In this document: positions 1 through 64,000 of the stretch, in pieces | Layout: each line of letters begins with the position of its first letter | Numbering within the stretch: position 1 is the stretch's first letter | Assembly: GCA_040954595.2 (NCBI GenBank) | Contig: CM082596.2 | Span: 7,456,468-7,520,467, forward strand | Length of the DNA stretch: 64,000 nucleotides | Source: Balanoglossus misakiensis | Taxonomy: Eukaryota; Animalia; Hemichordata | Direction: 5' to 3' | Notes under the pieces: generated by a model | What the model was told of the DNA's origin: nothing | What the model saw: only the letters and a program-made list of their open reading frames with translations | The model's database searches: none | Made by a program: the position numbers and the translations under genes

Positions 1-1802
1 AACCTCGGTACGAACGTTCAACAAGTTAGCAAAATTAAGGATTTTGTTTACATAGCCCGGACACATAGCATAGACAATATAGCATTCGCTGCTGCTATCA
101 TTAGGGGCCTATAACCATGGACTCCTACCCGTACCGCAATTTATAACCTACAGTTTTCACCAGGTACATATACTAGTATATGTATTCATTTTTACCGTGT
201 CTGTCTTGTGTTAAAGCCCGACCACATTTTTAAACGGAGAAGACATGTTACGGTTCTCGGTTACAACGTATGGTCTCATCCGAATCACACATTTTCTCTC
301 TCGTCCATCTCGCCATCTGTCTGTCGCTCTACACATCTGCCCACAGTGTCTCCTGTGTTCCTCGTGTCAAAACGCCGGTGCCTAAAACACCTGCGATCTG
401 AAGAAAACAACAAGAAAACATGTGAAGTACTCACGCCTTTTCGCGTTCTTGGGTACGCGTGCTCTCCTCACTAAAAGCGTCTGCAGCTTGTACAGAAAAG
501 GATATTTGGCGTTTCACTAGAAATCCTGTTTCATGAACAGCGACAAGGGCCCTCCAAAATGTAGTCTTTAGTTACTGGACGTCTGAAACATCCTCACTCG
601 CATTTCACGACTGTCTGTCAGTGTGCGTAAAGCCACCCATTCCTCGCGAGTAATGTGCCCCTTAATTGTGCCGAAATACAGCTGCCCATTGTTATTTTAT
701 GGCGACTCGAGAACCGCGGATAAGTCTAGGACCCCTTTTCAACATCGGCATTACAATACGAAGCACCCCCTTCAAAAACATTACCAAAGGCAAAGCACTC
801 AGCGGTATTGCGACTCTTGTTGAGCAATTTTATTTTGTGTTCAGCTGAAAGCCCTGAAAGAAGCCTGCGCTATTTTTCTCCATCAAAAGGCATAAGTAAA
901 TCGTTCGCTAGGGAGGATTGAAAACGGAGTCATGTTTCGCGCAATCGTCTTTCAGTCGTCGACACTGCCCGGTATGTTGAGAGGCGCTGTAACAATGACA
1001 GTTGACCCACACGTCGCCCTTTTTGTGTAATTTCATTGGACTGTCCATTATGGCCTTTAAGTGTCTCGGCTAGACCGCATTCAGGCGACAGATATTTACC
1101 CAACCTGCCAATAATTTAGAAGTCAATACGGGCACTTGTTGCCGTTTAAAGTGCCCGGTGCATAATGGGGGTAAACAGAGATTTTCTGTAACAGTTTCTT
1201 ACAGCTCGGGTTTTGTAAATCCATCAATCGCCTTGTCGTTCCTCTTTAAGGTCTCAGCTTGAGTAACCCCGGTTGCTATTGGCTGCATTCTTTTCCACGG
1301 ACAAGGTCGTCAAATCATTTACGTGTTATGGGTATGGGAACGGTACAGACACTTTTAAAAGGCAAATTAATATCGATTCTCATTCTTACAAGGGTAATTC
1401 GTTTTGAGAAAGTTTACACGTTTTTATTTCACATTTCCGATTACACGTTCTTCCGTATTAAGTTTTTCTTACAGGTAATTGTCAATTCTCTTTTCACTTT
1501 TTTCGAATGGTATATTACATTGACAGAAAAAAAAACTTACATCACATATCAATTACAGTGTTTTGGAGACATTTGTTGGGATTGCCACTAAAAAGGTAAA
1601 ACGAGACTCTAGGGGGCGCTGTCCATGATAATTTGTTGCAGTTTGTCACCAGGATAGGTATGCTCCTTGTTAGCAGAATAATAAACTCGACTATCAGGAA
1701 TAAAATCTAAATAGGAAATACTACGGTATCAGCTGCTGTTTCTTGTCTGAGAGAATAGTAGTCATTTTGACAGAGCGTACAAAGTGGAACAAGAAACTGC
1801 AG

Positions 1803-1995
1803 TTAAAGGTATACAGTCACCTCTAATTTACATACGCCCACATATCTGAAATGGCGTATTTGAGCGTTCTAGAGGAACATATGGTGGCGCTCTTTTTATT
1901 CGCGTGTGCCAACCACTGAAAATCTGTGATTGGCTAGATCTCAATTTGCCATGGTAACTATTTCTAATTTTACATAGGTGACCGTATACCTTTAA
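1803..1995 (+). mobile_element. MITE family A (Kolobok-like non-autonomous element), copy 1
   Basis: TTAA-AGGTATACAGTCACC...GGTGACCGTATACCT-TTAA: ~15-bp TIRs and TTAA flanks; near-identical internal sequence elsewhere in the window. Confidence 0.85.
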
Positions 1996-2759
1996 TACAC
2001 AAAATACAAAAGGCTAATGAGCCCTAAAACAGGAAAGCTATCTCTTAATATCATAAGCGTCAAACCCAAGACATCTGCAACAATGTAACTGGACGATAAT
2101 AAATTAAAAATTCGCATCTGGAACACTATCAGGTAGTAAAACACAGGTACAATGAAAAAAAGAAGAAATTTTAAAAATAGGATATTTTTGCACAGAACCC
2201 AGCATTAGCAACAGGGCAGTCAAGCAAAATGCATCCCCTACACTTAGAGATATTTGAAGTTAACCTATTGTTTTCCTGGCTTGTCTCACTCTGGTTTCAG
2301 GGGTGGGTGGGGGTGGGTAATGACGGCAACAACTTTGCCAGTGGGCCGAATCTACTTCACATTGTTTTTAGATTTACAGAATAACAATTCTGTCCACACA
2401 TAGTGTGTAATGAACGACACTAGGTACGTGTCCTGAAGGGCAGCCCGGGTCATTCACTTCCTTGTGACAGAAAAATAAAAGCAGTTGGATAAATGCACAC
2501 ATTGGACTAAATTATTTCTTACATGAGTATGTGCATCAATATTAATGTTATCGAAGTTTTGAAATAGTCACGACTCAACCCTGTTTTGAAAGCTGAGTAT
2601 ATTATAATCTGAAAGATTCAGAAATTTAAATTTACTTTACGATCTAAGGATAAATGCCCGTACATAGCTAGAGCACAACGTGGAGAAGACAGAGGTCACG
2701 GAGGTACAAAGGGTGAAAGGTCATACGTCACTGGGGTGCGAAGGTGAAAAGGTGGTCTA

Positions 2760-5700
2760 TCACGACTGGTCCGACTCTGCTTGCTGTACCGGCGCCGGTG
2801 ACGGGACTTGGGTCGGGGGCGCCACAGAGGTGTTGATGGGGAACGAGGGGAGGGGGGCGGGGCCCGGAATGGTGGCGAACGACGCCGGGAGGGGCCCCGG
2901 GGGCGGGATTTTGAAGTCGGCCGGAAGCGAGACGGCCGGCATGGGTATCGACGACGGCAGGGAGAGCGGGGGGTTCGGTATCGACCCCGCCCCCATCGCC
3001 GTGGTCGACGGATTCGTCAGCCCCTGCGCAGCCGGAAATTGAATATTCATGTTGGCGAGGCCGGGTATGCTCGGTAGAGTCATCGGGGCTGAAAGATACA
3101 AAAAAAATGTCAGTCAGTGAGAGAAACAAAAGACTAGAAAAAAAAATGAAATTTACTCGTAACTATTTCCACACATTCCCAATAAGTACACCTCAAAAGG
3201 GAACTGACAGACCACAATTCGGTCTTCAGGATCAAACAACACGCCAAATTCTTTCCTCTAATCATACAAAAAAACTTTCACTTTCTTCTGCACATACTGA
3301 TGCACACATGAAAAAATCCTGTTAGACAGTGGCTGAAGTTACACCCCCCCCCCCCAACATAAAAGATCCTTGATCAGTAGCCTTTTAATGGAACAGACCG
3401 ATGATTCAATCATAAAACACAGTCAAACCTGTGTTAGTGGCCACTCTGTTACAGTGCCAGTGCAATTAAAGGCCAGTTTAGGAAAGTCCCTTGACTGGCC
3501 ACTCTTGACAGGTTTGACTGCGTTTTTTTCACCAGTTATCAGCCTCTCGTCATACTCGAATCAAAGAAACTTACTTGGTGGTAACATGGCCGAACCTGCT
3601 GTGGACACCGGCGCATACGTTCCACCCGCAGCCGTTGATGGTATGACGGGGATCGTCGGGGTACCACCGGCAGTCAGGGGACTGGTCACACCCGTGGACA
3701 CATTCACTGGAACGGTTGTTCCTAACGATAACGCCGATACTCCCGTTTCTATCCCAGCCGTCGTCGTATGAGGTGAACCCGATAATGAAACCTGAAACGA
3801 AATCATGGCAGGTTATAAAACTGAAACTATTGCTAGTATTATACTTTAGCTCAGGCCATATGCACATAAAATAACACATACAGTAAAATAGCAATTAATT
3901 AAGGTAAAAAAAAGTTAACTAGGGACATTTCTCTGTTTCCAGAATGTTTATTGAAAATAGGAATCTATGAATCACTAGGATTTAAAACAAAGTTAGCCAG
4001 TCCTATCATTATTTTACACTCAGGTGGATTATTTTGTAGATTTTTTGATCAATCAGCTCCAACAGTGAAATTATAACATTTCTGCTTTTACAATATCTTT
4101 CTTGTGTTTGAAGACTTACCTCTGAAAATCCGTCAGGAGGTGGAGTGACTGACGACAATGGTTGTGGGGGTATAGACGGATCTGCAGGGGGCGATGGCAT
4201 GCCTTCAAACTGCTTTGTTGGTATCCTATGCAAATAACCGTAGCCTATACCACAGCCGAGACTGTGAAGAAAAAAATACAATCACCGCCGTGTCAGTGAA
4301 GTCTAGCTACCGAGCATACAACCGCAAATAGTCAACACTATTACAGCAGGGTAAATCCTGTGGGGAGATTTTTTGTTTTGTTTGAGTGAAAGTAGCTAAA
4401 TTGTCCATCAGTTGCGTTTTCACACGAAAAGTTTGGAGTGGCTTCTTGACTATTACGAAAAGCACAGGCACGAAGTATGAACGTCTCAGGTGCAGAATTT
4501 TTCTCCATATCACTGTTAAAATGATCGACCTACACTCACTTGTGTTTACTGTAAAAACACTTTATTTTCGCGAGCAATAAATTTTCGCGTAATACGCGAG
4601 AGCCAAAATAGCGTGAAAATAAAAAGTCGCGTAAATTTTTTTGAAGATAACGATGCAGTTGTGAAATACGAGAACGCGAAATTAATCCTCGCGAAACAGT
4701 GGCCTCTCATGATATCGCGAAAAATTTCAACTCGCAAAAATAAAGTGTTTTACAGTATATAAACTCACTCACCTTCCTTCACCTCCCCAGTTTGAATTCG
4801 GAGTAAGTGTGACTTCTCTGACGCCGTCCGTTTCCACGTTGTATACATATAATTTTAGAGGTCTACCTTCATGGGATTCTATCAGGGAAAACAAGTCTTC
4901 CGACTGAAAGCGAGAAAGAGACAGGAATTATTATCTGTTGCATCACTGAACATTCTCTCTCTCGTGGACTGATCCTTAAAAGCATGCTATGGACATACAC
5001 AGACAGACACGTGCACACACAGACGGACACACAGATGGACACACATTACTCACCTCATGGAGTACAGAGTCAGCTCCTATGATATAATCTGTATTCGACC
5101 TAAGACCTGCATAATCAGCTGGACCATTGGGTTGTACATCCTGCAATAATGAATAAAAGACAATGAGTACACATACCATTAATAGCCCTGTAGTTACTAT
5201 AGACTAACAAGACACAAACAGTATAATACCATATGGTAAGTGCAAAAGTCCCTTGACACTATTCTTGTGATTGAAGATTTTGACTGTAGGCAATTCGCAA
5301 CAGGTGAAACGTGGAATCACTTTCTATAGAACACTGCAGTAGACTGCAGGCAGCATTTTATTCCGGGGGTAAGGCTTTTGCGAACTCTGCTGTTTACCTT
5401 AAAGGTATACAGTCACCCCCAATTTACATACGCCCATATATGGCTGAATGAAATGGCATATTTGAGCGTTCTAAAGAACATATGGTGGCACTCTTTTTTT
5501 CGCCACCCACTGAAAATCTGTGATTGGTTAGATCTCATTTTGCCATGGTACATTTTGTAACTATAGCTAATTTTCCATAGGTGACCGTATACCTTTAACA
5601 GTCCTAAATCCTAACCACTGGTCCAGTGAATACTCTCTACTGCACTGAACTATACTTGGACTAAGAGAGAGAGATACTCGGGGGAAATTTTGAAGGTAAC

Positions 5701-6951
5701 ATATAATAGAGTCTCGCGCTTTACTCACCAAGACATGCCACACATTTTCATTGGCCCCTTCAAAGGAACAGAATCGAATGCTAACTCCCAGAAGCCCCTG
5801 GCCGCCCCAGGCATTGCTGGGCGTCAACATGACTTCTCTCGTCTTCAGAGACTTGCTGCTGTACACCAACATCCTCACCGGTTTCTCCATGTTACTTTTC
5901 AAGATTTCTTTCAACGTGTCATTGTCTTTGTCCTGAAATTAAGGAAGGTAAACACATGTATTTTATAACTCATACAATCCCTACAACCATCTACTGGTGA
6001 GGTGGCGAAATCGTTTTTTTTTTTTAATGCAGATGGAAATTTTTAATGAAAAGGATTAGGAACAACCAGATGTACTCACCAGTCTCTGGTTGCCAATAGC
6101 AACAATAAAGTCAAAGAAAGCCTCTAAGCCAGCCTTGTGCCCGGGGGAATTCTCCTGTACCTACAGGTGAGAAAAGTAAACCAGTTATACATCATTAGTA
6201 AAACTACAGTTTTAAGCAGCAATAAATGCACATTGCAGCACAGTTATTTTCAATTGGTTAAGAGATAACCTACATTTATAAACAGTGGGCACACAGTCTA
6301 CAGTATGGTTCAAGTTTCTATGCGCATATCGAATGATGACGAAGAATTAGGGTTAGGGATTTTTGCAGAGTCCAATTTTGTTAACATCTGAAATGGACAC
6401 GTTGAGGCGACGTGTCGATGCGGGCACTCGCCTCGTACGGTTGATTGCATTAGCACATCGACAGGTACGGTGGTTTGACCGTTGGCAAGATTCGATTTGT
6501 CCGCATTATGGGCTGTGTTTAAATTTGCCAATGGTGACTGTGCAACACAATAACATTTGTTTGCACGGTTACGACACCGGTGCATACCGATTCGTACGTC
6601 CGCGTCCGATCTCATCGCCGTGAGTGATGGCTCTCTAGTTAGCCCCTCCGCGCCGCTGGGGTCAAGCGATGCGATCAGAGAAGACAATGACGATTGGTTT
6701 TATCAAAACGATCACTGCCGTGAAATCAAACTTAAATCATACCTTCTTTATCATGTTTATCATTAGTCAAAAGCGTTCCACATGTTACACTGGTTCCGAC
6801 TTCCTGACCCGACATGCATGTACAACTATGACCCGGTGCCAGACAAGGAGATGTTTTGACAGTAAAACACGCAGATATTTTCACTTACCCTCAAGACGTG
6901 GTATCCTTCCGAGCCGCCTCCCGGCACCTCTGCACTTGAAGCACCGCCCAT
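2760..6951 (-). CDS. GORASP2: Golgi reassembly-stacking protein (GRASP55/65 family), 8 coding exons, ~417 aa
   Basis: Exons 6889-6951, 6080-6160, 5729-5932, 5054-5140, 4773-4903, 4120-4261, 3575-3791, 2760-3088; all GT-AG and phase-consistent (1254 nt). Translation [21 protein letters not shown]|[27 protein letters not shown]|[12 protein letters not shown]...[27 protein letters not shown]|DVQPNGPA...[20 protein letters not shown] is the recognisable tandem-PDZ GRASP domain with myristoylatable Gly2, followed by a Pro/Ser-rich tail. An invertebrate gene may be co-orthologous to GORASP1 and GORASP2. Confidence 0.96.
3420..3520. mobile_element. MITE family C (CAGTCAAACCTGT TIR, Tc1/mariner/pogo-like ends)
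   Basis: CAGTCAAACCTGT...ACAGGTTTGACTG; longer relative at 37765-37944. Confidence 0.7.
4547..4757. mobile_element. MITE family B (TA-flanked, CTGTAAAA TIR)
   Basis: TA-CTGTAAAAACACTTTATTTT...AAAATAAAGTGTTTTACAG-TA, with internal CGCGAAAA repeats. Confidence 0.8.
5399..5598 (+). mobile_element. MITE family A, copy 2 (GORASP intron 3)
   Basis: Same TIRs, TTAA flanks and internal sequence as 1803-1995. Confidence 0.85.
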
Positions 6952-7413
6952 GGCCCCGCTCCGTCAAAATGCGATCACCGAGCAGACAGCAATGGACACA
7001 CCAACCACAGTCAGCTGCCTCAAACAAAATGGCGACCAAACATACGTGGCAAGCAAGCACTGAGCATTGTGGGAGATAGTTCAAAGGTCAACGACCCCTA
7101 AAGATGCGCTGGGGTTCCCCAATCAAAACGGGCCTGTTTTTTTTTAAACTCAAAAGCACTTTTATTTCAAATCGTTCATTTAAACAAATTAAAATAAAGA
7201 CAACAGACAGATTACATAGCAATCGCGACATTGAAAATGTACCACTCTTTAAAAAACCAAAGTTGATTTTTTGATCGTGACAAGTCATAGCAACCCTCTA
7301 AAATTCAACACCGGCAATAGTTAGTGAGTGCAGGGGCTGCCCCTTGCCCTACATTTGGTGAAATACAAGAAACTTTATCTGAAGAAATTGCGCCACACCA
7401 CAAAGAGAGCATG

Positions 7414-7853
7414 TCAATGACTATCATAGCGTAGTAAAGTACTTTGTTTTACCAAACAATGAAAGAAAACCGTGATAATGCATTCACAATATCGCGATAT
7501 TGCATCATTTATTCCTAAAATCGCCTCATAAAATTTTAGCACTAATTTCCGTGTTTTGTTATCTCGTCTGTGCCTTCTCAAGTTTATCCACAAGTAACCG
7601 CCTCCCAGACTGACATCAACCGCCGGCAAGTTCTTTAACACGAGTGTGACGTCACAGATAGGACCTGTTGGTGAGTACACAAAATCAAGTTTGAAAAGTT
7701 ATAGATCACAGCCAGGAGAAATCTGTAAGTGGGACTTGTGTAGATTCGGGTGACGAGGGGTCGAATAATATGAAGGTGCAGAAATATGCATGGCGAAAAA
7801 TAGCTTTACATCTAGTCCTTGCAAGCCACCCCTCCCTCCCTCTCTCTCTCTCT

Positions 7854-7884
<31 letters not shown>

Positions 7885-7886
7885 CT

Positions 7887-7927
<41 letters not shown>

Positions 7928-8990
7928 GCCCCCTCTCCCTCCCGCCCCCTCTCCCGCCCCCTCTCAGTATCTACGACTAGTACTCATCTACCTCCCACCT
8001 TTCTAAAGCTCCTTGTATGCACTTTTGCAACTGCGATGTGGCTGTTGACGTCTCGGTGTTACTGGCACGCTTTCTTTCTTCCCTTTGAACTTATTCGACA
8101 ATTTGTTGTCAGTTATGATGAGTTTTTCTGTTAAGATATTATTAATACGATCATTTTGAGTTACGAGCTATTAAGTTATTATAAGAAAATGCATATTGGA
8201 GATGTGATTCCTGAAATCAAAATTGTAAGAAGGGAAAATTTATATTTTGAAATTTTCCTACAAGAGAATGATGATTCCCGAATATGTATACGCCTCAAAA
8301 TACAAGTCTTTATTTTTTTCTGAAATTTTGCTAAAGGTAATATAACTTTAGATTATTCAATGTTTTTTTTTCTCGAAAATACTCCCAATAAACTTTTATA
8401 TAGCAGAGAATTAAAAGATTTGGGGACTGATTTTGCTGAAAAATGTCCCCGAGGCGCGTACTAAATAAACATGTTTTCAATGCATTGCAAGGTACACGTG
8501 TATCATTTGCTTTACACTTTTCAACTGAATGGGACCTTTATCCCAACGATAAAAAAACGTTTATCATATGCACTTAGTTGTACTCAAGTGTGTACGTAAA
8601 TGCCAGTATTGATAACCTACCGAGTTTGCCTCGTGTAAAACGCATCGGAGACGTGGCCTTCATGCCCACAGCAGCCGGGGTAACCCAAAGCATCATGTAC
8701 TCGAAGACCACAATGACTGTGATGATAATCATCAGCAGCAAATCGACCAGTAAGGCCAAGATGTGGACGACGAATTTCAACAACTGCAGGAAGCAGTGCA
8801 GGATTTTTAACACGACATAAAACAGGAACGAGAACGGCGTCAATACGATTTCTGGCGAAAAATAAACAAAAGGGTAAACGGATGAACGGTAATTCACACG
8901 TCAACATGATAACGGCCAGAGTAGGTTATTGTGGAATACTTATAACCACTTGAAGTCATAACAACGATACTAACCTTTCACCTGCGCCAT
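7414..8990 (-). CDS. Putative 3-exon gene, ~165 aa hydrophobic/membrane protein of unknown function
   Basis: Exon 8975-8990 (aacATGG context, MAQVK G|gttagt), exon 8621-8851 (strong polypyrimidine acceptor, donor G|gtaggt), exon 7414-7664 (acceptor caacag|GT). Both introns phase 1 and frame-consistent. AATAAA on the minus strand at 7161-7166; CpG-rich region upstream (~9190-9290). About 50 hydrophobic residues (IVLTPFSFLFYVVLKILHCFLQLLKFVVHILALLVDLLLMIIITVIVVF). Confidence 0.55.
7829..7965. repeat. (CT)n / C-rich microsatellite
   Basis: Directly visible CT dinucleotide run with C-rich ends. Confidence 0.95.
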
Positions 8991-9691
8991 GTTAAAATCG
9001 TTATTTCATATCAAACGACAATGTTCGAGTTCGACAGATGCCTGTCGTTTGACATACACAGATCCAACACAACTCACTGTACTCGACTGGTGTGACTAGA
9101 TATGATGACAAACGAAACTCGCAGTTGCACAACCGTTATAAGAACGAAGGAACAACATTTTGGTGTTCTATGATTGTTCGATTGCAACTTGCGCGCGCGC
9201 ACTTTCCTCCTTTTATCATGCGCGCGCCGTCAGTTCGACAAACGCCGCGTGCGTTGAAACTTGTTTTTGACGCGGGCGCGGGTAACTATTCGCTGAACTT
9301 ATAATGTCATTTGGTGTGACCTGTTTCTACGCCAATTTAAAAACACAGCGAATTAGTTGATAAGCATGTAAATGTCGACTCTTTATTTCATCACTGACAT
9401 CTTCCAAATATTTTGCAACTATGGTTTTTAGCCGCCGGGCGACCGTACAAATTGATGATCAAGTTTCACATAAAATGACTGAAAAGAAATAAACGGGATA
9501 ACGTTTGTCTCTATGAGGAATCAACTAACAAGACACATTATTTCCCTCCTGGTAGCGGTTGGTAATTAGCATTTGAGCTCTGCCCACTGATTGGCGTCAC
9601 ATATCAAAAGCATCTATATGCTGAAAAACTTGGTCATTAACATATTCAAAATGATCAATAAAAGAGTCTTCAAAAAGTCAAATTCTGTAAT

Positions 9692-10824
9692 TTATGCTTG
9701 GGGCAACAGTGGGCTTGTCTCGTCGCTCTCTTGGTCACGGCCAGCTGGGCTGTTTTCCAGCGCTGCTATCGTGGCTTTGAAATCTTCGGTAAAATCCGAA
9801 ACTGTCTCCTTGATGTCTTCGGCAACTTTCGGGACTTTCTTGAACTCGCCGATGTTGTGCTTGGCGCTGACCACAGCCCCGGGGACCTGCATTGGCGCCA
9901 GACCACAATTCTTCACCGAGTTGATTATTTGCGGGGCCCGCTCGTCCAGTATGTCCTTGGCTCGAGCTATTGCGTCCGGGAGCAATTTCACGATCCCCGT
10001 CGCCGTGTCGCTGATCTTACCCATTGATTCTTCGAGTTTAGCGGCGATGTCTTCGACGTTCTGGTCTTTGTGACCACTTTTTGGACCGGTGGTAAGTACA
10101 AATTTTGGGCCGTTTTCGAGTCGCAATTTCAAATTGGCTGTAGGTGATAAACAATGGAGGGAACTCCTTGTTAGAAATACTCCGGGCTATGTTAGAAAGT
10201 GAAAGCAAGAAAATTCATACCTACTGTCTATGATACAATACACATGAAAATCTGAAAACGACAGAAGTTTAACCAAATGATGATTGATGGTGGCTCTTTA
10301 ATAACGTGACCTTGTGACAGATGACATCTTTTAATTTTGTTAAACAACAACAGCAACAACAACAACGACAACAACGTCAAACAAAGATGCAACCAGAAGG
10401 AGACAGCTTACGGTATTTTGCTTTCAGATCCACCACCGTGTCTTTCAGACTGTCTTCCTTGTCGTGTCCAGCGGCCTCCTTGAAATTGTTCACCGCCTGT
10501 TGGAACGCCTTCCTCGTGTCCACCGCCTCGTTGAACGGAGAGGCGGCGTCATCGAAAATCTTATCTATGTTGTCGATCTTCATCGATTTCATGTTCAGTT
10601 TCTTGACGTCCTTGGCCGCTTGACTTTTCTGCGAAGAGCAGAGAACGAAACCGAATCAGTAGAGACCATCTTAGACTCTCTGTAGCTCCCGGCCTCGGTG
10701 ATAAGCACCAAAGAGGCCTGTATCTGCGTCTTTCTACGAATATTTGTCATTCGTTCAAGTATATATGTCATGATAGAGAGCAGCTCCGTTGGGTACTTAC
10801 ACAACAACAACACTTGTTTCCCAT
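9692..10824 (-). CDS. Lipidated helical protein family, paralogue 1 (~228 aa), unknown function
   Basis: Exons 10801-10824 (MGNKCCCC|gtaagt), 10412-10628, 9692-10137; intron phases 0 and 1; GC-rich codons. Core KKLNMKSMKIDNIDKIFDDAASPFN...YPNLKLRLENGPKFVL...HNIGEFKKVP; C-terminal ETSPLL. Confidence 0.88.
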
Positions 10825-11041
10825 GGTCACCCGGCTTGAAAATTGACGAATGGTAGAAATGCTAGAAAACGTCTCAGGTCTGCAACTATCTCTGAACTGT
10901 GTTAACAGGACTCAGAAAATGAGACTACACAAGTGACAACGCAATGCACACGGTGCATCAAGCAGTACTAAGTAAAAGCTCGGTCACCGGATTGCGGCGT
11001 TCCGTATCCTTATTTCTATTTTTGGCGTTATTTTGAGGTCA

Positions 11042-11051
11042 GGAAATTCCC
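11042..11051 (-). promoter_or_regulatory. NF-kB consensus site (GGGAATTTCC) upstream of paralogue 1
   Basis: Exact GGGRNWYYCC match 218 nt upstream of the ATG at 10824. Confidence 0.45.
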
Positions 11052-11368
11052 AGTAAACGTTGTTTGTCGCTCTGTTGCTCTTTTGTTCATCAAGAAGCCC
11101 ACCACGCAAGCGCGTGGGAGGAAGAACGCGTGAGGCACACGTCACTTTAGCCGGTGAACGAACTTTCTAAGGTTGAACTTTCTCGAACTAACTTGTGCAG
11201 CAAGTCTGTTACTACCCCCGGCAGTAGCCTACCGCGATAGATTTGGGGTGGGGATTGGCGCTCTGTCGCTGGAAATCGTAGCTGCTTCTAAAACGGCATT
11301 CTAGATGTGAGAAGACACAGATTTCTATAGCTAAATGAAAGTCACCCTTGTGGGAGCACCAATTATCA

Positions 11369-11384
11369 GAAACGAAAGTGAAAG
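11369..11384 (+). promoter_or_regulatory. IRF-E/ISRE-like element (GAAACGAAAGTGAAAG) upstream of paralogue 1
   Basis: Triple GAAA including the canonical GAAAGTGAAAG, ~550 nt upstream of the ATG. Confidence 0.4.
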
Positions 11385-12577
11385 CGTTCATTTTTGTTTG
11401 CCGGAAGTGATATGCCAGGGCCGTAACCCGACCACCACTAACTTAAACAGTAAGTTAAATACCCCTCTTGTATATGTATATCCTGCGGTTGTAACGTTGG
11501 CTCATTTAAATACTGGTACAAATCTTGCTATTGGGAAAATGTGTCACGTTGTACATTTATGCATTCGTGGACTTTGGAAATGGACATTGAGTAATTTCTA
11601 TAGTTTGCTTTCGGCTTTGCCTGGGTCGTTTTTCTTATATACATATACATGTACTGGCAAAAGTGTATCGACTGGCCCAGTACACACCTAGTACCAGTAC
11701 CATGTCCTCTCCATACCTTCTATAGTGAGTAAATTTTACCGGAAAGGAGTGTGTGACCTTCGCACCGTCTTGAATAAACTTAACATCCAAATAGTTGTTT
11801 TGGTATATACTATCCTCTTTATTTACCCAAAAATCTTAACTATCGCACTATGTACCATAAAACTATCCAACTAATATGACATATAGTATGTCACAGTACA
11901 AACTAAACATACTTGAAAACTATCCAGCACCTTTGCAATTTGATTTTGTGATTTAGGACATATAGATTTTTTGTGACCACTATCGATGTTCAATACTTTT
12001 TTATAAGATTTAGATTTTTACAGAAACTAAACAGAGAATCCAAGGCATCATTGCAGAGAAAATTTCAGTACATAAAATACAATGCTTGTACAGTCACCAA
12101 GCTTGTAGTTTGTGACACCAAAACAGAACCACTAAACTCCCGCAGTTATTATACTGCCAACTTTTCATTCCACGTTAAGTTACCTGTAATGCCAACCCGC
12201 GTAACCATCATTCTAAATATCTTACTATAACATATCATGAAATTATTAAATGCGAAGTTATGTGGGGGGTTCAACTCACTAATAAAGCGACGAACCTTCC
12301 CCGAAAACGACTCAAAACATGCCAAAATAACGTATCTGACTATCTTATCCAGCCTATATCAACTCACGACCTTGTCAACACGTGAAATACAAATAACTTC
12401 TTCAATTTATTCTGATTTTTAAATTTAAAAAAGATCTATTCTAACTACTTGTATATATAACTACAGTAATGTACTTAAAGTTACTTACATCAGCTCTTGA
12501 AACTACAATCTCAAGCAGAAATCTAACACAACTGCATGCCTATTAATGAAACCAATACATCGTTTATGTGTATTAAC

Positions 12578-12680
12578 GTTAAATCTCAATCTGATTAAAA
12601 TCAGATGTAGGGCACGGCGACTTGGTCCAAGTCCCCGTTCCCGTTCCCTACATCTGATTTTAATCAGATTGGTTAAATTT
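12578..12680. mobile_element. 85-bp foldback mini-element with 26-bp TIRs and a 9-bp TSD (Mutator-like)
   Basis: 12587-12671: CAATCTGATTAAAATCAGATGTAGGG...CCCTACATCTGATTTTAATCAGATTG, flanked by GTTAAATCT / GTTAAATTT. Confidence 0.7.
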
Positions 12681-13076
12681 CAGAGTAAATGCAAAGGACG
12701 GACTCGCCATCAGCTATCCCCCGGTATTATTTGGCGTTGCGAATCGTGATTTCAGTTTGTCAAGCTTCGAACTTGCATACTAGACGTTGTCAATCACCAC
12801 AGCACAGTTCTTCTCCCATCTCGACATGTCACTATTAAGGAGCAGCACCCCCTGACAAGCCATCAACACCTTCTTGCATGAATTAAAGTCACACGTGACT
12901 TTGACAATCTAATGATTGAGATATTACAAATTTTAAGACTACTTTTGTTATTTCATGTCATTTAAAGATAAATATCGTGAGAGTAGAGGTTAAACTTTGC
13001 ACCACAAGAAGTACTAGTATCCAGTACAACAATTTCCTCGATAAAATTATTTCATTTGATTTATTCGGATCTTAAT

Positions 13077-15771
13077 TTATTCTTTGTCTATTAATTGAGT
13101 AGTTTCCGTTGCTTCCGGTTTTTTCTCCTGGCCGTTTTCTGTGACTTCCTGTTGTTTCTCCGGTTCGCTTTCCGATTCGCCGAGTTTCTTGGCGACCTCA
13201 CGCAGCTCTTCTTTGAAACCGCCCAGTTTCTCCATCACGGCAGCCTGTATGGAGGGCGCTTTCTCGCACTTCCTGATGTTGCCGGCGACGCTCTTCTGAG
13301 CCAGGGCCTTGTCTCCCTGGCTCAGCTCGCTGTCGCCGACCCGCGCCTTCAGGTCTTCGGCGTCCGTGACGATTTTGTGGGTGGACTCCACGGCGGCGTT
13401 GAACGAGTCGCCCATCTTCGCACTGGACTCGTTGATGTGCTCGAAGGCACCGATGATCTTTTCGCCGAAAGATTCGCTGGCATCGCCGCTGGGGTCTCCC
13501 ATCGTCAACACGAATTTGCCATCCTGCTCGGCCAGGGTCATATTGGCTGCAAGTATGAAAATTTGTATCATCGCTATCAAAAGTGTTGTCCACTTAGATT
13601 GACATGCAAAAGACAAAAATCACACCGCGATACTCAAACCTGGCCTTTAGTGTATGCCTGTTCAAAGTCCCTCTATTACAGAGGGACTGTAGTCTGTTTT
13701 ATTCGATGTGTACAGATTGCAACTACTTTAGGGAGTAAAAGTCAAATGGAAGTGACAGTGCCACCAGCGTTCGGAGTATGATAAAAAAAAACGTTGACGT
13801 TTGTTTTCTGTCCAATATATTTGATCAGAATTTTGACAAAATAACGCGAAACAAAAAGTGTACGAAACAAAGGTATTTTTCGTTGTCTTGCTTTGTCTTG
13901 TCACATTTTGGTCTTCAGTGAATACTTACGATACGTTGCCCCTTTGACTTTGAGGAAAGTCTCTCCGATGCTGTCCCATTTCTTCTGCCCCGTCATCAAC
14001 TTGAACTGCTCTATGGCCTGTCCGTAGGCTTCGTACGCTTCGATGGTCTCGTTGAAGGGCGCCACCGCGTCGTCGAACGTCTGATCCAGGTCCGAGATGT
14101 TGGTCTTCTCCATCTCCAGCTTCTGAATCTTCACGTCTTTCAGTTCGGAGCTCGAGTCTGTTGTATCTTTGTCGCCTCCCTGGTTGTGACAGAAAATATT
14201 TACGTGCATTTGAGAAAATGTGCGCTACCCACGCCGTCCAGGTCACAGAACGTGTTTGTGTGGACGCGAAAATAAACAGTGTTATAGGGTTTAGAAGCGT
14301 TCGGGAGTAAAGATGGCTGAAATTATGTGGAAGGCAAAATTAATATAGATTGCAATACTGGAATTTCAGTGTGTGAAACATGTACCACAGAATTCCCCCC
14401 CCCCCCCAGGGAATCAAATGGTTCTCCCCTAAACGCACATTGATATATATCAAACCTACTCGCAAAAGAAGAAATTAAACTTTTATATATACGCCCGTAT
14501 TCTCACCAAAAGTCAACCCAGAATATTGTGCGTGGGAAGACTGTACGATGATTACGCAACCCGCACAATGCAATAGTGACCCATCAATTATTTTGTAACA
14601 GGTTGTTCGAATGGGTGGTACAGGTAATGCAGGAATGAAGGACGTAACAGACTTTTTTCTGTGCGGCCCTTTCACGATATAACCAACGAGAACATAATTG
14701 GCGATGAATTAAACCGCGTTGATATAATATCTCTATGACGAGTAATAAGTATGTTTTGGTTTGACCTACGATGAGAATGCGATTTTATAAACAATTTATG
14801 TAAATTACATAAATATGAATTATTTATGTGTGTTATTTTATATAAATAATATGTGCTCGTTTTCATTTTCCCTCGTGAAACAAAATCGATTTCAGTAATT
14901 TTTTCTTGAATTTTGCATTGTGCTGTGTTTGGTTAGGTCATACGTCGCAAGCTCCTGTTTGCTGGCTTTGATGAGGCAACGGTTTGAAATGTAAAATGTG
15001 ATGGGCACGCGTATCGACATATGGTACAATGACGGAGCGCTACAAACGATGAATAAAAGAGAAACGGGATAAAAGCGGTGTTTTCATGAATTCAAAGGAC
15101 GAATTAACCCGATCACTGCAATGAGCAGGTAACAAGTCAGACAGATTCAGCGGATTGAACAGCCTGAGCCTTGCTAAACCGCCAAGGATCTAGACACGAA
15201 ACGACGCTGTTTATTTTCTGTCAGTTGTAAGCGGGGGCCGATTTTAGAAGTGATAATTACTAGCTACTGTGGTCAATATGGCTGGTAATATAGTAAACAT
15301 CATCTTTTGTGCAGAACGCTGCAGGAATATTGGGTAAAAAGCGAAGTGATTATAAAAAGCAGTTTGTGTGTTTTTTAACTGTTGTGTCAAAAAGAGTCCC
15401 TGTTAATGGGGTGTGGCAGCACGTCTGAATTATCGGAACAATAGGAATTCTACGATTAAAACAATAAAAAAATATGACGTGTGGTCTTTAGCGTTTTATA
15501 TGCATCTAAAGCATCATGGACAAGCGGGTGCGTGATATGGTTCAAAAATGTATGTGAACGGAGGAGAAAATCTCCCTTTTTACGACATGACGCAGTCCTT
15601 GTACCGCCAGAAAAAATAACCAACTGGCAGGCGATGGACCCTGACATAAATTTGACTGGGGATTACTGCGCATCACAAAAGGACAGATGCTAAGCTCACA
15701 TGACATAGACGATTTAAACAACTTACAAAGCAATCCAGGAACGGACACAGGACGGAATACAGGCAGCCCAT
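13077..15771 (-). CDS. Lipidated helical protein family, paralogue 2 (~254 aa), unknown function
   Basis: Exons 15727-15771 (MGCLYSVLCPFLDCF|gtaagt), 13930-14179, 13077-13546; phases 0 and 1 as in the paralogues. Core QKLEMEKTNISDLDQTFDDAVAPFN...YPNMTLAEQDGKFVL; C-terminal ETTQLI. Confidence 0.87.
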
Positions 15772-16495
15772 GGTTCACGAATTAAATCCACGAATCGTTG
15801 CGATCGACGTTTTCACGATTTTGTTGTATTTGATCACAGTCGGAGGGGAAAAAAACATGCATAAAACATCTAATTGTCGCAACTACCAGCTGTTGTGGCT
15901 GGTGGCTATTTTTGTCGTGCTAATTTGGTTTTGTCGAATGCTGCCATTAGCCTGATGGATAAGTTAGAGTTTTTGTCGTGTGCGGGTGACGTCATCGTGA
16001 CCAGGAAGCGGCGGTTAAAAGAGCAATATTAACCCGTTTGTGCAGGTTCCCCCAAGGGGTCATTGGAGGTCACTCCTTCAGACAGATAAATCAATTTCAT
16101 ATTCCTTTGTTTTTATCTTCATGGCGTGGCAGATTTTAGCGAAATAAATTGTTGGTGTCATCTGTTTGGTTGTTTGTTTGCTTTCCTCCTATGCATATCG
16201 GTTGCGTTGCACCCCCTGTCATCCGTCCCGCCCATACGCGCACTAAATATGTTGACTTTCGCAAGATCAAACATGCACGCGTCGTGATGAATTTCTCGGT
16301 TTATTTTTGACAAAGTCAACACATTAACCAATTTTTACAGTATTTACCAACAGATTGTATAAGTCTATGTAATATACGGTTCATACGTGAGTGTTTTAAG
16401 CACCCAGACAGGCTGAGGCAAAGAGCATCATATTTTTAGAAACGCCATATGCATCGTTTTGAAAACCGTCAAAAGTGGAGCTGCAACACTCTATA

Positions 16496-16692
16496 TTAAA
16501 GGTATACGGTCACCTATGGAAAATTAGCTCTAGTTACCATGGCAAATTGAGATCTAGCCAATCACAGATTTTCAGTGGGTTGCACACGCGAAAAAAAGAG
16601 CGCCACCATATGTTCTTTAGAGCGCTCAAATACTAGTACGCCATTTCAGCCATTTCAGCGTACGTAAATTGGAGGTGACCGTTTACCTTTAA
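16496..16692 (-). mobile_element. MITE family A, copy 3 (inverted)
   Basis: TTAA-AGGTATACGGTCACC...GGTGACCGTTTACCT-TTAA; internal sequence is the reverse complement of copy 1. Confidence 0.85.
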
Positions 16693-16942
16693 CGCCCATA
16701 TCTACTCTAGACTCAATGCCGCCATTACTTTATTCCCCCCTACACACACAAGTAGTCGTTGCCTTTAAAAAGTCACTATGAAATTATCAAATTCAAATTA
16801 TTGCTTATTTGAATTTCAGATTATTTTATGTAATATTATCCAAGAATGCCAGTCCGCCCTTCTTGCTATCACCATTTCCATGATTTTATTCCCAAAGTGA
16901 CGTCATTTATTATTGTTTACTTCACATACAATTCAGATAGTG

Positions 16943-17074
16943 AACACCTATTGCCTGGCCATGAGGGCCATAGCAGCCGTTTATTACACCCGAGGGGCTG
17001 TGAGTTACCAGAATCACATACGAGGGGGTAAAAACGGCTGCTATGGCCCGAATATAGGCCAGGCCATAGGTGTT
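16943..17074. repeat. Imperfect long palindrome (hairpin-type interspersed repeat)
   Basis: AACACCTATTGCCTGGCC..GGGCCATAGCAGCCGTTT pairs with AAACGGCTGCTATGGCCC..GGCCAGGCCATAGGTGTT. Confidence 0.65.
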
Positions 17075-17599
17075 TTATAATAAACCTCATATCTGTGAAC
17101 TCACATTGGTCACGTGACCGGTTTATATTTGTTCTGCTATTTCCCTAGGGATTCATAGTCGATTCTATTTTCTTATCGCGTGACGGATTCTGGCGAATCA
17201 CGACACAGTATTAGCATGAGGTATATTATAATAAATTCTATTCACTCTGATCGTGATACATACTGAAGAACAAGGCCCAGACTCCCATATATTCTAAAAA
17301 AAAAGAGTGTGTACATTTACTTAATTATTATGAAAGTTAGTCGCGTTGACACATCGCAATTAACTCCAAATGGAGTCCTATGTGTACTATTTTTGGTGAT
17401 TCAAAAAAATTAATTGTCTGAAATAAAATGAAAATACCCTGTCGCTTGAGTGAATTTTCAAACAAACACTATTTAGGCTAATTTAAATTAAATTAAAGCT
17501 TAGATTAAGGGTTTGGACCCATGTTTCGATTTCAGAAATCTGAGGGACTTTGGTTTAACCAGTATAATAATAATCTTTCGTGTGATTGTCCAATGCTTC

Positions 17600-19355
17600 C
17601 TATTCAATCAACTTTGTTTTTTCAGTCGCCTCGGTCGTTTTTGCTTGAGTGGTATCCTGTGCTGCGGGTTCGGCGCTGGGGGCGGGGTCTCCTTCTTCCA
17701 GCTGGGTCAGGCTCGGCGCCTGCTGTTGCGGGTTGACTCCGATCAGATCGCGAGCCTCTCGGACCTGCTCGGCGAAGTCGTGGATGAGGTCGAACATCTT
17801 CAGCTCGATGTCCGGCACCTGGCGGAACTGGCTGATGTTGCGGAGAACCACCCGCGTGGCCTTGTAGATCTCCATGATTTCCAGGTCCTCCTGCTTGATG
17901 GCCTGTCTCAGTCCGGCCACCTCGCCGATGATGTTCTCCGCGTCTTTGGCGGCGTCCCCAGCCAGATCCACCACCTCCGTGGCCAGGTCCCCGATGGCCG
18001 CGAACTGCTCGGTCAGCCTGACGGCCTTCTCTTGGGTCTGAGCCGTGGGCACCTTGGCCGCCCCCGGAATCAGGGTAAAACTCAGACCCTTGCCCACTTG
18101 CAGTTGGAGATTAGCTGTAAAAGACACGAGACATTAATTCCATATACGAGTCAAGCTTTGCATGACACTAGAATAGATGCAGATTTTTTTAATGGAACCT
18201 TTAGGCCATATAACATGTGCCAAGTGGTGTTTGTACTGTGTCACATAAAACTGCCCCACCCACGTTAACTATCTAGTCACGCGAGATCTCCAGGGTCTCG
18301 TGGACTTCGGAAAGTGGTCTATTTAGAATATCGCAGCCGGGTTCAGTTTTAGATAATGGGGACGGTGTCTCATCCCTCAATTGCCCCCGCGACCTGAAAA
18401 TAAGCTGTATTTTTTTTTTTAAATTTTACTTACGATATATTCTTTTCAAGTTAATAAGCGTCGTCTTCAGAGACGTGCCGCTCCTGGACCCGGCTGTGGT
18501 TCTGAAAGCCTTCACGCTGCTCTGAAAATTGACGACGGCATCCACGGTCTTGTTGAACGGATCGGCCGCGGTCTCGAAGATCGTGTCCACACTTTCTATG
18601 TTCGTCCGCTCGATTTCCAACTTCTGAATGACAGCCTCGTCATCGTCGCCGCCGCCACACAGCGAAGCCTGTGCGAAGAAAACTCAGAAATTTCAGACAA
18701 TAAAATGGCGTCAGGCTGAATTGGGCAGCAGAATTCCTTGCTTCAAGCAATTCCGCGATAACTTGATCTTTTACTGACATCGGATTCCTTGAAATGATTA
18801 TAAAGGCCCCTGTTTGTTGACGAGTGCATAAACAACAAACATTTTGCACACGGAACTGTTTATCGGGAAACCAAAGATCAACCGGGCATAACAGGTTGCC
18901 CCTTTAATTAATTCGGCCAATGGAATCGCTGTCAAAATTCAAACAATTACTCTAGTCGGGGCTTTGGACCGTATTTGTCTTTATGGCAATTCATTGCATG
19001 ACATAAACGCCATCAGCTGTACATACCTTCTGAGGTATTTCCTTCGCGTTAGATGTTCGCAGACAATCCGAATTCTCACAAACAGTGCACGACAAAACAA
19101 ACAGTCCGCGACAAAAATAAAAATTAAGCCAATTTTTTTTCAAAATAGGTTGCCGACAAGCTCTGAAGGTCGCCGACATTTCAGGCGAAGTGTTTCACAA
19201 GCCCGACCGCCGGTTTCTTTCGAAGGAACCACGGAAATCCGTCAAACCAACCCATGTCACAAAATGAGACCCTCATCACGTCTAATGTAACATTTTTTTT
19301 ATAAAAAATGGGGGGAGGGGGAGGGAATACTCACGCAACACCCTATACACCACAT
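17600..19355 (-). CDS. Lipidated helical protein family, paralogue 3 (~256 aa), unknown function
   Basis: Exons 19335-19355 (MWCIGCC|gtgagt), 18434-18668, 17600-18114; phases 0 and 1. Core QKLEIERTNIESVDTIFETAADPFN...YPNLQLQVGKGLSFTL...RNISQFRQVP; C-terminal EKTKLI. Exon 1 is the least certain part. Confidence 0.84.
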
Positions 19356-20985
19356 CGTTTCTCAACGGACACGTAACAACGTATGGTGACTCTCCGAATA
19401 TTCAACTGAATCACAGCTTTCTGTCAGAGAGAACAACATCTGTTGTTCGTCACTGTCGCCGAAAACATGATATTCTACACATGGCGCACAAACAGTGAGA
19501 GAGGTGTTTGCATCTCATTTGCATATTTCACTTAAATAGAGGGAGAACTGAAAATGTTCACCAGAAAGTTTGTTTTTTTTAATTCCGCTAGCTATAACTT
19601 TTTTCACTATTTTTTTCATTATTCTTTGATCCCCGAAGAAGAATTAAATACCCAGTTAGCTTTGTCTGAGAAAATGAACCATTGCTGCATGCAGTCTGTC
19701 GTTTCCGCTTTACAAACCATCGTTGAAGGGGGAAATCTTTCGTTCATCGTAAATTGGCACAATTCAAGATTAATGTTTTGTTTTGTTTCGTTTTGTTTTC
19801 TTTTCTTTTCTTTATATATGTACTTTTACGCTGGCCCGCTAACAAGAATGTGTTACAATACAAATGACCTAATAAATTTAAATGAAAAGGAACTTTAGTG
19901 TTCGAAATTTGTTTCTTATTCGAATCCCTGAAACGTAACATGATGACATGTCAAGTACATTTAGTTTGTTAGCACACCAATATGCGTTCAGTCAGCATTG
20001 TTATTTTCGAAATTTGAATTTAAGTCCGCACTAGAACTCTTTGTCGTCAATAACAAGCAATGGTTGCAGACAAGCTGAATACTGAGATTTCTTGCATGGA
20101 TGGAAAATGCCGTCAGTACAGTTAGAGCCGGTAAAAGCTTTAAACAAATCGGTTTTTCGCATGTCCTTTTAGGCCATATGCTTAAATATTAACCTTGCAA
20201 GTACACATTGAATGTTGGAACAAAACAAAAGCAACACATGTGACCAAGGATAATCGCCTTAGAAACAACAATGGTCAGGTTTTGTCTAAAAATAAGTCGA
20301 GAATTTCGAAATGTGCGCATCACTATGCGCATATCATCATGCATGATCAATATCTGAATATCCTAGTTTCTCAACTAAATGAACAGTGTCATTTGTTTAA
20401 CTCTGACTGATAACGCGAAGTAAAATTCGCGCTTTATTATTGTTCCTCGTCACCAAAATATATAATAACAACCCTTTAATTAAAATTTAATAAATGTGAA
20501 CTCTTAAAACTTGGATATAGGCCTATGTACATTTGTATCACAATATAACGGAGCAGAATTGTCCTCTAAAATCTGCATATCTACAAAGGACGTGTCGGGG
20601 GTCAAATTATTATATCTCATCGATTACTTCATATATATGTTTCAGCACCGTGACGGCTAGGGGCCAGACGATAGCCGTGCTCCGCTTCGTATTGCAGGCA
20701 CGGCGGCCTCCGCTGCTACACCCCATGACGATCAATGGACGGTGCGCGCCAGGTAATAAATTTTAGCATTGGTACCAATATGGAAGTATTGGTGCGTTTG
20801 GATTCTATGAATAGCCAGTGACGTTTGTGAAATCTTTCTTCTGTTTTACTGATTCTATGAAGATTTTACACTTTTCATAAAATGAACAGAACAGCATTTC
20901 AACGGAATTCACGCATAACCCGTTTCCTATTAAGGTTGTTTGTTCGGGCATAGTTTCAAAATCTGTTCATGCTCCCAACTCCGAC

Positions 20986-21180
20986 TTACAGGTATACGGT
21001 CACCTCCCGTCTACATACAGTACGCCCATGCATACATTTTGCAGAAATGGCATATTTGAGTGTTCTAAAGAACATATGGCGGCGCTCTTTTTTTCGCATG
21101 TGCCACCCACAGAAAATCTGTGATTGGCTAGTTCTCAATTTGCCGTGGTAACTAAAGCTATATTTGCATAGGTGACCGTA
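20986..21180 (+). mobile_element. MITE family A, copy 4 (damaged ends)
   Basis: AGGTATACGGTCACC...GGTGACCGTA with the family internal sequence; right end truncated. Confidence 0.8.
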
Positions 21181-21984
21181 GGGCGATACAAAACCAAATT
21201 AGATGTGACTCTTAATAAATGTTGTTTAAAAATATACATTTTATTATCACTTTTCGTACATTTGAATTATACTATAGCTAGCATTGCTCTACATATATAC
21301 GTACGTGCAATAAAATGCAATATAACAAAGAACTTTGTCCGCGGGGTCAGTCAACATCCGGGTTACTTTAGAGCAAATGTGTTAAAGAAAGCAAGCAAGG
21401 ATACTGATAATAAATTTTTGGAGAAACTTCGCCCTGGCCTGTGATGGCGGGCAACCATATTGTGTAATAAAAATGGCAGATTTAATAGTAAGGAAAAATA
21501 TCACATGCGTATATACACAGCTGTAGCTGGATATGAAAATAGTCGACATCATTTTAGTATTTGTTCCGACAAAGATCTGTAAACGCTACTTTCGTCGAAT
21601 TGGTACGCGACTTGTTGTGCGCGCGCCAAGGTGACTTCTTTCTTAAAAAGAAATAAGTACCGACGTCGTCCTGTAAATGGGCGGAATTTGACTTTAGAGA
21701 TGCACTAAAATAAAACAAAAGTTACATACATTATTAAATTATATAATAAATTATTTACAATCTTAGTCATTTTATTTAATCTATGTTCGATTATATGTAA
21801 TCATTGACAGTTTCATTCGTCGAATATTTTTTATTTCAGATTTTAGTGATTTGGTTTCAAATAAACGTTTTATTTTTTTATTTTTACAAATATACAAGTG
21901 TAAAGCGCGCTCATAAGGTTCTTTTACACCTTTTTATCCACGCCAGTTTTATGTGATATGGAAATTTCACCGGGATCTAAGAAA

Positions 21985-24406
21985 CTAGGCCGCGGACTTC
22001 AGCGCTTCGATCGTGTTCTTGACCTCCTGCGTTGTGTCCTCTATTGTCTGCTTGAAGGCGTCGCCGATCACCGGGACTTTCTTGAACTCGCCGACGTTGT
22101 GCATGGCGTTCTTCAGCGCCCTGGGGATCTTCAGCGGGCTCAGTCCCGCGTTCTTCACCATGTCTTCGATCTCCGCCGCCTTCTGGATCAGGGCCTCCGC
22201 CGACTCCACGGCGGTCGTCACCAGCTCGATGATCTCCGACAGCAGCTCGCTGATCTTGACGAACGCGTCGACGATTTTGACGGCCAAATCGGCCACGCCT
22301 TCCCCGCCGCTGCCGTCACCTGCCGTCAACACAAACTTAGGACCTTCCCTGATCTCCAGTGTGAGGTTAGCTACGGAAATGTAAAAAAAGAGAAAGGGAG
22401 ATAACATGGTATTAAAACACCATAAGCTGCAACTTTTGGGAAACTATCATGAAATTCATTTTCACGCTGTACTAATATTAATCAATAAGGATGTATGCAC
22501 TGAAGTATATACAGGTATTATAAACCCCAAGTGTGAGTGTATATGCAAGTTTTAACCAGATAAATAATAAAGCTTTGCCGCGAAGAAATATGGCCGCCAC
22601 CGTGGGAAAAATGCAAAATACAATGAAAACGTTGCAATTCACTGTCTTTTTCAGAACTTCAACGTTGGCCAAATCCAAGGCAAGGAGCTATTTGCCCGTG
22701 CCAATAAATATCATTACGTCCAAAAAAATCTACGTCCACGGTACCAGAAATGAAAGTACGCCCTCAACGGCTTACAGGGACAAGAGACGGGGGCAGTTCT
22801 GGAATGAAATACTCACGAAATTTCATCTTCAGCCCTATAACGACAACTTTTAGAGTATCCTCTTTCGTGTAGCCCGCCATCACTTTGAATGCCTCCACGG
22901 CGGCGTCAAAGGCATCCTTCGCGTCGACGGCTTTGTTGAATGGAGCCGCAGCATCGCCGAACATCTGGTCAAGATCTTCGACGCCCGTTTTCTTGATGTC
23001 TAGCTGCTCCACGCCACCCTTGCTTTCTGGTTTCTGATAAAAATACGACAAAACAACATTCGGTAAACACATTTTGGTTATTTCAGTAAAATGAAACTTT
23101 CCCTGAAGCGCAGAAGTCGACATTTTTCTCAGTATCGCTTAATGCAAAAACACAATCTGCTTAATTGGCACTCTGTATAGTGAAACATAAAATGCCGTCT
23201 AAGAAAAAGTATTGAAGGTATGGCCTTGTGCGGTCGCCCATGCAACTATATAGTAAGAAACCTGTTTTCACTCACTCACTCACTCACTCACTCATTCATT
23301 CACTCACTCACTCACTCACTCATTCACTCACTCCCATAACGTGTTTCGCATCGAAAAGACAGCATTTAGTAACGATACCTAAACTACACTATAGGTACTA
23401 GTATACTACACGGGTTCCCCATACTTAGTAATAGCTCAGCCGAAAATGCCGTAATTATGATAAAACACTTCAATCAAGGATGATGCAGAAGTGATGTCTT
23501 GCAATATCAAGATAACTGGTAACCCCTGGCAATTTCCAATACACAAACGAGATGCGTTTTGATTTTACTATACATGCAGACGCGCGGCAATCAATTCTAA
23601 TTCTTGACCATTTTCTTTTTTTATCTCGGATATTTTATGTCACGGGGGCGGTGCAGTACATGGTTGCTTTGGACATTTTCTGTTGTCCATTCGACCAATC
23701 GATGCGCATGGGTCGTTTGTTTGCATCGCCATGTCAATAGTTGACCGTAGCAACCAGAGTGTTGTTAGCAACCGTAATGATGTTAGTAACTCCCCTATGT
23801 TCTTTCGGTTCGTGGTAAATAAAGACAAACATTTTATCTTCACGCCTTTGTTTTTAATTAGCAGAAATAATACTCATCTAATCATTTATATTGTTCCTTC
23901 TACAGAGATCTAACCAAAAGCGCATTACAGGGAATCGAAAGTAAATTATATATAAATAATTCAAATGTATATAAATAATAAAAACCAATACCATTATGAA
24001 AAAAGTAGACATTTTTTCTTCATTAGCGACACATATCTGGTGCATTGCTTCATTAAAAACAGATCTATTCAATATTTTTTAATTAAGCAAAGTGGCACGT
24101 CACTTTCCCTACAGTAGAAAAAAAGGAAAGTTTGAGCCAAAGTTGAGAAAATATCGAAATTCAAGGAGGCGGCCTCGCGTGATATTTTGGCGGAGGAGTT
24201 AGAAAGACTGGCTCCCTGCGCAGATTTACAAAGAACCGGAGTAAATAATTGAAACATATCGCAACAACACACCGCTTCTGCTGAACGGTAAGCGTGATAA
24301 GAAAGATTAGCAGGAAGTGTAAAATCGTGAGGAAAAATTTAACACCTCGCAATTGACTCACCCTCCCAGAATCAGTTTTTGTCGACGATGAAGATCCACA
24401 ACCCAT
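21985..24406 (-). CDS. Lipidated helical protein family, paralogue 4 (~215 aa), unknown function
   Basis: Exons 24362-24406 (MGCGSSSSTKTDSGR|gtgagt), 22817-23033, 21985-22370; phases 0 and 1. Core EQLDIKKTGVEDLDQMFGDAAAPFN...FPNLTLEIREGPKFVL...HNVGEFKKVP; closest to paralogue 1; lacks the C-terminal tail. Confidence 0.88.
23268..23333. repeat. (CACT)n microsatellite
   Basis: Directly visible tetranucleotide run. Confidence 0.95.
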
Positions 24407-24614
24407 TTTCAGTTTCTGCAAAACGTGATGAAAAATTGGCAACAACGAAATAAATCGAGGTTGTCGCTCCGGGTCCCAGATTTCGTCTGGCCCTCCTCCA
24501 GATTGTGATAATCGCTATACTGACGCTGCACTTGTTTGCTTCGTATCACGTGACGCCTGAAACCCGAGTATACTGGTCATTCATTTCAGCAGGTTGGGCC
24601 TCTCAAGTCACCAT

Positions 24615-24624
24615 GGAATTTCCC
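24615..24624 (-). promoter_or_regulatory. NF-kB consensus site (GGGAAATTCC) upstream of paralogue 4
   Basis: Exact GGGRNWYYCC match 209 nt upstream of the ATG at 24406. Confidence 0.45.
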
Positions 24625-26960
24625 CCAATGTATCTGTAAACAAAGAATTAAATATGGCGTTTCTTTTCTGTGTGCTTGGGGTGTCCGGAACAGCCAGTCG
24701 TGTAGGCGAACCACAGAAAAAGAAAGACTTTTTTTGTCTGCGTATAATTTGAGTCATTGAATTGGGAGCGGGTTGCCACTGGCAACCAACGTCGCATTCA
24801 TGGCCGAGTGGAAGAAGTTACGGAAATTTTGACACGATCTGCCGATGTCGAGTGACGTCACGTTGGCCAGATGTTAACGACACACAACCAGCTCACATGG
24901 TTACTATGTGACGCGCGTACCTCCTTTGACGAAAGTTCTGTTTTTCTTTTAATTAATAATAATCTTGCAAAGATCTGACATATTTGACGAGATGGACAAG
25001 TCATAAGCCACCATATTGCAGTTAAGAATGATGTCTCTATTTCATGCTACATGTATCATGTTTATCTCGACTTTCCGGAGCAAGCTGTCGTTATGTAAAT
25101 ATATGTCACAGAGGTTGACTTGAATGATATTTGGCGTAATACTGGTTATCTAATCGCCATGGTAGTGCTGGATTTGATTATAGCAGGATTTCTGTCTTGG
25201 TGGTAAAACAGCGACGACTGAGCGAGATGAAAATACCCTGACACAAACGGACATTACAGTTTTGCAATCTCGCGGGTGAAATTATAGACCAAACGGGATG
25301 CAGAAGACAAAAGTCTGCCAGCAACTACGAAAAGAACCGAGCGTCACATTTAGCTACCAGGTGCGTGGGCGAACCATCTCCAAGTCACGCGACCTGTCAA
25401 GAATTATGAATAACCTCACGCATCTGTGGATTTAACGACCAAACTTCCAGGGACTGAATCAGGATTTACGAAGTTCGCCCCGGCCTTCCAGGGATGTGCG
25501 TACCTACCTGGTCACGGCTATAAACTGCAACCATGGTGTCTGATGAGAGACTGGATTTCTGACGGGCAGCCAGTGGCTAAATCGCTGAACGATGGCGATG
25601 ACGTCATGATGCGGGACCGCACCTGCAAACACCACTTTCGAAATCAAACGTCCAACAAAGGGGTGTCTTCGTGTTTCGTTGCCTTTGGTGACACCGCTCT
25701 TCGGCAATTGCATTTACAATTCGTTTTGTTTATATTTGCATAATACTATATAATATGTGGTTGACTATAGCTGAACTCATGGTGAATTTAGGCTGAAATG
25801 CAACGTTACGCGTTAGTAACTATCTTTATCAAGCCAATGACTAAAATAGTTTACGCATGCGCAATTTGGAAAAGGGCGAAAACATGACAACTGCAGGGGT
25901 ATGGCGCCTTGAAAGAGAAACTACTAATCATATATTTCATATAATCTGTTCATAAGCATTAAGACCTTTTTGGTATCGGCTCTGTATGATAAATCTTTGA
26001 ACCTGTTTGGACAAATTCACGTTTGGGGCGCGGCACAAAATTGTGGTCGAGAGTGCGTTATGGAGGAAAGTGTGCCCGATTATAACAACAGAATTGTCTA
26101 ATTCACACACTATACTATTAAACGTTGAATGAGGAGCTGATTAAGAACTTAATTTAGGTCAACCTGTTTATGTGCATTGTCCCACTTTTTGAACTCGTAA
26201 CATTGCCCTTGGAAAATCTCAGTCATGGTTAGCGGTGGAAAGGTCTGGGAAGTGAAATCGTTTTCTCTAAACCTGGGTTGGTCACAGTTCGTGACGTATT
26301 GATTGTCGACGATACAAAAGGAGAAAAAGAAACTAGATTCGAGCGTTTCCGTGGGAAAATACCCATAGAGCACAACTCATGCGTGTTGAGTTCTTTCGTT
26401 TTAATTCAACAACGCCGCACTTTCAAACAAGTTTTACGGTTCCAACCTCCGCAATAAAGAAAATGAAAGACGTTCATTTGTAATATAAAGTGGGTCCGTC
26501 GAACACGTAACAAACGATTGCGGTATCTTATGTCGTTTTATGTATTGGTGTACGTGTCGGGGTAACCATTGCCCCTAAAACGCGTTACTATAGTGTTGTA
26601 TGAAGTATAATCACCTACAGACCTACATGTAGACTGTTAACATCAATTGTCATGGAAACTGTCATTACAGAAGAAATAACAAATTGTGTTTATTTAAAAA
26701 AAGAACAAAATCTAAACCTTTGTATAAAACAGCCTGTCATTTTGGTACCACAGTATATTCGCAGAGTATTCATAAAAATGACTGCTTTATATTATTAATG
26801 TCTCTTTGTTAATCATTGGGGCTCGACAGATCACCGGTGCGTGATTTGAACACAAACGACAAAGAAAAGTTTCGGAAGAACATGCCTTGATATTCAAGCG
26901 TTCGACCGATGAAAATGAAAACATTTTCCTACAGTTCAAATGTCACTTTTTGCGCTTTCA

Positions 26961-28805
26961 CTAGTTTTGTAGATCTCTCTCGTCCTCGTTCTCGGCATCG
27001 CTGCATTCGGCGGCGCCACCGACGAATCCAACCATCTCAGATCGTTCGTGTCGGTGCACGATCGGCCTCCTCGGAGACCCTGTCTTCTTCTCCCTTTCCG
27101 AGTTCGATTTTTCATCGTTCTTTTTCGCCTCGTCGCTCTGACTCCCGCCCGCCGCCTTGCCAACGGTCGTGTTTCTGTAGTCAAACATTTCCTCGTACGA
27201 ATCTTCGAATGCATCCGCGGTGAAATCGTGCACACTGATCAGAGAAGCCCCGTGGCTGATTTTCTCCGCTGCGAACGAGGTCACAGGGTGTGTGACGCCC
27301 GCTCCCGTTTCCAGGGTTACTGCAGCGTCTTCCTAAAGAAGAGAATGGACAGGTGAAGCGTCTCAAATAACCGAAAAGACAAAACCTGAACTTTTCCTTT
27401 AAAATCCGCCCCAGGTCACAGTAGTGACATAAATTAATCAAACTATCCTAGTTCCCTTAAGTCTGTTTTTTGTGCTTTGGGTCTAAAAAATCCTCTGCAA
27501 TCCACTCCATAGCAAAAAAAATGATTAATGAATTTTACTGTATTAAACCTACTAGACACATAAACACAAAATACACGCCAATCACATGATGAAAAATCTT
27601 GACCTGTGCTAGCGCTCTTACTCATCCAAATCCCTTTTTGCGCGAAATACAGGACGTCTGCCTTCCATTTTATAACGAAATATTCTCCTAATCATATACA
27701 GTGGTTTACCCTCGACTGTCTATCTCCCAATGGTGGAAAAATGTGCAATTCACGTTGGGTCAGAATGCTGAATGACAATGTTTCTACGAGTCTAATTTTA
27801 TCTCAAAATAAAAATCGCCTCTGCGAAAGTTCCCAGGGATTCTTGCCGCCAGATTCGTAGAACTTTTACGATGTGCTCTCGCTTCAAGGGAAAACGAATT
27901 CTGCATTGTCAGTCGATTTTTAGTCCATTGATCAGTAACACCTGGTAACATAACCCTCCTGAACTGTGTGGTGCGGGTGACGTTTTGCATAATTTTACTC
28001 TCTTAGTGTGAGCTGTGACCTCACAAAGTGAAAGTGACTGCAGAATGCCTTAAGTTTTTTTTTCGAAATCTCCTTCGCGGTCTCAAACATAGCCACCGTC
28101 TTTACAGTTGAGAATGTTTACGGTGAGCAAGGTTAACGTTGCCATGGAAACTCAAATTGAAGATGCTTTGACTTTAGTAAAAACCAAAGGCAGTGTGGGT
28201 TTCGACGATCATTATAAATTTAGGCGAACTGAATACATACAGCAGCTCACAACAGCGAGTCGACGGCATGCTAAGCGGGCGGCGATATAGAATATCGAAT
28301 ATTAAAATATTTCTTCATCTCATATGAATGCAGAAATCTGATTGGATAGGTGGGTGGATGGGTCGATATTATGAATTGTGAAGTTTTGAGTACAATATTG
28401 ATTTTAATAAGTTGTCGAGTCCTGAAGCTTTTATTTATGAGTTAGCACGGATTTGTGACAAGTTGACCCAATTTACTTCAACTGATGGTATGTCTAATAC
28501 CTTTTCTTTAAGTAAAATTCATGTTTCAAATTTGCGTTTAAAATGCCTACATTTTTGGTAGGAAAAAACACTGTTATTGCATCAGTAAATGTAACACGAC
28601 GAATATTGACTATCAATGGTCCTTTTTATAGAGAAAGGGCGGCTCAGCCAAAAATTCAGCAATTTTGCATTTGTGTGTTAGTAATGTGGTTTTAGGCTTG
28701 TAAGAACCACGGTAGATGTATTTCACTAAATAGAGCAAATTAATTAAATGCAATTCATACCTCGATTCCTACTTTAGTTTTAGCTGCCGAAGTCGCGCAT
28801 CCCAT
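26961..28805 (-). CDS. Putative 2-exon small acidic, probably disordered protein with N-terminal MGC lipidation motif (~138 aa)
   Basis: Exon 28761-28805 (MGCATSAAKTKVGIE|gtatga) joins in phase 0 to exon 26961-27332 (acceptor ttctcttctttag; EDAAVTLETGAG...DAFEDSYEEMFDY...DERDLQN*). Both exons are GC-rich islands in AT-rich DNA. An extra middle exon cannot be excluded. Confidence 0.68.
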
Positions 28806-30215
28806 ACTCGATATGCGCACGCGCCGTTCGGTGTGTCCGTTCGGGATGTCTGTGGACTGAGCACTCTCTCACCGAGAGGGCCACTGGAAATGATGGCACC
28901 TTCTTTACACCCGAGGATTTTAATCGTTGGAGGTTGAGACTGGACATGACATCACCTTTTACGGGATGTCGTGTTGGCGGAGTCACTTCTGGCTCCTCTA
29001 AGATCTCGGCAAACCATAGACAGTAGACTGTCTATGGGCAAACACAAACTTTGTGGAGCTGCAATCTGACAAAACATGCAATAGTCACATAATAGTCTCA
29101 AGTCGAGACGCTATCATAAATTAACATTGCGCGAACCAAAGATACCGTCGCTCTGGTAACCAAATCATTTTCGGTTTAGGGGCCACTGTACTTAAAGCTA
29201 CAGCATGACTTCTGACAACTATCGTGTCCGCATTTTTTTTTACGTGGGAGGTGTTTGGATCTTTGGTACGTGACTGTGCTGACGCTGATGGAGGCTCGCG
29301 AACTTGATATACGAATGTGGTACCACCGGTGGGTCTATTCAAGATGGCGTACAACATTCACACCTTGCACCGATATTGAACATTTCGATCAGACATATGC
29401 GCGTTGGGGACAGATTTTCAGAAACATGATAATTCTCCAATCCTTTCAATTATTAACTATATTAAAGTGCTTGGGAAGCCTTTTTGAGAATAAAAACACT
29501 TCACCATCTTCTTTTTCTGTAAATGCCATTATTTATGAATTTCAAAGTTGAGACAATTTGACCAAATTTTGCGCCAGTCATTCCAAATTTTGCACGGTGA
29601 TCCCGCGTTTTCTTGGCTGTGCCACTGAGAAAAAAAGTCTAGCGCTCGCTCACTATCTGGTTGTCCGATAGTTCAGCCGCTCACATGGTGATGTAACTGG
29701 CCTCCCTACTTGAAGTCAATCACATAATCCGCGTGCTTCCCTATCTTCGCATGGAAGATTGTAGTCAAAGCAATGCTAAATACTAGTATCGTTACAGTCA
29801 CTGTGCTACCCCTCGCTGACTATTACGTGATGTCAAATTCATTTTAAAATTAAAAACAATCTGTGATAGATTTTAAAAGCGCATAAAAAATCTATGGTAT
29901 GTGCGAAGTCTTCCGGTTTAAATATTGCGGTAAGGTGATTTTGACAGGGCGTGTGCGACAACTTAAGGAGTAACTCACTTCATTAAATTGAGAAAGGCTT
30001 CCTTCTACCAATGAACCTGTAAAGGGAGTGAAGTTAAATTGTAACGGAGATATGGTGGTGATATTGAAGAAGAAGAAAGGAGGTCTCGGTTTTAGCACAA
30101 AAGGCAGGAAAGTGACTGAGCGACAATAAGGTCGAGCCAAAAAAATATCACTTTGCCGTTCAACCGGATATACCGCACTTGATATTCCCAATGGTCGACT
30201 TTACGTACGATACTA

Positions 30216-30604
30216 TTGTACACCGTGACAGCTGATTGGCCGCGGGAGTGTTTGTCTTTCGTTTTTCTTCTTTGCGTGTTCATGACTACTAGTCTTTTCA
30301 ATGTGGCGTAGAATTCATTCTTTGGAGTTCAGAATGTGATCCAACGAGAGGACATGGTGATTTTGACCCCCCCACCTCACGTGTGATGGGGCGTACAAGA
30401 ATATTCTAAAACATTTTTTGTAGGCAACTTCACGAGGGTGCGTCCGACGTGAAGGCTATGCCTTGATAACAAATAATGGTGATGATGCTTACCGTGTCAT
30501 ACATGAACAATGAACAATATATGCGATACTCTTGAGTCTTGTACACCATGGCAGCTGACTGCCCACGAGATTGTTTGTCTTTCGTTTTTCTTCTTCGCGT
30601 GTTA
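30216..30604. repeat. Local diverged direct duplication (~65 bp x 2)
   Basis: TTGTACACC.TG.CAGCTGA...TGTTTGTCTTTCGTTTTTCTTCTT.GCGTGTT at ~30216 and ~30539. Confidence 0.75.
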
Positions 30605-33190
30605 ATTAATATTCTCCCCCCTCTCTCTCTCATCCCCTACCCCCCCCCCCCGCCGAGACGCATTCGTGGAGATGCCGACACTGATACAAAATATGGTGTA
30701 ATCATCACCCCCCCCCCCTTCATCCAAACCCACGCGCCATATTTCACGCAATAGTTGCCTCATACTGACACGACTTGGTAATCTGTGGCAGTCACTGATG
30801 AAAAATGTTTGCAGGTCATCACCCGTACCTGGTTTTAGTCCAATATTAGACATATATCCCATTTCGTTCTATCTCTCTCTCTATAGTGACACGGTCTAAG
30901 GTCAGGACAAAGTCCGGGATGAAATATGATCGAAATGCCCTTAGAATCAACTTATTGGTCGATTTTGTTTAATAAGTAAACTCGTCTATGATGTTTGACT
31001 TCTTGAAACTTCTGGCCACCTGTAAACAATCTCAACTCTGTTTGTATCGAATTGAAACATCAGAACAATTGTCATGGTATTGCGCCATCAACACACGATA
31101 ATGAAAATTCATTTCGCTTCACACATTGATGGCGAAATAGCAGGAAACACTGGTTCTGAAACCAGTGCAGTAAGACAAGCAACGTTCTCAATTTTTTGTT
31201 TTCCCTCATTTTTTTCCGATAAGTTTCATGATCTTTCGCCTAACACCTTTTGGTGCCTCATCTAGCTACTTGAGCAATATGTATATTTTTGTTTTCTCTC
31301 ATCTTTGTGACATCACATGTTTATCATTTTATTTTATCTGGTGGGCTTACATCAAGCAACATTCACAATCTGGATTCTCTCTAAAAAATGGCAACATATT
31401 TATTCAGAACTATTTATAACAATTTACAAGTTATTTACAGTTTTACATTGTCCTCTGTACAGATTGTCATAAAATTTGCTGATTTGAAAGAGCGGGGATT
31501 TTTTTTCCGCATAAAAGCGGCTACGTGGCATCAAAGAAACACACTGAAAACGAACCGCAAACTGATAAAAAAATTGGTGAAATCCAAACATTGGATGATA
31601 CAGACTTCTGTTACATGCTTTCCCTTTGTGATGCAGTTTCTATGACCACAAGGTCAAAGGTCACAACCAACGCGCAAGGTTTCACGGGAAATCGCGAAGC
31701 GGAAGTGCGGAAAATGACCAGACGACGCTTGCTGTAACACGGAAGAGGCCGATTTTTGTGTGCAAATCGTCAAAATACGAAGGGGCATATGGTTTTTAAA
31801 TAAAACGACACAAAGTACTCGTTGATAATCTCACTGGTGAGTACCCCATCTATGTTTTTACACTGAAACATTGTATATCAGAAAGTTATCGTAGTTATTC
31901 GTGTGCTTTAGCGGCGAGCGATCGGGTCCGCAATGTATTACACTGGCCTGATCCTCTTGCGGGAACGCTGAAAATCCGTTTGTTTCGTTGTTTACGGAAA
32001 TATTTCGGTGAAATATACTTCAAGACATTTTTTAGGGCGTCTATTAGTGGGTTCACATCTAGGCCAATCACAGGTCGCACCGTAGTTAAGAGCGCGTAGA
32101 TCAGGAAAAATAGCATTGGACCAAACCATGGTGGTGAAAGGGTTGTAACAAAACTGCAGACCAGGAAATCTCATAACAACGCCACTAGAAAAATAAAAAT
32201 GCACAATGATTGAATCACATGTATTGCAACTAGCAAATATGTACAAAGAGAATCATCATAAATTGTCATTTGTTGGGAATAACATGGACTTATGCACAGC
32301 ACAATTCCAACAAAACCGGGGCAGCCATTTGAAATTTACAATTTTCAACTAATTTCTAAAATTATAATTTAATCAATAAAATCGTGCCTTGACATTTCGA
32401 GCTGATCACTGTCATTGTCAAATGTTTAATTTTTACAAAATTTAAAATTAGATGATTGGTATAAAACAGATCTCTGCAGTTTTGAAATTATATGCAAACA
32501 GTTACAATATCTACATGTACAAACTTCAAAATGATCATCCATTTGAGGACTTAACTGCTTTAACAATAAGCAACAACATTAAACTTTAAAGAACAATTGC
32601 ATATATCTATTTGGACGGACTTCTGACGATCTCATGGCCAAGCGCAACAACATGAAAAAAAAAAATCACTCAGAAAGTTTTTTTCATAATACTTATCGCA
32701 AATGTTAATGTATTATAGAACAATCTGTACATAAACACAAATATAAAAACAGATATAATAGATGGATTTTTTATTGTATATATAACAGCCATTGTCAAGC
32801 CACTGATTCATTAACCTTGAACTTGCACTTTAGTTGAAGTTTGCTTCAACAAAGAAATTAAGTCTGTAATGTAAATATTCATTCACTAAGATTATTTTTT
32901 GGGGGAAAAAAACAAATGATTTCAAAAACTTCAAGACATTGTACAAGATATTCATTTATGTACTGATATTCTACCTATGATAAACCATAGCAAGAATTTG
33001 AATATATAATTATTCAGGATTGATTTCACAAAAACAAAACAAGCACATGCAGTGTAAGTGGTACTGACACCATTACATTTTGTGCGCAAGCTAAGGACAC
33101 CAGTATACTTAGTGTGGCGATGTTACGCTGAATTCTTATCTCCAATTACATTTCCTAACCATTCTTGGTATGTTGTTGTCATTGAACACC

Positions 33191-33530
33191 CTACTTAGGG
33201 ATGCCTGTAAAATTTAATGCCTTGTCTGGGGATGCCATTTACATTAGAAGTCCTGCTCAGGGATGCCAGTAAATTGAATGTCCAACCTAGGGATGTCCAG
33301 CCTAGGGATGATTTCTACGTTGGATGACCGTCCCAGGGGTGCCGTGTGTATTGAATGTTCAGCCTAGGGATGCCATTAAAATGAATGTCCAGCCTAGGGA
33401 TGCCATTAAAATAAATGTCCAGCCTAGGGATGCCATTAACTTGAATGTCCAGCCTAGGGATGCCATTATTCTGAATATCCAGGCTAGAGATGCTATATAT
33501 ACAAAAATCGAGCCTTGGGATGCCGTTTAC
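33191..33530. repeat. ~30-bp minisatellite (TGAATGTCCAGCCTAGGGATGCCATTAAA-type), ~11 units
   Basis: Recurring CCTAGGGATGCC at ~30-nt period; central units nearly identical, flanks degenerate. Confidence 0.9.
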
Positions 33531-36500
33531 ATTGATTGCATAGAGCCGTAACCGAATGAATCTAACAGAGAATTCACTCTCCTCGAGTTCGGAGGCGGTG
33601 CCGATCGGAAAGTGTGCGACGTGTTCGGCCGTGTTGGCGGTCGTCCTTTCAGAAGTTTCTCATCTTTCTTTTCTGTCGGTAGTGTGATGTGATCTGTCTC
33701 GCCCGCGCTAAGTTTCGCCGAGGTCTCCTCTTTCTTAGTGACCGGCGCACTTGATGGTCGTAGCTTGGGTATCTTCGGTTGATTGTCCAGGGTTAGGTCG
33801 GAGCACGCCATGCTCACGTTAGTTCTGTTGCGGATGTGTATGAGCATCTGCAAGACAAGAGAAAATGGCAATATTGTTTCAGGTTGATTTTATTATACTG
33901 CAGTTTTGATTGTCTGCTGTAAAAACAATGTCATCTCAATATCAAGGGTTATTTGAGACTTTGAGACATTCATGATGATTCAATGGACAAATGAATTTAG
34001 CAATCACCCAATCACATTTGTAGATAACATGGAACATTCACATCTCTTTGTAATGTAACTGACGTGGTAATTCATTTTTTGATACTCACCTATCCTAGCC
34101 TGGAAGGCAGTGTGTTAGTGAAAGCAATGAAGATTAGATAGATAAGTGATGGACAGAAGTTAGTTTTGATTATATCGATGATGAAAAGATGCACATTAGA
34201 TAAGGCTAAGATGCAGGTTTTATTAGTGAGTGAATTGAGAACAATGTTATTCACAGCAGTGACATACAAGACAAAGGAACACTTGCCACCAGGATGGGGG
34301 ACTTGTATGTAGAATTTTTGTGTTGTAGTCATGGACACTAGAATAAATGTGTACATGTACTGCAGTGTTCTCCCCAGAGCAATTAAAGCATGGTGGCCAC
34401 CACTCTTTAATTATGAGAAGACAATAGAAATTAATTAACATAACAAGTGTTTATATTGTTATGTAAATTAGCCGCCATGCTTTCCCAGAATCCTGGGTAG
34501 AACACTGTTGTGTAACTGGTACCAGTAACAGGACAGAAGTATAGCAACAATGATTTCTGAGAACATCTGGTCAGTTTTCTGCCAAGTCTGAATCAAAGCC
34601 TTCATCAGCACACACTCAGCAGATGGCTTTAGAGATCAACACTGCCTATACACTCTCACCTGCATAGTTTCTTTGGCATTGCTGAGCTTCTCAACGCGTT
34701 GCACTTCCGTGTTGGATTTCTCGTTGAACAGCTCGTCGCATTTCTGCATGTACCTGCGCCTGTGGAATGAAATCAGCAACAGTAAGTTCAACAACAACAA
34801 GAAGAAGAGCCGACCTCAGTCTGTGTTTATACAAGTCTGAACCGATTGTGACACCATATCTACCATCACCCCCACCCTGCCCTGCCCCCCACACACACAC
34901 ACAAATACTGCGGACAGACCATGGTTTTAACAATGCCATTAATACTGAAAAATGTTCTGTCTCACACGTTTTCTTTCATAGGAACACCAAACATTGTAGG
35001 TTACTTCCTAAACTTTGGAAGCTATACAATAGAGTTTAGTATATGGTCACCTATGTAATAGCCAGTTACAACAGAATGTTGCATTCTAGCCAATCACAGA
35101 TTCTCACTCAGTTGCCCACATGAAAAAAAAAGTGTGGCACACCTTTGTCGTTAGAAGATACCCTTCTAACCTTACATGGGCATATGTAAATTAGAGGTGA
35201 TTGTGTTTCTTTAATTGTACAGTAGTGGTCATTCGTACCTGAGGTCTGTGTTTTCTCCCATTAGATTGTGCATCCTCTGTTTGTACTTATCATCGACTTC
35301 TTGTACTTTGTCTAGGAAATGTTCCTCAAACCCAATAAGACGAATTTTCTGAAGAGATAAAAGGAAATGTACAATGTCATGTTTTGGCTGCATAGTTTTC
35401 ACACTGTCCTGTGCAGTGATCAGCGGGCAAGTACATGTACTGGCAGTTCACATGAAATCTCTATGGCTTGATGTACCATCTTGACTTAGAAGAGAGTTCA
35501 CACTTGGAATTAGACTTTCACAGAAGATTTCATGCCCAGATACGAAAAAGATGATGTTAAGGATGTACGTTCAGTAAAATTGAAAGTATTGTCATTTTTT
35601 TTAATTGTGGATTTTTGGATTCTTCTTTGTATGTATAATGAAAATCCGTAATAAAATATAGGGGTCACCGCGCTTGTTTTTGAAATACAGAGCCATGAAT
35701 TTAGCCGATAATAGAAGAAAACTGATGACTCAGCATTTTTCACCAATGGTTTGTCTATGGGCAAAATTTTTGACGCAATTTATCTCAAAATAGAGCGCGG
35801 TGACCCCTATATTTTATTTGACCAATGAATTTATATTTGCTGGATTGAGCTATGTGTAAAATTTCGTGAAAATGACAATAGTAGAAGTTTGTTTTCTAGC
35901 AATTTTCAATGTAATCCTATGGGAAAAAGACCGGGCGCGCACTGTTTCCGGTTTATGTTCTGCGCGTACATCCTTAAAAGAACCTCTATAAACCGGACAC
36001 CTTTGCAAACCAAACAATTTCTTCAGTCTTTTTGGTGTTCGGTTTAGACAAGGTTTTGCTGTAGTAGTACTCACAGCATCATCCAGTTCAAATTTGGTCT
36101 TTTTCAGTTCCTCTGTCACAACCTCCAACTGTTCTGACTTCTTGGTCAATTCCTCTTTGACACTGTGAAGCTGATCCAAAGCTTTCTTCATGTTTTCCAT
36201 GTCAACTGCAGCCGTGGAAAACTTCTTATGGAAAGTCTGAGAGAGATTACAATGTTTGGTCAATTCTCACTACTGGTACCTTAAAAAGGGTTTTCCTACC
36301 TAGATGAGTGATAAAAATCTGATGTGGTCGACAGAAATTCAAGATGGTGGATTTCTGCAGGCCATGTTTAATCAATGGTGGGTCATAATTAAATAAACGT
36401 TTCATCATACTGGAATTTTGTAAAAAAAAATGTTGAATAGTTAAAAGAGTTCCATATACTTACTACAAAAACAAATTTTAGGCATAAAAACCATCACAAA

Positions 36501-39500
36501 ACATAAGTAAATCATCATCTCTTCAAACTCTTACTAAAGTGAGTTGTCGACTTTCTTACCCACAATGCAATTGTCATGTGATTTAACCCCCTAGTATGAT
36601 GATAAAAATATTTAAAGTAGTAGGACTTGAATGCAAAACTTACATCCATTTCTCTTCTGTGATCCTGCGTGACTAAATTCAACTGCCTTTGGAATTCTCT
36701 GTTCATTGAATTCTTCATTCTTTCCTTCTCTTCCACGAACTCTTGTCCTGAAAGTCAACAGAAATTATATTGCAATCAGAAATTGACACAAAGTGTGAAA
36801 AAATGCCATAGCATCGAAAGCTGAGAAGATTCCACAGCACATTTTCAAAAGTCTCTTCCTGTTGTTGACACAGCATTTGACCAACGAGTGGAGTTACTGA
36901 GTAAAAACAAAAGAAGTCGGCTCCTGGTCAAAGATGGCGCCCTTCTGCACTAGGTGCTGCTGGCTAGCCCAAATGATTGACAGTGTCAGAATGACCTGCA
37001 TATGTACTGCATACCTCCTGGAACATGAGATCAACCCGGACCACCAAAGCAAGGAGAGACCTGACTTCAAAACCTACTAATACAATACTAATTTACGATA
37101 TAATACTGTAAAATGGGTTATTTTCACGACAGTATATTTTTTCAGATATCAAAAGTGGCAACTGTTACGCGAGGATCAATTTTGGCGCTCTCGCATTTCA
37201 CTAACTGCATCGTTATCTCCGAAAAACATTTTCCGCGACTTTTTATTGTCACATTTTTTTGGCTCTCGCGTATTTCACGAAAGTATATTGCTCGCGAAAA
37301 TAACCCGTTTTACAGTATATACATCGTCCACAGCACATACTTTGATCTTGAAGTGCCTCCTCCATTTCTTCTTCAAATTTCAGTTTCATGTCAGCTTCTT
37401 TCTTCGCCCACTTTTCATCCATCTCTTGTGCAATATTTCCTTTGTAAGCTTCAAAGGCACCTTGCAAGAATTCCACTTCTCCCTTCAAACGAGCTAAAAC
37501 AAAAACAAAAATATATGTAAAAAATCAAGATATTACATTAGTGAAACAAATGTATGTAACAATGTAATTGCAATGTTTTAAAACTTTTTGGAAATCATGA
37601 AGTACATTTCCTTATGATTCGTCCAGAATGTGAAAATTTCAAACTTCAGAAGTGAGAAAGTAGTCTGACAAAAGAGCCATGATAAAAAGCCATGACACCT
37701 GGAGTGTGGCATTATTGATCTCAGGTACTCCTGAGAAATTGGACTGGGACAATCCAGAACTTAGTACAATCAAACCTGTGTTAGTGGCCACCTCTACATG
37801 TATATAGTGGCCACTTTGTTACAGTCCCTGTGCAATTTACATGTACAGTACATTGATTGACCTGATGACTATAAAGGCCACCTGTCTATAAAGGCCAGCT
37901 TAGGAAAGTCCCTTGACTGGCCTCTATAAACAGGTTCGAATGTAAAATATTCATTTGAAAAACTCACACTGAGCAGCCTGGGCCGCCGTCCTCTCCTGTT
38001 CTAGCTGCTTCTTTTGGAGCGTTTTCAAATCATCAATCTGCTCCTCAAAGTCGTCTTGCAATTCTTGCATCTCTCGTTGATGGTCCTGTTCCATCTCTTC
38101 GATCTTCTCTCCCATCAACATGGCAGCCTGTGTAATGCAACATTTCAATGTGAGCACTCTAGAGATCTCTAACTTCATTTTTTATAAGACATTGTTTCTG
38201 CGACTACTGTAAAACACTTTATTTTTGAAATTTTTGCGATATCGAAAGGGGCCACTGTTTTCGCGAGTATTAATTTTCGCATTCTCTTATTTCATTCACT
38301 GCATTGTTATCTTAAAAAAATTCACACTGAAAATTGCATCCAATGTAGGAATAACGTAAAGCATATAAGTTGAGTCAAGTTGGATTGAAATAATCGAACT
38401 GGTCAAATTCAACACCAAAAAAAAAAAATAGTTGTGAAGACTGACCCTTTCTTTGGTTGCTCTGTGATTCAATCTCTCCTCTTCTAAGTACAGACTGAGA
38501 TCTGAAATTTGTTGCTGCAGTTGTTGTATCAGGGCATCTCTGTGAAAAGAACAAAAAAAGAATCATTAAAAATAAACAAAAAACACTCTCTATGACAACA
38601 CTTAGTTTTTTACTACATGTACAGCAAAACGAGTTAAAGACACATATTTAAATACATGTACATGTAAACAGACATCTGGACAAAAAACTAGATAATTTCA
38701 TATGACTTTGCAATTAAAATGCAACTTGTCAGAGATATAATATATGAAATAATTATTTAATCAAATTTCACAAATGAACTGTGCAGAATGAGAAGATCAA
38801 AAATGGAAAAAAAAAAACAATTAATATCATATGCTGAGCTGCATGGAGTCAACTGCAAAGCTTTCTAATGATAGAATATTGAATTATTCTATTTTTAAAC
38901 AAACACCAACAGTTTACAACATATAGCCACTCATGCTTCAGAGACTGTTCCGTAGTAGTGTGCCCTCAGTGGCAGATAACATCAAATCTTTCCTCTTATA
39001 TTAATGCACTTGGATGACTATGAAGTACGAATTATTTACCATCACTATCAAAGCACTGTATCAATTTAACATTTCATGCAAATTAGACATCAAATTAAAG
39101 CAAACAATATTTACCATTTTAAACATAACAACTGTAAACATAACAAGTTATAGTTTGGTGGTCAAATTTCAGATATAATTCACAGGCCAGTCACAATGAC
39201 ATCCAACAGGTAGAAAGTCATACAATTTTACCAGGTGAAATCACTGTATTTGACAAGCTAGGGAGTCTGAAGTTTCCTTTGGAAGTTAAAGATTCCCTAA
39301 TAATCATAAATCTTTCACAAGTTGCTTGTCTTGCCTTGGTGTAGGATTTGCACATTGTTTTAGTTACACAAAAAATAATTGATTTTTCCATTCTCATCAT
39401 TTCTGCTTCACCAAACATACTTTTCATTGATTTTTTTCTTCCTTCAAAGTACAGTTGGACAGAGAGATGTTTAATTTTCTGAGAAAAGGTGTGTTTTGAT

Positions 39501-42500
39501 TCACAGGGAACATCACAAACAGTGAAATGCATTTTTAAATTCTTTTGTATCATTTTTTAAAATTTAATTACTGCATGATAAGCAACTGGTTCTGTTCCTT
39601 TGAAAGTTCAGTAACATTATTGTTTGTAGCTATCATCAGGCAAACAGTTAAACAAATTCAACATGCGGCCAGTTATTGTTAGAAAAACTGTAAAACCACA
39701 ATTATTAATAATGTTATAAACATGTCAATTTTACTTGATGATTCAAGGATCTTTGCAATTTCACATGAGAGCTTTCTGTTTTGATGTTGACTGATTTTTG
39801 TAGAAAGACACTTCATGTATTGTTTAATTTGCTTTGGGCGGGTGGATACAACAACTCACTGTAGCTCGCTTGTTGAAGATGGAGTAAAATTCTGCTGTCG
39901 GTAATGTTTTCTCGTATTTCTCTGCCTCCTCGAGCCCAGCAGAACGGGAGGGTTCTTGATCCCCACATCAAAACCGACTCTTTGACCTTTAACCTTCCCA
40001 CCTTCCTTCCCCGAACTTCTCACATTCAACGACACAATCACGTCACAATTTTACCCGACAACGAGCGCAAACGTATACACCACGTGACACAGTTATACAC
40101 ATAGCAAAGTCATTCCACAAAATAGTGTAAAAATGCAGGGAGGAGAAATTAGTATCAAAAAGGGGCAAACCATGAACGCCAGAAAGGTGGTTGTGGAGAA
40201 AAATGGGGGAAAAAAACAGACCAGATGGAAAACACGATGTCAGTATTAAATGAAAGGAATTCAAAATATGCTGATAATGCAATACTGTCTTACTTATTTG
40301 TGAATTATATTATAAAATTCATGAAGAAATATTTAATTTGTTATTGGCATTCCATATGAATATCATGATTAGGATCCACCTATAAAGCCCTGTGCACCCC
40401 TTTTTATGTAAACTGGCCTAAATATGACCTAATATGGTAATTAATGCAAATTAATGTAAATTTATATAACACTGTTACAAATGTCTGCATAAATGCCAAG
40501 GCAACGTCCAATCAGAGTGCAGATGAGTATATTTTTTGGTCCTGAGACGGCCAAAGACACACAGACAGAGGACGCAAACACTGATGATGAATTTCTCAAA
40601 ATTGAATGTGATATATAGACCATGTATGTTACTGAAATTAAATTTCTTTCCTCAGAACTACCATTTGATACTATGATTATGTTCATAATCGTTGTTTTTA
40701 TATAAATTTTAGAAACTGAAACATTGGTACATTTTGTTGTGCATGTGCAATATCACATTACTGAATTATTAATAAATTTGTAATAAAATGATTTATGTTC
40801 ATTATCTAAATTTGATCAAAACTGCATTGCTACGCAGTGACATTGGTGTGCAGTGCATGATGGGAGATGCTGAACCAACGAGCCAATCAGATGAGAGCAA
40901 CCGATGAGTTTGTGATAGTGAATTGGATTTGCCTAGTCCCTCCCTGAGAAAAAGAGTGGAAATTAAAGAGAGAGAGAGAGATTTTTTGGAGAGAATTTTT
41001 CTGACAAAAGAGGGTACATACCGAGAGGCCTTGGCACTTATAGGCGTCCGTTTTAAGCTTTGGTAAGTGGCAGAAGTCAGAACAGTGGAGGGGTGACTGA
41101 CTGCGTCAATGTCAGAAAGGTTTGGAGGTTTTGACGTGCGATCTAAGGCGGTTGGGGAAAAAAGGTGATGTAAAAAAGGGGTGCACGGTGACTTTTTAAT
41201 CGTCCTTCATTTCACGTGCAAAGTTCGTCCACACGCTCATGCAAGTCATACTTTGAACATCCATGCTGGTTTTAGTATATTTCTCTAGTATTTGTGAGTT
41301 TTGGTTTGTAAGACAGTATTACAGTTTGCAAAGGGTACTGTGTGTGTGAGTGAGGGGGAAAAAACCCCTGTGAAATGTGCATTAGTGTTAGATGTCACAA
41401 CACAGCAAGCGTGGTTATCGCTGTTCTTGAAACTAGACGATCCTGGAATTGTGAACAACGATTGCGACACATTCACTTACGTATGCTCATTTGCATGTTC
41501 GTGTACCTCTCTTTTTTTGGGAGGGGGGGGGGATGAGAAATGCGATAAATATGGGAGAAAATGTCAGGGGTTACGATTATTGATTGTAAGATTGACCAAG
41601 CAAAGGGGTATAAATCTAGATCCACAAAGCAAAACACACAACACTCTACATAACCCTGTTCCGCTTCAAATTCACAAAAAATTCACCCGTAGGAAATAAT
41701 ATTTCATTCATATTGTTTTATAAATGTTAGATACCTGTAATATTTAGTTAGTCACTATTCCCTACATGTACATTAGCCACACAGGTAAAGCCCCCCCCCC
41801 CCCCCCCAGCCGATACAACATTTCTGTTAAACACCCAGATTGAAACAAGCAAATTTTCTGCACAGCGAACAGCTTTTTTTAACACAGTTCAAAAATCTGG
41901 CTGATGTACATGCATGATGGCCTATGGCCCGGAAACTAACAAACCGCAAACATGCAACACAAAGTAGGCGATGCAAGAAATCAAAACGTAAATTTCATCC
42001 CCATCACTGTGTATCAGACACTGACTCCAAAACAGATGATGAAGAAGTACGAATACAGTTGCCATAGTCACTCTGCAACATCATGCAAGTTCAGTCATGA
42101 GCCTTTCATGCATAAAGTCATTGCCAGGGGATTTACATCATGGTTCCATGTTTTCCAGAAAACAGAATAAAAATTGAAAATATTACTTCTGAAGATATTG
42201 TATTCTTACCTCTCAGGATCAGCTGACCTGTAACGAAAAACAAACAAACAAAATACTAGATGGTTAATACTTTTCTCTTGATAGTTACAATCCAGTCAGA
42301 ATCTTTACGTAACTGACAGAATCCAAATTACAATGTACTACAAAGTCTGACTCTGATCATTAAACACTGACTCAGACAGAGAACTATTTGTGTGATAAAT
42401 TAAAGGGACGAAGTCTCTCTCTCGCTGCCCATTTTCCATTAATTATGTTTGATACAAGACACCATTTATGTTATTCTACATGTGGATATATAGTGAATCA

Positions 42501-45500
42501 ATCAAAGGGCAGAGAGAGAGAGAGACTTTGTCCCTTTAAATAAGCAATCTAAATCTAAACCTTTGGTACTAACAGCTGATCAAAGTTATGATACAACACA
42601 ACCAAACAAGTCCAAAAGTTTGGGTTGGTCTTTTTACTCTAATAGGTAAATGTAAAACAATGAATGCTGTGTTGCTAGGGTACACACTGAAAACAGAGTA
42701 ACAGGGCAATAAAACTTGGTTTTAGCTTTCGGATCTCATAACATTTTATTAACTGGTCAAATCTTAGCACTTGATTTTCAATTGGAAATCTTGTTATGAA
42801 TGAAAGAATGTGTAAAAAGTATACAGATTGGGATACTGGATATATACATGTACATATGAGGAAATAAATAAAGACAGAAATAATATATGAAGTGTGTAAA
42901 TGTATTTTATGGTATTTCAAACTGTACTTGCAGGGGGCAATCGTGGAATCTGTAAATAGGACACCGGAGTTGGCCAGGAGAAGCACACAAAACTACACAT
43001 CTGAAAAATCAATCGTCAAATATGAAATTGACATGTACAGACAAGTAAGTGAGTTACGGGGGAGGGTTCCTTACCTGGCAGACACTGTCCTCCTCTGCGG
43101 TGCGTCAACCAACCCTGTGTTGATTGTCACGGCGACCCGGCTCTTGGATTTCGACATTGTCATTCCGGGCGCTAGTTCATAGTCGCGCACACGCAGCTCC
43201 TGTCACGAAGAAGAAATCAACAGATTCAGTCAAATTTGACGATATTTCCACAGTGTAACCACGATGAAATCAGAGATCCCAGCGTTCAGGTTTGTGTCTA
43301 ATACGCAATTACATTAACACTATTGAACTGAAAACCCTACGGAACACTCTTAAAATTTACACATCCCGCTGGTTCCATTTAATCGCGGGGGTCATGCCAT
43401 GATAAATGAGGGACTCCTATGTGACAATACAAAACTCAAAGTGTATGTTTGCTTTGAAAATCACTCTTACAAGTACATTGTTTTGTATACACGAGTGAAA
43501 CAAAGTAAAAGAACATGCAATTGATAATTTCAATGACCCAAAAATAAAAATTCAAATCAAACAGTAAAACAACCTGTTACCATATCCCTCGTTTTGGCCG
43601 GTGGCCAAGAACGCCACACTCCCTCAAAGTAACAAATTCCAGCTTATGTGCTTTAGCAGATTATTTGCTATAAAATCTTTTCAGGTCTGGGTATAGGGGG
43701 CCATTTTTAAATTGAACGCTCTCTTTACAAATGGAGACCAGTGTAATCTCCTCTTCTAAATAAGACATTAGGTCTCTTTTATAGTCTCTTTTAGGAACTC
43801 TTTCATCGAACAAACATTTAAATGGCAAACAATGTTGTAATCAGGGAAAGTTTTTCCTGCAAATTAACATGCACCGTTCAAACTCATTCTGACCAATTTA
43901 CCTGCAGTTTTCCTACTTTTTCAAAAGTTTGTTTTCTAGATGAAAAGTTTGGTACTGAATGTAGACTTGCATTAACAATTCAGACCATCTTAAAATATTC
44001 AACCTGTTATTTAAATTTTTATGAAAAAAAGTCTGGGCTGTCGCAAAATCTCAAATTGTATTTGTACATCAATGACGATACAGTATGGATGATCTTTAAG
44101 AAAAATATACAGCGTTTTTATCGCTTGTTAAAAATTTGTACAATATGGGAACATTGGGTTTGCTGAATTGTGTGTGAGCCACTGAAATGATCGATGGCCT
44201 TTTATTTCAAGCCCTGTTTGAAAACAACTGTGAGAGAGTTCATGCCATGGTTTGGCTCTGTTTGTATTTGTGTGTTTTTGTACATGTGCACTGGACAATG
44301 AATGAAAAGAAATGACAAAAATATTTACTTGCTTTACACCATCTCAACAAAAACACTGTTCTGGTCGGATAATGTAGTGGAATGATGACTATGTCTATGA
44401 TCTTGAACCTGAATGTCATGTGCAGCACAAAACTACGGGCCAGAGACACGCACGCACTCCCTGACCTTGTCTTTAAGTTGAAGTTCAACACCTCAAAAGT
44501 CTGACCTTCAAACCTGACAGAAGCTACCCCCCACTACAAGTATAATGACCTCTTCAATGTAAGAGTAGAGTCACCGAATGATACTGCGCAGATTGCGTTT
44601 CCTAGCTACCACTTCAGTTGCCGCGGGAACACATCTTAATTGTTATGTCTACATGATCCTATCACTTACTGAACAAATTGTATGTGATAACATTACAAGC
44701 AGATAGTCAACATCCCTGGACAAATTTCAATGAATATGAAATGTGTTTAATTAATTTAACAGTAAAATTATTATTCTGATTTTCCTGTTTGTTTTGATAT
44801 AATCAAATTTTCATTTGTGACATGAAAGAAGTTGTCATTGTGAAAAATCAAGAAAGATGAATGGGCATATCCAATATAAAATGTTTGATCAGTCAACCCA
44901 CTTACTGTTAGTTCTGTCAATGACAATTTCAAATATTTAGTTTTAACTGACAGACTCCTGCATCTATGCCCCAGTTGTACAACTACTCAATATTCATGCA
45001 TGTAAGGTCATCGCCATGGCAGCATACATCTAACAATCATTACAATTATTAATATGATACAAAAACAGCCTGGAACATATTACAAAAACTGTAGTAAGTC
45101 AAATGGGTTCAAATAATAAGAAAAGTGCAAGTTTTGGTACACATCCTATTTTTAACCCTTTCAAACTTCCAAATGACATCCTCAGGAGGTCAGGGTTCAA
45201 TGGTTGAGAGTGGACAATATAAACTGACAAGTATCTTCTTTCCAAGGTTCTTTTACGAACACTACTTCTTTTCACCGATGTGACAAAGAAACGATACAAC
45301 CATTCTTCGGGTGAGTCGGCCGTTACACAACCTACCCTTGGAGGTTGGGACAGTGACAATACTGAATGAATTACACAAGCAGATTACTGACACAGGGACT
45401 TTCAAAACTCAAGGAATTACAACATCTAATATCTACCGGTATTTTAAAGGTATACAGTCACGTCCAATTTACATACGCCCATATATGGCTGAAATGGCGT

Positions 45501-48500
45501 ATTTGAGCGTTCTTAAGAACATATTTTGGCGCTCTTTTTTTCGCGTGTGCCACCCACTGAAAATCTGTGATTGGCTAGATCTCAATTTGCCATGGTAACT
45601 ATAGCTATTTTTCCATAGGTGACCGTATACCTTTAACGGTAAACCTGCAAAAAAATCTTTTGAACTTCTCATTTTGCCTCGAAGTTAACATTGGCACTGG
45701 TTCCAACGTCCCACCTTTTATTGACTGCAGTGTTAGTTCGTTTTAAAGAGAAGTTTTTAGAGCTTGTCTTTTGAAACCTTGGCCGAGACCATTGTGGCGT
45801 CAATGTCAGGTCAAAGGTCACACACCCCTTGCTTAGCTACACTTCCTGTTTATCATTGCTGGGATACAGCTAGCCCATTAGTTGAGACCTCTCCTGGATA
45901 AATGTTTTATTTATTGTGAAAATTAAGTAGCAGAAAATTTTCCAACTGGAAATAAATACAACTTAATCATTATCATGATTAACTTAAGTGGTGAGTTATT
46001 CAAATTTACTGTGCATTGACCAAGACAAATAGATACTGGCAGATATAACATTATTTGATTTTGCAGATAACTCACTTGAGCCATAGTACTGGACTATAAT
46101 GGAATTAATCATTTTTAATTAGGAGTGAATATTCTATTGCATGGAGATTGTTGTGTCTTGTTATAAATTCGGTCGGAGGTGGGTTTTTTTGTTTTCTGCT
46201 AACACCAACGCTTTGAGTTGACACAAATTGTCCAAACTATCAGTATTCAAATTCATACTGTGAAAATGATTGGTCTAAAAAACAATTGTGCAAACACACT
46301 GGTGTCGACATAATAGTGCAACCATCACCAGGGAATATTTCACAGTTGTCTGATCATTGCTAAGAGACCTGGGCATTGACTGCAGCTCGACACAATTGAG
46401 TCTGACAAACATGTCATCAGTATTCAGTAAGTCAAACAGGGCTCACAGAGAATGTTTGTAAGGCATCTTTCAATTCTATCAGATTGGATTTAGGAATGAG
46501 TTGATGACAACTTCAATGAACATGATGCTGAATGTACAATTACACAAAAACTCCAAAAGAACAGAATATGTATTTTCATGAGTCAGAACTAATATCAAGT
46601 TAACGAAGTGAACAGTAAAAATGTAAGACTATGTTCATTTACTGCAATAAAGCCAAATTTATACTTTCTTTTTTTTCATGTTGGTCAAACTTAAGATATA
46701 AATTTGGAAAATATTAAGCAGTCACTATGAATCCTGTCTTCAAAATTTAAAACAAGACATCCAGAATGTTGAGTAGAAATAAACTTAAATTTGAGAGTTG
46801 TTTTCGATAGACCGACAGAGTCTTCTATACTGTTAGATCTACTCAGACCTTAATTCTCTTTGTGTACGTGTATGTCTAACTGGTGTTTTTGTTTGGTAAC
46901 CATTACTGAAACCTGTTCATTCACTTGTGACAAACAGTGTCACAATGTGGCTAGAGTTTAACCACACAGTAATACACACCTTGTTCACACACACATTTGG
47001 TCTGTCTCCACACTTGTACTTTAATTCAGTGTCTGGGCACGGTCGCTTGACGTGAAGGGCTGATGCAACTCAAACTTGTACGAACAATGCTTTTGTCTAA
47101 TCTGTGCCCAAAATCAACAGTGAGAGTAAACCAGACTGTAATGTGTCCTCACACATAGCCCAGCCACCTCAAATACACTTAACACACCCCATACTCAGAC
47201 CAAACTGGTCAAACTCCAGCATATCTGTATATTGGTTATTTTGAGCTGACTTTTAACCTGCACACCTACTCAGGGCAAACATAAAAACTCTAGTCTGATT
47301 ATATGTAACTGCTAGCATATGGTATATTAATTTGTAAAACAGCAATAACAAGTCTAAACGAAATCAACAGGTGGCATTAATGAAACGAACATCACCAACT
47401 TGTCAAATTCTACAGGTAAAATCAAGTTATGATGGAGTGAAATAAATAAACTCCCAAATTCCAATGATTCGAAGACTTCAATATGTATGTATCATTGTGA
47501 TCGAAGGAATTTTTTTATCAAAGAGCATTGACTTTTTATGAGAAACCAAACAAATTCCCTATATCTTAACACTATCTATATTATTTTGATATTATCTCGG
47601 TTATTCATATCATATAGCAAGTGGTGTGTGTACGCCAATTGCCAATTTGGCACATCGCGCTGACAAATATTTTTCCTTGTGATGTGAGATTTCATGATTA
47701 GATGCAAAAAATATTGGTCAGATGCAAAGAAAAATCCTCAAAAAGTTTTTAAAATGATTCACAGTACAATCACGTTATTGGGCACATGTATTAATTAGTC
47801 CCTTTATATGCATAATCCCTCAATGCCACGGTCATAAGATTTTTACCCTTGCCCTTTCAAAAGGTCAGGATAATGACCCTGGACTTGCTGATGGACAGTG
47901 TTCTATATTGCGGGAGAAAACAAGTATACATTTAAACACTATCAGTCGCATGTATAACACATACATTGGAAGCAAAATGAAAATATCAATAACTGATCAT
48001 TTTTCTGTGTATTAAAATGCGATATAACTTTAGACAGGACTTTTTTGTGTGTGTATGTTGATGTCACCAATTCTCACTGGGGGTCTGAGAATGACAAGCC
48101 CTCAACACAAAACGACAGTATAAAAACAGATTGAGACACTCACCTCTTCGTCTCTCTGAACCGGCTTGGTCTTCTTCACAGGCAAGTGGCTCTCCAGCAT
48201 GTTCTTCCTTCCCGGGAAGTCCCGTTCGACTTCGTGGAAGCGGTCGCAGCGCGGTCGTACTCCCGGCGGGGCGCTGGCCGGCGGCTCGTAGCCGTGCTCG
48301 GGACGGTCGGCGCCGAGGGCGGCCGGCGTCGATCTGTGGGGAAGACGGGGGGAAACCACAAGTCAGATTTACGGGACGCAGAGGCGGAAACATGCAAGCG
48401 GGCATACGCTCATGCCACAGTCGCGTTCGGACACTACCACGGAGAAAAAAATGACAACGCACTGCCACCAGAGATAACTGTCCCCCGTAACACAAAGTGA

Positions 48501-51500
48501 ATACATATGCAAATCACGTCCATTCGTAAAAACCTGTCAATAAAACACAATATAACTGCAAGCATTGGCCAAACAATACACCGAGCAGTGTAACCAACAC
48601 AGGGGCAACCTATTCGTTTTATTGCTATTTTTTTTCCTTTCATCGTGATTCAAACCAATAGCTTTAATGTCGTGATTCAAACCAATAGCTTTAATGAGAC
48701 GAGGGAAAGTGTGTGTGTGTAACAGCAACCATTGAAGTGTTATTTACCTTTGCCGTCATTTACGTAAAAAGAATTTTTTTTACACAATAGTAACTTTTTC
48801 TCTGCATTAATGTACTTCTGCTTGTGTCTCCATGGCAACTATAAATTCCCCTCCAGAAAGGAAGTTTACTTTCAATCAATCTATGTGTAGTGTGGTGGGC
48901 AAATAAAATCAGGTAAAAGAAATCACACACATATATATGGATTTTCGAATAGAAAATTGTTCTTAAAAAAGTATTGATTTCTGAATTGGCAGTGCTGTGA
49001 TTTCAAATTCAAAGAACCTGGGGCACAAAATAGCTCTCAATGGGTATTGCTGTACCATCTGGTAACAAATTGCCCCTCCCCTCCCCTTCTGGCCCCCTCC
49101 CCTTTGCTACATGTGCATGTCCTCAACAACGCACCACTGCATACAATGGGATTAATTTACAGCATAGAGCATGGTCACTGAAAACAATAGTGTTAATTTG
49201 GCCGTTCTACATGTTAACCAAAATATACCAAATGCCCTGAAAGTGTAACTCCTTGACAATCCTTTCAAAAAAAGCACAATTACGACCCTTGGTGGTGTGT
49301 TCCAGTCCACTTAGCAGCAAAATAATCCGTGGTCAGTCTGATCTGAATAAGGCATGATGCAGATACACTTTTCTTCAATGTTGTCACTTTTTACTTTTAC
49401 TCAATAGTTTTTTGTAAAGGGCGTTGAGATAATTTACAATGTAATGCGCTGTATAAGAAATCACAGTTATCGTTGCATGATTATACAACGATTTAAATCT
49501 GAGTCTTAAAAAATAATTTGGTTTAAACAGCCTTCTTTTTTTGGTGGTACATTGTACATCACATAACAACCTGTTGATCATCACAAGTTGGTTCAATCCT
49601 ATTGTTTTTTCCTATGTTTGGACCAATTTACAAAGAAATAGGGGTGACCGGAGTACGAATTGATGGCATTCAAAATACAATTATTGAAATTGCTGTCATC
49701 ATAAATATTGTTGACAAGTGTGTTCATTGGTCACTAGGAAACACCTGTTGATTTTGTATCATTACCACCAGGTGGTTTTATCAATTCTTCTGCTAGGCAA
49801 CATTAGATATCAATGTTTGTTTCTGATCAAGATCTCTGCTGCCAATTATGAAACTGTACAGAATGATTATGAATCACAACAGTGGAATGTACAAATAAAC
49901 TAAAGCCGGCAGATGAGATAATAAACGCGTGGATAAATTTAATTTCAAATCAATAAGTTCTTGGCAGTGGCATTTAGCAATGGCATGGTGTGGGGATATG
50001 GCAAGACCCTGGAAACAACAATACAAGCTTCCGGCTCTCTATAGAATATAGACTGCTCACAGCCTGAAGGGAGCCACCAGCAGCCCACAAGCGGTGAGTG
50101 TTTACACTGGAATGGGGGGTCAGCGTGGCCTGTTGCCACGGACAACCAGACGGCTGTGTACACTCGTGTGAGGGCGCTGCACCTGGAACCCCACAGGCAC
50201 TGACTGGTCACCATTGTTCATGCTGTGCTGAGTGCATGGTTATCGCTAGACTGGGTGAAGCTTAACTATTAGTTTGTCTGTTTTATTGGTTATTTTCAAT
50301 ACAGAGCTCTTCACTGACAAAACTTGACGAGACAGACAAAGATTGGTCAAAGATGAGTGTGTCTGGTAAAGTGGACGTTTCTTTTTTTGACTCAAGAAGT
50401 CAAAGACAGTACAACAGTTATAATAATGACCTACATACATGCAGTTGGAGTGACCAGCAACTTCAAAGTGGAATTCATGTCAAAAATCCTATTCCTTAAT
50501 TTTGTGAACACCCAAAACACCCTTATAAAAGATCATGAAACACTCCAAAAGACACCAGAGCAGGCCATGAATTCCACACGAATGCGTCAATTAATTAACT
50601 GTTGAGTGTTAGTAGAGTTTATGTGGTATGCTGGTGACCAACAATAACAGGACACCTTCAGGGTAACATTACACACCACGAGTGGAGATAAAATGTCCGC
50701 TTTCAATGGCTCAGCTGACTGCTAATATTACCACTTTACCTGGATTGTCACGGGTAACATTATGCCTAGTATTGTCACTCTTCCGTGCACTGGCTGGACA
50801 CATTATATCTTTGCCAATCAAGCTGAATTCAGAACGTGTATGTCTGCATGCTAAGACAATATTTTTAGAGGCTTTATATCTGCAGGAACCCTCGGTGAGA
50901 AAGCCATCATTATTTGTATTTTCATGCAGTCACGATGAAAGGTGACTTTGATCGTAGTCTTTAAGAATAATTTTTCTTTAAATACAATGTACATGAAATG
51001 GCACAAATATGTATATGTGTCAGAATCTTGTATTGGAGAATTGCCAGGTTTTCTTTGAAACCTGTGTATCATATATTCACGTATTTGCCGATAATGTTTC
51101 TGCGGTATTGCCTTTTTGATGAAAAACGAACACAATGTGACTAGCATATTAAATGCACCAGGTATTCTAGAATTTCATTGTCCGTACGACCCGGAGAAAC
51201 CGAATCTGACTGAGCTTAGAATCACTTGTGGGCCGTAATCTGGTGATTGTAGCCTTAGCCTGGCCTAATTTAAACAACAATGCACCGTGTGCGGAGAGAG
51301 GGACTGTAGGACTTAAAGAATGGTCTGGGACTCTGGGTTTGTGCTGTTTTTTGACAATGCACACACAATTACATTGGAATATGCACTACTGTGGCATGCA
51401 GTTACCAGAATATTGGACTCGCAAGAGTGGTGGGATATGTTGTAATACTATTAAAGGTATACAGTCATCTCCAATTTACATACGCCCATATATGGCTGAA

Positions 51501-54500
51501 ATGGCGTATTTGAGCGTTCTAAAGAACATATGGTGGCGCTCTTTTTTTCACGTGTGCCACCCACTAAAAATCTGGGATTGGCTAGATCTCAGTTTGCCAT
51601 GGTAACTATAGCTAATTTTCCATAGGTGACTGTATACCTTTAAAAGAAAGCATCCATATTGGTTAATTACAGGGGGCTCCATTACCCAGGACATCCGTAT
51701 ACTGCAGTACAGGTATGCCATAATATGCATGTAACAGTCAATTTGGCCTGCATCTTCACATGTCAGGTACATAGCAACTACACAGAAAACTCGTCTTCAT
51801 ATTCAATGCCTGGCTTTTGTCTAATCAGGTGCATTGTTGCAAACAGAGCTAACCTAATTAATTATTTATATAGCTTGGTTTAATTCACTCCCCTATGGAC
51901 AACAGAAAACAAATAAGAATCTTGTTTTGAGTTTTCATTGGGGAGGTTGACAAGCCAGGATGGCAGGGTTCATACACCTAGAGCAATTCAAAATTCCAGT
52001 AATTTTCCAGGAGTTTTTGAGGTAAAAATGCCATTTTCCAGGATGTTTTACCCAACAAAATTGTGCAACTTTACTATTACTGTTACACTCACATGCACTT
52101 GTTATTCTAGTTTAACAAATCATTTAAAGGCTTTTGACTGTGATAGTACACATTTCAATGGCCTCCCCATGAAGACCTAAGTAAAACAAATTTTCCCAAA
52201 TCATTTAGCATATTTGGCTAAAATTTAAGTGATCTCCGCCCCCCCCCCCCCCCCCCCCTCGGCCGTAAAAACTGAACAGTCTCTAAAGCAATGATTTCTG
52301 TCCTGATAAAATCGACAAATTAATGATGGAAATTACTGTTTTGCTGCTGAAAAAAACACACAAAAACAGCCTGCCTTTTTTGCTTCTTTTTGACATCACT
52401 AATTGCCCTTGAACATCGATCTCAGGGTGTCTGCCGCGGCCGTCTGTACAAGTATTCTGCAGACGCGCGGACACATGGCATGACCTCTAACATAAGTTGC
52501 TACATCTTTTGTCAAGTTTTAGATATTTTGTTGCAACCGGAACGCTGAGCTGCGTTAGTTGTTGCAATTTGTGCGTTACTATGTCAATGATACTATTTAT
52601 AGGACGTCTGTCTAAAGATAACTGGTACGCTGAGTGAAATGGGCAACGCGTACTGTTTCACGATCCGGTGAAATGCGATCGTGACTCGCGATTTTCCAGG
52701 AGTTTCAAGGAGAAATTTTGAATTTCCAGGAGATTTCAGGAGTTTCCAGGAGGGGTTTCAAATTCCAGGAGATTCCAGGAGTTTCCAGGAGCGTACGAAC
52801 CCTGGGATGGAAATTTCAATTTTTCTGTCTCGTAGATACAAAATTTCAGACTACGCATACCGATAGTTATAATACCCTTCAATTGTTCTCGTAGTGACAA
52901 GGTGTTCATTTCACATGGAAACCTACATAAACTCTCATTAAAAATTTACACCGTTTTTCAATTAACCGGAATCCGGACAAATCTCGAACTATTGAACTTC
53001 TAATACTAGGCAGAAAAAAAAACACAACAGCTAAATGCTAATTATGATTTGAATAATAATAGAGTGGGACAAGCAAGAGCCAGGATTGTTTTCCTTGGTG
53101 CATGGGGTCTTTCTCTTTTGTGCAGAATTCTGACAAGACTTGTTTGTGTTGATGATTTGAGTTGACTGTTGTGTCCCTATGTTGTGTGTGCTTACAGTAT
53201 TAGCAGCAATGACTACCTTAATCCAGTGTTTTCAGAAATGTACAATGATTATTGTAGATGCTGTGCAAACGGTCTTCCTAAAATGAAAATATGTATATTA
53301 CATTTTTCATACAGCAAGAAAGTTCATCAACAATTACATTATTTATGAGTTAAAATATTGTTTAATTTCCTCACTAATGTCGCATAACCTGATAAAAAAT
53401 TGACCGGTCATTGAAATTATTTTCCTGGTTAAAATGCTACAATTCCAGGAGAACAAGTTTTTTACTGACCAGTACATCCACTTTGATTAGGTATTCAAAA
53501 GTTCACAATTTCCAGCAGAAACAATTTATTGTTTGTTAATTTGACCAGCAGTATAGTAAACATTGGCAAGGTTATGACCTCTCGCGACCTCTATCATCCG
53601 AGAGTTAATACTTGATGTAAATGAAAGAAAATCAATGTACTGAAAATAAACTGTTTTATTAGACATTCATAATACGTCTGAACATGTAATTGTTCTACTC
53701 AATCTAAATTCACCTGTCATCTCCGTTTAATAGGGCAATTGGTATCATGTATACTAAGGATCTCCACTATTAGATAGCAAATTCTACCACAAACATATAT
53801 AGATATACTAGCATAAAACTTAGGATATGTCTGTCTGTCTGTCTGTCTATCCCTCTTTTTCTCCCCTTCCATTCCCATTGCTGTCAATATATCTGTCTAC
53901 CCATGTCTGAGTCCTTATGTCCATCCACTTACATATGTCTTTGTGTTTTCCCAAAATAACCCAAGTCATGCTCATCCCAATATGTGTCTGTACGGAACTC
54001 TCCAGCTCTGTTTAAACCTGAATATCTCATAAAACGCACCTATTAACCTAATATCATACTGTTACTATATGCTCCTAGCATTCGTACACTGCCATATTCC
54101 AATAAATTACCGGCCATCACACAATGCATGCCAAATAACACCTGCATTGATTTCAGTCACTTGGGTTGACACAGGGCTAATCCCAGAATCAACATTACCT
54201 AACCGTGTTTACTGGAGTGATATTCCAGGGCCTGCCAACACTAGAGTCCAACGATCAACTGATCAACTCCGTGAGAGGAAAGCCTGTGAGTTTTTGGAGC
54301 ACGACTGAAACAAGTACAAAACATGTAATGCCGACTGAATTTATTACCACCGAAAAGTGTTCTTACAACCTGTTGTACGCGTTTATGTACATATCACTAC
54401 ATGTAAATTCATTTCTTGAATTCTGCACATGGCTCAGTTGAGAGAAATTGAATTCAGTGATCAAATAAAATTGTATGGTCTACACTGTGCTTTAATTTTG

Positions 54501-55953
54501 AGTTCAACTTCATGAAATATTTGTGCCTACAGCAAAGTCATTCGTGAAAAAATACCGGCTCAAATATTTGTCTCACATAGTGGCTTTGCATTTCACAACC
54601 TAGCATAGAGACCAATTCATATTAGAAAAGTGCAAAATGATACTGTCAAAGTACAAGTAGTCTAGAATCTAGCCAGTTTTCTTCAAATGGGTTAAAACCT
54701 AGAAAACATCCCGCAAGATTCTGGTGACATAGGGAGATGCAACTTGTCTGTTAGTGTTATGTGTCCACACAAACAACCACTATGACACGTTCGTTTGACA
54801 ACAATGAATGAGACAGTCCCGTGACATACACATCTGTATGTATGCAGTTAACTGTCATGCATATGTACCTAAAGAATCCTCAAAACACACCAGAAGAATC
54901 TTTGTTGGCATCAACACAAAAACAGTAAAGGGGGAAGTCAAAAGATGGAAGGTATATAAAAAGCAATAGTACAATGGCTCTCCCTCTGGTAGACGAGTGC
55001 CCATGGTTTGGATAATAGAGGCCATGTGCTGTAGGCATACAAAATAATTCCGAAATGCATAGGGTTGGGCCAATCGCTGATTCAGAGCACGACATTCTCT
55101 CCACAGACACAAAGAACTTAGAAATGAAACCTTTTAACACAAACAGTGGACTATTGCTACGAATTTCGAATTTGTATTGTGGTACCGGTGATTTAAAATA
55201 TATAAACGAAACATTCCAGTCTGAGTGCAAATAGTTCTATAGCCTATAGAAACTGTATCGCACTGATGTAAATAATAAAAGTCCGGTGCAAGGTACGTTG
55301 ACTTTGACAGACTCTGGACCGACATTTGGCATAAATTTTTTTGTAGTAATTAACACCTGCTGTATTCTCAGTTTGATACTAGTAATCAAAGATAACAATT
55401 TATTTCCTAATAACAGGGCTGAAACAACAATACGTTATTTTCTTGGTTGCCAGTGAAATCACAGACTCTCAAGAAATTAACACATTATGGTTGAAAACCA
55501 CCATCCCTCAGTACACTGTCAAGTTTAGTATAGTTTAAAGGTATACAGTCACCTATGCAAATTTAGCTATAGTTGCCATGGCGAACTAAGATATAGCCAA
55601 TCCCAGATTTTCAGTGGGTGGCACACACGAGAAAAAGAGTGCCACCATATGTTCTTTAGAACACTCAAATACACTTTAGCCATATATGGGTGTATGCAAT
55701 TTGGTGGTGACTGTATACCTTTAATCAACACTTCTAGACTTCTCCCCCGGATGACAAGATTCTATAAAACAACATTATGTACTCACTTTGGTCTCTGCCT
55801 GCCTGCTGATTGTGTGTGCTTCTTTCTGTGCATGTTGGCCAGTCCGCTCATCTTGTACTTGTTGGCTTCCATTTTGTCCCTGTTGGTCATTTCGCCGCCA
55901 AGGGACAGCGTCGACCGCGGCTGATTGACACTGGGCATGTTGAAGTTGCTCAT
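33527..55953 (-). CDS. FLACC1: Flagellum-associated coiled-coil domain protein 1-like (ALS2CR12 homologue), 12 exons, ~567 aa
   Basis: Exons 55787-55953, 48144-48333, 43075-43199, 42210-42227, 38446-38539, 37968-38127, 37341-37493, 36644-36747, 36075-36236, 35239-35348, 34660-34759, 33527-33847; GT-AG and phase-consistent (1704 nt). Motifs LAPGMTMSKSKSRVAVTI, LQQQISDLSLYLEEERLNH, EVEFLQGAFEAYKGNIAQEMDEKW and DDKYKQRMHNLMGENTDLR resemble, from memory and in the same order, human FLACC1 motifs (VSPGYQLVRNREQISVTL, LEEQISEL, YQDSIYDEMEEKW, EEKYKHTIQILTEENIHLK). The first exon is less certain than the rest. Confidence 0.8.
35036..35214 (-). mobile_element. MITE family A, diverged old copy
   Basis: GTATATGGTCACCTATG...TAGCCAATCACAGATT...GGGCATATGTAAATTAGAGGTGATTGTG resembles an inverted family A copy with many substitutions. 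Confidence 0.6.
35557..35977. mobile_element. TTAA-flanked non-autonomous element (Kolobok-like)
   Basis: TTAA-GGATGTACG...CGTACATCC-TTAA; internal inverted repeat AATAAAATATAGGGGTCACCGCGC / GCGCGGTGACCCCTATATTTTATT. Confidence 0.75.
37104..37317. mobile_element. MITE family B-related copy
   Basis: TA-CTGTAAAATGGGTTATTTTC...GAAAATAACCCGTTTTACAG-TA; internal similarity to 4547-4757. Confidence 0.75.
37765..37944. mobile_element. MITE family C copy
   Basis: TA-CAATCAAACCTGTGTTAGTGGCCAC...AGGAAAGTCCCTTGACTGGCC...ACAGGTTCGAATG-TA, shared with 3420-3520. Confidence 0.7.
38205..38325. mobile_element. MITE family B, partial copy
   Basis: TACTGTAAAACACTTTATTTTTG...GGCCACTGTTTTCGCGAGTATTAATTTTCGC; right TIR missing. 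Confidence 0.65.
42400..42539. mobile_element. Short TTAA-flanked MITE
   Basis: TTAA-AGGGACGAAGTCTCTCTCTC...GAGAGAGAGACTTTGTCCCT-TTAA. Confidence 0.7.
45444..45636 (+). mobile_element. MITE family A copy
   Basis: TTAA flanks, TIRs and family internal sequence. Confidence 0.85.
51451..51643 (+). mobile_element. MITE family A copy
   Basis: TTAA flanks, TIRs and family internal sequence. Confidence 0.85.
51958..52810. mobile_element. Non-autonomous hAT-like element (~840 bp) with a 6-bp TSD
   Basis: GGATGG-CAGGGTTCATAC...GTACGAACCCTG-GGATGG; subterminal TTCCAGGA repeats at both ends; no transposase ORF. Confidence 0.75.
55535..55724 (-). mobile_element. MITE family A copy (inverted), 62 nt from the FLACC1-like exon 1 donor
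   Basis: TTAA-AGGTATACAGTCACC...GGTGACTGTATACCT-TTAA, perfect 15-bp TIR. Confidence 0.85.
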
Positions 55954-56471
55954 TTTTGAAAAGATTGTCACTTCAGATGATTCAAAATCGCATCAAAACT
56001 GCCTTTTTTTTGACGCACTCAAAGTTGACACAGTCTCGTTCTCTATGTCCGCCGCCACAAAGCCCGCACTTGCCGAGAATACCGACGTCTTTTGGCAAAT
56101 ATTTTCTCTTCTTTGGCACGACTTGTTACACCAACAAAACGCAGTTTCGGAGATCAAAGGCTTCAAGCTCCCCCTCTTTGTCTCGGCGATTCCCAGTAAA
56201 TGTACTCGCGTTGGCTTCTATTTTTAACAAGGTACACAATCTCCACTCAGAGGTCTTTCAAAGGCAACCGCCAAGTCAAACGGATCCAACAAAAAGCTCC
56301 CGAAAAAAAAAACACGCGATCCTGCGCGCCTCCCTACTTGTTGAAACCATAAAAAGATTTTTTTCTTCAAAAAAACCAACTGTCCTTTAATCAGCTTCTA
56401 CACACAGTTACCAATCAGTGAATTCCATACTTCTGTTCCCTTGCTCAGCAGCTCTCAGTGTCAACAAGATG

Positions 56472-56536
56472 GTTTCCATGGCAACAAATCTCATACACGG
56501 CTTGCTGACGAGATCCCTAGAAAAGTTTGGTAAACA
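56472..56536. promoter_or_regulatory. RFX X-box (GTTTCCATGGCAAC) plus forkhead motif (GTAAACA) upstream of the FLACC1-like gene
   Basis: 14-bp X-box at 56472-56485 and GTAAACA at 56530-56536, ~520-580 nt upstream of the predicted ATG (55953). RFX and FOXJ1 are established regulators of motile-cilia genes. Confidence 0.65.
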
Positions 56537-57937
56537 ACAAACATCGTTAGCTGATTGTGAAAGTCAAGAACCTCTTGAAAGTGACTTTCCAATTATACAA
56601 ATAAAAAAAAAACCCAAAGGCTTTCCCCTGAAAAAAAGGAAAAAAAATGCTTGCAACCAAAGTGAGTGATTTGACAAAACACACATTATACCCTAGGTTT
56701 TCAACATTTAAAACTACGTGAAATGAAACATAAACAAGCTGCAAATTTAACAATGTTCTTTTAAGGCTTTTTGAAGATTATTATTATGAAAGATATAAAT
56801 TCTACATTTGTACGTAATCTTTCTTTTTTTTTCATTTTAATCACCGCCAAAAAAAGAAAGAAACTGTGTTAGAACTTAAAATTTGCATTCATGATTTAAA
56901 CTACCCATCACAAACTGAGAATATCACAGTGTCCCATAAACAAAACACAACACATTTTAGATACACTGTATTATAATATCACAATTACATTCCTTTCTGT
57001 GCAGATATTTAGCCAGTTAGAATAGCAATCCATCCGTAAACCATGGATTCATGAATCGAACTATTTTACACAGTGGAAAAAATCATCCAGTTATCTTTGA
57101 CCAAATGCAAAGCTGTGCATTGATGAATTGCAAATAAAAATCAAACACTGTCTAATCATGACATGAATGCGATGTACACACAAAGCGGCGAAAAGAGCCA
57201 CAAAATCGACCGAATACAAATATTTGATACAAACCAAATAAAAGAAATAAACCCCCTGGGGAATTCAGCTTCTTCTAATCACCAAAATGGAGGAATGATG
57301 CCAAATCTAATTTGGATAAAATTCCACGCATTTCCTGCCATTTGCAAAGAGCACTTTAATGAATCACATGACACACATGTTGCCATGGTGATGGATGCAA
57401 CTCCACCAATGAGCTGAGCCTGTCTATTTCCTGCTCTATGTCTGTCAATCAACAAACCTTTTAAACAGGCAATATCATTAATAAGCTTTTCACTTTTTAA
57501 AAAGAAAATACACCTGTCTATTTCTACAGCTACTCATTTCAAAGCTAGGTGACTGCAGTTCACGATTTTATACAACTTTATAAAATGGAATTATTAAATA
57601 TTATCTGTCAAGAACTATCACTGACCACTAAATATCTCTGAAGAGAACATGCCATGATTGTAATTCATAACATACATTGTATATATTTCTTTATACTAAT
57701 TTTGTATACTTGTACAGTTTTAAAGCAACAGTAAGACTCTGGCACAGATCTCCAAGAACCTTCGCCAATTTCAGTATCTCGCAGGTCTAGACCTAAATCT
57801 CTCTGTTATCTATTGATTTCACTGATGTCTGTACCAGATAATCTGAAAAACTTTAATTTTATGTGCTGTGAAACAATTATTAACTAAAAATAAAATTCAT
57901 TAACATTGGCTTTAGAGCAGACGGCGAAACTTCACAA

Positions 57938-58216
57938 ACAGACTGGCATCAGTATGAATAAGTTGTTTTTAATTAACTAGATTTCTTACAATCATGGTAT
58001 TAATGGTTGCCATAGCGATGAATGAAACATAATTCTCCATAGAATTTTAATTTACTTTACAAAACATTGTGATAGATGTATTTACACACGGCAACTCAAC
58101 AACGTGATCAACTAACCACAGACTGGCATCAGTATGAATCAGTTTTTTTAATTAACTAGATTTCTTACAATCATGGTATTAATGGTTGCCATAGCAATGA
58201 ACCAAACATAATTCTC
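57938..58216. repeat. Local direct duplication (~100 bp x 2)
   Basis: 57938-~58038 and 58118-58216 both read ACAGACTGGCATCAGTATGAAT...GGTTGCCATAGC(G/A)ATGAA...ACATAATTCT. Confidence 0.85.
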
Positions 58217-58526
58217 TCCAGAACCGAAGGGATTTCAAACAACAAAACTGCCTTTCATATAACTTGCAAGTTATGTTGCTGCTGGTTTCTGCTCAATGCA
58301 AGAGATCATAATGTCCTTAGAGACGACAGAATGGACAACATTACAGAATTGCTGTTGACCGAAATACAGAATGCTATTGCATAAGATAACTGTCAATGGA
58401 GCCTGATAACAACCTTTGAACAACTGAGTAGGTGTCGAGATTATAACTGTCTCACACACAAGCACTGCCTGAAGTTGGACGTGTTGTGTATATAATCATG
58501 GACGTATATAATCTACAAAGTAGTAC

Positions 58527-58653
58527 TACTGTAAAACACTTTATTTTCGCGAATTGAAATTTTCGCGATATCGAGAGAGGCCACTGTTTGGCGAGTATTA
58601 ATTTTCGCATCCTCTTATTTCATTCACTCGCGAAAATAAAGTGTTTTACTGTA
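58527..58653. mobile_element. MITE family B, internally deleted copy
   Basis: TACTGTAAAACACTTTATTTTCGCGA...TCGCGAAAATAAAGTGTTTTACTGTA. Confidence 0.75.
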
Positions 58654-61600
58654 TACACAATGTGCCATAATTCAGCAATGCCTATGGTTTTACATACACA
58701 ATATAAATATTTCCTTTCGTACCGAATGAACTCTCAACAATATATTTAAATTGAAATTTCAATCACATTTCATTATAATATGCTACATCTATATCTAAAA
58801 CTGATATGACTTTTGGCATAATCATAATAAAAGATACACATATGTACAGTTACCATGATTTAAGTTATGCAAATGGACTACTGCACACTTCTCATTGGTT
58901 GAGATGAAACCTTGAAACAGACCAATCCCAGTTTTAACATTCCAATCAAGCCACTCAGTGGAGTGTGTGCTCAATTACCACATCAACTGAACTTAATTAC
59001 CAGAAGCTAATCGCTCATATCCTTTCACAAAAAGTTCTCTCTGTAATTAAAACTGAAAACTTAGAACGAAATTGGTTATTGGGTAACGCTACTGTATGTC
59101 TGCACCGATAGACATACAGGCCAACGTAATGATGTGGAAAGCATTTTTGTATAAATTTACCACTTTTGCTATTTGTCTGGTGTGTGTGTTTTTGTTTTTC
59201 TTTGGCGGTGCAAATGATGAAAAATTTGTCTAAATCATGTTACTGAAGTTTTTATATTTTCATTGTCATTCAAAAGTCCTTGCAAGGTTTGGAGGCCAAA
59301 ATTCTCATGAGAGATTCTATATCACTGGAGTTTCAAACTAAAGCACCCTGCCAACTGAACTTCACCCCAAAAAAAGCAATGGCGCGGAACGCACAACCAC
59401 AAAAGCCAAAGTCTGGCTACTGAACTATAAACACGCATATAAACTTTAATTGTTAACAAAACACGACAAACATGGCTGTTGACACTGTTGTTTACGTGTC
59501 TTGACACCTGAACTTTATGTGAACTATTCAATCACATACCCCTTAGTTGAGAAACAATAGATTGGTCTCTGCCTGTTTGTTTTTGACACTGCTATATGCA
59601 GAACTGACTATATACAATTGACTTAATTAATCACTGTTCTCCTAATCTTTCAATAAAGGAGCTGCAGTTTAATTGTCCCGCTCAACACACAAAATAATGA
59701 AAGGCTGAACATAATAAATATGAGATTTCAGCCTCACTTATCTTCCTGTAAAGCAATGTTGTTTATTAGTATTCCAAAAGATCAAAGGCACTGTTTGGCC
59801 TCAGCTGATTGTATAACTATAAGTAGCATTGCATATTATACTTCTCTCAACATAAAACATTGACCTACAAGTACATGTATTGTAGGGTTTCAACTTATGG
59901 ACCACCATGTTCAAGTTGTTTGCCAAGCAGGACACCGTGGGTCAATGTTTTGCTAACCACAATAGCTGCAGTTCAGTAGCTCGATTTTGCCTGGTTTGGG
60001 TGTTGTACGAACGGCAAGGCGCAGGCAAGAAAAAATCGTTTCCTTTTCAAGAAGAGTGCAGTGTGTCACCGCGCCCATGTAGCGCCTGAGGCACACGGAG
60101 ATCCATTTCTGCAACTAACAACCAGGCAACCGGTCCACCACCCGTTACCAACACCAGTCGCCTCGCGCGCGCGCAAAGGCGGTACACCGTTTTAGAATCC
60201 TAATAAAAACCTTGTGCTCCCCAAGGACCCAAATCCCACGAACTAAGGTGTGTTTACAACCGCGTAATTAGGATGATCTTTTAAAAGAATTTTGCCAAGT
60301 CGTTTGTTGAAAATTACACATTACGTAAGGTACATACACGATGATGACAGTAAGTACCACCAGTCCATTTAGACAAGAGACGAAGAACCAGTTGTATTTA
60401 TATTGAGAATCCAGCGCCCTGTACATGATGTACCGGAGTAATAATTTGGCTTCCTTGTATAAATGTCATGTAAAGCGCCGTGTGTAGACGCGTGTGAAAC
60501 ATTACAAGATGGTATCTGAAATCGACATACATGTCCACGGCTTACTACAGGTGATCGATATAAGGCAAACGCTTGTCGCGATCTTTACCGTGTCTGGTGA
60601 CACTGTGCACCGTTGCAGTCGCCGTCGAGCGTCGTCTGGTCAAAATACAGTGGGGTGCGATCGACTACGAGCTCACTTGATATACTCACCATTCAGTGAA
60701 GTCAACTATATTCCACCCACCGGCTTCATAATGATACCTGTTTCCCAAGTAATAAATGATCTCTGATCGACGTTTCTTGGCTTCTCTACGCTCCGATCAC
60801 CTTTACATTGTAACATAAACAGTGCCATCCACTGCAGGCAGTGCAGCTGATCAGCGCCGCCAGTTTGAAATTGGTAAAGGACGCATGCGTTACGTTGCTT
60901 GGCAACATCGTTAAACACTAAACATACACCATGTACTACGATATTAACAAATTCATGAAATTCGGCGTTATGTGCAATATATGACAATATGCATATGACG
61001 CAAACGTGTCTTTACTTTTTGTGTAGAATCTCATTACAGTAATCCTTATAAGTTTTGTTCAAGTCGCCATGCCAGCCAGCCAGACAGGCGCGTTTCTATC
61101 AACAAAGGTATTTTTGCTTTACGTCGCTGGTGGCGTCATCAGTCTAGTCACGTATCACTTCAGTGTGGAATAGATCTATGGACGGACCGATATAATCGGC
61201 GGAAATGTTCACGTTCATAGGCACGTCCTTTTGTATTAAAATTACAAAAATATGGCCTCTGAAATGTATTTATTTATTTATTTATTTTAATGAGCAGCCG
61301 AAAGTTTACAGAAGTTTTATCGGTTGGACTAGGGGGCTCAATCAAATGACGTCATTTTTGTGTCGTCTGCTGTTTAAAAAATTGAAGTTTTTGTTATTCG
61401 TCGCCTGGAATATACGGATAAACAACTATGACGGTCTGTTTTGTGTGTAACTTTCTTGGATAACCATATACCGAGGAAAACCAGGAATTAGGTGGAATAT
61501 CCCTGGAATATGGATGTGTGCTTTCCCAAATTTCGGAAATATCCCACGTTTACAGAAGATATTGTGTGCGAATGGAAAGTGTGTTCTAGACAATTTGTCT

Positions 61601-63090
61601 CGGAAATATACGCCCATAACAAAATTCAAGCGGAATGTTCGTCAACTAAACTATTGGTTCTTGTGGACCCGAAACAAGCCCACTTCACTGCACGAGTAAG
61701 TACTTATACTACTACTAACTATGTACTAGACTCGGATAATACATGCGTTTCACTTTTCCCATAACTTGACCACAAACTTAGAATATTTCATCGTCCGCTC
61801 GCACTGGTCGTTTGCTCGACCATAGTCTCCACCGTGGCGGGCGAAGATCTGTATATTGGGAAGTTGAAGCTCATTCCTAGATTAGTATGACAATATTGAA
61901 AAAGGTCTCAGTTGACTCTCCGTGGCATAAATTTGCAATGTATCTGCAACGGACACACTGAAACTTATTTTGAAGACACTGATATAGTGAAGCTAAAAGG
62001 GCCCATGACGTTGCAACGTTGGTCTGATTTTAGAGCTGTGTCAACTGACCAGAAATATTTCTGGTGGTACACGCATTTATACTGGTTAACTCTAGTATCA
62101 CGGCCACACGTCACGTTCGCTATTGTCACAAAATTTATCAGTTCTGGAATTTTTATTTTGTTGACGTTGTCTGTTGCTCTTTCGGGACGCCAGCGAACGA
62201 TACCTGAAATGTAATGTAATGTACAAGTACGTCGTGCAGAAGTGCGCCCTCTTGAGTACAAATGAAAAATATATTGCAAGCGCGTGCGCGTCAGGTCGCA
62301 TTGGTTTTATTCAACGGGTAACGCATCGTGTGTACTTAGTCATCATGTTGTTGCTACCAACTTGATAATGATAGCTAATTTTAGCTAGCAAGAAAAAAAC
62401 ACGAAATTCGAGCCCTGTCTTTTTTACCTTGAACATGTTGAAGGCTGCTGTCACTGTAGCAAGCCCGACAGTAACCTAACTATAACACCTGGCGAAATCA
62501 GGTGTAATTGTCTGAAATAATAGAGAGGTTTAGTTACACGTAAATACGCGTACGTCTGACGGCAGGCAGTGGCGTTCGCGTATGCGTAGCGACGCGTGAA
62601 TTTTGCGGTTTAGTGGTCCGTTTTGAATAACAAAAATATTTAAAAACAATAGAAAATTCAAATATTTATCACTTCAATAAATTTTGTGTGTGATGAATAT
62701 TCTCTAAGATCACCACCCTTGCAATAAGTTTCTTGACTGCAGTGGAAAGATAGTTTAGTGAAGTTTTTCGATGTCTTTGTCGAGGCGTCCACTGAAAACG
62801 TAGTTTGGGAATACATTTTTGTGTTTATGTTTTGAAAACACCAAATAGCGCCGGTTTTAGCACATATGGCAGATTTTTTTAGATAACATGGATGCTGGCT
62901 ACATCACAATTGCACTGCAGAGATCAATCGCTCAAATTAAAGAGAGAATATCGAGAAATTCCGAAAAAATGTTACACGTAATCATGATTACGCGTAGAAG
63001 CGTCGCTTGCCGTTCCGAACGTCTGTTCTACGCGTACGCGACCTCTGCTTATCACGTGACAATGACGCTACGCGTACTGATCGAACGTAT

Positions 63091-63897
63091 TTAGGCTGCA
63101 TTCACAAACACCTCTGGAGGGGGGGGCGGGAGAATTCAATTTTTTTTACCGCTAATTTTCACATGCCCCCCTTCCAAACTGCCAATATTTTCAAATCCCC
63201 CCCTTTCGAACTGCCAAAATTTTGAAATCCCCCCCCATTTTCTTTCACAGAGCAAAACACATCACCTATCTATCTTGTAAAAAGAAAAACAGCACTCCCA
63301 TGAAAAGAATTTGAAACTGATTTTTCCCCTCATCAGTGGGTATTAAAACTGAACATTGTTTTTATTTTTTAAGTACATATATTTGTATTCTGTGTTGGGA
63401 GACATTGTAAACCGATAATTGAAGGGGGTGGGTTTGGGAGGGGGTGTCCCCCTCCCACGTAAGAAAATTTTCTAAAATACAGAGCTCAAAGCTGCATTTT
63501 AATGAACCCGGCTAAAGCAAATTAACTCAACTACCGGTATGTTGGGGAGGACAAATTTAACCGTCGCCGCTCAAAGTTATCATGGGGTGGGGGCAAGTCC
63601 CCTGACCTGGGACACTAGATAAACCAGTCAATGATTGAAAGGTGTTGATGAATGGAGGGGGTGGGTGTGGGAGGGGGTGTCCCCCTCCCACATTAGAAAA
63701 TTTTGTAAAATAAAGGGCGCGAAACTGCATTTTTGTGGACTCAAAATAAATATTTAGTCGTTAAAGTTTTCAAGTCCCCCCCTTTCAGTCCCTAAATTAT
63801 TTCAAATCCCCCCCCTTACATACCCTTAATTTTTTCAAATCCCCCCCCCTCAATTCTCCCGCCCCCCCCTCCAGAGGTGTTTGTGAATGCAGCCTAA
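63091..63897. mobile_element. Non-autonomous DNA transposon with ~43-bp TIRs (PIF/Harbinger-like or TA-targeting)
   Basis: TTA-GGCTGCATTCACAAACACCTCTGGAGGGGGGGCGGGAGAATT...AATTCTCCCGCCCCCCCTCCAGAGGTGTTTGTGAATGCAGCC-TAA; internal direct repeat GGGGGTGGGT..GGGAGGGGGTGTCCCCCTCCCAC at ~63424 and ~63657. Confidence 0.8.
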
Positions 63898-64000
63898 CAT
63901 CAAATTTTCAAGACTATCTCTGCATCATATTCGGCCCATTATTGTACTCACCATCGTCAATCAAAGATTGTTAAAACGTTCTATTTATTTATATTGGCCT

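What the first reader, a model, noticed from the sequence alone, without database searches (positions are those of the whole stretch)
9692..24406. Tandem array of four divergent paralogues of an unrecognised lipid-anchored helical protein family
Seen in sequence: four head-to-tail genes with identical coding architecture (tiny exon 1, phase-0 intron, 217-250 nt exon 2, phase-1 intron inside a conserved (Y/F)|PN junction, terminal exon). Shared motifs are L......I/V...D..F..A..PFN, then (Y/F)PNL.L....G.(K/S)F.L, and NI/V..F..VP. The ORF track only shows fragments because exon 1 is 21-45 nt. The sequences look like amphipathic helices interrupted by one short beta-hairpin-like segment, with no catalytic motif I recognise and no transmembrane helix. 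Inference: an old, retained and diversified family of peripheral membrane proteins, possibly helical-bundle membrane-remodelling, lipid-binding or pore-forming effectors. I cannot assign it to a named family; it may exist in databases only as uncharacterised proteins.
Basis: partly seen in the sequence, partly recalled or inferred. Interest (0 to 1): 0.9.

Follow-up and report, generated by a model that had tools for sequence, protein, structure and literature searches.

The report
Stand-alone PRIP tail-domain protein array
Four side-by-side genes, likely from an acorn worm, encode small proteins predicted to be fat-anchored to membranes and made of one unnamed helical domain that is likely also the unexplained tail of the signalling scaffolds PLCL1/2 (PRIP), occurs alone in protists and in one group of bacteria, and likely works as a membrane-side docking module.

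Summary
In detail: four three-exon genes on the minus strand with canonical GT-AG introns in phases 0 and 1, 26-43% identical, each with a one-to-one partner in Ptychodera. No Pfam family or solved structure names them. They are not isolated, though. The ~190-residue domain (predicted: three long helices with a short helix and beta-hairpin insert) occurs alone with Gly2/Cys acylation motifs in brachiopods, annelids, amoebozoans, alveolates and oomycetes; fused to PX; and as exported, lipoprotein-like or OmpA-fused proteins in 59 of 121 genomes of one bacterial class. The same domain forms the last ~200 residues of animal genes fetched with a recalled PLCL1/2 motif (64.8 bits; shuffles at most 15.5), and NCBI auto-names two hemichordate members 'inactive phospholipase C-like'. 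So the array is most likely a hemichordate expansion of a free-standing form of the PRIP/PLC-L C-terminal domain; the PLC-L identity of those genes was not shown directly. Likely role: a non-catalytic adaptor tethered beside a membrane. Pore formation and BAR/ESCRT-like bending are unsupported (no hydrophobic segment, mostly acidic). Function is untested.

The parts
24362..24406 (-). Gene A exon 1 (45 nt; starts MGC, Gly2 and Cys3 predicted acylation sites)
   Evidence: same N-terminus in P0001-P0004
22817..23033 (-). Gene A exon 2 (217 nt; N-terminal motif and helix 1)
21985..22370 (-). Gene A exon 3 with stop (beta-hairpin, helices 3-6)
   Evidence: 71% to P0001, 64% to P0002
19335..19355 (-). 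Gene B exon 1 (21 nt; starts MWC, three Cys, no Gly2)
   Evidence: length and Cys spacing match Ptychodera P0012
18434..18668 (-). Gene B exon 2 (235 nt)
17600..18114 (-). Gene B exon 3 with stop (domain plus acidic low-complexity tail)
   Evidence: pairs with P0012 at 100/100
15727..15771 (-). Gene C exon 1 (45 nt; starts MGC, three Cys)
   Evidence: matches Ptychodera P0011
13930..14179 (-). Gene C exon 2 (250 nt)
13077..13546 (-). Gene C exon 3 with stop (domain plus acidic tail)
   Evidence: pairs with P0011 at 100/99
10801..10824 (-). Gene D exon 1 (24 nt; Gly2 and four Cys)
   Evidence: matches Ptychodera P0005
10412..10628 (-). Gene D exon 2 (217 nt)
9692..10137 (-). Gene D exon 3 with stop
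   Evidence: pairs with P0005 (auto-named inactive PLC-like protein 2) at 100/99

Best explanation
The four genes encode free-standing copies of an unnamed ~190-residue helical domain that is likely the C-terminal tail of PLC-L/PRIP (PLCL1/2), each predicted to be held on the cytosolic face of a membrane by N-terminal myristate and/or palmitate, where the bundle likely works as a non-catalytic adaptor that docks partner proteins or further copies of the domain. Shown: gene models, homology across hemichordates, other animals, protists and one bacterial class, and homology to the 3' coding exons of animal genes carrying a recalled PLCL motif. Predicted: fold and acylation. Inferred: that those animal genes are PLC-L; that one ancestral stand-alone gene was tandemly duplicated in enteropneusts before the Ptychodera split; that different Cys patterns and tails send the paralogues to different membranes; the adaptor role. 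My odds: about 0.88 for the domain identity, about 0.55 for the adaptor role given that identity.
For: PLC-L link: NCBI names P0005 (225 aa) and P0009 (230 aa) 'inactive phospholipase C-like protein 2/1' although they carry no PLC Pfam domain. A pattern from a recalled PLCL motif fetched 16 metagenome loci, 6 of them animal-like genes with that motif; the GT-AG exons of L013 and L011, joined in a script, score 64.8 and 53.5 bits over profile positions 23-214 of 224 against a profile holding no PLC-L sequence, against shuffle maxima of 6.2 and 15.5 (2000 shuffles each) and reversed scores of 3.1 and 0.7; a bacteria-only profile gives them 47.3 and 40.4 bits, shuffle maxima 9.1. In L013 the domain ends about 50 residues before the stop. 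The most conserved columns (D41, F44, N182, also G73, L87, G166-L167) are kept in both tails. Membrane tethering recurs by different means: Gly2 in 24 of 29 eukaryote-type members, 23 of these 24 with a Cys in the first 12 residues; a PX domain in P0029, which lacks Gly2; a signal-peptide-like start in 27 of 28 bacterial loci by a crude rule; OmpA fusion in 5 of those 28. Non-catalytic bundle: AlphaFold2 models of P0001 (pLDDT 87.5) and of a bacterial member from a bacteria-only alignment (93.3) give the same order of elements; conserved positions are mostly Gly, Pro and hydrophobic, with Asp, Asn and Thr at or near helix ends and a few Lys, and no catalytic-looking cluster. PRIP itself is described as a binder of PP1, PP2A, Akt and phosphoinositides (PMC3634480, passages).
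Against: No PH, X/Y or C2 exon lies in the DNA held for L011 or L013 (309 and 1286 bases upstream), so their identity as PLC-L rests on recall plus NCBI's automatic names. The search of proteins of 521-2000 aa with the family profile found nothing among 7992 candidates (the tool calls this weak), and phmmer of P0001 over 1.84 billion proteins listed no PLC-L among 33 hits. Hemichordate-versus-tail profile alignment alone gives only 88.7% probability. No intron position is shared between the array and the L013 tail. No partner is known, bacterial neighbourhoods are not conserved, and most bacterial members look like soluble exported proteins rather than membrane-anchored ones. Three-helix bundles serve many roles, so the fold does not show an adaptor function.
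Confidence: 0.5

Rival explanations
1. The domain is mainly a self-assembly module (for example a trimer) that clusters whatever it is fused to, PLC-L, PX or OmpA, at a membrane; the stand-alone forms build membrane scaffolds or co-assemble with PLC-L.
For: It sits at the C-terminus behind varied targeting domains; Saccoglossus P0010 carries a collagen trimerisation domain in front of it (E 6e-14); long amphipathic helices. I recall, from no call, that native PRIP-1/p130 runs at about trimer size; this could not be checked.
Against: The single chain is predicted to fold confidently on its own; the trimerisation fusion is 1 of 35 proteins scanned and may be a gene-model artefact.
Confidence: 0.22
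2. The bundle is an exchangeable lipid-binding or lipid-carrying module, apolipophorin-like, that opens onto membranes or lipid droplets.
For: Amphipathic helices with moments 0.47-0.72; a weak ApoLp-III score for D exon 3 (E 0.001); exported bacterial members could ferry lipid in the envelope (inference).
Against: 19.7 bits is far below the 36.3 cut-off and is seen in 1 of 8 exon queries; amphipathic helices are expected of any bundle; animal members have acylation motifs and no signal peptide.
Confidence: 0.12
3. The proteins are membrane-bending or pore-forming effectors (ESCRT-III/BAR-like or ClyA/Hbl-like).
For: Helical bundle with a central beta-hairpin; CdvA (Z 8.3, rmsd 5.6, 126 aligned), YaxB (7.7, 4.9, 147) and AhlB (7.5, 5.8, 160) appear among the structural neighbours; lineage-specific tandem expansion is common for effectors (general knowledge).
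Against: Those Z values are tied with syntaxin Habc, TBCA and designed bundles and lie under the tool's ~13 guide for helical bundles; highest 19-residue hydropathy is 0.21-1.43 in the four models; net charge is -2 to -20; orthologues are retained 1:1 at 49-68% core identity for B-D.
Confidence: 0.08
4. The link to PLC-L is wrong: L011 and L013 are other genes, and the array belongs to an unnamed family with no characterised relative.
For: No catalytic domain seen upstream; blank searches of long proteins.
Against: A motif recalled from PLCL1/2 before the scan fetched genes that match the family over the whole domain, and NCBI's names point to the same place independently.
Confidence: 0.08

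Closest known systems
PLC-L / PRIP (PLCL1, PLCL2) C-terminal region after the C2 domain
   Same: Likely the same ~190-residue domain, with shared conserved columns; both are placed at membranes, PRIP by its PH domain (PMC5511194, passages).
   Different: The array proteins lack PH, EF, X/Y and C2 domains, carry N-acylation motifs instead, share no intron position with the L013 tail, and are about 20% identical to it. The PRIP domain schemes I read list PH, X, Y and C2 only (PMC5511194; PMC9242504 counts 4 domains; passages).
Uncharacterised hemichordate proteins (Ptychodera XP_070569720/728/734, Glandiceps XP_077997837, Saccoglossus LOC100371105)
   Same: Direct orthologues, up to 70% identical; five Ptychodera members lie on one 44.0-Mb record and three Glandiceps members on one 21.3-Mb record.
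   Different: Known only as automatic annotations; no family or function assigned.
Unnamed exported or lipoprotein-like proteins of one class of Myxococcota (ESM Atlas cluster 'Lipoprotein family protein', score 0.88, a lead only)
   Same: Same domain by reciprocal profiles and same predicted element order.
   Different: Signal peptides or OmpA fusions place them outside the inner membrane; separated from all eukaryote-type rows by a 100/100 branch.
Three-helix-bundle adaptors such as syntaxin Habc and tubulin cofactor A
   Same: Similar arrangement of long helices (Z 8.0, rmsd about 3, ~105 aligned); what the domain may work like.
   Different: 4-10% identity, Z in the range of unrelated bundles, and the helix/hairpin insert is not covered; no homology claimed.

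Membership tests
PLC-L / PRIP family | PH, EF-hand, X/Y and C2 domains | tested here: not met
   None in the 8 domain-coding exons or in the orthologues by Pfam; the proteins are 215-256 aa.
PLC-L / PRIP family | C-terminal helical region homologous to that of genes carrying the PLCL motif | tested here: met
   64.8 and 53.5 bits against shuffle maxima of 6.2 and 15.5; 47.3 and 40.4 bits with a bacteria-only profile.
PLC-L / PRIP family | The comparison genes L011 and L013 are themselves PLC-L (catalytic and C2 exons upstream) | tested here: inconclusive
   Upstream DNA held is too short; records not held for extension; identity rests on a recalled motif and on NCBI names.
SH4-type N-acylated peripheral membrane proteins | Gly2 plus Cys in the first residues, no signal peptide or transmembrane helix | tested here: met
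   A, C and D have Gly2 and Cys; B has Cys only; no hydrophobic segment.
SH4-type N-acylated peripheral membrane proteins | Actual myristoylation/palmitoylation and membrane location | not testable with these tools
   Needs labelling and imaging.
ClyA/Hbl/YaxAB alpha-pore-forming toxins | Hydrophobic membrane-inserting segment | tested here: not met
   Highest 19-residue Kyte-Doolittle mean 0.21-1.43 in the four models, in amphipathic stretches.
ClyA/Hbl/YaxAB alpha-pore-forming toxins | Fold | tested here: inconclusive
   YaxB Z 7.7, AhlB 7.5, PaxB 6.8, tied with unrelated bundles.
ESCRT-III / BAR membrane remodellers | Family profile (Snf7) and a basic membrane-binding character | tested here: not met
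   Snf7 15.1 bits against cut-off 27.3 in 1 of 8 exons; core net charge 0 to -10 in the four models; surface patches were not mapped.
ESCRT-III / BAR membrane remodellers | Fold and filament or crescent assembly | tested here: inconclusive
   CdvA Z 8.3, rmsd 5.6, 126 aligned, tied with others.
Apolipophorin-III | Pfam PF07464 at cut-off; secreted | tested here: not met
   19.7 bits against 36.3 in 1 of 8 exons; no signal peptide.
MLKL four-helix bundle | Fold | tested here: inconclusive
   Structure searches gave only generic helical neighbours.

The most novel reading that the evidence does not exclude
The unexplained tail of PRIP/PLC-L is an ancient, unnamed membrane-side assembly module shared between eukaryotes and one class of Myxococcota. 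It first existed as a free, lipid-anchored protein, was fused onto a phospholipase C near the origin of animals, and the free acylated forms still recruit or regulate PLC-L at membranes through like-with-like contacts of this domain, an unrecognised layer of phosphoinositide signalling that acorn worms expanded into a four-gene array.
Probability: 0.15. Interest if true: 0.8.

Novelty: new variant of a known kind. Interest (0 to 1): 0.55.

Why it matters
PLCL1/2 are studied in GABA-A receptor traffic, exocytosis and PI3K signalling (PMC3634480, PMC5511194, passages), yet the domain schemes I could read stop at C2. If the link holds, their last ~200 residues are a separate, folded, very old domain with small natural stand-alone versions that are easy to express, solve and pull down, which makes the tail's function directly testable. 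It would also define a new domain family (no Pfam or NCBIfam model matched) reaching from animals and protists to one bacterial class, a pattern that bears on bacterial contributions to eukaryotic membrane biology. The array itself is an ordinary tandem expansion; the domain is the interesting part.

Tried and rejected
No whole genome is held for the window. No RNA holder was listed; this says nothing on expression. Three copies of P0001 residues 24-216 in the complex predictor gave no answer (score 0.00, alignment not used, outside its calibration). Pfam: only sub-threshold coiled-coil-type scores; NCBIfam: no family matched more than 1 of 58 members; the L007/L011/L013 exons match no Pfam family (0 of 7). 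PDB sequence searches gave only chemoreceptor and designed coiled-coil matches in short pieces, rejected as compositional. Foldseek found nothing at E <= 0.001 in the PDB or in viral models; the VIA search topped out at Z 9.0, and MLKL, BAR and apolipophorin entries were not among its 50 rows, which does not exclude them; a VIA search with the bacterial model could not be run. No match for P0023 in plasmids or P0001 in phages. P0023 found no locus in species genomes. Four further phyla: 0 of 151, 0 of 201, 0 of 151, 0 of 120 genomes (not found in those searched). Bacterial neighbours recur only weakly (MTHFR 4, TerB-like 4, metallophosphoesterase 3 of 27 loci), read as local synteny. The AU test did not reject PLCL tails plus hemichordate rows as one clade (p 0.415, 33 of 66 rows), so the order of fusion and fission is open. 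dN/dS was not computed: paralogues are too distant and no orthologue DNA was held. An alternative MGC-start exon for B near 20724 was set aside because the 21-nt exon matches the Ptychodera partner without gaps. Paper searches for a description of the PRIP tail or of a stand-alone family showed none in their listings; the original p130 papers were not held, most subscription journals are missing, and no supplements were read.
Full report
Observation. Splicing by coordinates gives 215, 256, 254 and 228 aa (A at 24406 to D at 9692), all introns GT-AG, intron 1 phase 0, intron 2 phase 1 in the Pro codon of (F/Y)PN. They are 25.6-42.6% identical, z 32-70 against shuffles for 6 of 6 pairs, with raised GC3, and there is no fifth copy in the window. 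The models are backed by independently annotated proteins: exon 3 of A hit Glandiceps P0001 (71%) and Ptychodera P0002 (64%), which span both junctions. P0003, a 216-aa orthologue on a 1099-base JGI contig, is most simply a spliced transcript from a relative (inference). All near relatives are enteropneusts, so the window is likely from an acorn worm.

Family. A profile of these proteins and the window exons found 7 proteins among 6074 candidates; phmmer of P0001 over 1.84 billion representatives found 33. Named ones are from hemichordates, Lingula, Owenia, Mastigamoeba, Pyxidicula, Vitrella and Phytophthora (22 proteins were looked up in all). Of 29 eukaryote-type members 24 begin Met-Gly and 23 of those have a Cys within 12 residues; the five others are two apparent fragments, P0036, and two PX-type proteins (PX passes Pfam in P0029 only). 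Eight of the 33 hits look bacterial. A pattern from their alignment led to a record titled Myxococcota. In its phylum 33 of 301 genomes match at E <= 0.001, 24 of them at E <= 1e-13; all 24 fall in one class, where 59 of 121 match at E <= 1e-10. Four other phyla gave none in 623 genomes; the profile contains members of that class, so it is biased towards it. The bacterial link is not built in: a hemichordate-only profile scores 22 of 27 bacterial domains at 16-40 bits (shuffle maximum 10.1), and a bacteria-only profile scores the four window models at 22-46 bits (shuffle maxima 4.7-10.5). Of 28 bacterial loci 27 have a signal-peptide-like start by a crude rule without a control, and 5 are fused behind OmpA.

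The PLC-L link. NCBI names two short Ptychodera members 'inactive phospholipase C-like protein'. I recalled that PLCL1/2 end in a helical region after C2 and scanned metagenome contigs with a pattern from one recalled motif. Of 16 loci, 6 were animal-like genes with the motif. For L013 and L011 the neighbouring phase-0 GT-AG exons were joined in a script; they match profile A2, which holds no PLC-L, over positions 23-214 of 224 at 64.8 and 53.5 bits, against shuffle maxima of 6.2 and 15.5; the motif used for fetching covers only 11 of about 190 aligned residues. The bacteria-only profile gives 47.3 and 40.4 bits. Against this: no upstream PLC exon is in the DNA held, searches of long proteins were blank, the hemichordate-only comparison is weaker (24.6 and 21.2 bits; 88.7% by hhalign), and no intron is shared. 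I put the link at about 0.88.

History. The careful tree (66 rows, 187 columns; P0033, P0035, P0006, P0037 and L130 left out as split, partial or near-duplicate) has all 16 hemichordate rows together (98/95), each window gene paired with one Ptychodera protein (A 95/86, B 100/100, C 100/99, D 100/99), animal stand-alone forms together (97/91), and bacterial rows apart from eukaryote-type rows (100/100); the PLC-L-type tails sit on a long branch with no starred position. So the array is a hemichordate expansion older than the split from Ptychodera. Because stand-alone acylated forms occur in several protist supergroups, fusion onto a PLC is the simpler order, but the AU test does not exclude derivation of the hemichordate genes from a PLC-L tail (p 0.415). 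The tree is unrooted and shows no direction of transfer.

Structure. The model of P0001 (pLDDT 87.5) has a disordered N-terminal linker, helix 38-71, a short helix 80-90, a hairpin 95-107, helix 114-153, two short helices and helix 189-216; a bacterial member folded from a bacteria-only alignment has the same order (pLDDT 93.3). The window's own spliced proteins were not folded; P0001 is 70% identical to A. Structural neighbours are generic bundles, best Z 9.0. There is no hydrophobic segment and the proteins are acidic.

Mechanism. What recurs is position, not chemistry: the domain stands at the C-terminus behind something that targets a membrane or the envelope (acyl groups, PX, likely the PLC-L module, signal peptide, OmpA), and its conserved residues look structural. 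I therefore commit to a tethered, non-catalytic adaptor, with self-assembly the main rival (0.22), then lipid carriage (0.12) and bending or pore formation (0.08). No partner is identified; this step is inference.

What is known. From passages: PRIP is drawn as PH, X, Y, C2 (PMC5511194), has four SMART domains (PMC9242504), binds PP1, PP2A, Akt, IP3 and PIP2 and restrains exocytosis (PMC3634480), and binds GABARAP (PMC4058080). None of these passages treats the tail. Ten searches showed no paper on it or on a stand-alone family (listings only), but the library lacks most subscription journals and the original p130 papers, which I recall naming a C-terminal region. An earlier AI note on a sea-urchin PLC-L (e1-9089480) suggests many invertebrate PLC-Ls may be active enzymes; I did not test it.

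Verdict. Real genes, not members of the PLC-L family but likely free-standing forms of its tail domain; an unnamed domain of wide, patchy spread. New variant of a known kind; interest 0.55.

Noticed in passing
window 28805-28761 and 27332-26961, minus strand: A further two-exon candidate gene just upstream of the array, same strand, also starting MGC; short, acidic, apparently disordered, no Pfam match and not homologous to the array.
   Followed up: partly
window about 2700-6000, minus strand: GRASP55/65 (GORASP) gene exons downstream of the array; PF04495 E 6e-25 at 5567-5935. GRASPs are myristoylated (recalled), so several neighbours may be N-acylated.
   Followed up: partly
window 1803, 5399, 16496, 20997, 45444, 51451, 55535: About seven copies of a ~200-nt element with terminal inverted repeats, in both orientations, likely a MITE; two lie inside the array.
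   Followed up: no
window 63091-63897: 46-nt perfect inverted arms 715 nt apart with internal direct repeats, likely another non-autonomous transposon.
   Followed up: no
window 33214-33530: 30-nt tandem repeat that stays open in one minus-strand frame.
   Followed up: no
window 12590-12672: A hairpin-like element with long inverted arms between genes C and D, seen by eye.
   Followed up: no
P0033, P0035: Oomycete and unnamed members in which the domain is split by an insert of about 100 residues; P0033 is annotated with a DAGAT domain behind it, perhaps a fused gene model.
   Followed up: no
P0010, P0008, P0036: Saccoglossus P0010 has a collagen trimerisation domain between its MGCC start and the domain; Glandiceps P0008 holds two near-identical copies; P0036 has a KHA domain behind it.
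   Followed up: partly
P0018, P0019: Bacterial members with a ~230-residue N-terminal part that looks by eye like an outer-membrane beta-barrel; no Pfam match.
   Followed up: partly
L027, L082: Records titled 'uncultured Enterobacterales' are 70% GC and their proteins group with the Myxococcota-type members, so the titles may be wrong.
   Followed up: no
L117, L118, L121, L128: A divergently transcribed gene with a C-terminal TerB-like domain lies next to the bacterial gene in 4 of 27 loci.
   Followed up: no

Follow-up and report, generated by a model that had tools for sequence, protein, structure and literature searches.

Four tandem genes of three exons each, here called P1 to P4, lie on the minus strand of the 64,000-nucleotide stretch of Balanoglossus misakiensis DNA analysed here (the window), within which no fifth copy was found. 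The original prediction had placed four exon-1 peptides with phase-0 donors at this locus, and all four were recovered at their positions, each followed by a phase-0 GTAAGT or GTGAGT. Spliced in frame to two more exons, they yield ORFs of 228, 254, 256, and 215 aa for P1, P2, P3, and P4, respectively, with uniform intron phases (intron 1 in phase 0, intron 2 in phase 1), which establishes the gene models. The start positions are backed by orthologues from other acorn worms (identities of 5/8 for P1, 12/15 for P2, and 12-14/15 for P4), and reading from in-frame ATGs upstream of P2, P3, and P4 stops before the start codon. tblastn with the orthologues detected exon 1 alone for P2 (E 0.004) and P4 (E 3e-5 to 7e-4), and did not detect that of P1 or of P3. 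Both strands of the window together contain 28 ATG-to-phase-0-GT[AG]AG stretches with a length of 15-45 nt; among these, Met-Gly with Cys, or at least two Cys in ten residues, was encoded by 4/4 gene starts versus 1/24 other stretches. Promoters were not marked by CpG content.

Table 1. Features of the four paralogous genes (positions within the window).
Feature	Position	Strand	Remark
P1 first coding exon, MGNKCCCC	10801..10824	-	predicted myristoyl and up to 4 palmitoyl sites; 5/8 identical to P0001
P1 exon 2, first half of PLCL-C-terminal-like domain	10412..10628	-	
P1 exon 3, second half of domain, acidic tail, stop	9692..10137	-	69% to P0001
P1 acidic dileucine motif ETSPLL	9704..9721	-	same in P0001; coordinates derived
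P2 first coding exon, MGCLYSVLCPFLDCF	15727..15771	-	Gly2, 3 Cys, hydrophobic; 12/15 to P0004
P2 exon 2	13930..14179	-	
P2 exon 3, acidic tail, stop	13077..13546	-	
P2 acidic dileucine motif ETTQLI	13089..13106	-	ETTKLL in P0004, ETTQLL in P0007
P3 first coding exon, MWCIGCC	19335..19355	-	no Gly2, 3 Cys; predicted palmitoyl-only anchor
P3 putative 5' UTR portion of exon 1	19356..19420	-	3' of acceptor-like AG; contains in-frame stop
P3 exon 2, fourth Cys at residue 11	18434..18668	-	Cys11-Gly12 in register with P0005
P3 exon 3, acidic tail, stop	17600..18114	-	
P3 acidic dileucine motif EKTKLI	17606..17623	-	EMTKLL in P0005
P4 first coding exon, MGCGSSSSTKTDSGR	24362..24406	-	Gly2-Cys3-Ser6 dual-acylation type; 12/15 to three named hemichordate proteins, 14/15 to P0003
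P4 gap from acceptor-like AG to ATG	24407..24415	-	suggests UTR exon upstream (putative)
P4 exon 2	22817..23033	-	
P4 exon 3	21985..22370	-	stops directly after domain; no tail, no dileucine

Microexons measure about 27-51 nt or less as whole exons. The coding parts of the four first exons span 21-45 nt, and their description as micro first exons is putative: acceptor-like AGs lie 65 nt (P3), 9 nt (P4), and, more weakly, 100 nt (P1) 5' of the ATG, so that the first coding exons may sit behind a UTR intron. If those sites serve, the whole of exon 1 would be 86 nt in P3 and 54 nt in P4. Besides, the layout with a short first exon is not special, because the adjoining GRASP55/65 gene likewise has a short first coding exon (63 nt) beginning with Met-Gly.

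Dual acylation at Met-Gly with a nearby Cys is familiar from the SH4 of the Src family and from G-alpha, where it differs between paralogues; P1-P4 carry neither a kinase nor a GTPase domain. Gly is residue 2 in P1, P2, and P4, and Trp in P3, for which no Met-Gly alternative start was found among 21 relaxed candidates. Asn3/Cys6 of P1 and Cys3/Ser6 of P2 and of P4 fit the myristoylation consensus (a Cys nearby, Ser, Thr, or Cys at residue 6, and neither Pro nor an aromatic residue at residue 3), while Tyr5 of P2 deviates from the residues allowed there in the consensus of section 7 of PMC4692089. By these established rules, P1, P2, and P4 probably carry an N-myristoyl group on Gly2 and S-acyl groups on neighbouring Cys residues. 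P3 would be S-acylated only, and its Met-Trp start, which belongs to the NatC type in the table of the same source, would be N-acetylated by NatC. The N-termini are conserved in a paralogue-specific manner: those of P2 and P4 agree with their orthologues at 12/15 and 12-14/15 positions versus 2-5/15 with the other paralogues, and residues 1-9 of P4 are identical across Saccoglossus, Ptychodera, and Glandiceps, the first two of which represent lineages that split more than 370 Myr ago according to the part of PMC4729200 available to us. These comparisons support the predicted lipid anchors and their divergence between paralogues, both proposed originally, as the anchors are kept with orthologues and not with paralogues. 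The proposed loss of Gly2 in P3 is borne out by Trp2, but it is lineage-specific, since the Ptychodera orthologue P0005 retains Gly2; the exon-1 peptides of P3 and its orthologue agree at 2/7 positions only.

Both the protein body and a C-terminal dileucine motif, on which the original prediction was silent, were found here. The body of P1-P4 is a helical domain of ~190 residues without a Pfam model, and alignment establishes it, at the level of sequence, as a homologue of the C-terminal domain of PLCL/PRIP. Against sea-cucumber PLCL2, hhalign scored the region that follows the C2 domain at 93% and 97%, across 180-190 columns; a helical domain follows C2 in PLCL/PRIP, the P0038 match had an E of 6e-6, and core identity to PLCL is ~17-20%. 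Helix and strand order is alike in the predicted structures of the family core and of PLCL, although the PLCL model is not independent evidence, because it was built with the alignment of the stand-alone family. Two Ptychodera members carry the NCBI name 'inactive phospholipase C-like protein'. Unlike PLCL1/PLCL2 (PRIP), in which the homologous core lies after C2, P1-P4 are proteins of 215-256 aa without PH, EF-hand, inactive X/Y, or C2 domains, for which the eight exon products and the full-length orthologues gave no Pfam match; nor did any Pfam model score above cut-off in the exon products or in the cores of the 45 family members examined. PLCL1/PLCL2 are addressed via PH/C2, whereas P1-P4 would be addressed via the predicted acyl anchor. 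A PDB sequence search with P0001 found no relative (best E 0.11), one with the family profile found generic coiled coils only, and the ESM Atlas gave no usable feature match and structure matches too low to name. Fold searches found no clear structural relative, which does not imply a new fold.

The stand-alone domain occurs in animals, protists, and one Myxococcota genome. A Met-Gly start with Cys within 12 residues is present in 31 of the 67 family matches, Gly2-Cys3-x-x-Ser6 being common family-wide, and ten of the 67 are signal-peptide-like by a crude rule. Fusions to PX, C2, and, weakly, OmpA were also observed. In trees of 25 and 18 sequences chosen out of roughly 80 proteins, the orthologue pairs P1+P0001, P2+P0004, and P3+P0005 are established with bootstraps of 99-100; a third homologue search added no further P2 or P3 orthologues. 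P4 is 64-71% identical to P0069, P0070, P0071, and P0003.

An acidic dileucine motif ends P1-P3 and their orthologues, and P4 lacks it. Conserved [DE]xxxL[LI] in a flexible segment was found in P1-P3 and five related proteins, flexibility being judged from low-complexity, unalignable sequence. Dileucine lies in the last 14 residues of 8/16 hemichordate-type proteins (shuffle p 0.002-0.038 each) and is absent from 5/5 P4-type proteins. According to established rules, such a tail may bind AP-1/2/3 adaptors. Among the family matches, dileucine near an end accompanies 8/15 multi-Cys starts versus 1/17 single-Cys starts (Fisher p 0.005, a value that overstates independence because five of the eight positives are related hemichordate proteins). 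The coupling of anchor and tail is loose, as dileucine is missing from 7/15 multi-Cys matches and also from P0006 and P0008, each of which has several Cys; in P0022, P0034, and P0050 it is located near the N-terminus. The dileucine-bearing proteins do not form one clade in the tree (three changes), a single clade not being rejected (p-AU 0.26).

We consider it rather probable that P1-P4 are lipid-tethered, non-enzymatic adaptors with a PLCL/PRIP-tail core and a two-part membrane address, composed of the N-terminal acyl anchor and the C-terminal dileucine. P4, without dileucine, would reach the plasma membrane, and P1-P3 endosomes or lysosomes. With less confidence, we surmise that the three-helix bundle might bind a partner at the membrane, as the PLCL domain may. 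P4 would represent the ancestral family state, and P1-P3 would have diverged after duplication by ordinary substitution, without exon exchange. In the accessible part of PMC7039192, myristoylation, palmitoylation, and an acidic dileucine jointly target the peripheral protein LAMTOR1/p18 to lysosomes; all three signals fall within its residues 1-39, whereas the dileucine of P1-P3 is C-terminal, and no homology is claimed. HIV-1 Nef, as described in PMC12115986, is a peripheral protein that is myristoylated, has a folded core, and binds AP complexes through an ExxxLL in a flexible C-terminal segment. The folds are unrelated, and this likeness of layout, read from the sequence of P1-P3, is an analogy only. 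Plant CBLs of types I-III are likewise paralogues with a common core and differing N-termini, MGCxxS/T dual acylation leading to the plasma membrane and Cys-rich S-acylated starts to the vacuole; their EF-hand core is unrelated, and the part of PMC4030171 available to us mentions no C-terminal dileucine.

More tentatively, and with appreciably less confidence, the C-terminal domain of human PLCL1/2 could stem from an ancient membrane-adaptor family of bacteria, protists, and animals that was re-addressed by changes of membrane signal (signal peptide in bacterial forms, acyl anchor, PX, or PLC scaffold). The cluster would then amount to a natural experiment with four arms: anchor and dileucine tail would jointly route copies of one domain to different compartments, and those with a tail could act in the manner of Nef, bridging cargo and AP adaptors.

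Paralogue-specific lipid anchors are already well known from CBLs and the Src family, so that the original point alone would be ordinary. The added value lies in the carrier, a domain with PLCL/PRIP-tail homology, no Pfam match, and no solved relative found. Neither a stand-alone family of the PLCL tail nor its two-part address was found in the literature searched, and the stand-alone domain is absent from the papers, mostly non-subscription ones, on the PRIP/PLCL C-terminus (palmitoylation, AlphaFold, evolution, hemichordates) as well as from the accessible part of PMC4058080. PLCL/PRIP are human proteins linked, in the portions of the literature available to us, to secretion and PI3K-AKT signalling, and the small stand-alone forms should be far more tractable than full PLCL for expression, structure determination, and assays. 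The four copies, whose predicted addresses differ, offer a ready test of the domain's role and place.

An alternative that we regard as unlikely, yet as the most serious, is that P1-P4 share one membrane site, their N-termini drifting under a loose demand for enough acylation while what sets the copies apart is their expression or their partner. The poor conservation of the P1 and P3 anchors and the long terminal branch of P3 (0.76-0.78) fit such drift, and the paralogue cores are only 29-43% identical to one another, which makes a change of partner plausible. However, the P2 and P4 anchors are at least 80% kept with orthologues against a core identity of 64-71%, and dileucine is retained in otherwise unalignable tails.

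It appears improbable that the core itself is membrane-active (shaping, tethering, or pore-forming), with the anchors directing this activity to different membranes. Many family members have a membrane or envelope address, some consist of two domains in tandem, and the fold search listed CdvA (Z 8.6), syntaxin Habc (8.5), MIC60 (8.3), YaxB (7.8), and ClyA (6.9), with rmsd of 3-5.6. Nevertheless, every Z falls inside the tool's range for unrelated helical bundles (below about 13), and Foldseek gave no match at E 0.001.

Very improbable, finally, is the modular form of the original prediction, taken to mean that exon 1 is exchangeable, each gain or swap of an anchor involving an entire exon: intron 1 lies in phase 0 in 4/4 genes just past most anchor residues, and the slight DNA similarity among the four exon-1 regions (1/6 pairs at p 0.025) is compatible with independent origin, but anchor class tracks the core tree (four changes for four groups, minimum three), with no discordance between anchor and core histories among 15 hemichordate-type sequences, Met-Gly-Cys starts are common among non-animal family members, one P3 Cys resides in exon 2 in register with the orthologue, and the neighbouring GRASP gene shares the layout.

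The exon-1 peptides of all four paralogues were recovered where the original prediction had placed them (Table), each followed by a GT(A/G)AGT phase-0 donor, and joining exon 1 to two further exons yielded ORFs of 228, 254, 256, and 215 aa for P1, P2, P3, and P4, respectively, with common intron phases of 0 then 1. Scans upstream of each exon 2 returned 7 (strict) or 48 (relaxed) candidate first exons, and the only Met-Gly-plus-Cys starts among them were those predicted; for P3, none of 21 candidates offered a Met-Gly alternative. In a window-wide scan, anchor-like peptides were encoded by 4/4 candidates at P1–P4 versus 1/24 elsewhere. Shortness is seen for the coding part, and "micro first exon" is putative for the exon as a whole; an acceptor-like site is present 65 nt upstream of the ATG in P3 and 9 nt upstream in P4.

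The closest proteins derive from the acorn worms Ptychodera, Glandiceps, and Saccoglossus (44–71% identity to their window counterparts), which points to an enteropneust hemichordate as the likely origin of the window, and the apparent location of five Ptychodera members on one contig and three Glandiceps members on another suggests that the cluster is old. P1, P2, and P3 each pair with one Ptychodera protein (bootstrap 99–100), and the exon-1 peptides resemble those of orthologues, not paralogues, with identities of 12/15 (P2), 12–14/15 (P4), 5/8 (P1), and 2/7 (P3). P0003, a P4-type homologue, is an uninterrupted 216-aa ORF on a 1,099-base contig that joins the P4 start to the domain, and is likely a spliced transcript. 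The predicted loss of Gly2 in P3 applies to the window gene, which carries Trp2, but not to its orthologue, which retains Gly2 and aligns with P3 at Cys6 and Cys11-Gly12; Trp2 therefore arose in the window's lineage. Its codon is one base away from a Gly codon and could reflect an allele or sequence error, although neighbouring residues have also changed relative to the orthologue.

No Pfam family covers the body of P1–P4. Profile searching of 1.84 billion representatives (E 0.001) gave 67 matches, those looked up including brachiopod, annelid, sea anemone, Vitrella, and Mastigamoeba proteins. Met-Gly with Cys within 12 residues, mostly with Ser6, begins 31/67; a crude rule sorts 10 into a signal-peptide-like class, with 19 classed as other and 4 as fragments. 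The signal-peptide group aligns with the hemichordate profile at 98.5% and includes one member in a Myxococcota genome (one locus found; L001, 243–929), which by eye adjoins a 5'-3' exonuclease-like ORF. Fusions involve PX, C2, and, weakly, OmpA domains. P0060 is fused to PX by Pfam and P0057 similarly by eye; among P0057, P0060, P0061, and P0066, an OmpA-like fusion falls below the cut-off and a lipoprotein-like signal precedes the domain by eye. P0050, P0027, P0019, and P0002 are tandem two-domain members, and P0050, with a Cys cluster at its start lacking Gly2 and a dileucine near the N-terminus, is a precedent for the P3 state.

The C2-bearing match is sea-cucumber PLCL2, aligned over residues 121–315, past the C2 domain (probability 93–97%, identity ~17–20%). 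As judged from sequence and models, P1–P4 are not themselves PLCLs; they are stand-alone relatives of the PLCL tail. The AlphaFold model of a P4 orthologue (pLDDT 90) contains long helices, a short helix, and a beta-hairpin, and the PLCL region (pLDDT >90) has the same element order in a model that used the P1–P4 family's alignment. Fold searches retrieved generic helical bundles only (best Z 9.5).

P1, P2, and P3 have acidic C-terminal tails carrying ETSPLL, ETTQLI, and EKTKLI, respectively, a motif kept in five related proteins despite otherwise unalignable tails. Dileucines lie within the last 14 residues in 8/16 proteins tested (shuffle p 0.002–0.038 each) and in 0/5 P4-type proteins. Across all matches, a dileucine near either end accompanies 8/15 multi-Cys versus 1/17 single-Cys starts; three of the eight carry it near the N-terminus and five are related hemichordate proteins, with the homologues P0006 and P0008 being exceptions to the pattern.

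By known rules, P1, P2, and P4 are predicted to undergo Gly2 myristoylation and Cys acylation, with P2 Tyr5 departing from the consensus used (PMC4692089, section 7), while P3 would undergo Cys acylation and NatC acetylation, Met-Trp being given as a NatC-type start in that source. Other reports describe plasma-membrane targeting of plant CBLs by MGCxxS/T (PMC4030171), LAMTOR1 fusions directed to lysosomes by myristate, palmitate, and an acidic dileucine (PMC7039192), and Nef binding AP complexes through its myristoyl anchor and C-terminal ExxxLL (PMC12115986). We moderately favour a non-enzymatic adaptor, with P4 as the putative ancestral form at the plasma membrane and P1–P3 presumably sorted by AP to endosomes or lysosomes. 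That all four share one compartment, their N-termini differing by drift, seems unlikely, and a core that is itself membrane-active is improbable. A paralogue-specific lipid code is of an already known kind; the stand-alone family, PLCL-tail link, and paired dileucine were not found in the paper listings searched, which cover few subscription journals.

The proposal that exon 1 is a separate module was not borne out: anchor class follows the core tree, from which exon 1 was left out (with 4 changes for the 4 groups against a minimum of 3 and a shuffled mean of 8.9), one P3 Cys is encoded in exon 2, and the GRASP55/65 gene directly downstream (PF04495, E 1e-24) has a similar layout. The anchors probably diverged after duplication, no exon swap being seen in the sequence, and exon swapping as their origin is very improbable.

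The upstream coiled-coil gene gave no Pfam match above cut-off and presumably resembles FLACC1/ALS2CR12; in human, 2q carries GORASP2, PLCL1, and FLACC1, a possible candidate synteny lead. CpG observed/expected is 1.0–1.2 across the cluster (8000–32000) versus 0.46–0.61 beyond 32 kb (32000–60000), which fits mosaic gene-body methylation, and the cluster looks unmethylated, a state typical of regulated genes. The open frames between GRASP and P1 had no Pfam match above cut-off. Two copies of the dispersed repeat flank P3 in opposite orientation.

Features of the window and their positions
Feature	Position	Strand	Remark
GRASP55/65 gene	2750-6951	minus
GRASP55/65 first coding exon	6951-6889	minus	63 nt, short; Met-Gly start
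Overlapping open frames	8574-8900	both	minus frame very hydrophobic
P1 first coding exon	10801-10824	minus	MGNKCCCC
31-nt inverted repeat	12587-12671		between P2 and P1; arms 97% complementary, spacer of 23 nt
P2 first coding exon	15727-15771	minus	Met-Gly with Cys
P3 first coding exon	19335-19355	minus	MWCIGCC
P4 first coding exon	24362-24406	minus	Met-Gly with Cys
Coiled-coil exons	~26960-48500, e.g. 35850-36062, 37249-37524, 38296-38562, 48102-48362	minus	scattered, upstream gene
Dispersed ~190-nt repeat	near 1918, 5512, 16505-16692, 20986-21180, 45559		at least 5 copies; matching ends, MITE-like

Follow-up and report, generated by a model that had tools for sequence, protein, structure and literature searches.

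Why do three of four neighbouring genes in the acorn worm Balanoglossus misakiensis end in an acidic dileucine motif when the fourth has none, and what kind of protein carries it? We analysed a window of 64,000 nucleotides (contig CM082596.2, positions 7,456,468 to 7,520,467) in which splice-site-based models place four tandem genes, g1 to g4, all on the minus strand, with three exons each and products of 215-256 aa. Reading frames stay open across all four paralogues in these models. Their features, in window coordinates, are as follows.

10801..10824, minus strand: g1 exon 1, encoding MGNKCCCC with Gly2 and four Cys (predicted acylation), followed by a GTAAGT donor
10412..10628, minus strand: g1 exon 2, first long helix with the invariant Asp and a conserved Phe
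9692..10137, minus strand: g1 exon 3, beta-hairpin, long helices, tail and stop; 69% identity to P0005
9704..9721, minus strand: g1 motif ETSPLL, with the stop 3 residues on; the Ptychodera flava orthologue P0005 matches 8 of 9 residues
15727..15771, minus strand: g2 exon 1, start MGCLYS with three Cys (predicted acylation); P0008 starts MGCLQS
13930..14179, minus strand: g2 exon 2, gene model
13077..13546, minus strand: g2 exon 3, gene model
13089..13106, minus strand: g2 motif ETTQLI, with the stop 3 residues on; ETTKLL in the orthologue P0008
19335..19355, minus strand: g3 exon 1 in the best model, MWCIGCC, lacking Gly2 and with three Cys (predicted palmitoylation only)
18434..18668, minus strand: g3 exon 2, gene model
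17600..18114, minus strand: g3 exon 3, gene model
17606..17623, minus strand: g3 motif EKTKLI, with the stop 1 residue on; EMTKLL in the orthologue P0009
24362..24406, minus strand: g4 exon 1, start MGCGSS with Gly2 and one Cys, as in protist members of the family
22817..23033, minus strand: g4 exon 2, gene model
21985..22370, minus strand: g4 exon 3, stopping at the helical core, with neither tail nor motif

The best model of g3 exon 1 has a GTGAGT donor and an in-frame stop three codons upstream. An alternative g3 start at 20726 offered only weak donors and was set aside because none was good. An intronless record, L014, encodes the g4-like protein P0007, whose start is the same as that of g4.

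The motifs in the preliminary description translate from the minus strand exactly where it placed them, leaving 3, 3 and 1 residues to the stop in g1, g2 and g3, and all three tail ends match the [DE]xxxL[LI] consensus as quoted in PMC10235903. Its account of g4 as tail-less also stands: the stop comes where the helical core ends, and the consensus is absent from the whole g4 protein. Shuffled tails had a motif no more than 5 residues from the end with P = 0.0073 (g1), 0.0017 (g2) and 0.0048 (g3), and the product of the three is 6e-8 (7e-7 with whole-protein composition) for paralogues that are not independent. Because of this dependence, family hits outside the hemichordates are a stronger control than shuffles, and a C-terminal motif occurs in only 1 of 58 such hits, a bacterial-type protein with a signal peptide, where it lies at the core's end. 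The tails had been called otherwise unalignable, with linkers that differ in length and sequence, but the tail ends of g2 and g3 do align, at 7 of 9 residues over EATE.T.LI. The cores of the four paralogues are 28-44% identical.

Like g1-g3, the acylated protein RNF11 is small, lacks a transmembrane segment and has acidic dileucine motifs. It is sorted through two DxxLL signals for GGA adaptors, a class described in PMC13581114 as having Asp three residues before LL. A GGA-type reading of the acorn worm tails was rejected, as g1, g2 and g3 have Thr, Thr and Lys at that position.

g1, g2 and g3 have one-to-one counterparts in P. flava (tree support 100/99), and, as the check proposed in the preliminary description required, these orthologues keep the motif region beside linkers that are only 13-22% identical (22% in g1, 18% in g2, 13% in g3). 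Residues -3 to +6 match at 8/9 (g1), 7/9 (g2) and 7/9 (g3), and core identity is 67%, 65% and 49%, so that the folded core is less conserved than the motif region in all three pairs. A short, degenerate motif shared by related paralogues could in principle be neutral sequence inherited from their common ancestor, but this view is largely refuted, and we hold it to be extremely improbable: the motif region outlasts the folded core in every pair, next to a linker that has changed in both length and sequence.

Across the hemichordates, the motif is present in all nine rows of the g1, g2/g3 and Glandiceps clades (one of them internal to a probably fused two-gene model, which we split in two for analysis) and in none of the five g4-like rows. 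It is also absent from two poly-Cys hemichordate members, P0010 and P0012. Invariant in the nine rows are E at -4, S/T at -2 and L[LI]; the remaining positions vary, and the residues after LL differ freely (PQA, ANA, DKE, DQE, HDE, E, PK). In g2/g3, conservation reaches further upstream, with A-T before E. Although the preliminary description spoke of a retained motif, 57 of 58 outgroup hits have no C-terminal copy and the MGCG start of g4 resembles that of protist members. A gain within hemichordates is for these two reasons the simpler reading, and on sequence comparison the more likely one. A one-origin history of the C-terminal motif had an AU p of 0.31, the fewest changes being 2, and the tree is compatible with one or more gains.

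The same motif occurs at the opposite end of the protein in other animals. It lies in the N-terminal leader of 4 of 7 members from these animals, against 0.35 expected in a set that was chosen after the sequences had been seen; the other three leaders hold near-matches only, and the motif is found in 0 of 19 other MG..C leaders. Coral versions vary (ERDPLL, ETERLL) around a fixed E and LL. The N-terminal EQAPLL and ERDPLL share with ETSPLL of g1 a Pro directly before LL, a residue also seen in one Glandiceps copy and missing from g2 and g3. These leaders bear on the idea that some other ligand keeps the tail end conserved, such as a binder that depends on phospho-Thr or on the extreme C-terminus, with the match to an AP consensus incidental. 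The conserved A-T of g2/g3 and the S/T at -2 do exceed what the AP consensus needs; against this, variation after LL is free while E and L[LI] are invariant, and the mid-leader position in other animals means that a free C-terminus is not required. We give this idea a slim chance.

What, then, is the protein that bears the motif? Profile searches identify each of g1-g4 as a post-C2 tail domain like that of PLC-like (PRIP) proteins, here standing alone. Along its whole length, their core of ~190 residues shows homology to the post-C2 region of a sea-cucumber PLC-like protein 2, the one PLC-like protein tested, with E 6.1e-6 in a HMMER library search and an HH probability of 95.4% over 181 columns; a leave-one-out search gave E 6.1e-17 over profile positions 4-189. 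Two P. flava members are named "inactive phospholipase C-like protein" by NCBI. The tail domain is presumably present in vertebrate PLCL1 and PLCL2 as well. Unlike PLC-like proteins, g1-g4 have a predicted acylation leader and a sorting tag in place of the PH, EF-hand, X/Y and C2 domains, for which no Pfam match was found in the g1-g4 exons or in an orthologue; of the 53 alignment members, just one has a C2 domain. One Asp (43/43 rows) and one Asn (43/45 rows) are near-invariant, and no other residues are. Some members are fused to PX domains, and the domain extends to protists and to signal-peptide-bearing bacterial proteins. Word-indexed protein searches recovered almost only P0005, and the wider family came from the HMMER library search; alignment A4 leaves out P0048 and P0050 (probable false positives), two-domain proteins and members with long inserts.

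The core gave only sub-threshold coiled-coil matches and no family in Pfam and NCBIfam, generic helical matches in PDB sequence searches, nothing at E <= 0.001 in fold searches of PDB and BFVD, and no feature match in the ESM Atlas (best TM 0.54). The best VIA match, a designed gp41 mimic (Z 9.9, rmsd 4.6, 163 aligned), lies below the bar of ~13 for helical bundles, as do the next, MIC60 (Z 9.1) and CdvA (Z 8.9), which is not proof of a new fold. ClyA/Hbl-type alpha pore-formers, which entered the comparison as helix bundles with a hairpin, scored at background (E about 0.3; Z 7.3, rmsd 4.1, 169 aligned, rank 30), and g1-g4 contain no strongly hydrophobic segment. In the predicted fold of a natural two-domain member, the domains are separate (pTM 0.45), which neither supports packing between them nor speaks against it. 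Bacterial members were found at 13 loci; 12 of these gave 60 crudely called ORFs, and the 42 that were scanned show no conserved operon. Sulfatases lie at 3 loci and a TerB/oxidoreductase pair at 2. A literature search of papers outside subscription returned no description of the domain.

We further examined how such a protein could reach a membrane. No hydrophobic 19-mer in g1-g4 exceeds 1.43, which agrees with the earlier proposal that there is no transmembrane helix. The acyl anchor proposed for the three motif-bearing paralogues fares less evenly: all four paralogues have Cys within the first 15 residues, but Gly2, present in g1, g2 and g4 and in the g3 orthologue P0009, is missing from the best g3 model, which lacks a myristoylation glycine because TGG stands where the paralogues have a Gly codon. 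The motif site is predicted to be cytosolic, exposed and unstructured, with tail pLDDT at 62-69 and core pLDDT above 90 in an orthologue model, in which the tail is likely disordered. It lies ~200 residues from the predicted anchor, and the g1 linker is short. Predicted secondary structure, as distinct from coordinates, suggests three long antiparallel helices that probably place the N- and C-terminus at opposite ends of a rod. The reach of an AP core at the membrane to the motif would depend on how this rod lies, and the geometry weighs against a sorting signal, as do the missing Gly2 of g3, the motif-less P0010 and P0012 and the leaders with near-matches only.

On these sequence grounds, we think it probable that the C-terminal ExxxL[LI] of g1-g3 serves as an AP-adaptor signal that directs these proteins to endosomes, lysosomes or phagosomes, on their cytosolic face, while the tail-less g4 goes by default to the plasma membrane. 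Gly2 and Cys would be myristoylated and palmitoylated (palmitate only in g3), bringing the proteins to the Golgi or plasma membrane, where the sigma subunit of AP-3 or AP-1 may recognise the motif in the free acidic tail, which would load the proteins into carriers to late endosomes and lysosomes. g1, with Pro before LL, is closest in look to known AP-3 signals. The rod may lie along the membrane, which would keep both ends near it. The cargo would be predicted lipid-anchored, non-enzymatic helical proteins; as to the domain's job, we infer that the three-helix rod and beta-hairpin might form a protein-binding scaffold. Duplication and gain of the tag would let acorn worms put one module on different membranes.

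Similar arrangements are known elsewhere. LAMTOR1/p18 and Ego1 combine N-terminal Gly/Cys acylation, as predicted in g1-g4, with a helical lysosome or vacuole scaffold. The dileucine of LAMTOR1 is N-proximal; the hemichordate motif is at the opposite end, and our searches found no sequence or fold match to LAMTOR1 or Ego1. As a separate observation, the annelid and coral members with an N-terminal motif have the layout of LAMTOR1/Ego1. An acyl anchor with a dileucine signal had been called an uncommon combination, but PI4KIIalpha (PMC3237628, PMC3327330) and yeast Ego1 and Yck3 (PMC8859911) provide precedents. Palmitate-anchored PI4KIIalpha is described as binding AP-3 through a dileucine motif; palmitoylated Ego1 and Yck3 are reported as AP-3 cargo, and loss of AP-3 shifts Ego1 to the plasma membrane (PMC8859911). 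Like g1-g3, PI4KIIalpha pairs a lipid anchor with a dileucine signal and has no transmembrane helix, and when deprived of the signal it diffuses at the plasma membrane, as is suggested here for g4. Unlike them, it has enzymatic activity and carries its motif (L60-61) near the N-terminus, whereas g1-g3 have no known activity and a far C-terminal motif, and it shows no homology to them.

The destination could differ if the motif were an AP-2 endocytosis signal or an AP-1 basolateral or recycling signal, in which case g1-g3 would cycle between plasma membrane and early endosomes or mark one epithelial surface rather than reach lysosomes. Several AP complexes recognise this dileucine consensus, so that [DE]xxxL[LI] does not separate AP-1, AP-2 and AP-3, and g2 and g3 lack the Pro of g1 and the Glandiceps copy. 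Nonetheless DERAPLI, given in PMC3327330 as the LIMP-2 signal for AP-3, is resembled by ETSPLL of g1 and by the N-terminal EQAPLL and ERDPLL seen in other animals. The lipid-anchored precedents PI4KIIalpha, Ego1 and Yck3 are likewise AP-3 cargo, and we judge the non-lysosomal routes unlikely. It is also conceivable, and in our estimate improbable, that g1-g3 are connectors rather than cargo, the motif recruiting AP so that the helical domain drags a partner (a receptor, channel or SNARE) into the vesicle as the item to be sorted. HIV Nef has this layout, with an acylated N-terminus, a folded core and an exposed dileucine, and cores at 28-44% identity would suit different partners, but sequence and fold searches gave no likeness to Nef or to any adaptor, and the analysis revealed neither a partner nor a binding surface.

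Returning to an endolysosomal address for g1-g3, a wider and rather doubtful picture would make the PLC-like tail an ancient, so far undescribed module acting on membranes, which Myxococcota-type bacteria export, microbial eukaryotes acylate or fuse to PX, and animals carry on PLC-L. The address would then have been added twice in animals: cnidarians and lophotrochozoans would have put it at the N-terminus of the stand-alone form, acorn worms at the C-terminus. There the module might be a Nef-like connector or membrane-shaping scaffold that reveals the function of the PRIP tail.

Since a lipid anchor with an acidic dileucine is known from a few proteins, the motif alone is no surprise and it is the cargo that matters. 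The larger result is the family identity, which the preliminary description did not give: a stand-alone PLC-like tail domain that spans animals, protists and bacteria and had neither a Pfam/NCBIfam family nor a fold match here. As small single-domain paralogues with a natural tag difference between g1-g3 and g4, these genes make the function of the domain, and of the PRIP tail, directly testable. If true, the same signal sitting N-terminally in some phyla and C-terminally in another, on one domain, would cleanly illustrate how a sorting address can move in evolution.

The four tandem paralogues g1-g4, each encoding a stand-alone copy of the domain that follows C2 in PLC-like (PRIP) proteins, lie between 9.7 and 24.4 kb on the minus strand of intron-bearing animal genomic DNA, and the closest relatives come from Ptychodera flava, Glandiceps talaboti and Saccoglossus kowalevskii, which makes an acorn worm the likely source. 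They follow a common three-exon plan with intron phases 0 and 1 throughout, encode predicted proteins of 228 (g1), 254 (g2), 256 (g3) and 215 (g4) residues, and share 28-44% pairwise identity, g1 being nearest to g4. Translating the gene models confirmed that g1-g3 carry an acidic dileucine motif, [DE]xxxL[LI], at the C-terminus and that g4 has no such motif.

Features of the gene cluster and its surroundings
about 2700-6951, minus strand: GRASP55/65 gene (PF04495, E 1e-24 at 5567-5938)
8975-8990 + 8574-8851, minus strand: possible two-exon gene just downstream of g1, 97-residue, very hydrophobic protein
9704-9721, minus strand: g1 motif ETSPLL, 3 residues from the stop
13089-13106, minus strand: g2 motif ETTQLI, 3 residues from the stop
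17606-17623, minus strand: g3 motif EKTKLI, 1 residue from the stop
19335-19355, minus strand: best first exon of g3, MWCIGCC, Trp (TGG) at codon 2
20560-20726, minus strand: orphan open frame MGCSS, in the g3-g4 interval, no strong splice donor
28761-28805 + 26961-27332, minus strand: two-exon gene upstream of g4, acylation-type start MGCA
33500-38600, minus strand: coiled-coil protein gene, several exons
about 1830-2010, 5330-5610, 16500-16690, 21000-21180, 45300-45600, 51500-51800 and 55530-55720, among others: short interspersed element copies

The GRASP55/65 gene, directly downstream of the cluster, has a Met-Gly start and Pro-rich 3' exons. Pfam searches gave only a sub-threshold match for the hydrophobic protein, no family above cut-off for the coiled-coil gene and no match for the MGCA gene, whose body is acidic and probably disordered and which showed no tblastn likeness to g1-g4. 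The interspersed sequences, noticed as recurring translations, are copies of a single short element with inverted ends.

A profile search over 1.84 billion representatives returned 67 matches at E <= 0.001. The tree pairs g1, g2 and g3 with the P. flava proteins P0005, P0008 and P0009 (support 100/99), also with core columns alone. Since these three and the motif-less, g4-like P0013 have neighbouring accessions and a contig of equal length, the cluster appears conserved in P. flava. Between orthologues, 8/9 (g1), 7/9 (g2) and 7/9 (g3) residues at -3 to +6 around the motif are identical, against 22%, 18% and 13% in the linkers and 67%, 65% and 49% in the helical core; the motif is thus conserved where the preliminary description's reading required it. 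All nine rows that fall in the g1, the g2/g3 or the Glandiceps clade carry it, one of them internally, in a 606-residue Glandiceps model handled as two fused genes; none of the five g4-like rows does. That model, P0006, holds two near-identical domain copies with a dileucine motif after each and is probably two tandem genes joined by annotation, or else a true two-domain protein. E(-4), S/T(-2) and L[LI] are fixed across the nine rows and the flanks vary. Tail shuffles gave P = 0.007 (g1), 0.002 (g2) and 0.005 (g3); because the paralogues share ancestry, we relied more on a family control, in which only 1/58 non-hemichordate matches had the motif C-terminally.

The tails had been described as otherwise unalignable, which does not hold for g2 and g3, whose ends align at 7/9 residues. 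Nor was the motif evidently "retained": outgroups lack it at the C-terminus and the MGCG start of g4 resembles that of many protist members, so that gain within hemichordates is the simpler reading of the sequences. The hemichordate backbone did not resolve in the tree: at least 2 changes are needed, and the data neither establish nor exclude a single clade of motif-bearers (AU p 0.31).

Outside the hemichordates, animal members tend to carry the motif in their N-terminal leader, mostly behind a Cys cluster: ERTSLL in Owenia, ERDPLL in Montipora (ETERLL in 12 cluster mates), and EQAPLL and EDDQLI in two further members. It was observed in 4/7 animal leaders versus 0.35 expected from shuffles, and in 0/19 other MG..C leaders; as the seven were chosen after the sequences were seen and two were assigned to animals by likeness only, the P of 1e-4 is only indicative. 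The remaining three have near-matches (EKTSLV, VKTPLL, EETTPI). That one signal stands at opposite ends of the same domain speaks more for selection on sorting than for a local structural role.

The name "inactive phospholipase C-like protein", which NCBI gives to two members from P. flava, goes back to the core, which matches the post-C2 region of a sea-cucumber PLC-like protein 2, P0042 (profile search E 6.1e-6; HH probability 95.4% across 181 columns; with a profile built without P0042, positions 4-189 match at E 6.1e-17). None of the window proteins has a PH, EF, X/Y or C2 domain, and they are therefore not PLCs. The core matches no Pfam or NCBIfam family, and the paper titles and passages searched gave no description of the domain or family. 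Stand-alone copies with MG..C leaders occur in Vitrella, Mastigamoeba and many further records, and tandem copies in Nematostella and Montipora. Some members are fused to other domains: PX-like at the N-terminus (P0061, P0064, P0091), which hints at endosomes; OmpA (P0065); a collagen-trimer-like insert behind an acylation-type leader (P0012, Saccoglossus); and a long C-terminal extension, acyltransferase-like by eye (P0036). Bacterial members with signal-peptide-like leaders also occur (loci L001-L013, metagenome-assembled genomes, four labelled Myxococcota), and a bacterial profile matches the hemichordate profile at HH 99.1%; 42 of 60 crudely called ORFs from 12 loci gave no shared operon or functional clue. 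Klebsiella or Enterobacterales labels on similar loci are apparently mislabelled bins. In the AlphaFold2 model of the g1 orthologue (mean pLDDT 91.5, pTM 0.82), a short helix and a beta-hairpin accompany three long stretches of helix, and the tail is loose; fold searches found no match above helical-bundle background. Only an Asp (43/43 rows) and an Asn (43/45) come close to invariance, and no catalytic set can be recognised; a non-enzymatic, protein-binding scaffold is a tentative and rather doubtful assignment.

The window proteins have Cys-rich starts and no transmembrane segment. In the best g3 model, codon 2 is one base from a Gly codon, and a stop lies three codons upstream of the start; the P. 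flava orthologue and all other window paralogues have Gly at this position. The Trp could reflect a genuine loss, an allelic variant or an error; a one-base loss of predicted myristoylation with the palmitoylation Cys kept is possible. The orphan MGCSS frame may be a first exon of g3 that is unused or serves as an alternative.

Motif and selective conservation are established for g1-g3 by sequence. In the proposed mechanism, the N-termini would be acylated, an AP sigma subunit would recognise the tail motif, g1-g3 would be delivered to endolysosomes, and g4 would stay at the plasma membrane by default. LAMTOR1 and Nef are among the precedents. PI4KIIalpha has a palmitate anchor, depends on a dileucine motif to bind AP-3 and, when that motif is missing, acts as a plasma-membrane protein would (PMC3237628, PMC3327330); the combination of acyl anchor and dileucine signal without a transmembrane helix, first called uncommon, is therefore unusual but already known. 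PMC8859911 describes Ego1 and Yck3 as palmitoylated AP-3 cargo found at the plasma membrane when AP-3 is missing, the Yck3 signal being of tyrosine type by a reference title therein, and RNF11 has GGA-type DxxLL motifs (PMC13581114). The Pro before LL in g1 resembles the AP-3 signal of LIMP-2 (PMC3327330). Distance is an objection, as the motif lies about 200 residues from the predicted anchor, probably at the far end of a rod, which would have to lie flat; P0010 and P0012, with several Cys and no motif, are counter-examples. Altogether, the C-terminal motif is real and conserved, and probably works as a sorting signal of a type already known. Its carrier is an uncharacterised and widespread domain family, in which the signal switches from one end of the domain to the other between phyla.
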